64,000 nt of DNA, taken from NCBI GenBank assembly GCA_004431415.1, contig QPMI01000225.1, positions 1 to 64,000 of the forward strand, given 5' to 3'. Position 1 is the first letter of the stretch, and every line of letters starts with the position of its first letter. The stretch is from Cyanophora paradoxa CCMP329 (taxonomy: Eukaryota; Plantae; Glaucophyta). Under the pieces are notes generated by a model. The model was not told the origin of the DNA. It worked only from the letters and a program-made list of their open reading frames with translations, and ran no database searches. Made by a program: the position numbers and the translations under genes. Shown one piece after another: positions 1 through 64,000 of the stretch.

Positions 1-854
1 CTGATATTAATCAGGCTGAAACAGGCTCCGGCGACCCCCCTTTACTAGTGCAGGGGCCGATCGCGAGGACGTCGACGCGGCGAGGCGCCGGCGTCGAGTG
101 GCGCTGCACTGGCGCATGGCCATGGCGGGCCACTGGCGGCCCACTGGCGGGCCACTGGCGGCCGCGGGCGATCCGACGGTCCTGCGCTGCTGCGCATGCA
201 TCGATATCGGCGCCAAAAGGCCCGAAACGCCCCCCGCCGCCGGGCCCCGCGCCGGGGGCCCGGCGGCGCCGGCGGCGTCCGGGGGATCCCGGCGCCGGGG
301 CCGGGGCCCGGCGCCGGGCCGGCGGTCCCGCGCCGCTTCTATTGCAACAATACCGATTACAAGTTCATCAGACTATAGCTATACAGCTATAGCTATTGTT
401 ATAGTACTAGTGTAAGTCTGTACCTTCAGCTAGACCGTCCTAGACCAGCCTAGACCGTGCTAGACGCTAGACGTCGATTAGAAATTCGAAATCGCGCCGA
501 AGCTTTACGAACGTTAACTTTCATGTTCATGTTCAACGCGTACGGCCGATTGAGACCCACGGCGGACGTCGACTTCCCGGTTACCGCATTTTTACCACGC
601 CGATTGCTGCGACTAAAAGGCGCTGCGCGCAGACGTCGACCAAGCTAGATGAGAGCTTGAGCTCTAGACAGTTCTGAGAGTCTAGGCGACCCATCAGCGG
701 CGATTCAGCGCATGCGCGCGCACCAGCAGCTGCGACTACGTATACACTCTGAGACTAGTAATTATATAATCAGTAGACTGCCGCTCGAGCTCCGGCGATC
801 GCGCGCGAGGTTCGCCGGAGGGCACGATCGCCGGCGCCAGGCTTCTCCGCAGGA

Positions 855-3800
855 ATGGCCCACGCTCTGAAGTCGGCGCGCGCGAACTCCGTCGTCGGGA
901 GCGGTGCGTCTCCCGGCCCTGCGCCGCAGGCATCGCGATCGGCGCGCGTCGCGCGCGTCGGGCGTCCCCCGGCCGCGGCCGACCTGAACTCCGCGGGCCG
1001 GGCCTGTGTGCGCGCAGAGGAGAGCTCGGCGAGGGATTCGCAGGCCACGTCGTCGGCCGCGCTCTTCGGCATGGGCGAGGCCGCCCGGGCGCGCAGCCTT
1101 CGCCCCGTCCCCCTCGAGCTCGCCTTCGAATTCGGGCCGAGTACTAGTCAATTGACCGGGCGGCGGGGCGGGGCCGGCAGGTCTTCCAAGAGACGATCTT
1201 CGAATTCGGGGTGGTGGCAGTCATGAGCAAGGGCTCCCAGCGCAAGCTCCGCTGGGCCCTCCTCGAGACGGTCCGCACCCGCCGTCCCCGCGCGCCAAGC
1301 CATTATTATTCGCCGCCGAATGCGCGCCCGCCCCGGCAGGTTATCGTCTCGGCGCAGTTCCTCCTTTTCCCGCTGCAGTTCTACAGCTGGGCCGGCTTCG
1401 ACGCCGCGTGCGCCCCGGGCCCATGCCAGGCCCCTCGCCCCTCCTTTCTGGGTGGCTGAGATGGAGGTCGGGCGCCGGGGCCCTCGCGGTGCAGGGAGCC
1501 AGTGCGGCGGGCCTTCCGCCTGATCATCCCCGTCCGCATCAACTCCCTCCCCTTCCCCGCCTTCACCGCCATCTTCTGGAGCTCCGGTGCGCCCGCGACC
1601 CTTTCCGCGACCCTTCGCACTCGAATCGATGCATGCGCATCCGATTTTGAATCGACGTCGACGTCGGCGGCGCCGGCGGCGCGCAGTGGCGCTAGTGCTT
1701 CTCGTTCTCGCCGCCGCCTCGTATGTCGGTGAGGCCGCCCCCGCCCGGCCCGCGCCCGCGCCCCCGTGGCGACCCCGGCGCCGCGCCCGCCCCGCGCGCC
1801 CCGCCGCCTCGAGCTCCTGCTCCGCATCCGCTGCCTAACTGCGGCCGCTCCCCGATTGCGACCCGCTCTCCTCGATCAGGATACGCCTTCGCCAACCAGG
1901 CGCGGCCGCCTGCCCCCCCCCCCCCCCCCCCCCCCCGATCCCCGTACGCGTGCCATCGCCGAGCGCCTCGGCAGGACTTCCGGTTCATGTGGCCGCTCAA
2001 GTTCCTCCGCTTCGCCGTCGCCAACGTCGTCGGCCTCCTCTACATGGTGCGGGCCCCCTCCGTTCCATCCCCTAGACTCAGATTCAACTTCGAATTCTGA
2101 CGGCCGATCGCGAGCCGGGCAGCCGCTCATCTCGGTCTTCTCGACCTCCTTCAACTGCCCCTCCCGGGCTCCGGCTCCTACCGCCACCTCTGTACATCCC
2201 CATCCCCCCCCCCCCCCCTTCCCTTGCCTCCCGGCCCTTCTCCGCCCCCATTCGCCCACGGCGGCCCTTTCGCCGCAGCCTTCCCGACGACCTCGTGTGC
2301 TGGGACACCACGCGCGCACCACGTACCCCGTCCCATTGCAACCCCGGCCCCCCTCGCACAAGCCATTCTTACTGATAAGCCGGCCATGCTTACGCCGCCC
2401 CCTCCTGCAGGCACACGGCGTGCGCCGCGCCCCTCCCCTCCCTCCCCCCCCCCCCCCCCCTCTCCCCATCCATGCCCCTCATCCCCCCCCCCCCCCCCCC
2501 CCCCGCCCCAGGATGTGGCGGCGGGGTCGGCGTGCGCCTCGGCCTTCTCGGTCCTCGTCGTCCTCGTCACCCTCCTCTTCTTCGGCCCGCCCCGCCCCGC
2601 GCCCCCGCCCGCCCCCGCCGCCGCCCCCGCCCCGCGCCGCTGATCGGGAGGGCGGGCAGAGACGGACTACTACAAGGTGGGCCCGGAGGGGAGCGGGAGT
2701 ACTTCAGCCGCCCGCACTCGCGCGTCGACGCCGCCTTCTTCCTCAACAAGTCCGCCCCGCGCCCCGCCCGCGCCCTCCCCTGCGCCCACCCGCCCCGCCC
2801 CCACCCGCCCCGGGCCCCGTCTCACGCGCGCCACCCCCGCCCCGACCCCTCCCCCCATGGCGCCTCGCGCAGCGAGGTGCTCTCGGTGGTGGTGAACCTG
2901 GAGGCGGTGCCGCGCCTCGCCACCGCCGTCCTCCTCCTCGCCTCCGGCGCCCTCTACTCCTTCCTCCTCCTCGAGTTCTACCCGTCCGCCCCGCCCCGCC
3001 CCGGCCCCGCTTCCCCGCGTCCCGCGCCCCGCGCCCCGCGCCCCGCCGATCGCGCGGGGCCCGGGGCGGGACGGGGCGGGCAGGTACCACCGACTGGCGT
3101 GCAACGCGACGTACACGGGGGTTGCCTTTCTCTTCACCTGGGGCTCCCTCGCCTGCGTCGTCGACGCCGCCGTCGGGGCGGAGCGGGCCCCGGGCCTCCA
3201 CGTCGCGCTCCTCGCCGGCGCCGCCCCCGCCGCCCTCGGGGCCGCCGCCAGCTGGGCCAAGTTCCGCCTCAGGATGTGCACCGCCGACACCGACATCGTC
3301 GCCGTCCGCCCCGCCCCGCCCCGCCGGCGCCTCGCTCGCCGTTTGGGCCTCCGTCCTCGTGACCGGCGGACTTGGCGCACAGCGGATCAAGCGGCCGCTG
3401 CACGTGGAGATCGCGACGCGGTTCGCGGGACCCCGCTCATGATCACCCCCGGCCCGTTGCGTGCATCGAATCCCGAGGCGACTGCGAGGCGGGCCCGGGG
3501 CAGGTTCCTGTACGAGGCGGGCCCCGGGGACGAGGAGGCGGCGGGCGTCGGGGAGGCCATCTTCCGGGCGGCCCTCGAGAAGTTCCCCTCCTCCGCCTTC
3601 ATCACCCTCGCGTGCGGCCCCCGGCCCCGCCCGCGCCCGCCCGCCTCGAGCACCCGCCCCTCCGGAGAGAGATAATTTCTAGTTCGATCGTGAAATTAAT
3701 ATTCCGGTCATGAGTTCGAACGATTCTCTCCGGATCCGTTTTCTCTGTCGCCTCGCTCTGCCCCGGGCCCCCAACCCGCGGCCGCGAGTCTTGAATGTAG

Positions 3801-6800
3801 AAATCATTCCGGATCCGTATATTTCGCCTGAGAATCCAGATCTAGAGCCCGTCCGTCTATTAATTATTAATATAAGCACTCGCTACAATTGCGATGTTCA
3901 CGGGCCGATCGCGACTCTCTATAACTCCGCCGCCCTCCGCGGCAGGTACGCGCACTTCTGCTTCACCTTCCGGGGCTCCCCCGAGCTCGGCTACGAGCGC
4001 GTCCGCCAGGCCGCCAAGCTCAACCCCGGTGCGCCCCGCCCCGGCGAGGCGCGAGGCGCGAGGTTATCGATGGGGAGGGGAGGAGAAGTGAGCGCCGCTT
4101 GAACTTGAGTCGGGTGGCGCAGGGTTCGACCTGCGGTTCGTGGTGTACCGGGGGGAGCTGCAGCGGCAGCAGAGCCAGCACGCCGTCGACCTCGGCGACG
4201 CCAAGCGCGACCTGGCGCGTGTGCTCGCCACCCCGCCCCTTCCCCGCTCACCGGGCGGCGCCAGATCGTGCACATCGAGTACACGTCGAACCTCTCGGGG
4301 GCCCGCAAGTACCACCGCGCCGCCGCCCGCGCTCTCCGCAAGGCGAGCGAGAAACTGAACCCTGGATCTCGCTTCTCGTCTTTTCTTTCTTCTTCTCCCC
4401 TTTCTTTTAAATTTTCCCGAACTCCGATCTTCCTCGCTTTCTTTCCTTCGTCTCCTTTCCATTCCTCGGCTACTGGAATTCGTCGCTCACTGCGGCGGGG
4501 GCGGGGCGGGGCAGTTCTGGAGCCAGCTCTCCTCGGGGGAGGGGGAGGTGGACCTGAAGGCGCTGGAGGGGACGCTGGCGCGCATCGACGCGGCGGAGCG
4601 CAGGGCCCCGGGGCCCACGCCCACTACCGCGCCCTCCTCGCCCGCTACCCGCGCGCCCCCCGCATCCTCCGCGCCTACGGCCGCTTCCAGGCCGAGGCCC
4701 GCCCCGCCCCGCCCGGCCCCCGCGCGCGAGGGCGAGGGCGAGGGCGAGGGCGAGGGCGAGGGGGCGGCGCAGGTGCTGAACGACGAGGCGGCGGCGCAGG
4801 CCCTCTTCGAGCAGGCCGACAGCTACGAGGTCCGCCCCTCCTAAGCTACCCCCCGAAACGACGTCTCGCGCGATGAAGCTTCATCAAATCTAGCCTTCCA
4901 GTTTTAATTGGATAGCCTATAGCTAGTATAATTATACAAGAAGCTTTAGAGTCTACATCTGCGAATTCGTCAAAGTCGCCCGGCGCCGGCCCCTAGATCG
5001 CTGCCGCCCCGCCCCGCGAGATTGCCGATCGCGGTGGGGACGGGGCGGGGCGGGTGCAGGACGAGCGGGCGCTGGCGGCGGCGGAGGCGGACGAGCGCGA
5101 GCGCGCCGCGATCGCCAACCTCGCCTCCCTCGCCGCCCCCGCCGCCGGCCCCGGCCCCGACCCCTCCAACTCGAGCCTGCCGAGCCGCCGCGTCTCGGGC
5201 ACCTGCACGCCCGTGCACGTGCCGCGCCCCCGGGCTCCGGGTCGGCCCCTTCGCGCGCCTCCCGACCTCAGCCTCGTTCCACCGCCTCTCGTGGTCGGGC
5301 GCCAAGCCCCGCACCCTCGGCGGCCTCGCCGCCGCCGCCGCCACCTCCCTCTGGGCCACCCGCTGGGGCCGCAGCCGCTCGGGATCGGCCGCCGCTCCGG
5401 TCGCCCCGGCCCCGGCGCTGGCCCCGGCGCCGGCGCCTGCAGCCGCGGCCAAGTACGCGTCAGCGGGGCCGGCGGCGAGCGACACCGAAGCGGCCGGCGG
5501 CGGCGGCGTGTCGGCGGCGGAGGACTCGGCGGCCGAGTCGGCGGCGGCGGCGGGGTCGGTCAGGGGGCGGCGGGGCCGGTCCCGCGGCAGCCGAGCAGCA
5601 AGCGCCTCTCGGTGGTCGTGATGGCGGAGGGCCCCCCCGAGGTCATCGGCTCGACCCCTCCCGCCGCCGCCTCGAGCTCGGCGGCCCCGCGCGGGCTGGC
5701 CTCCCTCGGGGGCCCGACTCGGGCCGGAGGGCCGCGCGCCCCCGCCGCGCCGCGCCAGCTCCTTCACCCGCCTCGGAGCCGCCGCCGGCGCCGCTTCCGG
5801 CGCCGGCGCGGCGACCGAGCGCGCGGCGGCGGCGGCCGCCGGCGCCGCCGGTCGCCGCGTCTTGCCCAAGTCCAAGTCCTCCCCGCACCTCGCCCTCGAC
5901 GGCCGGCGTGGCGTCGATACCCCGCGCCCGCCCTCCGCCGCAGCGAGCCCCGCGCTCGCGCCGCAGAGCCCGCCGGTGGGGGGGCTAGGCCTGCCCGGGA
6001 CGGCCCCGCCCGAGCTCCCGCTGGGTGCGGCGGGGCCCTCTGGGGAGGGCCCGGCGGCGCCATCGGCGTCTTCTCGCGGCAGCTGGATGCGAGAGGACGC
6101 CGTGCAGCCCTTCGACCACGACGACCGCGAGGCCCCGACGAGCGCGGCGGCGTCGGCGGCGCTCGTGATCGATGGCGATCGCGACCCCGTCTCCTCCTCC
6201 TCCTCGGGGCTCGGGGGGTCCGAGGGCGCGGGCCCGAGGGCGCCGGGAACCGAGCGCAGCGAGACAGAGGAGAAGGCCGGGGGGGCCCTCGCGCGCCCCA
6301 GCTTCGAGGCGATCGCCGTGCCCCTCACGGCATCCATCAAGCGGAGGCTGGTGGCGGGCGCCGGGGCCGGCGCCGGGATGCCGGCGCCGCCCTCGAGCTC
6401 GGCCGCGGGGCGCGCCCTGCCGTACGCGTTCCTCCTCGAGCCCTCCAGCTCCATCCTGCTCCACGAGCTCGACGGCGGAGGAAAGGGCGACGGCGGCACG
6501 GCGAAGACGGCGGGAGGGGCAGCGGGCGGGGCGAGCGGGGGCGAGGAGGCGGACGCCGAGCAGCTGCAGGACCCCGAGGGCGCGGCGGCGGAGAAGCGGC
6601 GGCGGGTGAAGCGGTGGGTGAAGATCAAGCGGCGGATCCAGGGGGCGAGCGACGCGCACGCGGCGTCGCTGCGGCGGATGAAGTGGACGGTGATCGCCGT
6701 GCTGCTCACCGTGGGCGCCCTCGCCGTCGCCTCCTACGTCGTCGTCTCCGGCCTCGTCCACAACTTCGACGAGGTCGGCCCGAGCCCCGGCCCGCCCGCG

Positions 6801-9800
6801 CCCGCTCGAGCTCAACCGAATGTTAACGTTCCATAATAATAATTAAAACGCGGCTCGTCCGCTCATATGTGTATATGCATGATCAACTAAACTAATTAAA
6901 TATGGACTCGTCAAGCGGCCCGAATTAAAGTGACGGGCCGGGGCTGCAGGCCATCGTCCTCGTCGGCAAGTCGGGCTCGAGGCGCCGGTGCTAATTTCGG
7001 GACCTCGCGATCCCGCGCCGCGGCGGGGGATCGCGAAGAGCTGACGGGCGGGGTGCGGGGCGCAGGGACTGCGCGCTGGCGACGCTGCACGCGCAGAGCC
7101 TGCTGTTGGCGGGGCGCCCCGAGTGGGACCCGCGGGGGACGTACGAGGCGGAGGCGCGGGCGGCGCTGCGGGCGGCGGCGGACGAGAGGAGGCGCACGTG
7201 CACCTCTACCAGTACGGCGCCCGCGTCGCCGCCGACACGGATCCGGAGGCGAGCACGCGCATCCACGTCATGGTCAACGACGAGGGCGAGACGGAGGCGC
7301 ACCTCGAGCCGCTCTGGAGCGCGGGGCTCGAGTTCGTCTCCAACGCGCGCCGCGTGGCGCGCACGGAGCTGGGGACGCTGCGGAACGGGTCGCGGGCACA
7401 GCGCGAGCTCTACTTCCTCCACGAGAACGGCCCGACGAGCCTCTACAAGGCCTTCGTGGCCGCGACGGAGACCCTCGACAAGCACGCCTACAGCGAGTTC
7501 CTCCGCATCCGCGCCTTCCTTGTCGTCCGCCCCCTTTCTAGCTTCCGTTCAAATTCAAATTTATTCCGTATTCGCTCTCTGACGGGGGCGCAGGCGATGT
7601 TTGTGGGGGTGACGGCGCTTCTCCTGGTGCGCGCGCTCTCGTGATAGTGCACTTGATCACGTGCACTGGCCAGAGAACAAATTAAATACTAGTATATTCT
7701 CCACTCCCATCTCCGGGATCCAGAGACGGACTAGAACTTGAAATTCAGCGCTTTGAAACCGAGACTAGCTAGATATAGTCATCGACTAAATCTGCAAATT
7801 TAATTACTCAGAATCGTGCAGGTGCTGGCGCTCTTCTTCTTCCGCCCGACGGTGGCGAGCGTGCAGCGGGAGAAGGCCCACGCCCTCTCCCTCTTCCGCG
7901 ACATCCCCCGCGCCACCGTGCGGAAGCTCGCGCAGCGCGGGCGGCGCGGCTCGCCGGAGACCCCCGAGGGCTCGGACGCCGGCAGCGACGGGGGCGACTC
8001 CCTCGCCGACTTCTCCGACCTCGAGGGTGCGCGCCTGCAGCGCCCTACCATCCCCAGACTTGCGTCCCTTGGCCTGCCCAGAAATTGGGCTCGGCGTCGG
8101 CTCCCTTGACTTTGCACCGAAGCATCGATCTTTTAACTGCCGCGTCGCGTGTGCAGAGGAGGCGCACCCGGAGCGAGGCGCCGGCGGCCGCGCCCCGGCC
8201 GGCGACGGCGGCGAGGCGGGGGCGGGGCCGGGGGCCAAGGAGCCCCCCCCCCGGGGGGCGCCTGCGGGGGCTGGGGCGGCGGCTGGGGCGGGGGGTGCGG
8301 GTGGATCGGGTGACGGTGCAGTACGGGGGCGCCTTTCTCCTCCTCTTCGCCCTCTTCCTCGTCTGGTTCGCCGTCGGCATGCAGGCCGCCGACACCTGCG
8401 GTCCGCCCCGCTCCGACCCCGCCCACATCCTGTCCCGGCCCCTTCCTTCACCTAAAGCTAGAATCGAGCCAGATCTAGAATGCTGTCGAGGAATCTGAGA
8501 TCTAGACGAATTGAAATGAGATAAATTCGAGATTAAGCTAATTATAAATATCAGAAGAGACCTCTAAGCCGGGGGCGGGGGCAGCGTGTGGGGCCCTAGC
8601 ATGTCCAGTTTTCGTCAATTCGAGGGAAAATGAGGCATGCACCTAGCTGCCGGAAAGGTTTCCGTCATGCCTACCGAGTGTGTCGGAGGCGACCGGGATT
8701 TTTTTTGCAATTTTTCTGCGCGCGTAGGTCGAGATTTGCGCTTTTGCAGCAAGAAGGGGAGGGTACAGCATATCAAACAGCAGCGATGGCGGGCGGAGCC
8801 GGGAACGCGTCGATAGCGGCTGTAAAAGCGCACTTATAGCGGCCGGAGCACGTAGGTACCTGTCGTCGTCGGCCAGCTCGAGGAATACTGCAGCGGGCGG
8901 CGAAAGCGGACGCGACCCGAGGTACGCGAGCCGGTTCTGGGACTTCGGAGCGTTGAACAGCGTAGCAAATATGCAACCAAAGCTATAGCCGAGAGGACGG
9001 GGTCCTGCCATCGTCCAGTTTCCCAGAAACCGCCGCGCCGTCCACCATAGTGACACCACTCGGCGAGCGATGTGGCCGCGCCCAGCCTGCTGGTGCGCTT
9101 TAGCTAGCTAGCATCTAGGCGCAACGTTCTGCGCAGTCGGGGCGCGGCGCTCTCACAAGGCCTTCGAGAACGGCAGCCTCGCCTGCGCCATACAGAACGG
9201 AACAGCTGCCGGCGGCACTGCAGCGCGTGCTGAGCGATCCCCGCAGCTCATATCTAACGTTTAGGGCCTATCCGTGCTATCTAAGCACCACGCGCAGGTC
9301 CCTCGCTCCAGACTTCATCCGCCTCTCGTCAGGAGCGCGGCCGCACCGCAGTGGAGGAGCACAGCGACCATACGAACGGCTCACGCCTAACATGAACGTC
9401 TCGGAGCGGTGCGCGTCGAAGCCCCGAGCCGCCGCGCTCGCGCGCGCTGGCCGAACTGGATCCAGCCCCGCCTCTCGCATGCGCAGGCCTCGAGTCGCCA
9501 TGGCATCTTTCGCCGCCTCCGAGGTCGCGCATCGCTTGCGTGCATCGCTTACGTCCCGCCAAGCCCCCGCTTCGTGGCCCGCCGCGCCCCAGGCAGATGC
9601 GCTCTCGTGTACAATCAAGCATGTCATGCGGTTCTTGATGGCATGGCTGCGACGGCGGGGCGGTGTGGGTTGAGATGCCGAGGGTCACGAGACACATCTA
9701 GAGCTCACGCAAAGCGCGCGTGAGGGCAGCGACATGCACCCCCGCCGCCAGCGGCACCTCCTCCAGCGGGGGCACATGCATATGGCGAACTGCGAACTCG

Positions 9801-12800
9801 ATTCCGCCGCGAACTGCGAGGGCGCGACGGGCCGCCGCGAGCGCGAATCGATGCTAGCCTTGATAAAGCTTGCGTTGATGCATCGCGGCCCTGGCGCTCG
9901 CTTCCGTTGCGAATTCACCTGCCCCTACCGTGTGTGCACCTGGACGATTTGATCTCGCTTCAAAGGCTCCGCACCGCGAGGGCTCGCAGGGCCGCCGTAG
10001 CGCGATTCGGTGAGCGCATGAATAGAGCGTGCGCGGATGCAGCGCGGCCCTGGCGCGCGCTTCCCCAGCAGAGATTGCTCATGAGTTCCAGTGAGCCAGT
10101 GAGTTCCTGGGCGACCGGCTGGCCCCAGCAGGCGCTCTTTGAGCCAGAATCATTATCACATGTAGTTATATCACTGCACCAAGATACTATGATACAGGGT
10201 GATCCAAAGTGTTTTTGGGTCGGACCGGTCTCTTGAATTTTACTCGTAGGACCCTCTCGGGGACTTCTCAGTTTTCAAGTTCCAAAATGCCACCCTGACC
10301 TGCTCATGATGCCTGATTGAAGCATCAACTCACTCAGCAACGATGATTTCACGTCCCTGGGGGTTTTCGAGGGTGCTGAAGACGCTGGTGGTGGTACCGA
10401 GGGCCGCCGATCAAAGCCTGGGCCCGTATTCAAGAGCTACTGGAAATTGGGGGCCCAGATGCCTCCTGAGTGATTCTCGCGCGCCCAGTCGCATGCAGCG
10501 CTCAGGGCGCAGAACACAAGTCATTTACATGCTTTTGAAACAGAATATAGACTTGATAGAGCGCTCGCGAGCCTCTGAGGCGAGAAAGCGAAGCTCCACT
10601 AAGCTACGTGGCTAAGCTGCGGCGTCGGCTGCGTCGCGGCCTCGTCCCCTCGCGTCCGAGGCGCTCGGGTGCGGCCCGGCGCGGGCCCCTGCGGCGGGGC
10701 GCGCAGCGGGCGGGCGGGGGCGCGGGCGGGGCTGCACGGGCGGGCTCGGCGGCGGCGGAGGGCGTCGGCGGGGTCGCGGCCTCGTCCCCTCGCGTCCGAG
10801 GCGCTCGGGGCGGCCCGGCGCGGGCCCCTGCGGCGGGGCGCGCGGCGGGCGGGCGGGGGCGCGGGCGGGGCTGCACGGGCGGGCTCGGCGGCGGCGGAGG
10901 GCGTCGGCGGGGTCGCGGCCTCGTCCCCTCGCGTCCGAGGCGCTCGGGTGCGGCCCGGCGCGGGCCCCTGCGGCGGGGCGCGCGGCGGGCGGGCGGGGGG
11001 CGCGGGCGGGGCTGCACGGGCGGGCTCGGCGGCGGCGGAGGGCGTCGGCGGGGTCGCGGCCTCGTCCCTCGCGTCCGAGGCGCTCGGGGCGGCCCGGCGC
11101 GGGCCCCTGCGGCGGGGCGCGCAGCGGGCGGGCGGGGGGCGCGGGCGGGCTGCACGGGCGGGCTCGGCGGCGGCGGAGGGCGTCGGCGGGGTCGCGGCCT
11201 CGTCCCCTCGCGTCCGAGGCGCTCGGGGCGGCCCGGCGCGGGCCCCTGCGGCGGGGCGCGCGGCGGGCGGGCGGGGGGCGCGGCGGGGCTGCACGGGCGG
11301 GCTCGGCGGCGGCGGAGGGCGTCGGCGGGGTCGCGGCCTCGTCCCTCGCGTCCGAGGCGCTCGGGTGCGGCCCGGCGCGGACTCCTGCAGCGGGGCGCGC
11401 GGCGAGCGGGCGGGGAGCGCGGGCGGGGCTGCACGGGCGGGCTTGGCGTGGGCTGGCGGAGCCGCGGACAGCGGTGCGCCGCGCCGGCGAGGGCGGACTT
11501 GTTCTGCGAGAGCAAGAGTAGCACGGTGGACAGCGGCGCGCCGCGCCAGCGAGTGCGCACTGGTTCTGTGATGGCAAACGCTGCTCTTAGTTGTGTAGAT
11601 CCCTGCTCCGCATGACGGCACCGCACCACGCCCGCCCCCGCGAAGCGCCCCGCGCTCTCCCGAGCACACTGCGGCCGCGGTGAGAGGAGGTGGCGCCAGC
11701 GGACCGCAAACGCATGTTAGGCATCGTATATGCACAGAAGCATGTTTGTGGCACCTTCTGAAGCGGTACAGCGGCACCGGGAGCAACGGATCGCCCGCAG
11801 TCACAGCAGCCGCGCAGGTCGGCCGTTCGCAAGGCACGAAGCGTCCGCGGTGCTGGCTGTAGCTAGCTACGTGCCGACTGTAACATATAGATTACTCTGC
11901 CAGCCCCAGACTAGGCCAGGCTCGCCGCGCGGGGCGTGCGACCGCGCCGAAGGCAGGGGGTCGGGTCGGTCGGCGGCGCGGGCGCCGGGGAGATAGCCAG
12001 CGTGCCTAGCTACCCGCCTAGTGCTTCCGGTGCATGCTCTGCGCTCTCCCGGCGCGGCGCTGCAGCGGCTGCACTAGTCTGCCACCGAATTGCAGTACCA
12101 CGCCGGCCAAGTTTGCCGTACCCGAAGTGCGGCAACTCGGAAATGTTTAATCGGTGATTAAATAAGGATTTTTTTTTTTTTTGGTGAATTACCGGCCACA
12201 GCCTCTAGTCTACTCCAGCACTGTGGGGGCGTATACAGGCAAGGTGGGGCATGATCGATCGGAATTATGTGGAACGGGCGGGATTTGAAGGCGTGATTCT
12301 CATCGCAGGGCGATTCGAACACGGAAGGCATGCATCGGAAAGCGTGTATGATAACCACACCCCTATATAATAAGGATATCCTAGGGCCCCACACGCAGAG
12401 ACGTTCAGCACGGAGCGCAACTTCGCGGGCCTGCTACGCTCGCTGCCCATCCGCGTGCACTTCCACGCGCGGGAGCTCGTCAGCCGCCTCGCCGACCCCG
12501 CCCAGCAGCTCGCGCTCCTCAAGGAGGCCGTCCATGAGGTCCGCCCCGCCCCGCACCCCCTCCCCGTCACCCGCATGGAAAGCGACAGAGGCCGCGCCTC
12601 TATCAGCTAGATCTCTAAATATAAATCTCTCTAGATCTGCATCGTCTGCCTCTTAAGCTTGTTTTGTGGTTTCGTGCTCTTCTTGCCCGGCCCGTCTTCG
12701 AAAGCGCTCGCGATCGGGGGTGCGGCTGACGGGCGCCCCTCCGCCAGTTCGAGCACGCGCACCAGGCGCTGCTCTTCGGGAGCGCCGCGGAGCACCTGCG

Positions 12801-13956
12801 CGGCGTCATCCACCGTGCCCCTCGCCCAGCCCCTCCCCCTCTCCCCTCGCCCCGCGTCGCGCCTAATCATGACGGGGGCGCGCGGGGCCCGGGCAGGCTA
12901 CCCCCCGACGGACGCGCTCCTCTTCGAGCACGCCTGCTTCGCCACCCCCGCTGGTGCGTTATAATTGATATCGATGCATACAATTGCGTATACCGCCGAC
13001 CCTAGGCCTCCCGCCACCCGCCCGGGCCCCCCGCGATCGCCTCGAGATCTAGACCGGCGCCTGGGCCTCATCCTCAGTCTCTGGCGCGCAGCGTGCGGGG
13101 GCGGGGAGGCGGTCTTCCACGAGGGCCTCGAGGCGCTCGTGCTGCGCTTCCTCGAGGAGGCCGAGCTCCTCCTCAACACGCGGCCCGAGCACCTCGACTC
13201 GCGCAACGAGCACCTCCAGTTCATCGAGGCCGCCAACATGCACGCCCTCCAGGTGCGCGGCGCTGCAGAAGAACAGCCCTGCGGGACAAGCGGCGTTGAC
13301 GTGTAGAGGTCGAAGTCTATTCGCTGTAAACGCGCTAAGGGGTGCGGGGGCAGCGGGGCGTGGCGCGGTTCGCGGGGCTGCTGGTGGAGGAGGGCCACGG
13401 GCGCCTCGCCGCCTTCGCCGCCCTCCAGGTGCGCCCCCGGACGCATCGCCGGATCCCCCCCGCGTGCACGCGGGGGGCCGCTGAGCGCCCCTGCCCGTGG
13501 GGCCCCAGAGCGCGATGTTCGGCGCCGTCTGCGCCCTCCTCGTCCTTGAGTACTTCTTCGTCTTCCGCGTGCGCCCCGCCCCGCCCCGGCCCGCCCCGAC
13601 CGGCGGCCCCCGACACGCGCGCCTCGCAGCGGATCATCTCGAACCTGACGGACGAGACGCGGCGGACGGTCTTCATGTTCCTCATGGCGCGCCCGGCCCC
13701 CCGCCCGCCCCCGCCCCCACCGATCGTCGGACCTGACCGGGGCCCCGCAGCTGCCGCCCGACGTGATCGAGGCGACGAGCTCGATCAAGGCGCACCTCTA
13801 CCGCCTCATCTCCAGGCGCGCCCTCCCGGGCTCCCCCCTCTCGCCCGGCATCTAGATCTGCTTCGGCTCGGCTTCGCGCGTCGCCTCTGACCGTCGCGAT
13901 CGGACCCCGGCTCGCGATCGCCCCGCATGCGCAGCATGAACACGGCCGAGGCCTGA
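855..13956 (+). CDS. TmcB/TmcC (tiny macrocysts)-like multi-pass membrane protein with TPR-like region; multi-exon, interrupted by a TE at the intron 8401-12398 acceptor
   Basis: Hand-spliced exons give family-typical segments: WPLKFLRFAVANVVGLLYM/PLISVFSTSFNC; FSRPHSRVDAAFFLNK; IFRAALEKFPSSAFITL..YAHF; EYTSNLSGARKYHRAAARALRK/FWSQLL; AHYRALLARYPRAPRILRAYGRFQAE/VLNDEAAAQALFEQAD; LRRMKWTVIAVLL; FRPTVASVQREKAHALSLFRDIPRATVRKLA. The C-terminus reads ETRRTVFMFLM/LPPDVIE..SMNTAEA* (TGA 13954-13956). The start ATG is uncertain. Confidence 0.8.
8585..12395. mobile_element. Non-autonomous DNA transposon (3811 bp) with 22-bp imperfect TIRs and 3-bp CAG target-site duplication
   Basis: Left end CGTGTGGGGCCCTAGCATGTCC (8585). 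Right end GGATATCCTAGGGCCCCACACG (12395), whose reverse complement is CGTGTGGGGCCCTAGGATATCC (first 15 nt perfect, 20/22 overall). CAG flanks both sides (8582-8584, 12396-12398). No transposase recognised inside. Confidence 0.85.
10621..11445. repeat. GC-rich tandem repeat, ~140-bp unit, ~6 copies, inside the TIR element
   Basis: Unit GGCGTCGGCGGGGTCGCGGCCTCGTCCCCTCGCGTCCGAGGCGCTCGGG...GGCTCGGCGGCGGCGGAG recurs at ~10621, 10761, 10900, 11041, 11178 and 11317; the last copy is degenerate. Confidence 0.95.
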
Positions 13957-14900
13957 GCATGAGTGAACACGGCCGATCGTGACGCCTGAGCATGAGCGCT
14001 GGATTTCCGAGCCACGTGCATTATAAAAAATTACGTGCACGTCTCTGGCGGGGGCCGGGCGGCCATATATGCATGTGCACGCATCCGCGACCGGCAATAT
14101 GTTAATTGCAAGGCGCGCGGGACAATGTTTCTAATTTCTTCCTTCTCTTTCTTTAGCCTAGTAGATCATAGTTATAGTGTACTTACACAGGACGTCGACG
14201 CTGCAGTTCTAGTGCCAGTCACTGAGCAGTCTTCTGATATCGATCTAGATCTGCACATGTAGCTGTTCATGCGCAGTGCCGGATCACTGAGAGTCAAGCT
14301 TAAGCATAGAAGCAGATTGGTTTTGAATATTGAAGTAGATTTGCAATTGCTCAGAACTAGCGATCATGAGTCGCAGTAGCTATAGTGACTGATATCGATC
14401 ATGAGGTTATTGCAAGGTAATTATCGCGAGCCAGATAGTCGAGCGGACTCGAGCCTCAATCTGACAGTTTAATAGTCTGGATTTGATCCACTGGGCCACT
14501 GGGCCGCCGGGCCGGCGCCCGCGGCCGAGTCGGCGGTCCGATCGGCTAGTACTCGGCGAGCCGCCGAATTTCGCCGCCGAAATTTCGCGTTCCACTTGCA
14601 TGTGCATGTGCACGCGCACATGCAGTAGCTGTGATGCATGCGCATTTTGCAGCGCTAACTGTACGTACTAGCAATCTTGAAAATTGGGCAGCCGCCGCAG
14701 TGCTGCCACTGTGCTGGTGTCTAGAGAGTAGTAGAGAGAGACTGTGCCAGTGTGGCCGGTAATTCACCAAAACAAATCTTGAAAATTGACTTGAATTTAA
14801 AATTCTCATCGATTAGCATTTCTTGAACGAGAACCAGGACCCGAGATGCACTCGGCGGGGGCTGTTTGGAGGCAAGGTATAAGGGGTTAGAAGGGGGGAT

Positions 14901-15530
14901 TAGGGGTGCGGCTTGACCGCCAGAAAGTCGGCTCAAGTCAAGCCAAGCCCGGGGCGCTCGCGGCCAAGCCAAGCCAAGCCGGCCGACCGGCCCGGACAAG
15001 CGCTTGGCCACTTGGCCGGGTCAAGCGCTTGGCCCGGCTTGAGGCAAGCCGAAGGGGGGGTACACTTCCGCAAGCCCTTAGCGCCGCAGCGAAATGCTAG
15101 AGCTAGCGCTTATTGTGCTTTGAATTCTAAAGAAACACATCTAATTATAAACACTGATCGACGGCGCGGGCCGTGCGCGCGCACCGCGCGCGCGCGCGCG
15201 CCTCGATATCGATATCGATCATATGCATACCTGCACGCTCTTAATTCACTGAGTCAGACCTCTAGATCGACATTCGGTCCGACGGTCGCGATGCCATCGA
15301 TCGCAGCTGCAGGCGCGCGCGCGCGCGCCGCGCCGGCGCCGGCTTAAGCTTCGAATTCGCTGCAGCTGCGCATGCGTCGAAGTACCCCCCGCGCGCCGAT
15401 CCCCCCCTCCCCTGCCCCCCCCGGGCCAGGGCTTGAGCCGGCTTGAGCCGGCCAAAAGCCGGTCAAGCGCTTGACCGCCCAGCCCGGCTTGAGCTTTGGC
15501 TCAAGCGCTTGACGGCAAGCCGCAGGCCTA
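14901..15530. mobile_element. hAT-type MITE (630 bp) with 8-bp TSD
   Basis: TSD GGGGGGAT at 14893-14900 and 15531-15538. Ends are TAGGGGTGCGGCTTG and CAAGCCGCAGGCCTA (reverse complement TAGGCCTGCGGCTTG). Subterminal CAAGCC/GGCTTG motifs cluster at both ends. Confidence 0.85.
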
Positions 15531-15724
15531 GGGGGGATTGACCCGGAGTCAGGTGGCGTGCTGAACTTTCCCGGAGTCAGGCATGGGGAGCAGTAATAGT
15601 GGTGTAAGATCAAGATATGTGATTTGTGATATATTGAACAAACTGATAATGCATAGCTATATGGCGCGGCGGGCCCCGCGGCCGCCCGATCGCGAAGCCC
15701 TGCGGCCGGCCGCGGGGCGAGCTT

Positions 15725-16768
15725 GCGATCGGTCGAGCGCGACCGAGCGACCTGCGCGCAATTCGATCAGAGCTCGTCGGCACTAGACGCAGGGCGTGCC
15801 GCCGGATCACGGCTCACCTGGAACAGCGAGAAACTGGCGCCGCGGGCCCCGCTGCCCGAAGCCCTGCGGCCGGCGAGCGATCGAGCGCGACCGAGCGACC
15901 TGCGGGCAGTTCGATCAGAGCTCGTCGGCCCTAGACGCAGGGCGTGCCGCCGGCTCACGGCTCACCTGAAACAGCGAGCGAGATCTGGCGCCGCGGGCCC
16001 CGCCGCCCGAAGCCCTGCGGCCGGCGAGCGATCGAGCGCGACCGAGCGACCTGCGCGCAATTCGATCAGAGCTCGTCGGCACTAGACGCAGGGCGTGCCG
16101 CCGGATCACGGCTCACCTGGAACAGCGAGAAACTGGCGCCGCGGGCCCCGCCGCCCGAAGCCCTGCGGCCGGCGAGCGATCGAGCGCGACCGAGCGACCT
16201 GCGGGCAGTTCGATCAGAGCTCGTCGGCACTAGACGCAGGGCGTGCCGCCGGATCACGGCTCACCTGAAACAGCGAGCGAGATCTGGCGCCGCGGGCCCC
16301 GCCGCCCGAAGCCCTGCGGCCGGCGAGCGATCGAGCGCGACCGAGCGACCTGCGCGCAATTCGATCAGAGCTCGTCGGCACTAGACGCAGGGCGTGCCGC
16401 CGGATCACGGCTCACCTGGAACAGCGAGAAACTGGCGCCGCGGGCCCCGCCGCCCGAAGCCCTGCGGCCGGCGAGCGATCGAGCGCGACCGAGCGACCTG
16501 CGGGCAGTTCGATCAGAGCTCGTCGGCCCTAGACGCAGGGCGGGCCGCCGGCACACGGCTCACCTGGAACAGGGAGCGAGATCTGGCGCCGCGGGCCCCG
16601 CCGCCCGAAGCCCTGCGGCCGGCGAGCGATCGAGCGCGACCGAGCGACCTGCGAGCAGTTCGATCAGAGCTCGTCGGCACTAGACGCAGGGCGTGCCGCC
16701 GGCTCACGGCTCACCTGGAACAGGGAGCGAGATCTGGCGCTGCGGGTCCCGCCGCCCGAAGCCCTGCG
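15725..16768. repeat. Tandem array of alternating 148- and 151-bp monomers (299-bp higher-order unit), ~7 monomers
   Basis: Anchor GATCAGAGCTCGTCGGC(A/C)CTAGACGCAGGGCG repeats. ORF offsets are 15767>15915 (148), 15915>16066 (151) and 15767>16066>16365 (299). Diagnostic variants alternate: GGAACAGCGAGAAACTGG vs GAAACAGCGAGCGAGATCTGG. Confidence 0.95.
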
Positions 16769-19555
16769 ACCGAAAAGCGAAAGCGACAGCGTGGGATGAG
16801 CGAGCCAAGGCGTTCAGCTCCGCGCAGCCGGCTGTTTCGACCGTTTGCAGTTGACAGGGGTACGCTTGGCCCTTTTCGGCGCAAGCCGTTAATTGCTTCT
16901 AAGTTCATGGCTCTCATACAAAATTCTGTCAATACGTCTCGCTGCACAAAGAACGTATCGCACGCCCCGGAAAGACGCTTAAAAGGTGGAAACGACTCAT
17001 ATCTCCAGACGTTTTTCTCAAAAGTTGAAAACATGCCGTCGAAGTGCGATTAATATTCCGGCTCAGCGGCTTCCAAAACTGCATGATCACTAAGAACATC
17101 TGATCGCGAATGTGTAGCTCAGCACGACGCTCAATACAGAAGAGCGGGGGGCTCCGATATCGGTGTTCGCGAGTCCAATGAGGATGTAGTTGATGCCCGA
17201 CATCATCAAAGTCGCCCCCGCGCGCCAGGAAAGGAGCGCGGACATCGATCGCGAGGGAGGGGTACAACCAGACATCAAAGGTGGGTACAAGGCAAAACTC
17301 AACTCGGAACAAGTCTGTGGAGCTCTAGCTCAAGCTTCGCTCAGCTGTACCTCAAGCTCGCTGAGCTTTAGCTAAAGCTCAAGGCAGAGCCCATCGAGCT
17401 TCGTGGCTCAATTGCAAGCTGAAGCTTCGTGGCTCAAGCCACAATTAAAGCAACGGCTTGCGCCGAGCTTTTGGCCGCAGGCCACCAAGTTATTTCTGGC
17501 CCGGCGGCCTTTTTTTGGCCGTGCAAACGGGCGAGGACGATCTCAGCTGCTGCCGCAGATTAAGGGCTGCCGCTCGAGAATCGACTTCGTATAGAGCTCA
17601 TCGTCCTTTTCGCCGCCCAGGCTGCGCTCCGCGACCGCCCGGGAGCGAGTGTATGTCGATATGCAATCCCGAGGTCGCTTAGGACGCGTCTTTCAGCGGC
17701 GCTGGTCGGGGCTATGAAGTCCTTAGACTTGGGGCTATCCGGGAACTGGCGCCGTTACGTGCAGTGATGAGTCTCTAATTTATAATACAAAATAATACTC
17801 ATTTATATAATTATTATAATAAACATTACTGTAATAGTCCCAGGGCGGCAGTTATCGATAACAATAAAATAACCGGGGGGGATACAGGCTACAAACACTC
17901 TAAACGCTGCGTAATTCATGCTTAGCAACGCCTACGTCAAAAAGAAACGATGCGCAGCAAGCTATAAGAGTCGTACAGCATCTTTGGCGTTCCGGCAGGT
18001 CGCCCGCCCGCCCGTCCAGCCACGGGGGTACAGTGGGTACGGCGCCTCCCTCTGGTGAAACCACGGGAATTTAGATGTCTGCATTCTGAAATCCACAGTA
18101 TAATAGCTTAGGCGATGTTCTTATCCCTTTTCTAACGTTTTCGAGCTGTTCTGTGAGGTGCGGGGGTGCCCTCTCTATGGAGCGTTATTTATAATACGCT
18201 AATCGTTATAATAATATTATATAACGTTAGTGTAATATTATAATAAAAGAGCGGATTTTGGTCTAATCTGTAATCCCATCACTGGTTACGTGGGCGTTGA
18301 AGTCGCCGTCTCAGGAAGTTGGGTTCCGTTCGAAAAAAAACCGAGAACCCAGCGAAAACTAGAAAAAGTTATCGGATCCGAGACTATTACTATGTATTAA
18401 TCGTGAATTAGCCAATTGCATTCAAGCTTATATAATTAAGCTTAATTGCATCCATCCAAAAAAGGTTTTCTCATGCATTTCTTGAATTTCTCATGATCAT
18501 GATGATCAATCAGCATGCAGTGATTCAGCATGTCTTGAATTATCGTTCTTGAATTAATATTCTTTTCGCGCGGTTTTAAATTCGAATTCCGCCATCGATA
18601 TCTCAATCGAACCGTTAAAACGTTTGAACCTCCGAATCTCCCCGGATATATATCGATGCTCCCGCCGATTCATCATTCATCTCACCTCCAGCGCTAGCTG
18701 CTTACAATAATTCATAATAATGAACAATGAGTACGGGTCCGGCAGTGGACCGGCACTGACGATTGACGAAGAGAAACCGCGCCGGGATTCCGAAAAGTTC
18801 CGATCCGCGGCCGGGCCGGAATTCGAAATATTCCGGATCCGGATCCGGATCCGGATCCGGCCGCGGCCGCGCCGCCGCCGCCGCCCGCCGCCGGGCCGCC
18901 GGGCCGGCCGCCGGCGCCGCGCCGCCGGCCCGGCCCGCCGCCGGGCCGCCGGAGTCCAGGAGGGCCGGGAACTTGCAATTCATGATTGCGGGAAGGCCCG
19001 GGAATCGGGGCCGGGATGAGCGGAGGCTGCGGAGCCGATTAATATTATAATCGGAGCCTCGCGAATCGCGATCGGACTAGTACTCCCGGGAGCCAGCCTA
19101 AAATGTTTTTAAATCAAGGGATTCGATCATCAATTTCGATGCCTGCGTGGCGGGCCACTGGCGGCAGTGCGCAATGCGCATCATCATCAGCGCATGGCAC
19201 CGCATGCATAGGTATGCGGCCCGGCGCGCGCGCATGCGCAGGCGCGCGGCGCCAGCGCTTGCCAGGTTTACAGCTGCAGCCACCGTACCCGTATAGCCGC
19301 CAGAAAAGCAGCTCTGCGCCTGCGCAGCGCTAGCTATAGCCTGAAGGTGTGCACATCCGCAGATTATAAAGCTTCAGCTAGCTTCTCCGAGTGTCTAGAT
19401 CTCTGGCATCCGCTGATCCGTTTCGACTCGCGATCGGCGAATTCTCTAACCGCCGCCACCTAACCAGTACTGCCACCTGTCAACCAGCTCACAGCCCAGC
19501 GTCCACCCGCAGACGGCCGCAGTTTCTTTTCAACGACCATCGGCCGAGAGCTCTC

Positions 19556-20587
19556 ATGGCGAACATCAAGTCGGGCGGCTATTCAACGGGTTTCTGCGAC
19601 TGCTTCAGCGATTTTGAGAGTTGTGCGTGGGGTGTAGCCGAAACCGCGGGCCACAGGCCCGCAGCTTGCCGAGCCCTTTATATATATAGTTTGCTTGCCG
19701 AGCCCTTTATATATAGTTTGGTGCGCGAGTTTCCGACGGCTTTCGTCGCAGGCCTGGTCACATGCTTCGTCCCCTGCGTTCAGATAGGCTGGACCGGTGA
19801 GAGCCGCCTCCCGGCACGGTCCCGTATTCGCATCTGCTGACTCGGCGACGCCTTTCCTTCGCCCTCTGGGCACGCAGCCGAGAAAGTGCGCATGCTCGCA
19901 GCGCGTTGTTGAAGAGGCTTTGAATTCCGTTATTTGACTCGGCGATCCTCGATTTCTCTGACCGTTGGACGATCGTCGATCTCTGCAGCTCGATGGAAGC
20001 GACTGCATGCGTGAGGGGTGAGTGCCGCGCGCAGTGCCTCCGGGTTTCCTTTGCCGCCGACTCCCAGTCGACGCGAAGCCGCGGTCGGCGCCAGTCGCGT
20101 CGACTCGCGTGGGCCGCCCGCAGCCGCCGGGCCGGTTGGGCCGCAACGCTAACCGCTTCGCCCCCCCTTCCGCCCGGCCCGCAGGCTCATGGCGGCGCTC
20201 GCCACGTGCGTCTGCGGCAACCTCGGGCTCTGCGTGCGTCCCCAGAACTCGAATATCAATGCCACGCCCTCTTTCTCCGTTCTTCGAGCTCAATGATCAT
20301 GAGCGCGTCGACGTTTCTACATGTTGCGCATGCAGTACTGCGGGTACGCCTTGAAGCTTTCCTCAAGTCGCGGCCCCGCGTGCCTCACCTGATTAATTAT
20401 AGTATTAATATCACGACCACACAGATACTCGTGGCGCCAGAAGATCCGCAAGGCCTACAACTTCGGGGTCCGTGGCATTTCTTTCAGCGCGTGTCGCCAA
20501 CACGCCGCCCAATGCGATCCCTGTGGGCGCAGGAGGACACGTTCATGGATTGCCTGAAGCTCTGCTGCTGCCCCTGCTGCGTGTGCG

Positions 20588-20623
<36 letters not shown>

Positions 20624-20996
20624 CCCGGCCCCACACAGACTTCTGCTGCGTTTCTTTGACTGCTGCGCCCCGCCTGCGCAGGATCACTCAGGATGCTCGC
20701 GAAGTCAAGTGCGCCGACCTGGGCCGCGGCGCACCCCCGGGGCCCTGTTCGGCCCGCAGTCTGACTCGGCGGCTCCGCTTTCGAATTCGCGCAGGAAGCG
20801 GGGCCGGGCCGGCGCTGCGGGCGGCTTCCCGAACAACCCGATGGCCGCCCCTGCGGGGCCGCCTGCCTTCAACCAGGGGCCTGCCTTCAACCAGGGCGCC
20901 CCGAAGCCCCAGGGGCCCCCCGCATACAACCAGCCCCTCCCCTCCGCCTTCGGCCAGCAGCCCGTGGCCAACAACGGCGCCGGCGCTCGCTACTAG
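19556..20996 (+). CDS. PLAC8 family cysteine-rich protein (PF04749-like), 10 exons
   Basis: Spliced product: MANIKSGGYSTGFCDCFSDFESCLVTCFVPCVQIGWTAEKLDGSDCMREGLMAALATCVCGNLGLCYCGYSWRQKIRKAYNFGEDTFMDCLKLCCCPCCVITQDAREVKKRGR...ARY*. It has the PLAC8 hallmarks (DCFxD..C..CxxPC, R.KIR..Y, CCCPCC..Q..RE). Confidence 0.92.
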
Positions 20997-21278
20997 ATCT
21001 AGACCAGAACTCGAAGCGTGAGATAGCGATAGCGACAGCAAGTCTGTACTACGGTTTACTTGGCTTCAAATTTACTTCAGGCCTCTGAGGCCTGATCATG
21101 AGCTTTGCGTTTCCTGTGTCATTCGAGACACGAGGGTTCTAGGTTTCCCTTGATGTACATGTTCAATAAATTTAAAGAACAATCAGCCCGCCTGAAGTAA
21201 TCGACAAGCGCAAGTCTCTGCTTCACATTCGAAAGGAGGGCGGTGCACAAGAACTTCATTTGCAATAGGCTTTTAAAA

Positions 21279-24200
21279 TTAAAAGACACTACAGAAGATA
21301 TTAGTAATAGTTAAAGTGACTCGGACATAAAGCAAAGCTTTGTCGTCAACAGCATGCAGGGTCAACTGCGGGCGCCGGCGTCGAATCCGGGAGAGCGCCC
21401 GAAGTCCTGGGTCCCGATCAGTGCTCTCCCCCGCTGCAGCCGGCCCCGCCCCGGGGCCCGTGGCCAGCCGGTGCAGGTGCGCCCCTGGGGCGGCGGAGGA
21501 AGGGCGGGGGCGGACCTTGGGGAGGGAGGCGCCGTGGATGAGCGAGAGGTACATCTCGAACTGCGCCGGGGGGCGGATGGGGTGAGGGGGGCACGCCGCG
21601 CCGGAGCGTCGGGGGAGAGGCGCACCTGCTTGCGGGCCAGGGGGTCGGAGGCGAACGGGTACGGTGCGCCCAGGCGGTGCGCCGCCGCCAGCCCGGAGAT
21701 GATCGCGACCTTAGGGGGGGCGGGGGAGGGGGTGTAAGCGGAGGGGAGGGGGGGGGGTTAAGGGGGTAAGGGGGGGGAGGGGCGCGGGGTAGGGGAGCTG
21801 CAGAGACAAGCTGACCTCGTGGGTGTTGAAGAGGGTCCAGGCGCCGGCGTAGTAGACGCCGCCGCTGTCCTGCGGGGGTGCGGGGTAAACACCGCGCCCC
21901 GGCGGGCCGGAGGCGGCAGGCGGGAGGAGGCGAAGCGGGGCACCTGGATCGTCCGGACGAAGGGCACCACGGAGACGAAGTGCCGCCACGTGTGCGCGAA
22001 CTGCGGTGGGGAGGGGACCGGAAGATGCCGTGTCACGCAGGAGCATCGGAACCGCCTCGCGGGGTGCGGGCGCGCGCCTGTCGCCACCACTTGACGAGGA
22101 GGATCTTGGAGGGATCGATCTCCCCCATGCTCCACTTCTCCCGCCGCTCTGCGGTGCCCGGGGGTACACCGCATTCGATTGCGAGGGGGGCGGCGGGGGG
22201 GGGGTAGCTGGTCAGAGAGGGGTACGGAGGCCGCACCGTCGTCCAGGAAGATGGTCTGGTAGACCGTGCGCCCCGAGCCCCGCAGCTGCGGCTGTGCGGG
22301 GGCGGGTGAGGACAAGGGGGGGGAGGGGGGAGAGGGGTACCTGGTAGTTGGAGAGGTGGAAGGACATGTCGATGCGGGCGGGGTCCGCGGGATCGAGGCG
22401 AACGAAGTACTGGTCCCCCCGCTGCGGGCGGGGCCGGCTCAGGGCGAGGCCCGCACGCGAGGCCCCCGAAGCTCGTCTCTATTGCTCCTGGGCCTGGGCC
22501 CCTCTCGGTCGCCTCTCATCGGGATCCATCCCCTCTCCCCGCAGGGGTCGCTATGCGGAGGGGCGCGCGCCTCGGCGTCCGCGTCGTAGTTGCGCTCCAT
22601 GTACCCCCCGTCCTCGTGCGTCACCGTCACCTTGGGGGGGGGGGGGGGGGCAGGGGCGGGGAGGGTCAGACGGTTTCAACGTTCTTTCGACCGATGCGAC
22701 GGGTCGGGCCGGCGCAGTAGGCAGAGTGGCATTCATTGTGGAGGGATTGGATGGGGGAGAGAGAGGCGGGGAGGGGAGGGGGGCGCACGTCGTTGTAGTA
22801 GCGGACGTTGCCCAGGGTCCACCTCTCCAGCCGCCCCGGGGACTCTAGCACCTTCGCGGGGGCTCGGTCAGGGGGGCGGGGGGGAAGAGAGGGTACGGGA
22901 GTATGGCTGGCGGGCCTTGAGGACGGTCTCGGCGTCGCAGGCGAAGACGACGGCGTCGAAGACCGCCTCGGCCGTGCCCGGGCCCGAGGGCTCCGCAGGC
23001 GGCGTGTACGACGGTCCCGGCTGCGCTCGCCGGCGAGGCTCAGCCCGGCGCACGGACAGGGCGGGGAGGGGCCGGGCGCGCCTGGCTGGGCGGGGGCGCG
23101 GGGCGGGCGTCGAGGGGGTACCAGACGGAGACGCGGCCGTCGTCTCTCCGTACAACGCGCGTCGCGGGGCGGCCGAAGTGGAATCGTGCAGCGCTCTTCG
23201 ACGAGACCCGCTCGTATATCTGCGCGAAAAGGGCTCCGTGCCCCGCGCCCCGCGCCCCGCGCCCCGCGCCCCGAGGGCCGCAGCTCTACCCCGCTCCCGC
23301 TCGCACCTCGGCCAGAGAGGGGAACGCGAACATCTCCGGCGACTGGCTGAGGAGAAGCGCCGGATCGTAGTCGAAGAGCCTGCGGCGAGCAGGGGTACCG
23401 GAGCGTCAGAGAGGACGGTGCCCGTGAGACCGCGTACCCCCCGGGGGGGTACCGCAGGTCGGGGTCGAGGAAGACGCGGGCGATGATGGCGGCGGAGACG
23501 GAGGGCGTCTGGTTCCCCGTCCCGAAGAAGAGCGCCGTCAGGGGGTACACTGCTCAAAGCGAGGAGTCATGGCGGGGGGAGAGAGCGGGGCGCGGGGGTG
23601 CGGGGCCTGCGGCCTCCACGAACCCATCAGGTTGCCGAAATCTTCGGAGAAGCCGAACAGGCCGAGGAGCTTTGATTCGGCGTCAGGCGGGGCCGGCCCC
23701 ATCTGACGGTACCCCACCGAACCTTGGAGATGGGTACGGAGATGAAGAGTGCCTCCAGCGCGCTCACGAACTTGAGAATCGAGCCGAACCTGCGTACCCC
23801 CCGATGTGGACATGAGCTCGTATCCCGAAACGAACGCGTACCCCCGCACCGCCGGATCTCATCCCTGAAGCGCTCCTGGACGGGGGTAGCCCGCCCCGAG
23901 TTGTTCCAATGCGTGGGGCCCTTACCGAAAGACACCTGTACCTCGGTCTGAGCTACTTCGAGCGCATATGCATGGCAAAGGGGGAGGGGGAGGGCGCGAG
24001 CCTTCATGTGGACCGGGTTGGTCTTGAAGCCGTGCTCCGCGAGCAGCAGCGCAGTGTTTCGGTAGGCCACAGAGCCACCCTGCACGCCGTCGTTCACTGC
24101 CGGGTGCACGTGCCCGCAGTCGCCGAGTCAGCGAACGCTGCGGGGGCGCGCGCGAGAGGCGGCTCGGGGTCGGCGGCGCGCCGTAGCGACCCCCGCCGAT

Positions 24201-24566
24201 GTCCACGCTCGTGGCAACGCCGCCTGCGCAAGCCGCCTTCTCGAAAACGTGCACTTCAAACTGCGAGGAGCACGCGCGCGGGGCCGGGGCGCTCGGGGAT
24301 CAGATGCAACGCCTAGGCCGAGCGCGCGCGGCGCATCAACCAAGCGGGCATATTCAGTGCGTTTCAGCGCTATAGTTTTCTATACGCGGACTCGGGAGCC
24401 CGGCGCGCACGGCTGCGCCGAGGCACACCTTTTCTGGGAACCTCGCGAGGCTCCAGGCAGCCGCCACGCCGCTCGCGCCGCTCCCGATGATAGCGATACG
24501 TTTCCTGTTGTCTGCATTCTCCCAGGCGATGGGCGCGCCTACTGCAGCCGGCGCGTGCGGCCCCAT
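21279..24566 (-). CDS. FAD/NAD(P)-binding amine oxidase-like oxidoreductase, multi-exon
   Basis: Rossmann motif KRIAIIGSGASGVAAAWSL..VHVFEK..AGGVATS; VNDGVQGGS..YRN; YPLTALFFGTGNQTPSVSAAIIARVFLDP; FDAVVFACDAE; YYAGAWTLFNTHE/VAIISGLAAAHRLGAPYPF. Both ends are approximate. Confidence 0.85.
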
Positions 24567-25169
24567 CGCGGGGTCGGCGCGGATGCGGCTGCTCTAGATA
24601 GTTTGGCCTGTCTTTAGCTGCAGCGGGCCGATCGCTAGCTCTAGGTTTCAGGCACGCGCTCCTCTCCCGTTCGTGTACCCAGCAGATATCTGAGTACCCA
24701 TAGCGCGCGTTTCCTTCGTTGAAATGGCCGGCTCGCTTCGTCGCATGCCTGCTGGCGCGTACCGGGACGAGGATGCGCACTCCAACCATTGCTGCGACCT
24801 CATGAAGACACAGGTCAGCGAAGGTCCACCTACTCTCCAGAATTGCGATTTTCGCGCGGTCGGCCGCGGCCGAAGTAGCAGCTAAGCTCATCCGTCATCC
24901 TGCTAGTCCAAACAGCACGTTTCGGAGTCGCTCTGGCGACGGCTTAGTCTTAACGGCCGACGCAATGGCGCCAATTCTTGAGGAGCCCGCCGTTTGAGCC
25001 GCGACGCACGCAGGAACGCGCTAAGTGTTACATGGTGTCTTCTGCGCTCATTCTCGCCCTGGTGAGCGGCCAGCCGCGAATTCGAACGCGATAGCCTGCG
25101 GCCGCCGGATCTCACGAGCTTCTCGCCGCGCCGCAGGGCATCTTCGTTCTGTACTATGGACTCACTTCG

Positions 25170-25790
25170 ATGGACGTGGTGCACGTGAACCGCACCTCGG
25201 ACTCACTGAAGCAAGTGGACCGGCCGCTCGCGTGCGCGCCCCGCCGGCATCGCAGCGAGCGCGCAGTCGACGCGCCGCGCAGCCTGGCGCTTGTCGTGTT
25301 CGGTGTCGTCTCGATCCTCGTCGCAATAACCTGCTGCTGCATCCTCGCGACGCGCCTGGTGCGGCGCCCACGGCCGCCGCGCGCCCCCGCGCCCCTTCTC
25401 ACGCCCGCTCCGTCTCTGCCCAGGCCCGCGGCAAGACCGGGCACTTTATTCTGGAGTGCGTTTGACCCGCACCCGCTTTCTGCCGCCCATCGACCCGCCC
25501 CCCGCGCAGGTCGAAGCCCTACTCGACCCTTGGCGCCGACAACTCGTATCCCCTTGGCGGACCCTCGGTACGCCCGGCCAACCCCCCACCCACCCCTCGC
25601 CCCCGAGCGCCCGGCGACCAGCACCGCTGCAGAGCGTGCCCACCGTCATGGGTTATGGCGGCCTGCAGTGTGAGCTGTACCCCCCTGCAGCCCCCGACCC
25701 CCTTGCCCCAGGCCTGACTCCCCGCTTCTGCAGCATCCCTGCACTCGACGGGCTCGGGCACCTACTCGTACTCGGGTGCTCGTGTATAAT
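25170..25790 (+). CDS. Small hypothetical single-pass membrane protein (spliced)
   Basis: Hydrophobic segment LALVVFGVVSILVAITCCCILA flanked by GTGCGC..GCAG-type introns; no family recognised. Confidence 0.4.
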
Positions 25791-26976
25791 ACCGCTTCGG
25801 CTGAATGCCGATTCCCGGAACAGTGTTTAGCCTTAAACTCCTAGTGCTTTCTTACAGTTTTATAGTGCGCGCTCGCCATCAGGCATTCAGTTGCAACGCC
25901 TCCTCTTTCTATCAATCGACCAGAACATGAATTTCTTGCTTGCCGCTGCCTTCGAATTCGGGCTACGTCGTCGACCCCGGATCCCTAGCTATAGGCCTCG
26001 AAACTTTCGTAGCCACTATACGAAGGGCGCGCATGGAGGGAAGGGAGGGAGGGGGGACCACCTAAAGCTATCAGTGATCGTGATCATGACCCAAATCCTC
26101 CAGAACCGCCGCACGGGCGTTTCCTACTCCATGAGCGCGGCCGCGCTCCCGCAGGGCTCGGTTTGAAGAAAGCAGTTGCATTCGTGTCAAGAGAACGTCA
26201 GAGAATCGGGACTCGCGGGCGAGCAGGTGTTCTTGGCCATGGACGTTGTATCGTGATGATCCTGATATCGATTAGATCCACGCATCCGCTGCGTCGGCGG
26301 CCTCGAGCTCCAGTTCGGCCGCAGCGTCACCCCAAAGCAAGTCCGCATCCGTCGCCGCGCACTCCGTCGCCAGGTCGGCCTCTGCCGTCGACGTCAGTGC
26401 CGAGGCGACGTCCGCCAGCCACGTCTCCTCCTCCGCGGCCTGATCGGCAATTCCGTCGGTGCAACGTGGTGTAAATCAGTTGTAAATCAGTGAACGGACC
26501 TGGTCATCGGTGTCGAGCTCTGCCCGCCGGAACCAGCGGGTGCCGTGGTTGGTGCGCCAGTACACCTGGAAGTGCCTGCGGCGGATCTGGGTGGGGAGCT
26601 ATGTTTCAAACCACCGAAGCAGGACGCACTGGCCAGGGAGAGTCGGGGTGCGGCGGTGGACCATCTTGGTTGTGTGTGCGATGGGGGTACGCCAACCGGC
26701 GATCCAAACAGAACTGGCCCTGAGCTTCTGGGGCCTTTGGCTGGTTTCGAATTCCCTCGTCCGTGATTACTACGCTGCTGGAGTTAGCTTCCATACGGAC
26801 GAGCGTAGGGGACAGTGCACAGCGAAAGCTTAAGCAAGCTACAGCACAGCTGCTACCGCAGAGCTCTAAAACTCAAAAGCTCGAGCTAACGCATTCTGCC
26901 TAGCTCCTCGGCGCCGACAGGCCGGGACAGCCGATCCAGGCGAAGCGCGAGCCCCCAGGCACCGCGCTCCGGTCCC

Positions 26977-27693
26977 ATGGACCCCGTAGCGCAGTTGCAG
27001 CTGCCCCCGAAATGGCACGCGGAGACCCTTCGCGCGTACAATCTGATCGTGGCCGCCCAGAAGAGCGGCGGCGAGCAGGGCGGCGGGCCCGAGGGAGGCG
27101 CCCCGAGGCTGCGCGAGCTCGCGCGGCTCGTGGACGCCTACGTCGATTCGGGGGCGGTCGCCGGCGCCGTCCCGTGGCCCTCGGCCCCGCTGGAGGAGCC
27201 GCTCTCGCTCTCCCTCGCGGAGGCGCACCTGACGGCGCGCGGGCTGCACGGGCCGGCCGCCGTCGCCGACTTTGCGGCGTTCGTCTCCCGCGTGCTCTGC
27301 ATCGAGTCGCAGCTGGCGGCCGAGCTCCGGGACTCCGCGGCGCGCTGGAGCAGGGCCGTGCGCGCCCTCGACGCCCGCGACCTCGGCGCGCCCCGCCCCC
27401 CGGCCCCGCGTCTCCTTCTCACGCCCGCCTCGCAGCGATGTTCGCGATGCGCCTGCTGCCCGACCCCGCGGCCCGCTGGCTGGCGCACCGCCTCTCGGGG
27501 GCCGGCGGGGGCGCGGCGGGCGCCCACTCGAAGTACCTCTCGGGCTCGACCCGTCGATGTTCCACGATGCGGCGGGGTCGGCCCCTCGGCGCTGCTGGCC
27601 CCCGCGCCTGCGAGCGGGGCCTGCGCTCGGCGGGGCTCGCCGCCGCCCCGCCGTCGACGCCTCCTCCGAGTGCCTCGAGGCCCTCCTCCGCGT

Positions 27694-27724
<31 letters not shown>

Positions 27725-30700
27725 CCCTGTCCCCCGGCCGGACGCGAGCCCGCCGCGCAGGTGGCGCTGCTGGTGAAGCGGCTGCACGAGCTGCTGGAGG
27801 CGCGCCCCGGGTCGGCCCCGGCGCCGCACGTCCAGGCCCGCCTCGTCATCGCCGAGCTCGTCGCCTCGCGGGCAACCCCGGCCGGCGCCGACGCGGCGGC
27901 CTACGGGCGGGCCTGGGCCAACGTGCTCGTGGCGAGCGGCGGCCTCGACGCCCTCGTCCGCACCCTCCTCGAGTCCCCCGAGGCGTCCCTCGTGCGGCCC
28001 CGCCCCAGCGCCCCGCCCCGCCCCCGCCCGCCTCACCGCGGGGAAGAGCGCCGGGGACCGGGAGGGGGTGCACGGGACGCTGCGGGCGGTGCTCGACCAG
28101 AGGCTGGACGAGGCCACCGAGCGCCACGAGGTGCCCCCCTCCCCCCTTCCACGCCCCGCCCGCGCCCCTCCGACGCCGGCGTAGATGGCGACGCGCGTGG
28201 CCGTGCGGCGGTTCCTGGAGTTTGAGGACGTCGCGGAGGGGCCGTACCCCCTCCCAGCCGCCGCCACCCGAGTCACCTTCCCGGGGCGCGGCGTACCCCC
28301 AGCCGCCGCCCCTCCCGCCCCTCCCTTGCCGAAGGAGGAGGAGGAGGGGGGCGACGGAACAGGCCCCAGGAGGGGGTACACTGCCACGGACTGGGTGCGG
28401 TTCCTCCTGGCGCGGCCCGAGCGGGACCCGTACGAGAGGGCCGACGCCCTCGACCGCCTCGTCCACTGGGATCAGGTACCCCTCCTCCATGCACACCGGC
28501 GAAAGCTTTTCTAATATCCCCATCCCCCCCCCTCCCCACAACCTTCCGCACCGCCTCGCAGCTCCGTCTCCTAACGTCTGTGGAGCGGGACCCACCCGCC
28601 CCTGAGGAAGCGGGGTACTGGGGCGACGGCGGCGAGCTCCCCCAGCAGCCGAACGTGCGGTACCCCCCGGCCCCACGGGCCTCGCCCCTCTCTCACGGCG
28701 GCGTCATCGCCCTCGTGGTACCCACCATCCCCCGCCTTCCCCCCCTCTCCGTCCCCCTGCTCTCCCGTCATTCCCCCTCACCCCGGCAGGTCTCGCGGCT
28801 GCGGATCGGGAGCACGCACCACTCGGAGCACGAGCCTCGCACCCCCGTCCGCTGTCACCTTCTGAAGTTCCTGTTCCTCCTGCTGCTCGGCAGCGGCGAG
28901 CGCGGGCGGATCAAATTCAGGGAGGCCGGCGGCCTCTCCGCCGCCGCGGAGCTCATCCGGGGGCGCGCTGGGCCCCGCAGGCGCGCCTCTGCCCTCTGAA
29001 CCGTTCGGGCCGAGAGCTGAAGCGCACTTCCACCAGGTACCGTCTTCCCCGGCAGCTCGCGGAGGAGGAGCTCGACTTCGTGTTCGAGGGCGCGTGCACC
29101 CCTTCTTTCTTCCCCTCCGGCCTCAACGGGGCGCAGGCCACGACGGGGGGCGCGGGGCGGGGGTCGCGGGGGCCACGGCGTTCCACTACGACGAGGACCA
29201 CGCGGACGCCGGGGGTGCACCTCCAGCGCCACGAGCCCCCCGCCCCGCCGCGCTCGCCCGGGCCGATGGAAGCGCGGGGCAGTGTACGGGGAGAAGGACC
29301 GGGAGCGGGCGGTGGAGCTGCTGGCGCGCCTCGCCGGCATCGAGGGCATGGAGGGCGGCTCCCGCGGGCGGCCCCTCGCCGGTCCCCTCCCCTCCTCCCC
29401 TCCCTCCCCCGCCCCGCCCCGCCCCGCCCCCTCTCTCGAGCGCCCCCTCGCCAGGCTGGTCGTGGGGCGCCAGGGCCCTCCAGGAGGAGGCCGCCGCCGC
29501 CGGCCCCGCCGCCGCCGGCGCCCTCTTCGAGGCCCTCGTCGCCTACGCCTCGGTACCCCTCCCACCGCCCCGAGCTATTCTTAGACGTTCCGCCCCACTT
29601 GACGCCGGCGCCGCAGTCGCTGGCCTGGTCGATGCGGCAGGCGGCCGAGGTCTACGGGATGTCGGGCATCGAGGGCGTCCAGGTGGGCGGGCGTCCACGG
29701 ACCTGTCTCCTTCCGATCCGCATCTCTTCTGTACCCCCCGACGCCTCTCGTTCGTCAGATCGGCCGGGAGCGGACGCTCAGGAGCGTCGCGGGGCTCGTA
29801 TCGATCCTCCTAGGAGCCGAGGGGGGAGAGGAGGGCGACGCGGCCGCCCGCGACCTCGTCCAGGTGCGTTCCCTGTACCCCGGCCCAACCTCTCCCCTGA
29901 GTCCCCCCCCCCCCTCTCTTTCAGGCCCTCTCTGGAGCGGCCGCGGAGTGCGCGGCGGGGGCGGGTCCCCCTGTACCCGTCGACGGCCTCCCCGCCGCCC
30001 TCCTGGTCCGCTCCATGTCCTGTAGCGTATCCCGCCTTGCTCTCGCTCACGTCTCTTGCTCCCCCTTCCCCCTTCCCCCCCCCCCCCCCCCCCCCCCCCC
30101 CCCACCCCTTCCCCGCCCCCCTTTTACCAGAGTCTGGGGTACCTCTCTGGGTCGGCGCCGCTGGCGACCGGGCTGTTGGGCGGGGCGGCGCCGGGGCCGG
30201 TGGCCCCGGGCCATCCCACCGGCCGCGCCGCCCTCCTCGTCCTCTTCGGCCGCCTCCACCTGTGCTTGCCCCCCCGCGCCTCATCCCCCTCGCCCTGACG
30301 CCCCTACCCCCCTATTCCTCCACCCCCCAGCGCCGTGGACTCCTGGCTCCGCTCCTCCTTCCGGGACCCCAAGGAGGAGAACGACGGCGCCGGCCCGGGG
30401 CCCGCAGCCCGGCGCGCAGCCAACCCGCCCTAGTCGCCCCCACGGCCCTCTCACCGGGGCGCAGGAAGGGGGCGCGGGAGCTGACGGCGGCGGTGCTGCG
30501 GGGGGCCCTCGCGCGGCACGCGCCGGCGTCCACGCAAGAGCTCGAGGGTGCGCACCCCGATGCACCCCGACGCGCCCCGCTGCGGTGCGATGCGGTGCGA
30601 TGCGAGCAGGGGCGGCGGCTGCGGCGTACGTGGCGGCGCTGCGGCTGCGGGCGCGCGAGGGGACGCTGCTGGTGCGGCGGGGCCCCACGCGGGGCCCGGC

Positions 30701-33485
30701 GGCGGCGAGGGCGACGAGGACGGGGTCCCCGCGTCCGCCTCCGCCTCCTCTGCCGCCTCGTCCTCCCTGAGGAGACCGTTCCCCGCCTTCCTGGACGAGA
30801 GCCTGGAGGAGACGCCGGCTCCCCGCCCTGGGCCCCAGGCGCGGCGGGCGTCGCTGGGCTCGACGCCGCAGGCGGGGCCCGCGTGCACGCCGTGCCCCAG
30901 CTCGAGGAGTCCCCGGGGCCCGCGCCCCTCCGCGAGCCCCCGAGCGCCCCGAGTCCCGCCTCCGCGCCGGCCGCGGCCTCAAGGGCGGCGGGCGCTACCC
31001 CCTGAGCCCGGCGGCGACGGCGGCGGCGGCTCGGGCCCCGCTTCCTCCGGCTCGACGGGAGCACGGAGAGCGGGGCCGCGGGCGGGGGCGGCCTGCACGA
31101 GATGCCCGCGCTGCCCTCGCCCGACGGCGGGCCGCGGCGTGGCAGGCCTACCTCGACAAGGCGCGCGCGCCGCCCGTCGTGCAGCCTCGAGGCTTGGTCC
31201 GATCCGAGCGGGGCGCCTCGCGCGCAGGTCGCGGAGATGGCGCGCGCCGCCGCCGCCGCCGCCGCCTCCCCGCCCCGCCCCGCCGCCGGCCGCTTCACCG
31301 ACTCGGAGCCCGTGCGGCCGGCCCCGCCTCCGACTCGACCCGCCTTCGCCTGAGGAGGGGGCGCGGGGGGCAGAGCATCGCGGAGGACGACGGGCCGAGC
31401 ATGGAGGTGGACCGCCTGGGGGAGTCCCCCCTCAGGTCCCCCCTCTCGGCCGCCCCAGAGAGCCCCGGGCCCGGCGCCCCCAGCGAAGGGCCCTCCGGCC
31501 TCTCCCAGGACGGTGCGCCGCTCCCCGCGCGCGCCCCGTCCTTCGAGCGCGGCACCGGAGCGCACTTTTCGCAGCCTCGCGGGCCACGGGCGCCTTCCTC
31601 GCGCTCGCGGACCAGCTGCAGGTACCCCCGCTGCGCTCGCCCCCCCACCCCCCACCCCCCACCCCCCAAAAGAATAATTAAAGCTGATCTCCCCCCGCAG
31701 CGGCTCGACGAGGAGCTCGAGCGCGCCTCCGGCGTCAACGCGACGCGCTTCAGGTCCGCCGGCGCGGGGTTCGAATCCGAGCGGGGCCCTCTCTGAGCCG
31801 CTGGGGCAGCGTCGGGTCGGCGCCGGACCCGTCGGAGGGGCCGCCGCTGCGCGAGCCGCCGCCCTTCCGGTCCCTCTTCCTCCCCGCCTACGCCCGCGGG
31901 CCGGCCCCGCAGCTCCCCGCCTTCGGGGGCACGCTGGCGGCGCAGCACGCGCTGGGGGCCGAGGAGGCGCCCGAGGGCTCCGAGGAGGACGCCTCCGACG
32001 CGCCGCCCCGGGCGGTGGTGTACCCCCTGGAGCCCCCCGGGCCCGACCGCCTCCTCCGCGCCGCCATCACGGTGCCCCCGCGTCCCTCCCGGTTCGCGTA
32101 CCCCCCCTCCTCCCTCCCGACGGGTCGGGCGCGCGCGCAGGACGCGTACGGGGCGGTGGCGGCGGGGAGCGAGGGGCGCGCCCTCTGCCCCGCCGCCCGC
32201 CTCGCCCTCGCCCGCGTCGCCCTCGCCCTCGGGCTCGGGCTCCCCGCACCCCTCCCCGCCCGCCCCGGTGCCCCCCGCCGCCCGCCGCCCCGCCCCCCTG
32301 CCCCCTCCGATTGTCCCTGCAGGGGAGACGACGCCGCCGGGGACGCCGGCGCGCCCGTCGTCCCCGCAGCCCGTCCTGCGCCTCTCCGGCGTCCGCCTCC
32401 GGCCCTCCCTCCTCACCCGCTTCCCCCAGGCGAGCTCCCCCCGATCTTTCGTTCTCTCTCGCTTTGCGGCCCCGTTCCCCACGCACCCGTGCGGCAGGAC
32501 TCGCCCTCCGCCCTCCTCGCCTCCATCGCGACGGCGCTGCGGGTGCCCTCCCCCTCGCGTTGTACCCCCGCCAGCCCAGCACGCGAGCACCCGCGCAGCA
32601 CATCGCGACGGTCGACCCGCCCCCTCCCGCCGCCTTCCCGACGATCTCGCACCTCGTGCGCGCCGGTGCCGGCGGCCGCTCCGGGGTGCGCGGCTCGAGT
32701 GCGGGGGCAGGTGTTCCAGCTCGCGTGGTCGCACGCCTCCGAGTTCCGCTTCACCTCCCTCCCGGTCCGCTCCCCCTCCACGGCCCGCCGCCCCGCGCTC
32801 CCCCCCCCTGACCCCTGCGCCCCGCGGGCGGCGGCAGGCGCTGATGGAGGGCCTGGGGCTGCTGACCGACGGCGAGTTCGACGGGGAGTGGGGGGACCCC
32901 GTCCACAACAGCCCCCGCCTCTTCGCCGCCCTCGAGGCCGCCTCCGTGCGCCCCCCGCCCCAAGTCGCACGGGGCGCGCCCCACGCTCACGCGGCCTCGC
33001 CTCAGGGGCCGGCGCGGGCGGTGCACGAGGGCGCCTGCGCGTCGCTCTTCGCCGTGGGGCCCCTCCACCTCGTCAAGGTGCCCGCCCCGCCCCGCCCCGG
33101 GTCGCCCTGCAAGACGCGCGGGCGCCCTCCGTCGAGCCGCCTCGCCCCGCAGCTCGGGCCCCTCTGGCACCTCTACGCCCCGGCGCTGGGCGGGCTGCCG
33201 CTGCTGGAGCCCGCCCCGCCCCGCCCGAGGCCGCCGGGGCCTACTTCGGCGCCCGGCCCGCCGCTGCTGCTGCGGCAGCGGCCGCGGACGCCCCGCGCAA
33301 GGGCCCCAGCCCCCGCCGGCGCGGCCGGCCACGGGGAGCCCCCTCTCGGGCGGCCGGCCGGCGAGGGCCCGCCCCATGGCGCGCCCGGCGCGGCGACCGC
33401 CCGCGGAGCGCCGCGTCTAGCCATGGCCGCATGCAGGAGAGAGTTGCTGTCTGAACGAATTCTTGGTTTTCTGACCTACCACTGA
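26977..33485 (+). CDS. Large hypothetical multi-exon protein, probably alpha-helical/ARM-like
   Basis: Coding-like exons bounded by typical splice signals: MDPVAQLQLPPKWHAETLRAYNLIVAAQK; DWVRFLLARPERDPYERADALDRLVHWDQ; CHLLKFLFLLLLGSGERGRIKFREAGGLSAAAELIR; VFQLAWSHASEFRFTSLP; ALMEGLGLLTDGEFDGEWGDP. Family not recognised, and it could be more than one gene. Confidence 0.6.
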
Positions 33486-33553
33486 CATCGATCATGTGAT
33501 TATCTAAAAATCGATCTATTTGGCGTTGAATACTGGATTTAGAGAGAAAAGTC

Positions 33554-33906
33554 TCAAGCCTCGCGAGGCGACATCATGTTCAGCGGCGGGCGGCGGACGT
33601 CGACGTTCTTCGTTTTACGGCTGCCCTCGGCACCGGCTTTCGAATTCTTGCTGGTGCTCGAGCTCGGCTGCGAGATCGCGGCCGTGGGCCCGCTGAAAAG
33701 CCCCGAACGATGCGGCTGCGGCTCGATCGCGATGCCAAGGCAGATTCGGATGATGCGCTCGAGCTCCTTCACGTCCCGATCCGGGAGGAGCTGGCGCGGG
33801 TTCAAAGTCGAGCTTGCAGAGAGCACGTGGGGCGTACCAGGCTCCTCCGCGCGCCTGTGCAGCAAGGCGCTGGCGGTCGCGGGGCATCGAGCGGGGCGTC
33901 CATTTC
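33554..33906 (-). CDS. Possible terminal exon of a small hypothetical gene
   Basis: Open frame ..LNPRQLLPDRDVKELERIIRICLGIAIEP..SPREA* downstream of a minus-strand CTGCAG acceptor. Confidence 0.3.
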
Positions 33907-35509
33907 TGCAGCGAGCGTCAGGCAGCGAAGCGCAAAGGCTGCACGAACGTTAACGCACTAGCGGCCGCAGCAGCTGGCGGCGAGGCTCCGCGATCAGAGC
34001 GTGCGCATTCTTCGCCGATCGATAATTTCGCAGCTCCGGATCCTACGCAAGCGAATTCGAAAAATCAGCAAAGCCGGCGCATGCCATGATGTAGGCCTAA
34101 GCGAGGGAGAATCTTGACATCTTGGATTTCTGCAATTGCAAGCGGGCGAGCTGGAGAGCGTGGGACCGGAATGGACGACGCACCCGCGAATGTGTGCCGC
34201 AAATTCGAATCTGCTGGAGAGCCCGTGCGTCCTTGCATTTCTTCGAGTGCTATATACGTACGGACGCCTGCAGCTGCACTTTCGATTCGAGTATACGTAG
34301 CTAAATCTAGAACTTCGAGTTCGAGGATCGGAGATGTAGAATTCAATTCGAAGAGCTCGAGCTCGAGCGCGAGGATCCCCCCGGAGCTTCATGCAATTGC
34401 AATTCATACGTATACGCATATTCGAGCGCCGGCGCCGCGTCCTCCGGATCCTTATAATTATAATATTAAGCTTCGCCTAGGCCTCCGAAGCCGTCCCCTC
34501 GAGCTCCGCATTTGTCTTGCGCATGCTGTCCTAGCTCTTATAATTATAATTACGTACATACTTCTCTGCTTCAATTTCTAGCTATGCATGATTCTTTCTC
34601 ACTCTCTCACTATAAGCTTCGATCAGCCGGGGCCTAGGGCCTCATGCAGGTCAATTCTGACCGAAGGCCCGGCGAAGGGAAGACGTCAACGAGATCTAGA
34701 CGAGACTGAAGAGGCTGTACGTATAATCCGAATTTCCGGATTTCGATCATATGCATGCATAGCCGCCGTTGGCCGGGGCCCGGCCGGGGGCGGCCGGCGC
34801 GCGCGGGGGGCCCGGCGGGGGGCCGGCGGGCGGCGGCCCGGCGGCGGCGGCGCCGCTCTCTCCTGAGATTTCCGAATTTCGATCGGCTTTTCGATCCGAA
34901 CTCCGAATAATTACCCCCCGGATTTTCGCGGCTGAACACGCGCAGGGGTACGGGTCTAGCCTAGATCAAGAGCTTTTGAGCCTTTACCCGGGTAATTTGG
35001 TCTGTAAAGCCTCGACGTCGACGGGCCGACGACGGCCCTCGAGCTCCTTGGATTTGCGATCGAGAAGCGGATGTGTTGATGGGGGGTAATGCGTTGCGCG
35101 ATGGCACCGAGGCGCCGGCTACGTGGCATGCGAGGCGTCTGCAGCCTGCAGGTGGCAGCAGCGCTAGCAGCAGTTCGTCAGCCTAGGAGTCAGTGAGCAT
35201 TAATATTCTGAGCACTGAGCACTGACAGCTGCAGGCTACGTAGAACGCACCGTAGTACTGCGAGTACTAGTTCAGCGAATCTTTGCCGAAGCGCTGCATG
35301 CGCAGCCTGGCAGCCTTGCAGCTGCAGGCTCTTCGAATTCGAAGCCGTAGCCTGCAGCTGCAGCTCGGCCCGCGGCCGCGCACCGCCAGCACGGCCGCGG
35401 CCGGCCATGCATATGATCATGATGTACATGCATATGTCGACGGCCCGCATGCGCATGCGTGGCTGTAGTCCCCACGGGCGTGTGCATTGTCAACCCCGCA
35501 TGCATATGC

Positions 35510-38500
35510 ATGGCCAATTGCAAGTCCCGGCCGCGGGTTCGTGCGCGTGCCGTCGAAGGCGCTGATCGCCCAACGGGCGACAGCTCCGTGTCCGACGCTT
35601 CTGACCGTGAGCCTGCGCCCTGCGCCTGCGTCTGTGCAGCCGTGCTCCTCGTGGCGCTCGCGGCGTGCGCGGCGCTCCTCCCGCGGGGAGCCGCGGCCGG
35701 CGCCGCCGCCGACGAGGACCTCTACTTCCCCGCCCTGAACTGGACTTCCCCGACGACGGCAGCGGAGGCCCAGACGCCGGTCCGCCTCGCCCCATGCGCA
35801 TGCCAGCCCGGCCGCCGCCGGATCCCCGGATCGGAACTGACCTCTGCGCCGGCGCGGATCGGGAACTCGGGCTGTTTAAATTTGACAGGTCATACGATTC
35901 CTCGCTCTCCGCGCACGGGACGCCCTCGCGGCGTGCGAGGCCACGGGCCGCATCGGAAGGTAAGCCCCGGCCCTCCGAGGTTCCGAGGCTCCGCCCCGGG
36001 CGGCGGGCCGACGTGCCACGGTGTACGGCTCCGGATCCGGTCCGGGTCCCCGGGCCGGATCTGCGGTCTGCTAACGCGCGCCGGTGCCCCCCGCGCAGGA
36101 TCGACTGTCCTGCATCCGTTGACCTCGCGCTTAGAAATCCCACGATTACGGTACGCGCCCCCGCCCCTTCCTTTTCCCTTAAATCCCCCCGAGCTCCGCT
36201 CTAGACCTCGCCCAGTCGTGCGCGCTCACGCTCTTTGCCTGCTGGGCGCTCAGATCCCCCTCGTGCCTACCTCCTCCAAGGTGCATACGCGCTCTTTCTG
36301 AGGGGCCCAGAACCAGGCCGGTTGACGGCCGGGGCTAGCTTGAGTTCGTGTCCATGCCAGCTGCTGATCATGAGCCCTCCCTCCTCGGGCCTCGCATGCG
36401 CAGGGCCAGGCTACCGCCGCGGGTTCCTTCCGGGTTCGCGCCTTAAGCTTCTTCACTGAGTCAGCTTCAGGATCTAAGATATATGGGCCATGGCCGCCGG
36501 GCTGGAGTATATATCCTGAACTCTTGGCAAAATCTGCTCGCGATCGTATGTACCCTTGCGAAAATTGACTGCAATTGAACCCCGCAGGTGAAATCGAAGT
36601 ACGCGGTCGGGCTCTCCACCTCTAAGGACCCTGAAAGCGATGCGTTTACAGTACCCATCCTCATCTCCGACGTCGTGCGCTGCTTCCCGGGCGCACCCCC
36701 ACCCACCCCCACTTTCCCCCCACAACCCCCCCCCCCCGTCCCCCCCCCCCCCCACCTCCGAGCCCTCCCTTCCCCATCACTCCTCCTCTCCTGGGCGCCG
36801 TCCTCCCTCGAGCTCCCTCCTTCCGGCCGATGCCCCCGCCCCCCCTCCCCCCCCACCCCCCCCCCTTCCCACTCTCCCCCACCTCCCCCGCACCTCCCAC
36901 CCCCAACCCCACCTCCGGCCCCCCTCCCCGTCCCCCTCCGGCCCCCCGCCCCACCGGGCACCCCCCACTCCTACCCCCTCCCACCCTACCCCCAACCACT
37001 GTCCCCCCCCCCCCCCCCCCCGCCTCTCTCCCTCTTCTCCCGCCCTCCCCGCCCGCGAGCTCCGGCCGTCGATCCCTTCCCTCCGTGCGCGCCCTTCCTA
37101 TGTGTCTTTTGACTCTTCGGCGCGGCAGGGACCCGAGGGGGCGCTGGTGCAGATGGGAGGGCCGAAGGGGGAGGTGGACCCCGCGACCGGGCGCCTCGTG
37201 GGGGGCACGCGCATCACGGTCCGGGGTACGAGCTTCGGGTCGCTCGTCGCCGGCCGGGGGCCCCCGCCGGGGGGCATGGTCCTCACCGTCGTCGGCTCCT
37301 CCTTCGCGCCTCGGCCGGGGCGCGACGACGACTGCGACGGCGCCGACATCGCGTGCACCGCCGCCGGCGCGGACTCGACGGACCCGATCCTCGCAGCCCG
37401 CGGCATCTCCCCAGCCACCGACTTCAACGGTCGCACAACGCGCGGCAGCGGAACGACGGCCGCCGGTGCCCGTGGCATCTTCCCTGCCACCGACTTCAAC
37501 GGCAGGACGACTCGGGGCGGCGGAATGACGGCGGCCCGCGGCATCTTCCCGGCCACCAACTTCAACGGCAGGACGACGCGCGGCGCCGCTGTCATCACGG
37601 TCGTCGGCAGCGCCTTCGCGAAGATCGAGCCGGCGGTGAACTTCAACGGGCGCTCCACGCGGGGCTTCCACGTTCTGACCGTCGCCGGCCCCGCGTTCGT
37701 GGACCTGGAGGAGTCGGACCTGCCCAAGGCCGGCGCCGTCCTCACGGTCACCGGCTCGAGCTTCGCGCCGGGCCGCGACGACGACTGCGACGGGTTCTTC
37801 TGCGCCGTCGACGGGCGCGACAACGACTGCGACGGGGCGGTGGATCCCGAATGCGCAGCGAAGGCCGCGGCCGCCATGTCGGAATCGAAGCTGGTGTGGA
37901 GCCCGCGGAGCAACCGCGAGGTCATTGCCGCGCTCGGCGGCTCCGCATCCGCCGGCGGCGCCCTCTCGCTCACGATCGACGGGGCCGCCTTTGGCAGCGG
38001 CGCTCTCGCCGCGCTGTCCCCGCCGATGTCGAAGGACGCCTCCGGGCCGGGCGGCGTGGCCCTCACGGTTGTCGGGACGCCGTTCGTCGAGGCGCCGGCG
38101 CCGGCCCTCGTCGCCGCCGCCGACGGGACCCTGCTCGCCCTCTTCCCGCTCCCCGACGCCGTCCCCGACCCGTGGGCGGTCCTCGGCCCCGCCGAGGTCT
38201 TCGGGGGCACCCCCGGCCGCCTCGCGATGGGCTGGCCGGGTCGGGAGGAGGGGGCGGCGGCCGCGGCCACGGGGGGCGGCGTGCTGGCCGGGCAGACCCT
38301 CGCCGCCCGCCTCGGGCCCGGCAAGGAGGCCGAGGCGCTCCTGGCGGCCCGCGGCATCTACCCCGCCACCGACTTCAACGGCCGCTCGGCCCGCCTCGCG
38401 TCCGTCTGGCCGCCCGTCGACTACGACTCGGCCCCCTTCTACAACAGCAACGAGGGCGTCCTCTCCTTTGCAACCAGGTCAGCTCCTCCGCGCCCTTCGT

Positions 38501-41500
38501 CGACGTCCTTCCCCGCCCATGCCCGCGGCCGCGCCGGCGCCCTCCTCTCCGCAGGACCGGGAAGCGCGTCGCTCGTGATCGCGCGCGAGCCCAGCGGCCT
38601 CGCGACGTCCGGCGTGCGGGCCTCAGGTGCGCGCACCTCGCCCCGAACCCGCCCCCGCGCTTGTCATCAATGGCGGCCACAGGCGGCGGCTGCAGCAGGC
38701 GAACTCGAACCCGTTCTACCAGAACAATGCGATTGAATTCCAGGTGGATCTGGGCGACATCGACCTTCTCTCCTTGGAGAGCGCGCGAATCGTGCGCGGA
38801 CTTCGATGCGTATTTGTGCTTCTACTCTTATCCGACGAGCTCGAGTCGGCAGGTCGAGAACAATACGCCGCAGCTGTCGGCGAACCTGCTGCCTCCCGAG
38901 CGCATCGACATGTCTGTCCTCGTTCCGGTGCGACGCGATTTTCGAGCCGGCGGCCGAGCCCGGGGGCCTAATCATGACCCGGCACCCGGTGCGGCGCGCG
39001 CGTGTGCGTGCGCATGCGCAGGCGTCGAGCGCGGGCTGCACGGCCGGCGCATGCGAGCAGGAGCGGGCGCTGGAGATTAGCGACGCGAACTTCGAGGAGG
39101 TCGTAGCCGGCCGCGACGCCCCGCGCATCGCCAACGACACAGAGGCGAGCCGGGAGGGCACAGGGCTTTAGCTGAATATATGGCTTGTATATCTTAGCAC
39201 AATTTTCTTCTCATGCAATGTGTAGAGAGCGGCTTCTTTCTCGTGGCTCAATTGTTTGCGCAGGGAGCGCTTCAGACATCGAGCATGTCGCTGAAACTGC
39301 CGCCCGCCGGCACCGCTGGCACTCGCGACCCGCTGACCTTCGACGGCGACCGGCTCATGTTCGCGCGCTTCTCTTACTTCGACGAAGTGAGTGTCAGATC
39401 CCGAATGCCGTATTCTTTTGGTTCGCCGATCTCATGGAAGCTATAAATTAAAGGACGACGCATTTCACCTTCTCTCATCTGTGTACTACAACAACTCGCG
39501 CCCGGCAACCTGTTCGACCATGCTGGTACGCGTCCCCGCCCCCGCATCGCGCCCCGTCCGCCTGGATCGATGTCGACGTCTCCGTTTCACACATAATTGA
39601 TTTTGCTTCCGAGCTGCAGCTGCGGGAGAACACGGTCCTCGAAGCGTGTGTTGCACCGTTTGGCGGCCTCAACTCCGCGGGTGGCTGGGACGCCGATTCC
39701 GTCGTTCGGTACACCACGCAGGTAATTCTATAATTAATACATAGAAACATATACAGTCATGCGCTGCACGTGTTCGCTCGAGATTTGACGATAATCATAA
39801 GCTGATCATCAAGCAACTCGTGAAAGCAGACTCTTGAAGGGGACCCGACGGCGCGGTGCTACCGATACGGAGGATCTGCGGCCTTCGGCTCGTCGGCGAC
39901 GCGGGGCAGCAATCCGACCGCGTTCCCGAGCTTCCGGAAGGGCGCGAGCTCGAGCTCGCGGATGAGCGACATCCAGAGCAACCCGCTGCACGCCGAGGCA
40001 TCGTCGGGCGAGAACCCTCTCTTCGAGGGCGGCGCCACCGTGCGTCTCACAGATCTCGCGAATTCGAAAAGCGGAATTCCAAATGCCTGATATGACAACT
40101 GCGGCGGGGGCGAGCAGCTGCGGAAGCTGCTGCAGGAGGCGGTGAACGGCTCGGACGTCCTGATCAAGTGCCGCGCGCTGGGCAGGAGCGACCGCCTGGT
40201 GCAGCAGTTCTACAAGCCCTGCTGCGCCGACGCCGACGGGGACGGCCTCGGAGACGAGCTCGCCAAGAGCACCGCCTTCCCTTCCGTCTGCCACGCCACG
40301 ATGGTGCGCTTCATCGAAAGACTGCTCGAGCTCGAGGCATAGCCCAGCGAACGCTCTCCGTGACTGTGACTGCGCGCAATTTAAATTTGCGCAGGACTTC
40401 AGCACAGGCGCATCAGTCGAGCGTTGCAGCAGTATGGCGGTGCTTTTTCTAAAAGCTTTCTCCGGGATTTTCATGATCGATCGCGAGCTTATCCAAGGGG
40501 CCGAACACGTCAGAGCAAAGAGAACGGCCTCGTCACGCGTCTCTCCTCTACGGTGCGTGTCGCTTCGACGCCAGCGCTAGCTCTCTGAGTACATCGCCCC
40601 GCGCGCAGGATGAATACGGGCAGACGACGGAGCGGTACACGGGGGCCTCCGCGCCGAGGACGACCCAAGGCGCCACCTTCGGCGAGCGCCTGGTCGCGAC
40701 GGTGAGCGGTCGCGCCTCGTGCAGACCCAAAACATACAAGTTTATTACTTTCGCATGCGAATAAAAATGTTCGATGACTTCGAAAATAATTCGCTCTTCG
40801 AATTCAGAACGGACAGCCTGCTCGCGTTTTGTCCGCCATGGCCGCCGGAGGCGGCAGCATTGGAACGCGCATCCGGCGCCTCAAGCCGGTTATTGGCATA
40901 GATTACATCAAGTTTGTGCGCTCAAAATTTCAATCGATATCTTCATGAGCTATATATCGAAACCTTAACTGGATTGCACTTGCACTTGCACGCAGAATCG
41001 AGTTCAAGTTGGCAGCGAGTCGTCGGCAACGGCTTGTGTCTTTCCTTCGAGCGCGTCAGGCGCGCCGGCTGCTCTGAAATGGGTGCCTGCACTCCGTTTT
41101 GCGCGTTGCGCATTTGTCTCCACATAACTGCGAGCGCATCGCATTTCGATGGCAGGTCGGGCACGCCACCGCAAAGAACTCGATCCGCAACATGAAGTCC
41201 TTGTTGGCGTCCGACGCTTACGTGGACCTGCGTCCCGTATTCTTCTCCGTGTTTCCGGTGAGCACTCCGTTTGGTGGACCGCGTGCATCCGCCCCTGCCG
41301 CTCGCGGCTCGGCTAACAGTCTTGCCCTGCCTCGTGACTAGGAGGGGGGCTCCCAAGGATGCACGCTTCCAGTTCCCTCCGCGACAGTTCAGAAGCTCGG
41401 ATTGATGGCGGTGCGTGCGCGTATCCGGCTCTATATCTAGATCTAGATCTACGCTTTTGAGAATGGCGGATTCTTATTTCGAGCACGCACGGACTCCAGG

Positions 41501-44500
41501 GTACGTTCGAGGACGCTGGCTCCCAGTGCAAGCCCGTCGAGAACGAAGCGTTCGCGTGCCTCCTGCCAACTAGCGTCAGCGAGGCTTCCGGTGTCACGCT
41601 CGTGCGTTCGAAAAACCAATATTCATGCCTTTAATTGCAAAGCTTTTGAGCCGAGGGTCGCCGATCTCAGAGCGAAGTCAAAGTGACGGGCGCGATTGCC
41701 ATAAACATCGTGAGTGACTGTCTCCGACCCTCATTCGTATTAATATTCAAAAACAAAACCTGTTTTATAGCTGCTCAGCTGCGCGTGACTCTTTAACGGG
41801 CATGTGCAGGCGGGGCTGGAGGGTACTGCGTACATTCCCGAGTTTGGGACCCCACGCAACATCTCCGGCTACGTTCGCATCGTGCGCAGCCTTTCGTGGC
41901 TCCCCCATCCCACCCATCCGTGCTCTGGCTGCGAATAGCTTCTCTAATTATGTAATTGGTCACGGAACCAGGACGCTCTGGAGCGCGCGTACCGAGTCCA
42001 CGTCGTGCGCGTCCATCGACTCCTTGTTGCCCCTCTCCGCTCAATTCGCGTCGATGTAGGACGGAATCGACGGCTTCGCGTACCTCGCCCGCCCGGCGCC
42101 GCCGCCCGCCCGCGGCAGCGCCCGCGCTTCGACGTTCTTCTGGAAGACGAGTGCAGGGTACGAGCCACTAAAGACCGTGCGTTTTCCCACACACATCATT
42201 ATTTACGGTTATTCGTAATCGAACCCTTGAACACAAGAGCAGGACCTTGACACGTTCTACGGGATCGCCGCTGCCGACGTCTCGGTCTGTTGCCTTCCAT
42301 AAAACAATATAAACATTCTCAGAACCTTTCTGCGGCCAAACGCTTCGGGACTTGAACAACGCTGAAAATTACGCAAGCAGAGCCTCCCCGCCGACGGAGA
42401 TGAAGGGCTGCTGGTGTTTGCCCGCGCCCGCCTTGGTTCGCCGTATCTTCTCTAATTCCACTCGGTCCGCTCTGCAGAGCGAGGGCGAGTCTATTTACAT
42501 GACCCTTCCTCCTCGCGATAAGGACAAGCCTTTCGCGGTGCGAAGAAGGAATCTTTCGCGGTGCGAAGAAGGAATCTCTCGTACCTCCGTCGGCGGCTGC
42601 CAGGTGCTGTCCGGATCCTGCGCATGCGTACGCGCCCAGTCGCAGTCGCAGTTGATCCGAGCCCTGCGCGCTCGCGCGTGGCAGACGCTGAGCGAGCCGA
42701 CGGAGCTGGGGGGCAAGGTGACCTGGCTGGCCTCCATCAAGAAGTTCGCGGCAGCGCAGAACTCGGTCGATCAGGTCCCTCTCCTCTGCTCCACCGTCTC
42801 GGTGCGCCCCCGCGCCCCCGCAAATTTCAAACGTTCGAAATCCCGCCGCGTGTGATTGCGCGGGCGGCGGGGAAGGATGCCAAAGGCGGGACGGTGGAGG
42901 AGTGCTTCCGGGGCACCGCGTACCTCCACTCGGGCGAGGCGAGTGCCGGGGAGCGCCTCTACGAGGTGGACCCTGCAGGCGCGGGGTCCGCGTGGAGGGC
43001 CGTCGTGGGGAAGGTCAACGTCGACAACAACCCCTCGATCACGTCCCGAGTCACCCAGCGGGTGCGTCGCGTCCCTTGTGGCGAGCATATATATCGACTT
43101 TTTGAAGTCTTCTGCGCGCTTACTTGAATTCGACAGGACGCATCCGGAAACGTCATGAAGCTGTGCTATATCGAGAAGGCGAATCCGGTTGCTTTCCTCC
43201 AATCATGCGTCTTTTTTCTATTCAACAGGACAAACAGAACGGCACGGGAGCCATCGTCAGCGAACTGTGCCGATCACCGCGAGTGCGCACACCTGATCGG
43301 CGCTTCACGCTTTCGAACTTGACCCACTGACCGGTTATTTACAGGAAGCCGACGTCGCCTCCAACCTCGTATTCTACAAGGTCCGCGACCCGTTTTGGAA
43401 ACCGGCGAAAAGTAGTAAATCTCACGACCCATATTGCGACAGGGTCTCACAACGCAGACCAATATCTGGGCCTCCCAATATGAGTGCCACGCAAAATCTG
43501 CTGTGCGCATTGTCTTGCCTTCGGCCTATCTATAGCCATTTTCTTGCCTCTGCTTATGTCTCAGCGCGGCGCCGCCCTTCCATCCAGGCGTCGACGCTTC
43601 CAGGACCCTACAACTATTTCCCAGTGCGATTTATACCGTAAATGTAACCTTGTTCTCGAACGCTTTAATTTAGCGCCATCGTCCCGCTGTCCGCGCAGCG
43701 CGGACCGAAAGCGCCCTCCAAGAGCCATCTCGGTGAGCGATCAGATCTAGCGCGATTTGAAAACGAGCGCGCGGTAGCCATATGCATCTGATAACGAAAT
43801 GCTTTTCTCTGGGCGCAGTGGGGCCCGAGTCGACACTGCCCGTGCACGAGACGTGCTATCGCCTCCTGGTCCGCTGCCGCCGCTCTAGATCTCGATATCT
43901 ACGCTCGGAGTAAAATTCCATCGAGCGCTCGCGCGAGCGCGCTGCTCACGCTCGAGTCCATCCCAGAGCGCGGACGGGCCCGTGGCCGAGCGCGTCACCG
44001 TCGAGGTGAGCCCCACGAATTCAAAAGAGTGACGCCTTCCACATTGACAAAAATACACATTATCCTCATAATCACCTGCTGGGCTCGATTTGCAGTACCC
44101 GCAAACAACGCGACTGGTCAGGCAGACACGGTTAGAGGACTTCATTCCCTGCAAGCTCGCACCAGCTATAGTACTGTGAGGCGGGGCGCAATCATTCTAA
44201 CCTCGGAGCGGGGTCAGGACCTACCGCCGCAGTGGAGCGTACGACTCCAGCAAACAGCTCCTGTTTTCATACGACTGTGCGCCGCCGGGCTGCGCATGCA
44301 TATGCTGCCGCTCAAAATCAAAGCGTCATGATCACATTTAATTCGATTCGCGCAGCGCGTGGAGAGGTCGGCGTGCACGCGTCGACGGCTGCGGCGCTCC
44401 CCAAGTCCGACCCCGCCTACCAGAGCAAGGAGTCAGACCTCGTGCGCCCTTCACCATAAGTATACTCTTCAAAATGCAATTTATATCTGGACGGGCGCCC

Positions 44501-47500
44501 GCGGCCGCGGCCGATCGTCGTCATTATTGTCTTATATTACGCACGTGCACTGCGCAGCACTTTCTGCGGCGGCTCATCAACGTGCCACGGGAGCCTCAGT
44601 CGGGCCTTCCGACAGGCAAGCGGCTGCATGCCACAGACGACGGGTCCGGGGGGACCAGTGCCGGCGCCGGCACTGTCGCCGCCGGGGTTCGCATATATAT
44701 ACCCCGCCCCTCGTGCTTTAAAACTTCGAGTCGCCATGGGGAGTTCGGTGACGGCCGCCGTTGGCGTTGCAGGAGACGACGGCGGGCACGAAATCGGTGC
44801 AAGACGGGGGCGCCGGAGCCGATCGCGAGGCGGGCAAGGCGGAGGTGGCGCCGGCGGGGGCGGCCGTCTTCGACAAAGGGACGCCGCCGGCCCCGCTCGA
44901 GCCCGGCTCGAGCCTTTCCAACGGCGCCGTCGTCTTCAGTCCCCCGCGAGAGCTCTACGAGCCATTGGTCAGCTTCTCGACTCCTGAAACCTCTCAGCCC
45001 CGCTAGTGGTTTTTGTTCATGGAAGCTGACACTTGAGGTCGCGCAGCTCGAGGCTGCTTCCGATATGCTCCAACTCCGGGGGCGGTTGATCCCTTCCACT
45101 TCTTGGGAGGTGCGCCTGCTGCAAATATTTTCAAAATTCCTCCGGCTTTAATTTTGCACTTGTGATGAAAATTTAAACGGTGACGTTGCAGCAAGACTAC
45201 TCATCCTCGGACAGGACGGTCGATCCGGTGCGGATTTATAGGACACGCCGCGGCCGTGCACGTGGCTGCATGTGCACGGTTTTGCACCTCATCCATACCG
45301 CGAACGCAGCTCGGGTCGGACATCCGCACGTGCCCGCTGAACCCCGACCCGAAGTGCGCCTACGAGATCGCCGTGTCGCCCTCCGCGCCCGGCGACGCCC
45401 CTCCCATGGCCTCCAGCGACGCGGTAATTGTAATCGATACCATTCACGCGTCTCCCGTCTTGGGCCCGCGCCCTTCCGGGTCGCGCCCTAGGCCTCGCCT
45501 GACTTGCCGACTTTTCACTTTTCACTTCAAACAATGTGCAGGCGTGCCGCCTCTGCCGGCGGCCGGTCCCCTTGGTGCTTCGCCACGAGGACGCCCTCCG
45601 CACGTGCCCTGACCCACGTGCGCCAGTGCTTCAAATTCGCACACCGTGAATTTAATTTCCTCTTACGAGGATGCCAACCGCAGCGGCTATCGCCTTCCGC
45701 CCCGCGCGACCGCGCGTTGAGGACTGTGCGCCGTCGCTTTCATGAACACGTCAAATAATCCGTTTCGACGTGTAAGCGCCGGCGGCGGGCAGGCATCCCG
45801 ACGGCGGTGGAGCCCTCGACGGGCGTTGCGTACACGAGCCTCGTGCCCGAGGCGAACAAGCCGATGCCGCTCGTCCTCAAGGCCTCCAAGGGGACCCGGA
45901 GCGCCGGCGCCGGCGCCTTCCGCGGCCACCTCCGCGTCTCCACCTTCGTCGCCGGCCTCAGCGAAGACCTCTTCCCGTTCCTGGTCCGCTCGGAAGTCGC
46001 AATCCGCGGAACGAATGCGCTGCGGTTGACGCGGATCGCGTCTGCAGCCCGACGTGGAGCTCGAGTCGGCCAAGCTCGTGGGCGTCGGCCCCAAGGCCCA
46101 GCGTAAGCGCGCCGGCTGCGCTCGCTCAGACACGCGCCTTCCGACTCTAGACCTGACGCCGACGTCGCGGCGCGGGATTCGAAGTGGCGACGAAGCTCGG
46201 GCCTCAGCTGCGGGTCGTCCAGGGGCCGCCTCCGCCCGGCCTCAACGAGACCGCGATCAGGCACTTGCGCTCTAATTTATGTATAGTTTTAGATCTGCTG
46301 CGCATGCGCACCCGATGTCTTTCTGAGCTGCAGCTGCCCCCGCCTGCCCGCAGCGCCGAGCACCCTCTGGGGACGGTCTTCGTCTCGCGTGAGCCGTGGG
46401 ACCCGCGGGCTCTCTCCTACAACTGGACGGAGGGCTGCGCCGCCCGCTGCCGCGGCTGCGCCGACGCGCTCCACCTCACCGTCGTCCTCAACCAGTGACC
46501 ATCGTTTCTGCAAATCCCGCAGAACCCGCAGGTCACCCTCCTGATGCGAGTGCAACGCAGGACCCTGGCGGACGAGGCGGTGCCCGTGCGAGCGGTTTCA
46601 GCGCGCGTGGCGCGGACAGTCATCCGGCCGCCCGCCCGCAACGTCCGCTTTGTCTTCCGGGCGCGGGACGCGTGCGGCCCCGCCCTGGCAGAGGCCCGCG
46701 CCAAGTCCGGCGGCAAGGTCGGGGCGCTGCCGGCGGCGTGCCGGCCCTCCCGGCGCCTCGAGCTCGCGGGGGACCCCCTGAAGGCGCCCCGCGTCGTGGG
46801 CGTCGCACGTGTGGCCGACCCCTCGAGGCGCCTGGCCGACGCCCTCGGGGATGGCGAGCCGCTGCCCTGGCCCGCCCGCCTGGACGCGAGCCTCACGCCG
46901 GCGAAGGCGGCTTCAGCGGTCAAGCCCGCTCCGCAGGAGTCCACGGTGAAGGCCGCCGAGCGCGCGAGCCGGCGTCGACTGCGCGCCGAGGCGGCCGGCG
47001 GCCTTGTCTGGGGCTACATCGCAGTGGCTGACATGGATGGCGACGGCGCGCTCGACTTCGGCGCGTGTGCCTCGCCCCCCGACCCCCCGCTGGCCGCCGG
47101 CGCCCCGCGCGCCGCGCCCGTGCCCCACGCACCCTGGCCCTCGCCCTCGCCCTCGCCCTCGCCCTCGCCCTCGCCGACCGCATCCCCAAGCATAGCCCCG
47201 TCTCCCACAGCGACCCCTCGCCCCCGCGTGCGTGCCGCGGGCGCGCCACTATAGCGACAAACTCATGATCACAGCCGCTCAATATTTAATGTCGTACACG
47301 TGTATGTTCTGACTTCGACTTCGGGGGCCGTCCCGGCCGGCGCCAGATCGCGAAGCTCAAGATCGGGAAGGGCGACGGCGGGTCCCTTGTCTTCGACGAG
47401 AACGGCGTCGCCCGCCTCTCCGTCCCTGCCGCCCGCGCCTACCAGGTGCGCCTGCCCTTGGCTTCTCTCGGCCCCCCGAGCGCGAGGCTTTCCCGCGTTT

Positions 47501-48395
47501 TATCTGAATGTCCGGAGCAGCCCGGCGGTGAAGTCAGCATTTTCGGGGAGGTAAGCTACAATTCTCGAATGTCATCCGAGGTGTTGAGCACTGGGTACCT
47601 GACTTTGACTCAGGGCTTCCCATACCCCGAGCCGATCGAGGTGTACCTCGTTTCGGGCGGACAGAGCCTGCAAGCGCCTGAAGCGCGGTTCGTGTCGGAG
47701 ACGGAGATGCGTTTCCGTGCGCCCGTTTCAAATTCCTGGATGATAATCATAATATTCAATTCTTCATGTGCCATGACATTTCAAGCATTATTATATTCTG
47801 CAATTGAAATTGAAATTTCTTCAGGTGTTCCAAAGCCGCCAGGGCGCCGCGCGCGCAAGCTGCTGGGCCCGGTTCGTATGTGTGAATATATCTCGTTATA
47901 TCTAGAAGAGTCGGATTCGAAATTGAAATAAGAGCATTCATGATCATCGATTGCAACTGATTTGATGATGATCTGCAGGCCTTCTCGGCGGGGACGGTGA
48001 GCGACCTCCGGGTCGTCAGCGTGAACGGCGCCTTCGAGACCTTCACGCTCGAGAACGCGCGCCCTCTTGCTCCCCTCCCCCCCCCCCCCTCCCCCCTCCC
48101 CCCTCCCCCCCCCCTGCATGCGCAGCTGCCTGGCGCTCGATCGGATCACTTACCTTGCACTTGCGCCTCGCAGGCGTTCGCCTGGGATGAGCCGCCCTTT
48201 TCCGGACCTCTGTAAGTGATTCCGCACCCTAAGAACATAACGAACCTTCACTTATTCCCATGCGTCAACGTGAACGTTTGCAGGCCCGTTCTGGCGTCTG
48301 GAGCAGTGAGGGGGCGGCCGGTCAAGACGTCGACAATCTGGTCTATCCTCATTTTATGCCAACTGTCCTTAATCAAATATATTAGCTTCGGGTAG
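35510..48395 (+). CDS. Very large secreted/cell-surface protein with signal peptide, mosaic short motifs, SP-repeat stalk, C-terminal TIG-like domain and hydrophobic tail
   Basis: Signal MANCKSRPRVP/VLLVALAACAALLPRGAAA. Dozens of mostly phase-0 exons. RRLQQ/RKLLQ/RKLL motifs typical of algal secreted proteins. PSPSPSPSPSPT near 47140. Exon GFPYPEPIEVYLV..ARFVSETEMRFR. Ends STIWSILILCQLSLIKYISFG* (TAG 48393-48395). The full exon chain was not verified at every junction. Confidence 0.7.
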
Positions 48396-48680
48396 CTGCA
48401 GATGAAGTACTAGTTCTGCGATGCCGCTAGGTCTTGGAAAATTGTAAATTTAGTTCGAATAAATTGCGATCGGACTACTAGTACTATTCTCGTCACTGGG
48501 ACATGTACAGTCGATCGGGGGGAGGCCCCCTTCCGCCCCCGCCCCCCCTTCCCCCGCCGCGCCCCCGCCCCCCTTCCCCCGCCCCCCCCCCCTCCCCCCC
48601 CCTCCCCCACCCCACCCCTAACTGAACTAAACTGCTAAACACGGGAGGAGCCCTTCCACTGTGCGCCCCCCTTGCCCCGC

Positions 48681-48930
48681 CCCTTGCAAATTGCTCCCCT
48701 TACCTGTACGCGGTTGGGCTCTCCACCTCTAAGGAACCTGAAAGCGATGCGTTTACAGTGCCCATCCTCATCTCCGACATCGTGCGTTGCTTCCCCGGGC
48801 GCCCCCTCCTCCTCCCCCCCTCTCCCCCTCCCCTCCCCCCCTGCGCCACCTCCGAGCCCTCCCTTCCCCATCACTCCCTCCTCTCCTGGGCGCCGTCCTC
48901 CCTCGAGCTCCCTCCTTCCGGCGATGCCCC
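48681..48930 (+). pseudogene. Diverged partial duplicate of an exon plus intron start of the upstream gene (copy of ~36553-36840)
   Basis: TACGCGGTTGGGCTCTCCACCTCTAAGGAACCTGAAAGCGATGCGTTTACAGTGCCCATCCTCATCTCCGAC matches 36600-36670 with few substitutions. The intronic CACCTCCGAGCCCTCCCTTCCCCATCACTCC..CTCGAGCTCCCTCCTTCCGGC is also shared. The acceptor is lost. Confidence 0.85.
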
Positions 48931-49376
48931 CGTCCCCCCCCCCCCCCCCCCCCCCCCCCTGTCGTCTCCCGGCCCACTTCTAAGACAGCTCTTCACTTCT
49001 TGCGGCACCAATTGATGGACCGGACCTTCTAATTGTGAATAATTTAATGCATTCTTAATCGTTAGCGATTGCATTCGGGATGCACTTATTATAATTATGT
49101 TTAGAGGAGGTGAGCGGGGCCGCAGTCGACGTCGGCGGATTCGAAGGCTGCCGGGCCGCCTCCGAAGGACGGCGAGCCGACGGGGGCAGGGAGGCCCTCC
49201 GCGGCCGCCCCGGGGCGCCCCCTCGGCCGCCCCCTCGAGCTCGGCGGGGGCGGCGGCTGCGGCCTCGAGCTCGTCCACGCCGCACGAGTAAGGGGAGACG
49301 AGTTCAGCCTGCGGGGCGCGAGGGAAAGCAGGGCGGTGTGAGGCTCCAAAAGAAAGAGCTGTAGAAGCGAGCTCGG

Positions 49377-50254
49377 TCAGGGCGCGGGGAGCACCTCAGA
49401 GCTCAGGCCAAGCGGATCCGTGGCGGGCGAGTCCATAGCGACGTCGACAACGGAGGGATCAGCCTGAGGGGTAGAGTCGGCAGGGCGGGGGGGGGGGTTA
49501 GAGGGGTAGGGCAGGATCGAGGGCTGGGCGGGCCGGGCCCAGAGCACTGACCGCCTGCTGGTGGTCCTCGTCGAGCTGCCAGGGGCCGGGCTTCGAGGCG
49601 CGCTGGCTGGCGCTGCCGATCGCCGGGCCCGAGCTTCCGCGTCGCGACCTTGGGATCGGACGCCCTGGCGGGGTCGCGCGTGCGCTCGAAGCCGAGGCGG
49701 TTGAGGGCGTGCGCCTGGGAGGGGTCGGACGCGTAGTCGGCGAGGTGGTGCGCCTCCTGCGCCGCGTGCCAGCCGTCCACCTCGGGGGCGCCCAGCGTCA
49801 GGCACTTCCCCACCACGCCCATCGCCGCGTAGCCGTTGCCGGGCGCGAACCCGTGAACGCGGAAGGACTGACCGCCCATCCCGAGGCAAGCCGCCGGCGT
49901 CGGCGCGAACATCGTCGGGTCGGGAATGGGAATGCCGGCCGAGGAAAAGATGGGCGGGTGCGGGACGCAGCTGGGAAGCTTGTAGCACACGCCCTGGGCG
50001 CCCATCTTCGCGAGGGCGATGATCTTGTCAGGCCCGCTGTTGCTGAGCGCCTCCGCCACGCCGGCGTGGCCCTTCCTGATGTTCTCGAACTCGTCCTGGC
50101 TGCCATGCTGCGCTACTTGAAACGCCAGCCGGCCCAGATGCGTCGGCTGAACGAATGCCGGGAACGGCTGCACGGCTGGCTTCCGCATGCTCGAGCTGCC
50201 GCGGTCAAAGTCGCCTCGCGCCCAGTAATGGTCATGATGTACGCCAGATGACAT
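49377..50254 (-). CDS. Hypothetical protein with a long uninterrupted first exon
   Basis: ATG at 50254 opens >240 codons of non-low-complexity sequence (MSSGVHHDHYWARGDFDRG..GPDKIIALAKMGAQGVCYKLPSC..FRVHGFAPGNGYAAMG). The 3' end is uncertain. Confidence 0.55.
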
Positions 50255-50531
50255 GGTCCCGTCTCTCGATCTACTGGGGGATGGCCGTGAGTCATCAGCG
50301 CGCGCGCGCGTCCTCCGTGGCGGCGCGGCGGAGCTGCGCATGCAGCCGCTGGGCGCGCGCGCACCCAGATAACCGCCGACGGCGCGAACCTTGAAACAAG
50401 ATGATCGGTGGTAACCGTTGAGCTCAAGCTAGGCCTGCTGTTGGGGAAAAGTCGACCGGCTGACCAGCTGCAACAGCTGGCAGCTACCATGATGAAAGAA
50501 TCACAAACTGAAATGGAATCGAAAATTTCAA

Positions 50532-50572
50532 GCCCGTCTAGCTCAGTCGGTAAGCCCGTCTAGCTCAGTCGG
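50532..50572 (+). pseudogene. Two tandem 5' fragments of a tRNA-Lys-like gene (21 and 19 nt)
   Basis: GCCCGTCTAGCTCAGTCGGTA (50532-50552) and GCCCGTCTAGCTCAGTCGG (50554-50572) match the acceptor stem/D-arm start of eukaryotic tRNA-Lys(CTT). The rest of the tRNA is absent. Confidence 0.75.
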
Positions 50573-51679
50573 CGCGGGCGCAGGGCGCGGGAGGAGTGGG
50601 AGCTGAGCGCGGGGAAGGGGCGGCGGGCGCTGCGGGCCGGCCTCGCCGCCCTCGCCGGGGCCCCCGCCCTCGAGGAGGCCCTCGCCGCCGCCCGCGCCGC
50701 CCTCGCTGGCGCCTCGTCCACCGCCGCCTCTTAGCTATAGCCCCTGGCCATGGGCCCGGCCGGCGCCCCGTCCGGGGGTGCCGGGCCGGCCGCGGGCCGG
50801 GCCGAACCGGCCCGTCTATTGGGGGCCTTGGGTATAGGTGTGCGTAGCTACTAGGCTAGGGCGGTCCTCAGAACGCGAGGTCGCCGAACTTCGGAAGCAG
50901 CCTCAGAAGCGAGGCGCCCTCGCGCGCGCTGTCTTGATCATGAGCGCTAGCCGCTAGCGCTCTCGACGTCGCATCTCAGAGTCTAGATCGCGTAGTAGCT
51001 CGGCGAAGTACCACGCATGCGCGCGGTCGCGGGTCGCGCCGCGAGCGCGCGCTGCAGCATGCATGCATGCATGATCAGCGCGCGCGCGGCGCCGGCTGCA
51101 GCTATAGCTAGCTTTCGGCGCTGCGGGCCGGGGATGAGCGCGCGCGCGCTGCAGCTGTCCATGCCAGTGGCATAGCTCATGAACTGAGGACTCGACACAG
51201 CTAGAGGAGATCTGGCTATAGAGCTGCTAGCGCTAGCTATAGAGCTCATGATCAGCGGATGCTTGAGCTCGAGCGCTAGCTCTCGTTTTGGCGAAGATCG
51301 ATATGCGCAGGCTGCAGCGCGCTAGTACGCCTCCGCAGCGCGCCTCCGGAGGCGCGCCTCCGGAGGCGCGCCTCCACCACGTCGACGTCGGCCACCCGGA
51401 CCCGCGCGGATTTGAAGCGCTGCAGACGCAGATCTAAAGCTAGATTCTACTAGGCTAGATCTAGACTCGATGAAAAGGAGAACGAAGGGACCTCGCGCGG
51501 ATTCGAAGCGGGGCGCAAGACGGGGAAAAGTGGAGTCGGGGGGTATCGATCCCCCTACCTCGTGCATGCTAAGCACACGCTCTACCATGTGAGCTACGAC
51601 CCCGTTGAGAGATGAGCCGGACCGCATCGCCCGGCGCCCTCGCGACCTTCCTGTGAAGCTCAGGCTGCTGGCTCACCGT
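50571..51679 (+). repeat. Direct repeat copy 1 (~1.1 kb): 3' end of VIT-vWA gene + spacer + tRNA-Ala
   Basis: Essentially identical to 55425-56532 (offset 4853; one extra G near 50612). Identical ORFs appear at 50983/55836 and 51322/56175. Confidence 0.95.
51531..51603 (-). tRNA. tRNA-Ala (anticodon AGC)
   Basis: GGGGTCG TA GCTC ACATGGTA GAGC G TGTGC TTAGCAT GCACG AGGTA GGGGG ATCGATA CCCCC CGACTCC A folds as a cloverleaf. It has the G3:U70 Ala identity pair, the eukaryotic Ala A54 T-loop, and a following CTTTT Pol III terminator. Confidence 0.97.
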
Positions 51680-51846
51680 TTCAGGCGGTGCCAGTAGAAT
51701 GAGGCGCACAGCTCCCCACCGCCGGCAGCCGGCAACCTCGCAATCCTCAAGCTCAGCGAGTACGCCGGCAGCTCCCTTCGCCCTCGCGCCCGGCACGCCC
51801 GGCCTTCTGCAGCTAACGCGACGGCGCCGTGCAGGTCTACGTGTCC

Positions 51847-53086
51847 ATGTACGCGATGTCGGGCCTGTTTTCGAAGAGCGCGGACTTGCGCGTCCCGCTC
51901 AAGGCTGTCGCGGTTACGGGCCGCGTCGACGGTGCGGAGCTCGAGCGCGGCCGCAGCATGCGCAGCGCTGCCGGCTGGCGCCCTCAGCGCCCGCGGGACG
52001 CCCGCTCATGGCCAGTGCCGCAGGATTCTTCTGCCAGGTGACTGTAGAGCAAACGTACGAGAACGACGGCGCGGCGCCGATCGAGGCAGTGTACCGCTTT
52101 CCACTCCCTGAGGGCGCCGCGGTGAGCGGCTTCGAGGTGGAGGTGGCGGGCCGGCGCGTTGTGGGCGCCGTGCGCGAGAAAGAGGCGGCGGCCGAGGAGT
52201 ACGCGCGGGCGCTCGCGCGGGGCGGCGGCGGCTACCTTCTCGAGGAGGAATCGCCCGGTCTGTGACGATAGGCGCCGCTTCTGTCTCCGCCCGCCCACTT
52301 ACAATACCGCCCGCCAGAGATCTTCACTGCCAGCGTCGGGAACCTCCCACCGGGCGGCCGCTGCGCGCTGCGGGTCACGTACGCGGCGGAGCTGCCGTGC
52401 GGCGCCGACGGCGTCGTCCGCTTCAGCCTCCCGACGACCGTCGCGCCGCGCTACGCGCCGGCCTCGCCCCGCGCCGGCGGCGGCGGCGGCGCGGCGCCCG
52501 ACGTGCAGCCGCTGGCGGTGGCCGCCGACGTGCCGTACCGCATGAGCGCCGCGCTGGAGGTCGAGATGCCGTCCGACCTCGCCGCCGTCGCCTCCCCGTC
52601 CCACCCCGCCGCCCTCCGTCCGCCCCGCCGCTCCGCGCCGCGCCGCCCGCCGCCGCCGCCGCCGCCGCCGCCTCTGACAGCGACGGTGGCGCTGCGGCGG
52701 CAGAGGTGGAGATGAGGGGGCGGAGGGCGCGGGTGCGCCTCTCGCGGGACCAGCCGCTCGACGGCGCTGTTGTCCTTCAGGCGCGCTCCGCGCCACCCCG
52801 CTCGCACGTCACCCACACGCGCCGCTGAGGCGCGAGGCAGATCGCGCAGCGGGAGCCGCACGCGGCGCGGGCGTGGGCGGAGCGCGGGCCGGACGGGACG
52901 TGCGCCCTGGCGGTGGCGCTGTGCCCCGAGTGGGGCGACGAGGAGGAGGCGCGGGGCGAGTACCTCTTCCTCGTCGATCGGAGCGGCTCCATGCGGGGCG
53001 CCAAGATCGAGCAGTCGAGGAACGCGCTTCAGCTCATGCTGCGCTCCCTCCCCGTCGGCTCCCGCTTCAACCTCCTCGGCCGCCCG

Positions 53087-53172
<86 letters not shown>

Positions 53173-55587
53173 GCCCGCCCTTGCTGACTTCGCGGGCCGC
53201 AGGCTTCGGCAGCCGGTTCGTGCGGCTCTTCGAGGAGAGCCGCGACTACGGCGACGCCAGCGCCGCCGCCGCCGCCGCCCACGTCTCTCAGGTCTGCCCA
53301 CGGCTCGAAGTCCGGCCAGGGCACCGCCGGGCTCACTGACGCGAGCCGCGGCTCAGATCCAGGCGGACCTCGGCGGCACGGAGCTGCTCCTGCCCCTGGA
53401 GGTGCAGCGCCGGCACCCGCCCCGCCCGCCCGCCCGCCCGCCCGCTGCGCAGAGTCGAGCTTGCTCGCGCAGGCGGTCTTTGCGGGGCCGCCGGACCCGC
53501 TCTTCCCGCGCCAGGTCTTCATCCTGACCGACGGCGAGGTCCGCCCGGGCCAGCCTCCCGCCCCACGCGCCGACTGAGCTCAGCTGGGCCCAGGTGAGCA
53601 ACACGGAGCAGGTGATCCGGCTGGTGCGGCGGCACGCGGCCGAGGCGCGCGTCTTCAGCGTGGGGATCGGCTCCGGCGCCAGCGAGCACCTCGTGCGGGG
53701 CGTGGCCCGGGCCGGCGGGGGCCAGGCCGAGTTCATCGGCGACGGCGAGCGCGTCGAGGGCGCCGTCCTGCGGCAGCTGCGGCGCGCCGCGCAGCCCTCG
53801 CTGGCCGCCCCGCCCTCGACTGGGGCAGCCCGCCGCCCAGCAGGCCCCGCACGCCCTCCGCCCCTGCTTCCAGGTACGCATGCCCGCGTGCAGGCGCGCT
53901 GCAGCGCGCCGCCAACGTCGAGGCGGGCCGGGCCGCAGGGGACCGGCTCGTCGTGTACGCTCTGTTGCCGGCGGGGGCCGCGCCGCCGGCAGCGGTGGAG
54001 CTGCGGGCGCAGCGCCGGCGGGGCCCGTCGCGCTGTCGGTGCCCGTGCCGGCGGCGCGGGAGGCGGGGCCCGTGTGGCGGCTGGCGGGGCGGGCGGCGGT
54101 GCGGGACCTGCAGGAGGGCAGCAGCGCGCTGCACGGGCGCGACGGGCGCTGCTGGCCGGCCGCACGGAGGCCGAGGTCGCGGCCGGCGTGCTCGGGGTGG
54201 CGCTGCGGCACGGCCTGGCCTCCTCCCGCACCGCCTTCGTCGCCGTCGAGGAGCGCCCGGGGGCCGCCCCCGCCTCCGAGCCCATGCGCCTCGCCCTCGT
54301 GCCCGCTCTCCTTCCCCGCGTCCGCCCCGCCCCCGGCCCACCGGCCGCGCCGGCCCGCCCGCGCTCTGCCCCCCGCTCAACTCGCCCGCGCAGGACGAGG
54401 CACCGGAGCGCTTCGCCGTCGGGCATCCGATGCCGATCTGCCGTCGCTCCGCGGCCCGCCCCCCGGACCATCTGCTCGCATCTGCGGCGCACAACCGGCG
54501 CGCCGCGCGCTGCAAGCTCGCCCTCTCCTCCGCGAGCTTCGCCGTCGCCGACCGCAGCGCCGGGGGCCTCATCGGGGCCCGGAAGCGCGCGGTGGGCGTG
54601 GCGGAGGCGGCCGCCCAGGGCGAGCGCCCGGGCCTCTTCGAGGAGGCCGGCTTCGACGGCATCCCCGACGGCGTCGAGGTGGACGCCGGCGCGGAGGGCG
54701 CGTGGCGGCCGCCACCCGCCCGCCGGGCGCGGGCGCGGGGCCGGGGCGGGCGCGGGTCCGGCGGAGCGACGCGGGTGCCTTCCGCTTCGAGGGCGACTCC
54801 GCGGATTCGGACCGGGAGGCCCGCCCGCCCGCCCGCCCTCTTTGGAGCCCTTGGGGTCGAGCCTCACACGCCGCCCCGCAGGTCGAGGCGGAGCAGCAGC
54901 GGCGGCAGGCCTCCTCGCCCGCGGCGGCCGCCGGCTTCGGCGCCCTGGCCGGGGCCGCCACCTTCTGCAAAGCCTCCCTCCTCGATGGCCCCGACGCCAA
55001 CGCCGGCGATGCCGCCGCCTCTTCTCTTCCCTCTGCGCTTCACCTGCAGCTCTGGGGCGCCGGGGGGGAGCGGCCCCACGACTCCGTCCTCCTCCTGCAG
55101 GTCCCCAATCCCCCTGATCCGTTTTGATCTGATCTTATCTGATCCGATCTCAGGGCGCCACGGGCCCGTGGGAGCTCAACGAGGCCCTCGCCGGCGCCCT
55201 CGGCCGGCCCCTCGCCGCCCTCGCCGCAGCCACGCCGTGCGCCCCGCAGCCGCCGGCAGCCGCGACCCTCGCCCCGCCTAAGTTTCCCGCGCAGGGCGGG
55301 GCTGGCGGGGCCCCGGAACTGTGGGCGACGGCGCTCGCCCTCGCCTTCCTCGAGGCCCGCTGCCGCGCGTGCGCCCCGGCCTCGCTTCGACGGAGGCTGC
55401 TGGCCCCCTCGAGGTCGCTGACGGGGCGCGGGCGCAGGGCGCGGGAGGAGTGGGAGCTGAGCGCGGGAAGGGGCGGCGGGCGCTGCGGGCCGGCCTCGCC
55501 GCCCTCGCCGGGGCCCCCGCCCTCGAGGAGGCCCTCGCCGCCGCCCGCGCCGCCCTCGCTGGCGCCTCGTCCACCGCCGCCTCTTAG
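51847..55587 (+). CDS. VIT + von Willebrand factor A domain protein (VWA5A-like), multi-exon
   Basis: VIT domain: VPLKAVAVTGRVD/GFFCQVTVEQTYENDGAAPIEAVYRFPLPEGAAVSGFEVEVAGRRVVGAVREKEAA..YLLEE..IFTASVGNLPPG. vWA domain: EYLFLVDRSGSM (MIDAS), ADLGGTE, VFILTDGE, RVFSVGIGSGASEHLVRGVARAGGG. The start is approximate. Confidence 0.92.
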
Positions 55588-56532
55588 CTATAGCCCCTGG
55601 CCATGGGCCCGGCCGGCGCCCCGTCCGGGGGTGCCGGGCCGGCCGCGGGCCGGGCCGAACCGGCCCGTCTATTGGGGGCCTTGGGTATAGGTGTGCGTAG
55701 CTACTAGGCTAGGGCGGTCCTCAGAACGCGAGGTCGCCGAACTTCGGAAGCAGCCTCAGAAGCGAGGCGCCCTCGCGCGCGCTGTCTTGATCATGAGCGC
55801 TAGCCGCTAGCGCTCTCGACGTCGCATCTCAGAGTCTAGATCGCGTAGTAGCTCGGCGAAGTACCACGCATGCGCGCGGTCGCGGGTCGCGCCGCGAGCG
55901 CGCGCTGCAGCATGCATGCATGCATGATCAGCGCGCGCGCGGCGCCGGCTGCAGCTATAGCTAGCTTTCGGCGCTGCGGGCCGGGGATGAGCGCGCGCGC
56001 GCTGCAGCTGTCCATGCCAGTGGCATAGCTCATGAACTGAGGACTCGACACAGCTAGAGGAGATCTGGCTATAGAGCTGCTAGCGCTAGCTATAGAGCTC
56101 ATGATCAGCGGATGCTTGAGCTCGAGCGCTAGCTCTCGTTTTGGCGAAGATCGATATGCGCAGGCTGCAGCGCGCTAGTACGCCTCCGCAGCGCGCCTCC
56201 GGAGGCGCGCCTCCGGAGGCGCGCCTCCACCACGTCGACGTCGGCCACCCGGACCCGCGCGGATTTGAAGCGCTGCAGACGCAGATCTAAAGCTAGATTC
56301 TACTAGGCTAGATCTAGACTCGATGAAAAGGAGAACGAAGGGACCTCGCGCGGATTCGAAGCGGGGCGCAAGACGGGGAAAAGTGGAGTCGGGGGGTATC
56401 GATCCCCCTACCTCGTGCATGCTAAGCACACGCTCTACCATGTGAGCTACGACCCCGTTGAGAGATGAGCCGGACCGCATCGCCCGGCGCCCTCGCGACC
56501 TTCCTGTGAAGCTCAGGCTGCTGGCTCACCGT
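55425..56532 (+). repeat. Direct repeat copy 2 (~1.1 kb)
   Basis: Matches 50571-51679; diverged similarity continues for ~55 bp more (51680-51733 vs 56533-56590). Confidence 0.95.
56384..56456 (-). tRNA. tRNA-Ala (anticodon AGC), identical second copy
   Basis: Same 73-nt sequence as 51531-51603. Confidence 0.97.
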
Positions 56533-56708
56533 CAGGCGTTGCAATTGCCAGGAGAATGAGGCGAACAGCTCCCAACCGCCGGCATCCGGCTCCGCCCGCT
56601 GTGTGTTACGACCGCCGACACTCGGCAGCCGCGCGGGTGTTATGATCAGGAGTATGCTAGCAAGCTAGGTGTCACTGGTAGCTACGCGCTTGACGACGGC
56701 GATCTCCT

Positions 56709-59368
56709 TCAGGAGGCGGCGGAGAGGACGGAGTGGGCGGAGAAGGGCCGCTGGAAGTGCGCGGAGCCGCGCGAGAAGGAGCGGAAGGCCGCCTCCTCCG
56801 CCTCGTCCCTCTGCGGCGCCGGCGCCGGCGGCGGGGCTGCCGCCCGCGAGGCGCCGGCGGCAGCACCGGCCGGAGGCGGGCCGCGGGCGGCGGACTGCGC
56901 GGCGAGCGCGGCGCCCCAGGAGGCGTCGCTGTCCCAGGACTCGTCGGGTCCCCTCGATGGCGCTCGCGTCCAGGCCGGCCGCCCGGGCGCCGGGGCGGCC
57001 GAGGGCGAGGCCCGGGCGCCCGCCGAGCCGGGCCGGGAGCGGGAGGTGGCGCCGGAGGCGGATGCTGCGGCGGCGGCGGCCCAGAGGGCTTGGAGGGACT
57101 CCGCGTCGGCCACGAGGCGGTGCAGGATCGGCCGGGGCACGTCCGTGTACGAGTAGGCCCGCGCCCAGGGGCCCTGCACCGGCGGCAGCGGGCCGGCGGT
57201 CGCCGGCGGGGCGGCGGGCCCCGGCGGGCTGCGCGGGGCGGCGGCGGCGTGGATGGAGGTGCCCGAGGAGGTGGAGAGGGCGGCGGGGACGGCCACCGAG
57301 CCGCCGGCCCTCCCGCCGCCGTGCTGCAGGGGCCCCAGCGGCGAGGCGGCCGCCGCCGCGGTGGGCCCGACGCGACGGGCGAGTAGACGGGGGCGTGCGC
57401 GCGGGGGTGGGGCGGCGAGGGGCCGGCCTCCTCGGGCTCCTCGGGCGGGACGGGGGCGGCGGGGGCGTCGGAGAGGCCCGAGGCGTTGGAGCCGGGCGAG
57501 CCGGGGCTCCTGGGCGGCTTGGGCACCGAGGAGAGCTTGTCGCCCCTGTAGAAGATGATCTGCGGCAGCTCCACCTTCACGTACGGGCCCTCCAGGCTGC
57601 GCCGAGGGGCGTGCGCTCAGAACAAGGGGGTGGGGGGTGGGGGGGTGGGGGGGTGGGGGGGGGGGGGGGGAATAGATTTCAACGCAGGAGCGCACATGAT
57701 CTTGCCGGTGCGGGTGAGGTGGGAGACGTTCTTGGGGGGCACGGTGTTCCGGACGCGCAGCTGCTCGAGGAGAAGCGGAGGCGCTCCTGGATGGGCGCCG
57801 GCTCGGCCCGGGCCCTCCGCGGGCCGCGGGGGACCGGCGAGGGCGGCCGCGCCACCTGCGCCCGCGGCGGAGACCGGCGCCTCGCCTCCGCCTCCGCCTG
57901 CGGCGGCTGCTGCGGCGGCTGCTGCTGCTTTGAGACGGAGTCGGCCCTCGGCGGCTGCTGGGGCGCGGCGCGGCGGCCGCCGGCGGGGGCGACGGGGACG
58001 GCGACGGGTACTGCGAAGGCGACGGGGAGCGCCTCGGGGGCCCCGGGCGGGCGGCCTTCTCGCCGGGCTTGGCGGCGCCCTGCCTGGCCCCGCCGCCGCT
58101 GCCGCCGCCGCCGCCTCCGGCGGACGCGGAGCGGGAGATCTCGGCCTCGGAGAAGGCCGAGGCGTGGCGCGGCGTCACCGGCTGGCTCGCCTCCAGCTCC
58201 GCCTGCTTCCTCCGCTCTGCAGGAAAGTCGAGTTCGAGAAGGGTCCGCGAGAAGCGTTCAAAGCGAGGGCGGCGTGCTCGGCGCACCCTCTTCTTCGGAC
58301 TGGCGGCGCATCTCGAGGAGCTGGAGCAGCTGTGCGTGCCTGTCCGCCACCTCCACATCCCCCGCCTGCGCCCACGTGTCTGCCAGGCGCCGCCGGTGAG
58401 CTCACATCGGAACGAGCCCGGGAGGGCACGGCGGCTTCCAGGAAGGTCGCAACGCACCCTTGGCGGGGTCGGACTGCGCCTCGAAGCGGTGCACGCGGGT
58501 CGGCTGCTTGTCGAGCCGCACGTTGTTGCGGCCTGCGATCGAAGCGAAGCGGTGAGGCGCGGGGGCTGCGAGCGGGCGCGCGGCGCGGTTGGTAGCGGGA
58601 CCGGCGCACCCCCGAGCTGGGCCACCACGCGGTCCTGCGTGGGGGAAGGAATGAGGAGCGCGCGAGGCAGGCGGGGGGAGGGGGGGAGGCGGGGCGGGTA
58701 CCGAGCAGGCGAAGGGCTCGCTCCAGGCGTGCCAGAGGTGGAAGGGGCTCCCCTCCTTGTGGACGATGAAGCGCAGGCGGAAGGTGCCGACGGCCTCGCC
58801 GGCGCGCATGAGCGGCAGGTCGAACCCGGCGCTCCGGCCGCTGGGGCTGGCGGCGCAGGGCTCGGCGGCCACGAGGACCGAGTCCAGGAGCAGGTAGCGC
58901 CGGCCCGGCGTGACCCGCTCCTCGTAGCCCTTGATCGCAGCCGCCGTGTCCGACACGAGCTGCGCCGCCAGCTCCTTGCCCGTCCCGCTCAGCACGTACA
59001 GGTCGCCCTCTGCGCGGGGAGCGCGTCGGGCGGGCGGTTGCGGGCCGCGGCCGCTGCTGCCGCGCACCCTTCTTGTAGAGAGCAACGACTACGTCCAGAG
59101 GGCTACCCGCCGCCTGAAGCACGACGCGCAGCGGAGAGCTCTCGTTTGTCGTTTTACAGACCAGCATCTGCGTCGGAGATGATGTGCGGCTTCCTCCGGC
59201 GAACATCAGGCCTGCGAAGCATGCCCGGCGTAAGAAAGGCGGCGGGGTGCGCTCCCGTGGCCCGCCGAGCCTCTCCCGGGTTTCGGCGCCCGCGCAAGGC
59301 CCTAGCGGCGGCGGGGCGCGTTCACCGCTATACTGCAAAACCAGGGAGGGCCCGGTCTCCCCCGGCAT
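56709..59368 (-). CDS. Hypothetical multi-exon protein with low-complexity C-terminal half
   Basis: Exons include EGDLYVLSGTGKELAAQLVSDTAAAIKGYEERVTPGRRYLLLDSVLV..GTFRLRFIVHKEGSPFHLWHAWSEPF and VKVELPQIIFYRGDKLSS, with minus-strand splice signals and G-runs on the + strand. No family recognised. Confidence 0.6.
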
Positions 59369-59850
59369 GGTGGCGGGCGTTGAAAGCTAGCTCGCGGCCA
59401 GAGTTGCCAAATCGGGGCCAGAGACGGCTGGGTCCGGCCGGAAGGCCGGCAGAGGCTTCTCTAACTTAGCTAGGCTCCCGGCTACTGCAGGATTCGCTGG
59501 CTAGTGGGTGTCTCGTTGCCTTGCTTGCTGCGTTTATCGTGTACCCGGGTGGCAGGTGCACGGTGCACCGTGCACCGTGGTGGGCCCGGCTGGCACGCAC
59601 GGCGGCCTCTCGCTGCGACCGAGAAGAGCTCCGTCAGACTTCGAGATCGCAAGTTGTGCGGAGACTTGACTTGACCGGTTGGCCTCCCGCTTTAGATCTT
59701 CGACCTCCTGCCGTGCGGGAGCGCGGTTGTGCTGCATGATGCTGACACGCCGATCTCTGCCGGCGTAGGTGATCGGACCAGAGCTCCGTACGTCGAGCAG
59801 GAGCGGTTGCGTTCGGAGGTCGAGCGCTGCGTACGTGAGGTGTTGCCGCG

Positions 59851-62800
59851 ATGGCTGCAGCTGCAGCTGTGGCTGCGGCGCGAGAGCGGAGTGAGGGACC
59901 GGAGTCTCCATGCAAGGCCATCGTCGACGAGGATCCGAGCCTCGCGCCTTGGCTCTCCAAGATTGAGGGCAGGTGCGGCAGTGCTCCCCCGGCCGCGGAC
60001 GAGAGCCTCGCGCGGGGCGATCGAATTCGAATTCGAATCCGACACGGCGGCGACGCGGCGGCGCAGGATGCTGCGGTATTTGCAGCGCATGAAGCAGATT
60101 GAGGAGTACGAGGGTGGCCTCCTCCGCTTCGCAGAGTCGTGGCGCCGATACGGCCTACACCGCGAGGGCAACGGCCTCTTCTACCGGTCCGCGTGCATTC
60201 GGAACATGTGTACATGCGCCCGCTTTCGTTTGCACCGACCTCGCGCGCGCGCGCGCGCGCGCGCAGGGAGTGGGCGCCGGGCGCGAAGGAGATGTATTTG
60301 TTCGGCGAGTTCACGGGCGGGGACAAGCGCAAGTACCCCTGCGAGCGCAACGAGTTCGGCACCTTCACGTGCTTCATCCCCGACCCCGTACCCGGCCGCA
60401 GCGCCGTCCCCCACGGGTCCATCGTCAAGGCGCGCGCGCCGGCGCCCGCCCCTCCGCACCTTATATAATTACCCCAACTTCTTGCGCAGACGCTGATGGT
60501 TCTTTGGGACGGGAAGCCGATTGAGCGTGTACCCGCCTGGATCCGCCGCGCCGTTCAGCCCCCGGGGAGGATCGCCTACGAGGGCGCGCTGTACCCCCAT
60601 CCCTTCCCCCTCCCCCCAATCGTGTGCTCTTTCCGCTGACCGGGGGAGCGATCGATCAGGGGTACACTGGGATCCGCCGGAGCGGTACGCTTTCCGCCAC
60701 GAGCGGCCGCCGCGGCCGGCCTCGCTTCGCATCTACGAGTGCCACCGTGAGCCAGCCTCTGAGCCCCGACTCCGAATTGCTGATTGCTCCTCGCGCAGCG
60801 GGGATGGCGCTGGAAGAGCCGCGCGTGGGTACGTGGCGCGAGTTCGCCGACACCGTCCTCCCGCGCGTCTCCCGCCTCGGGTTCGAATCCCCCCCGGCCT
60901 CGATCCGCAGCCGGTCTCATTCTTGAAATTCTGATTTTGGTTTCTACGTATATACGCATTGCGACCGATACCCCCGCAGCTACAACGCGATCCAGCTGAT
61001 GGCCGTGCGGGGATCCGAGCCACTCAGCTGAGCTCTCCTGTACCCCGACTTACCCGGAGCCGTTACCCCGCAGATCCAGGAGCACGCGTACTACGCCTCC
61101 TTCGGGTACCACGTCACCCAGTTCTTCGCCCCCTCCTCCCGCTTCGGTGCCGCCCCGTAGCCCTCGCTCCCCCTCGCCCACCCCTGACGCGATCTCTAGG
61201 TACCCCGGACGACCTGCGGTACCTGGTGGATTCGGCCCACGCAAGGGGGATACTCGTCCTCATGGACATCGTCCACGCGCACGCGAGGCGAGGGATTCAT
61301 CCCCGGGGGGCCTGCTACCGAATCCGCTCCCCGCTAACTCTTCGCTGTACCCCCCCGCAGCTCCAACATTGAGGACGGGCTGAGCCACTTCGACGGGACG
61401 GACGGGCACTATTTCACGCCTGGGCCGGCAGGTACCCATCCCGACTGGAAATCGTGCGCTAGCCCCCCCCCCCCCCCGCTCTTCCTTTCCTCCTCGCGCC
61501 TTTTCACGTACCCCGCTCTCAGGCGGCTCTTTGACTACGCGAACTGGGAGACGCAGCGATTCCTCCTCTCCAACCTCCGCTACTACCTCGAGGAGTTCAA
61601 CCTGTGCGTATCCCCGAGCCACCTTCCCCCTCCCCCCCCCCCCTCTGACCCTCTCTTCAGGGATGGATTCCGCTTCGACGGTGGGCGGTCTTCCGCCCCC
61701 CCCTCCCCTCCCCCCTCCCCCCCCCCCCCTCGCCCCCCACCTCCCTCTCAACGTGGGTACCCGCGCGCAGGCGTGACGTCCATGCTGTACAAGCACCACG
61801 GCTGCAACTTCCCCGGCTTCAGCGGTTCGTTCTCGTTCTTTTTCTATTTTGTCGTACCCCCGACACGTGTATCCGCCCGCAGGGAACTATGCGGAGTACT
61901 TCGGGGACTGGGTAGACGACGCTGCCGTGACGTACCTGACCCTGGTGCCCTCCCTCCCCCCCCTCCCCCCCCCCCCCCCCCCCCCCCCGCGCTCGCTCCA
62001 ACCTCGCGCGGTACCCTCCCGAGCTCACCCCCCCCTCCCCCCCAGGCGAACGAGCTGGTGCACGCGCTGTACCCCGGGGCGATCACGGTGGCGGAGGACG
62101 TGTCGGGGATGCCGACGCTCTGCCGCCCCGTCCGCTGCGGCGGCCTCGGCTTCGACTACCGCCTCGGCGAGCCCGCAAGCTCGAGCTCGCCCGCGAACGC
62201 CTGAGCCCCGAGCCCCTCATCTGAGCCCGGGCGCAGGGATGGGGATCCCGGACAAGGTGTTCGGCCTGGTCAAGGCCGTCAGGGTGCCCGGCCACCCCTC
62301 GCAGAGAGCTCTAGGAGTGGGGCCCTCTTCGCCAGCGCTGGCGCGAATCATGACGCCGGCCTGCGTGCGCAGGACGAGCACTGGGACATGGGGGACCTGT
62401 GCGGCGCGCTGGGGAACCGGCGCCGCTGGGAGCCCACCATCGCCTACCTCGAGTGCCACGACCAGGCGCGCCCCCGCCTACCCAGCCCCTTCTAGCCTGA
62501 GTTGCCCTTGTTTTTCGCTTCCGGCTCGTTCTCACGGGATCGCGGCTGCCAGGCGATGGTGGGCGACGTCACGCTCTCCTGGCGGCTCATGGGCGACCAG
62601 CTGCACAAGCGCGTGCCCCTCCCTAGCACCTCACGGCCCCTCTTCTCACAGCGGGGTACAGGTCCTTCACGGTGGGGCAGGAGCCGCCCGTGGGGGTCGA
62701 GCGGGGGATGTGCCTCCACAAGCTCTGCAGGCGCGTACCCCCTTCCCCCCTCCCCAGCCCCCTCCCCCCTCCCCCTTCCTCCCCCTTCCCTTCCCTTTTT

Positions 62801-64000
62801 TTCTTAGCCGCGGCAGGCTTGTCTGCCTGGCCTTGGGGGGAGAGGCGTGGCTGACCTTCATGGGGAACGAATTCGGGCACCCCGTTCGCGTCCCCCCCTC
62901 CCTCCCCTGCCCTTTCTTTCTGACGTACCCCCGGCAGGAGTGGATCGACTTCCCGCGCGCGGGCAACGGAGACAGCTTCGAGCGCGCGCGGCGCCGCTGG
63001 AGCCTCGCCCGCGATCCGAACCTGCGCTACCGCTTCCTAGAGGACTTCGACGTCGTGCGCCGTACCCCTTTCCTCTCCCCGGGTAGTGAGCGCTGAACGG
63101 CGTACCCTCCTTCCGAATCGAAGGCCATGATGCGCCTCGAGGACGAGTACCGTTTCATGGACGCCCCGAAGCGCGTCGTTCTCGCGGACAACTGTGCGCC
63201 GCACCCCTTTTGAGTTCGTGTACCCCCCGAAGTCGATCCGCCCCGCCCCCGCAGCGGACAAGGTTATCGTCGTGGCCGTCAATCCCCCCCCGGAGGCCCT
63301 GCAAGGCTGGATCGTCGGGCGGCCGGTACACGTACCCCCACACGAGCTGCAGGGGCCCGCTTCAGCTGATCGGTACCCGTCGCCCTTTTACAGCCGGAGC
63401 GGGCGGTGGAGGGCGGGCCCGACCCCCCTGCGCGCCTCCTGCTCGTCTTCAATTTCCACCCCGTGCGGGCCCACTTCGACCTCCGCGTCGGCGTACCCTG
63501 GGCCGGCCGGTGCCCCTTTCTTTAACGCTCCAATTGCGTACCGCGTCCGCGCGCCGAACGCCGTACCCCCCAGGTACCGCGTGGTGCTGGATACGGACGC
63601 CCCCGAGTTCGGCACCGCCCAGCGCCGGTTCGGCCCCAGATTCGCTCGCTTTCGATTGTTTTAATTCGGATTCGAACCAGGCACGTGGAGCGGCATCTGG
63701 ACGCGGTGAAGGCGGCAGCCCGGCGGGAGCAGGGGGTACAGAGCTTCCCGGAACCCTGCCATGTACACGCTTTCAAGTTTCCTCCTACTTCCCCACTCTC
63801 CTTCGAATTCGAGCTAAAAAGCGCCCATCAGGGCCTGCCGCACTGCGTGAAGATCGACCTGCAAAGCCGCTCGGCCGCGGTGCTGCGCTGCGAGCCCGAG
63901 GGGCCTCCGCCGGCCGCCGCCCACGCCGCGCCGCGCCACCGTACCCGCGAGCGCGACCACCGTACCCCCACCTCCGCCGAGCGCGCCGCGCGGGCCGCTG
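59851..64000 (+). CDS. SBE: 1,4-alpha-glucan branching enzyme (GH13_8, starch/glycogen branching enzyme), runs off the window end
   Basis: REWAPGA; RVPAWIR; LRIYECH; [39 protein letters not shown]; DIVHAHAS; DGFRFDGVTSMLY (nucleophile Asp); AEDVSGMP (acid/base Glu); YLECHDQ; [16 protein letters not shown]. About 25 introns. Confidence 0.97.

Follow-up and report, generated by a model that had tools for sequence, protein, structure and literature searches.

Integrated decoys of plant NLRs are whole host domains carried on a signalling receptor, and the short-linear-motif (SLiM) mimics of pathogens are usually convergent and 3-10 residues long. The bait region of alpha-2-macroglobulin is an exposed array of recognisable peptides in a large secreted protein. 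The algal protein described here would likewise expose such an array; it differs in that its short peptides (hereafter words) copy identifiable foreign proteins, and no alpha-2-macroglobulin-type MG domain or thioester trap was found in profile searches. As in NLR decoys and SLiM mimicry (10.1101/2021.08.23.457316), foreign or target-like sequence in a scaffold would engage an opponent's protein, and paralogues differ by gain and loss; in contrast to both, the algal words are many near-exact copies of 8-26 residues, from many foreign families and across kingdoms, with no signalling domain. The T3SS* of Myxococcota (mxan_2434-2464 type) acts at the prey contact site and has been termed needleless (PMC10433427, PMC12075869); questions still to be answered are how myxobacteria distinguish prey from kin and what role the 'needleless' T3SS* plays where predator and prey touch (PMC10433427). 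Two small proteins of a parent locus probably of this type supply words to the algal protein, which differs in having no secretion apparatus and only the 10-20-residue ends of the two subunits. Finally, a set of bacterial hypothetical proteins, here called carriers (Flavobacterium, ~255 aa; Chitinophagaceae, ~1,100 aa; Lysobacterales, ~250 aa; RHS/YD proteins), has in common with the alga its vocabulary, a secreted or surface location, and words placed in loops and at termini, whereas the algal scaffold is unrelated to theirs, intron-rich, Cys-rich and probably GPI-anchored. No NCBIfam family model and no published description of these carriers was found, nor any account in the literature of shared peptide words. 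Our analysis points to a cross-kingdom library of peptide decoys that has not been previously described.

The window analysed is a 64,000-nucleotide stretch of DNA from the freshwater alga Cyanophora paradoxa CCMP329; all gene features given below lie on its forward strand. Positions 35510-48395 yielded a gene model of 62 exons and 2,411 codons with no internal stops and a GC3 of 0.85. Splice sites were GT-AG (58) or GC-AG (3), 49 of the 61 introns were phase 0, and the model was collinear with a paralogue (P0001) by sequence comparison; built without RNA, it includes some splice sites and small exons that are uncertain. The locus models as an intact gene for a secreted protein of about 2,410 aa. 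Exons 1-2 (35510-35720) encode a signal-peptide-like N-terminus with a basic n-region and a hydrophobic core (hydropathy peak at residues 8-10), in agreement with the preliminary description, all 16 of whose motif starts translate as claimed and in the frame of this single stop-free model. A Ser-Pro/Thr-Pro stalk is evident in the sequence at 47120-47227, and the last exon (48284-48395) encodes small residues, a spacer and a hydrophobic tail with no cytoplasmic part, resembling a GPI signal. The tail is only moderately hydrophobic in the window copy and clearly so in the paralogue. Judged from sequence, the combination of signal peptide and hydrophobic tail without a cytoplasmic domain appears to be of GPI type, and the product is probably GPI-anchored.

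A genomic run matched 37060-42900 with zero differences at ~31x, except at 42555-42589, where an assembly collapse left 35 nt in the window compared with 217 nt in the genomic contig; the collapse probably conceals a small exon. Assembly artefact or contamination was ruled out by the intron-rich locus, the ~31x depth without differences and the presence of the paralogue in the species proteome. No transcript contigs from the locus were found in three culture RNA runs. A partial stray duplicate adjoins the gene.

The paralogue is 49% identical, with the same cysteine scaffold (33 cysteines aligned) and different short words in equivalent slots. Words have been gained and lost while the scaffold stayed fixed: some words of the window gene are missing from the paralogue, and the needle words (see below) are shorter in the window copy, which could be decay. 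The protein had been described as a patchwork of isolated fragments; foreign snippets are indeed present, but 'patchwork' describes it only in part, since a conserved Cys-rich scaffold accounts for much of its length. Exon 8 (37129-38613), large and the richest in words, shared 51-55% identity with the first 460 aa of the paralogue; its AlphaFold prediction, made from two sequences only, reached a pLDDT of 28. With words masked, the Cyanophora scaffold resembled no bacterial carrier scaffold group (best E 0.41). Transfer of a whole bacterial carrier was rejected since no homologous scaffold was found, and convergent point mutation seems unlikely given the 19-residue identity in the paralogue. 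Near-exact matches of 17-19 residues to RRM and needle proteins were unmatched in their flanks. RHS repeats were found in neither the paralogue nor the tested exons, which sets the protein outside the RHS/YD toxins.

Seven IPT/TIG first-strand words occur in tandem at 37201-38085, in an order retained in the paralogue and with the remaining domain absent: only positions 6-27 of the ~84 of the Ig-like domain PF01833 were matched, and the score lies above the cut-off because first strands are repeated. MopE half-motif words lie at 37318-37341 (copy 1; 27 bacterial proteins in 5 scaffold groups, 0/100 shuffles) and 37771-37845 (copies 2-3; PF11617 positions 18-29 of 30); the complete motif of 30 residues, which has two Cys halves, is absent (9.8 bits; cut-off 27), and one bacterial carrier (L012) has the identical half. 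A repeat word overlooked earlier occupies 37402-37650 in 4-5 copies, with another at 38353-38391 (5-6 in total) and one in the paralogue. No parent of this word was found; a giant virion-RNA-polymerase-like protein was rejected, the single 9-residue match being possibly chance. A WSPRSN word at 37888-37914 (28 proteins, 0/100 shuffles; no PDB match) is common to Chitinophagaceae and RHS carriers. Borderline cases were an NPFY/NPYF-type word at 38699-38728, missing in the paralogue (1/100 shuffles), and a double NPxY/F word at 39971-40030, frequent in Chitinophagaceae carriers (3/100). The proposed thioredoxin N-terminus (39067-39105) retained a weak match to a PDI thioredoxin fold (E 1.2) but had no Pfam match and no Trx fold with CxxC; the paralogue has an RRM RNP-1 word there instead. 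Neither parent nor bacterial match was found for the motif reported at 39345-39386. A DxDGDG calcium-loop-type word lies at 40229-40258 (17 proteins, 0/100). Two words derive from one myxobacterial T3SS needle-like protein, the N-terminal at 40660-40689 (0/100 shuffles; longer in the paralogue, with 19 residues matching the Archangium parent) and the C-terminal at 41162-41197 (171 proteins, 16 groups). A loop word of Hcp, the T6SS tube protein, lies at 44576-44629; in the PDB, the peptide 44570-44635 matched Hcp chains only, over 18-20 residues of the ~160-residue protomer (Hcp/TssD, PF05638; best E 0.003), or about an eighth of the chain, and its exon had no Pfam or NCBIfam match. The FG-GAP/VCBS loop word at 47018-47059 covers FG-GAP_3 positions 42-59 of 61, one partial repeat below the cut-off rather than a propeller of several complete repeats. 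The algal protein has signature segments in common with IPT/TIG, MopE-like, FG-GAP/VCBS and Hcp families, and differs from the first three in covering no more than between a quarter and a third of the respective model.

Nine-residue windows of the model that matched at least five bacterial proteins numbered 42, compared with 0-1 in locally shuffled models. When each word was tested against 199 bacterial proteins gathered via one paralogue region, eight (at 37318, 37810, 37888, 40229, 40660, 41162, 44576 and 47018) exceeded all 100 shuffles, which rules out chance matching for them; motifs at 39345, 42918 and 43008 drew no support from searches or shuffles. Database searches were made exon by exon, and the joined spliced model was compared only with sequences already retrieved. 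No full-domain HMM match was obtained in Pfam, NCBIfam or PHROGs, and Pfam and PDB matches (Hcp, TIG, MopE, FG-GAP, RRM) were partial only, upholding the claim that the motifs are sub-domain snippets of several unrelated bacterial families.

A 151-aa piece of the paralogue retrieved 695 small bacterial proteins, many with 70-95% identity over 14-19% of the query, and matched 302 GTDB loci in Bacteroidota, Gammaproteobacteria, Myxococcota, Verrucomicrobiota, Lentisphaerales and Alphaproteobacteria. One vocabulary is shared by at least five bacterial phyla in unrelated scaffolds; these sort into about 15 groups, and the recurrence in unrelated bacterial hypothetical proteins that the preliminary description had suggested proved real. 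Since needle words were used to gather the bacterial set, it over-represents myxobacterial parents; fragments of Csp, EF-Tu, Tyr-kinase and eCIS also occur in the carrier vocabulary. Inspected carriers proved to be secreted proteins, outer-membrane proteins or RHS proteins, the last with a word string in the C-terminal cargo position, and many carriers terminate exactly at the needle C-terminus. Within carriers words are repeated in tandem, and many are rich in Ser, Thr or Asn. Selection in bacteria acts on the peptide: the needle word is ~90% invariant (18 of 20 residues identical across phyla), its synonymous sites are saturated with third positions tracking host GC (r 0.94), and conservation was 0.93 in word columns versus 0.72 in scaffold. 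Because the peptides are under purifying selection, the earlier suggestion of a selected library is favoured. The predicted structure of one carrier comprises a small folded core with linear low-confidence segments; the core had no PDB structural match above Z 4.5. In the loci viewed, carriers stood alone amid housekeeping genes with no neighbouring modifying enzyme or conserved partner, and no carriers were confirmed among virus and plasmid vectors in IMG/VR, INPHARED or PLSDB.

Parents could be established for several words, and two were traced to a type III secretion operon of Myxococcota, namely to its needle-like and rod-like subunits. The parent proteins sit in a full operon (LcrH-like TPR, SctI/needle-family, SctJ, SctL, SctN, SctO, SctP-like and SctQ), the gene content of which suggests an orthologue of the M. 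xanthus T3SS*; in contrast to the term 'needleless', the parent locus encodes a protein whose C-terminus weakly resembles the needle family. Of the 16 genes at the parent operon, the needle-like and rod-like ones alone are quoted, the former in its N-terminal ~90 and C-terminal ~20 residues, the latter in its last ~17 only. The helical hairpin core is never quoted, and the algal locus, eukaryotic and intron-rich, offers none of the operon context of a T3SS needle or rod. What these words copy is not a generic T3SS consensus but individual myxobacterial alleles (the variants L011 and L060). We found no literature on myxobacteria as predators of Cyanophora.

The reading to which we give most weight, at somewhat short of an even chance, is that of a surface library of decoys or mimics directed against the peptide-recognising machinery of bacterial predators. 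The gene product would be a cell-surface display protein, with a disulphide-rich scaffold, Ser-Pro stalk and probable GPI anchor, whose loops present short peptides copied from bacterial proteins; it would represent, in a eukaryote, a broader class of secreted 'peptide-quoting' proteins. The words may have entered the alga as DNA, either as a bacterial carrier gene or as short segments, and then been duplicated, swapped and lost. They would act against the protein partners by which an attacker, chiefly a Myxococcota predator, recognises peptides: the needle-like and rod-like ends and the Hcp loop would block, cap or divert the machines of contact killing (T3SS*, T6SS/eCIS), and myxobacterial-type surface words together with words of cytoplasmic proteins (RRM, thioredoxin, Csp, EF-Tu) would disguise the cell as kin or as one that has already lysed. 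Against this decoy reading stand the Csp, EF-Tu, thioredoxin, Tyr-kinase, TIG and FG-GAP words, which are not weapon parts, a carrier within Myxococcales itself (genome L016), the three RNA runs without transcript, and the shorter needle words of the window copy.

It is unlikely, yet deserves consideration, that the words are instead agonists of danger or immune sensors in a bacterial predator or competitor, or in a protist or animal grazer, so that display or injection provokes avoidance or suicide in the manner of a molecular Batesian mimicry. NAIP ligands include rod and needle C-termini, and csp22 is a plant MAMP; both C-termini, the Csp RNP-1 region and EF-Tu are among the words, words take the toxin position in RHS carriers, and many carriers stop exactly at the needle C-terminus. 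The copying of particular myxobacterial alleles rather than the consensus argues otherwise. We consider improbable a role as bait, in which the words stand for sites on abundant targets and cofactors (EF-Tu, thioredoxin, Csp, RRM, kinase loops) and absorb secreted proteases, kinases or toxins or set them off too early. Bait would fit the linear segments predicted on the small folded core of a carrier and the fragments that come from cofactors and from universal targets of toxins, but no trap domain was found, and why needle and rod subunits in particular are quoted is left unexplained. An equally small probability attaches to the window gene being a silent or decaying remnant of an old transfer of a vocabulary that works in bacteria. 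Absent RNA contigs, shortened words and the stray duplicate fit such a relic; 2,411 stop-free codons, canonical splice sites, the GC3 of 0.85, 33 cysteines in common with the paralogue and words that the paralogue lacks do not. Less probable again are adhesion, amyloid-like co-assembly or modification-substrate motifs among carriers, with no antagonist involved; tandem repetition and Ser/Thr/Asn-richness would suit these, but the carriers examined have no conserved neighbouring enzyme or partner, and near-identity to foreign proteins goes unexplained. Least probable are ordinary degenerate domains (TIG, MopE, FG-GAP repeats) with chance matches. The low-confidence exon 8 prediction is compatible with a fold from seven strands and three motifs are unsupported; against this, the shuffle controls, the near-exact RRM and needle matches without flanks and the lack of a full-domain HMM match largely refute the reading for the Hcp, RRM, needle and rod words.

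More broadly, and more tentatively than for the decoy reading itself, we propose a cross-kingdom, horizontally shared pool of 8-26-residue words, whose sources are the secretion subunits of predators and conserved proteins of bacteria and which prey from Flavobacterium to a glaucophyte may graft by short-segment capture onto unrelated surface, secreted or RHS scaffolds, jamming or deceiving bacterial predators. If this is true, the vocabulary would be a list of the epitopes read by predators' machines and sensors. Peptides that are near-invariant in unrelated prey, and that come only from the operon's two small secreted subunits, would mark the surfaces that matter and are ready test reagents. 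Whatever the words do, the passing of segments smaller than a domain between phyla and to a eukaryote would amount to a way for proteins to evolve at a level beneath the domain, and would account for the spurious partial Pfam matches of many 'hypothetical proteins'.

The DNA of the window is eukaryotic, intron-dense and GC-rich. A parse guided by codons and homology, with the ends set by hand, predicted a gene at 35510-48395 on the forward strand: 62 exons, 2,411 residues, no internal stops and a GC3 of 0.85. Predicted splice sites were GT-AG in 58 introns and GC-AG in three, and 49 of the 61 modelled introns were in phase 0. The product has a signal-peptide-like start and ends in a Ser-Pro stalk followed by a GPI-signal-like tail; it is probably GPI-anchored. 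Between 37060 and 42900 the sequence did not differ from a genomic run at ~31x, except at 42555-42589, an assembly collapse of 35 nt in the window versus 217 nt in the genomic contig. No transcript contigs of the gene were found in three RNA runs. Just downstream of the gene, 48706-48954 is a stray duplicate, ~88% identical, of exon 7 plus the beginning of its intron (36599-36860). Elsewhere in the window, an exact 300-nt duplication (50612-50911 and 55465-55764) occurs around a VIT/VWA-type gene, and two tRNA-Ala(AGC) genes (51530-51603 and 56383-56456) share its spacing of 4,853 nt. Tandem arrays occupy 10668-11484 (~139-nt period) and 15672-16773 (~150-nt period), and the translation of an intron-rich gene at 59700-63100 resembles starch-branching enzyme.

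Database searches were made exon by exon rather than with the joined protein. Among 1.84 billion representatives, exon 37132-38478 had a single match, P0001 (2,263 aa, 55% identical; Cyanophora paradoxa tig00000788_g4069 in EukProt), a paralogue collinear with the entire locus. Identity to the gene model was 49% across 1,963 aligned residues, with 33 cysteines in common. The preliminary description had proposed comparing paralogues for motif gain and loss, and words (short peptides near-identical to a piece of a bacterial protein) had indeed appeared, disappeared or become shorter at fixed positions. In the stretch that holds a thioredoxin-like word in the window gene, P0001 has a 17-residue word matching only RRM proteins (49 PDB sequences; Pfam positions 27-42 of 70). 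P0001 alone has a rod word, a second type of Hcp word and extra needle words, and its MopE halves outnumber those of the window gene by several. Conversely, the 37402 repeat word has more copies in the window gene, which also has an NPFY word at 38699.

All 16 motifs proposed from the sequence alone began where they had been placed, in the frame of the gene model. Their description as sub-domain fragments was borne out by Pfam matches to TIG (6-27 of 84), MopE (18-29 of 30) and FG-GAP_3 (42-59 of 61), and a PDB search matched the 22-residue peptide at 44570 to Hcp chains only. Database matches to the thioredoxin-like word were weak, and neither searches nor shuffle comparison with 199 bacterial proteins supported three of the motifs (39345, 42918 and 43008). 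Eight words exceeded 100 of 100 shuffles against these carriers. The suggestion that the same vocabulary recurs in unrelated bacterial proteins proved correct: 42 nine-residue windows of the model matched at least five of the 199 carriers, versus zero or one after shuffling.

A 151-residue piece of P0001 retrieved 695 small bacterial proteins, many 70-95% identical over just 14-19% of the query, and a GTDB scan located 302 loci in Bacteroidota, Gammaproteobacteria, Myxococcota, Verrucomicrobiota, Lentisphaerales and Alphaproteobacteria. The 199 carriers were gathered via the needle words alone, and so are a sample chosen through a myxobacterial word, yet they also hold the window gene's other words. 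With words masked, bacterial carriers formed ~15 scaffold groups. Some are small and secreted, some are Chitinophagaceae proteins of ~1,100 aa that include carboxypeptidase-regulatory-like modules, and some are true RHS/YD proteins, in which a string of words occupies the C-terminal cargo position. The masked algal scaffold resembled none of the 199. Carriers also contained fragments of the cold-shock domain (2-24 of 66), EF-Tu domain 3 (11-35 of 106), RRM (27-45 of 70), Tyr kinase (120-137 and 155-180 of 258) and eCIS core (62-77 of 79). The cargo of four RHS/YD proteins (L021, L036, L045, L078; Verrucomicrobiota, Lentisphaerales and one contig probably misbinned) consisted of needle, Csp and EF-Tu words, not a toxin domain. 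Needle and rod words are also carried by a lipoprotein-like protein from Myxococcales itself (L016, 3581-5143). Directly downstream of a carrier there was often another, distinct gene bearing words (L020, L042, L062 at 4435-5050; L001 at 10936-11166). No viral or plasmid carrier was confirmed in IMG/VR, INPHARED or PLSDB; a virion-RNA-polymerase-like giant ORF (L086, 1-6069; >2,000 aa) has a nine-residue match to the repeat word (window 37414), which may be chance.

The needle words at 40660 and 41162 correspond to the N- and C-terminal regions of two Myxococcota proteins of 182-183 aa (loci L011 and L060). The type III secretion operon encoding them also has genes for a TPR chaperone, a rod/needle-family protein, SctJ, SctL, SctN, SctO, an SctP-like protein and SctQ. 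A third word, in P0001, is the C-terminus of a rod-like protein of the same operon. Only these two of 16 genes at the parent locus are quoted, and only at their ends, never in the helical core. The gene content described for T3SS*, a predation-linked secretion system of Myxococcota, agrees with this operon (PMC10433427; PMC12075869), and the two are probably orthologous. T3SS* has been described as needleless (PMC10433427; PMC12075869); the 182-aa protein may be a needle-like subunit that has escaped notice, one with a long extension at its N-terminus. Myxococcota operons with two small needle/rod-family proteins were seen at L087 (10001-12765) and L011 (3959-6736). As an independent lead, the Atlas connected a carrier from Flavobacterium with a Myxococcota cluster having needle-family members (score 0.83).

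Across phyla, the needle word averaged 18 of 20 residues identical to its Archangium parent; third-position identity was just 0.20 where the host had low GC, and the GC3 of the word tracked host GC (r 0.94). Conservation in the Flavobacterium-type family was 0.93 in word columns versus 0.72 in scaffold columns. In bacteria, selection evidently keeps the peptides rather than the DNA. The predicted structure of this family was confident for the scaffold piece and not for the words; this is weak evidence for linear display, since columns that do not vary yield no contact signal.

The observations to be explained are a common vocabulary, unrelated scaffolds, identifiable parents, selection in bacteria, and words that the alga has gained and lost. 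We tentatively favour, at a little under even confidence, their action as decoys or mimics against bacterial predators, since the words traced most clearly are an Hcp loop and the termini of the two small subunits of a secretion system that acts at the contact site in myxobacteria. Against this, several words derive from housekeeping proteins, one myxobacterium has a carrier, expression was not seen, and the carriers were sampled by way of a myxobacterial word. A less likely account is that the words are agonists of danger or immune sensors. It is improbable that they are bait for toxins or proteases, and about as improbable that the window gene is a relic in the alga; that they are self-assembly or modification motifs is more doubtful still. 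Least credible is that they are ordinary domains: no whole-domain matches were found in Pfam, NCBIfam or PHROGs among the exons and paralogue searched, and the product fails membership of every family its words resemble.

No capture machinery for the words was found, nor any published description of the phenomenon, in literature covered mostly outside subscription journals and not queried by peptide sequence. The algal protein would act in the manner of an integrated-decoy or bait array, except for its sub-domain scale and its sharing across kingdoms. We infer that the words reached the alga by DNA transfer and are displayed on the algal cell surface, where they would engage an attacker's proteins.
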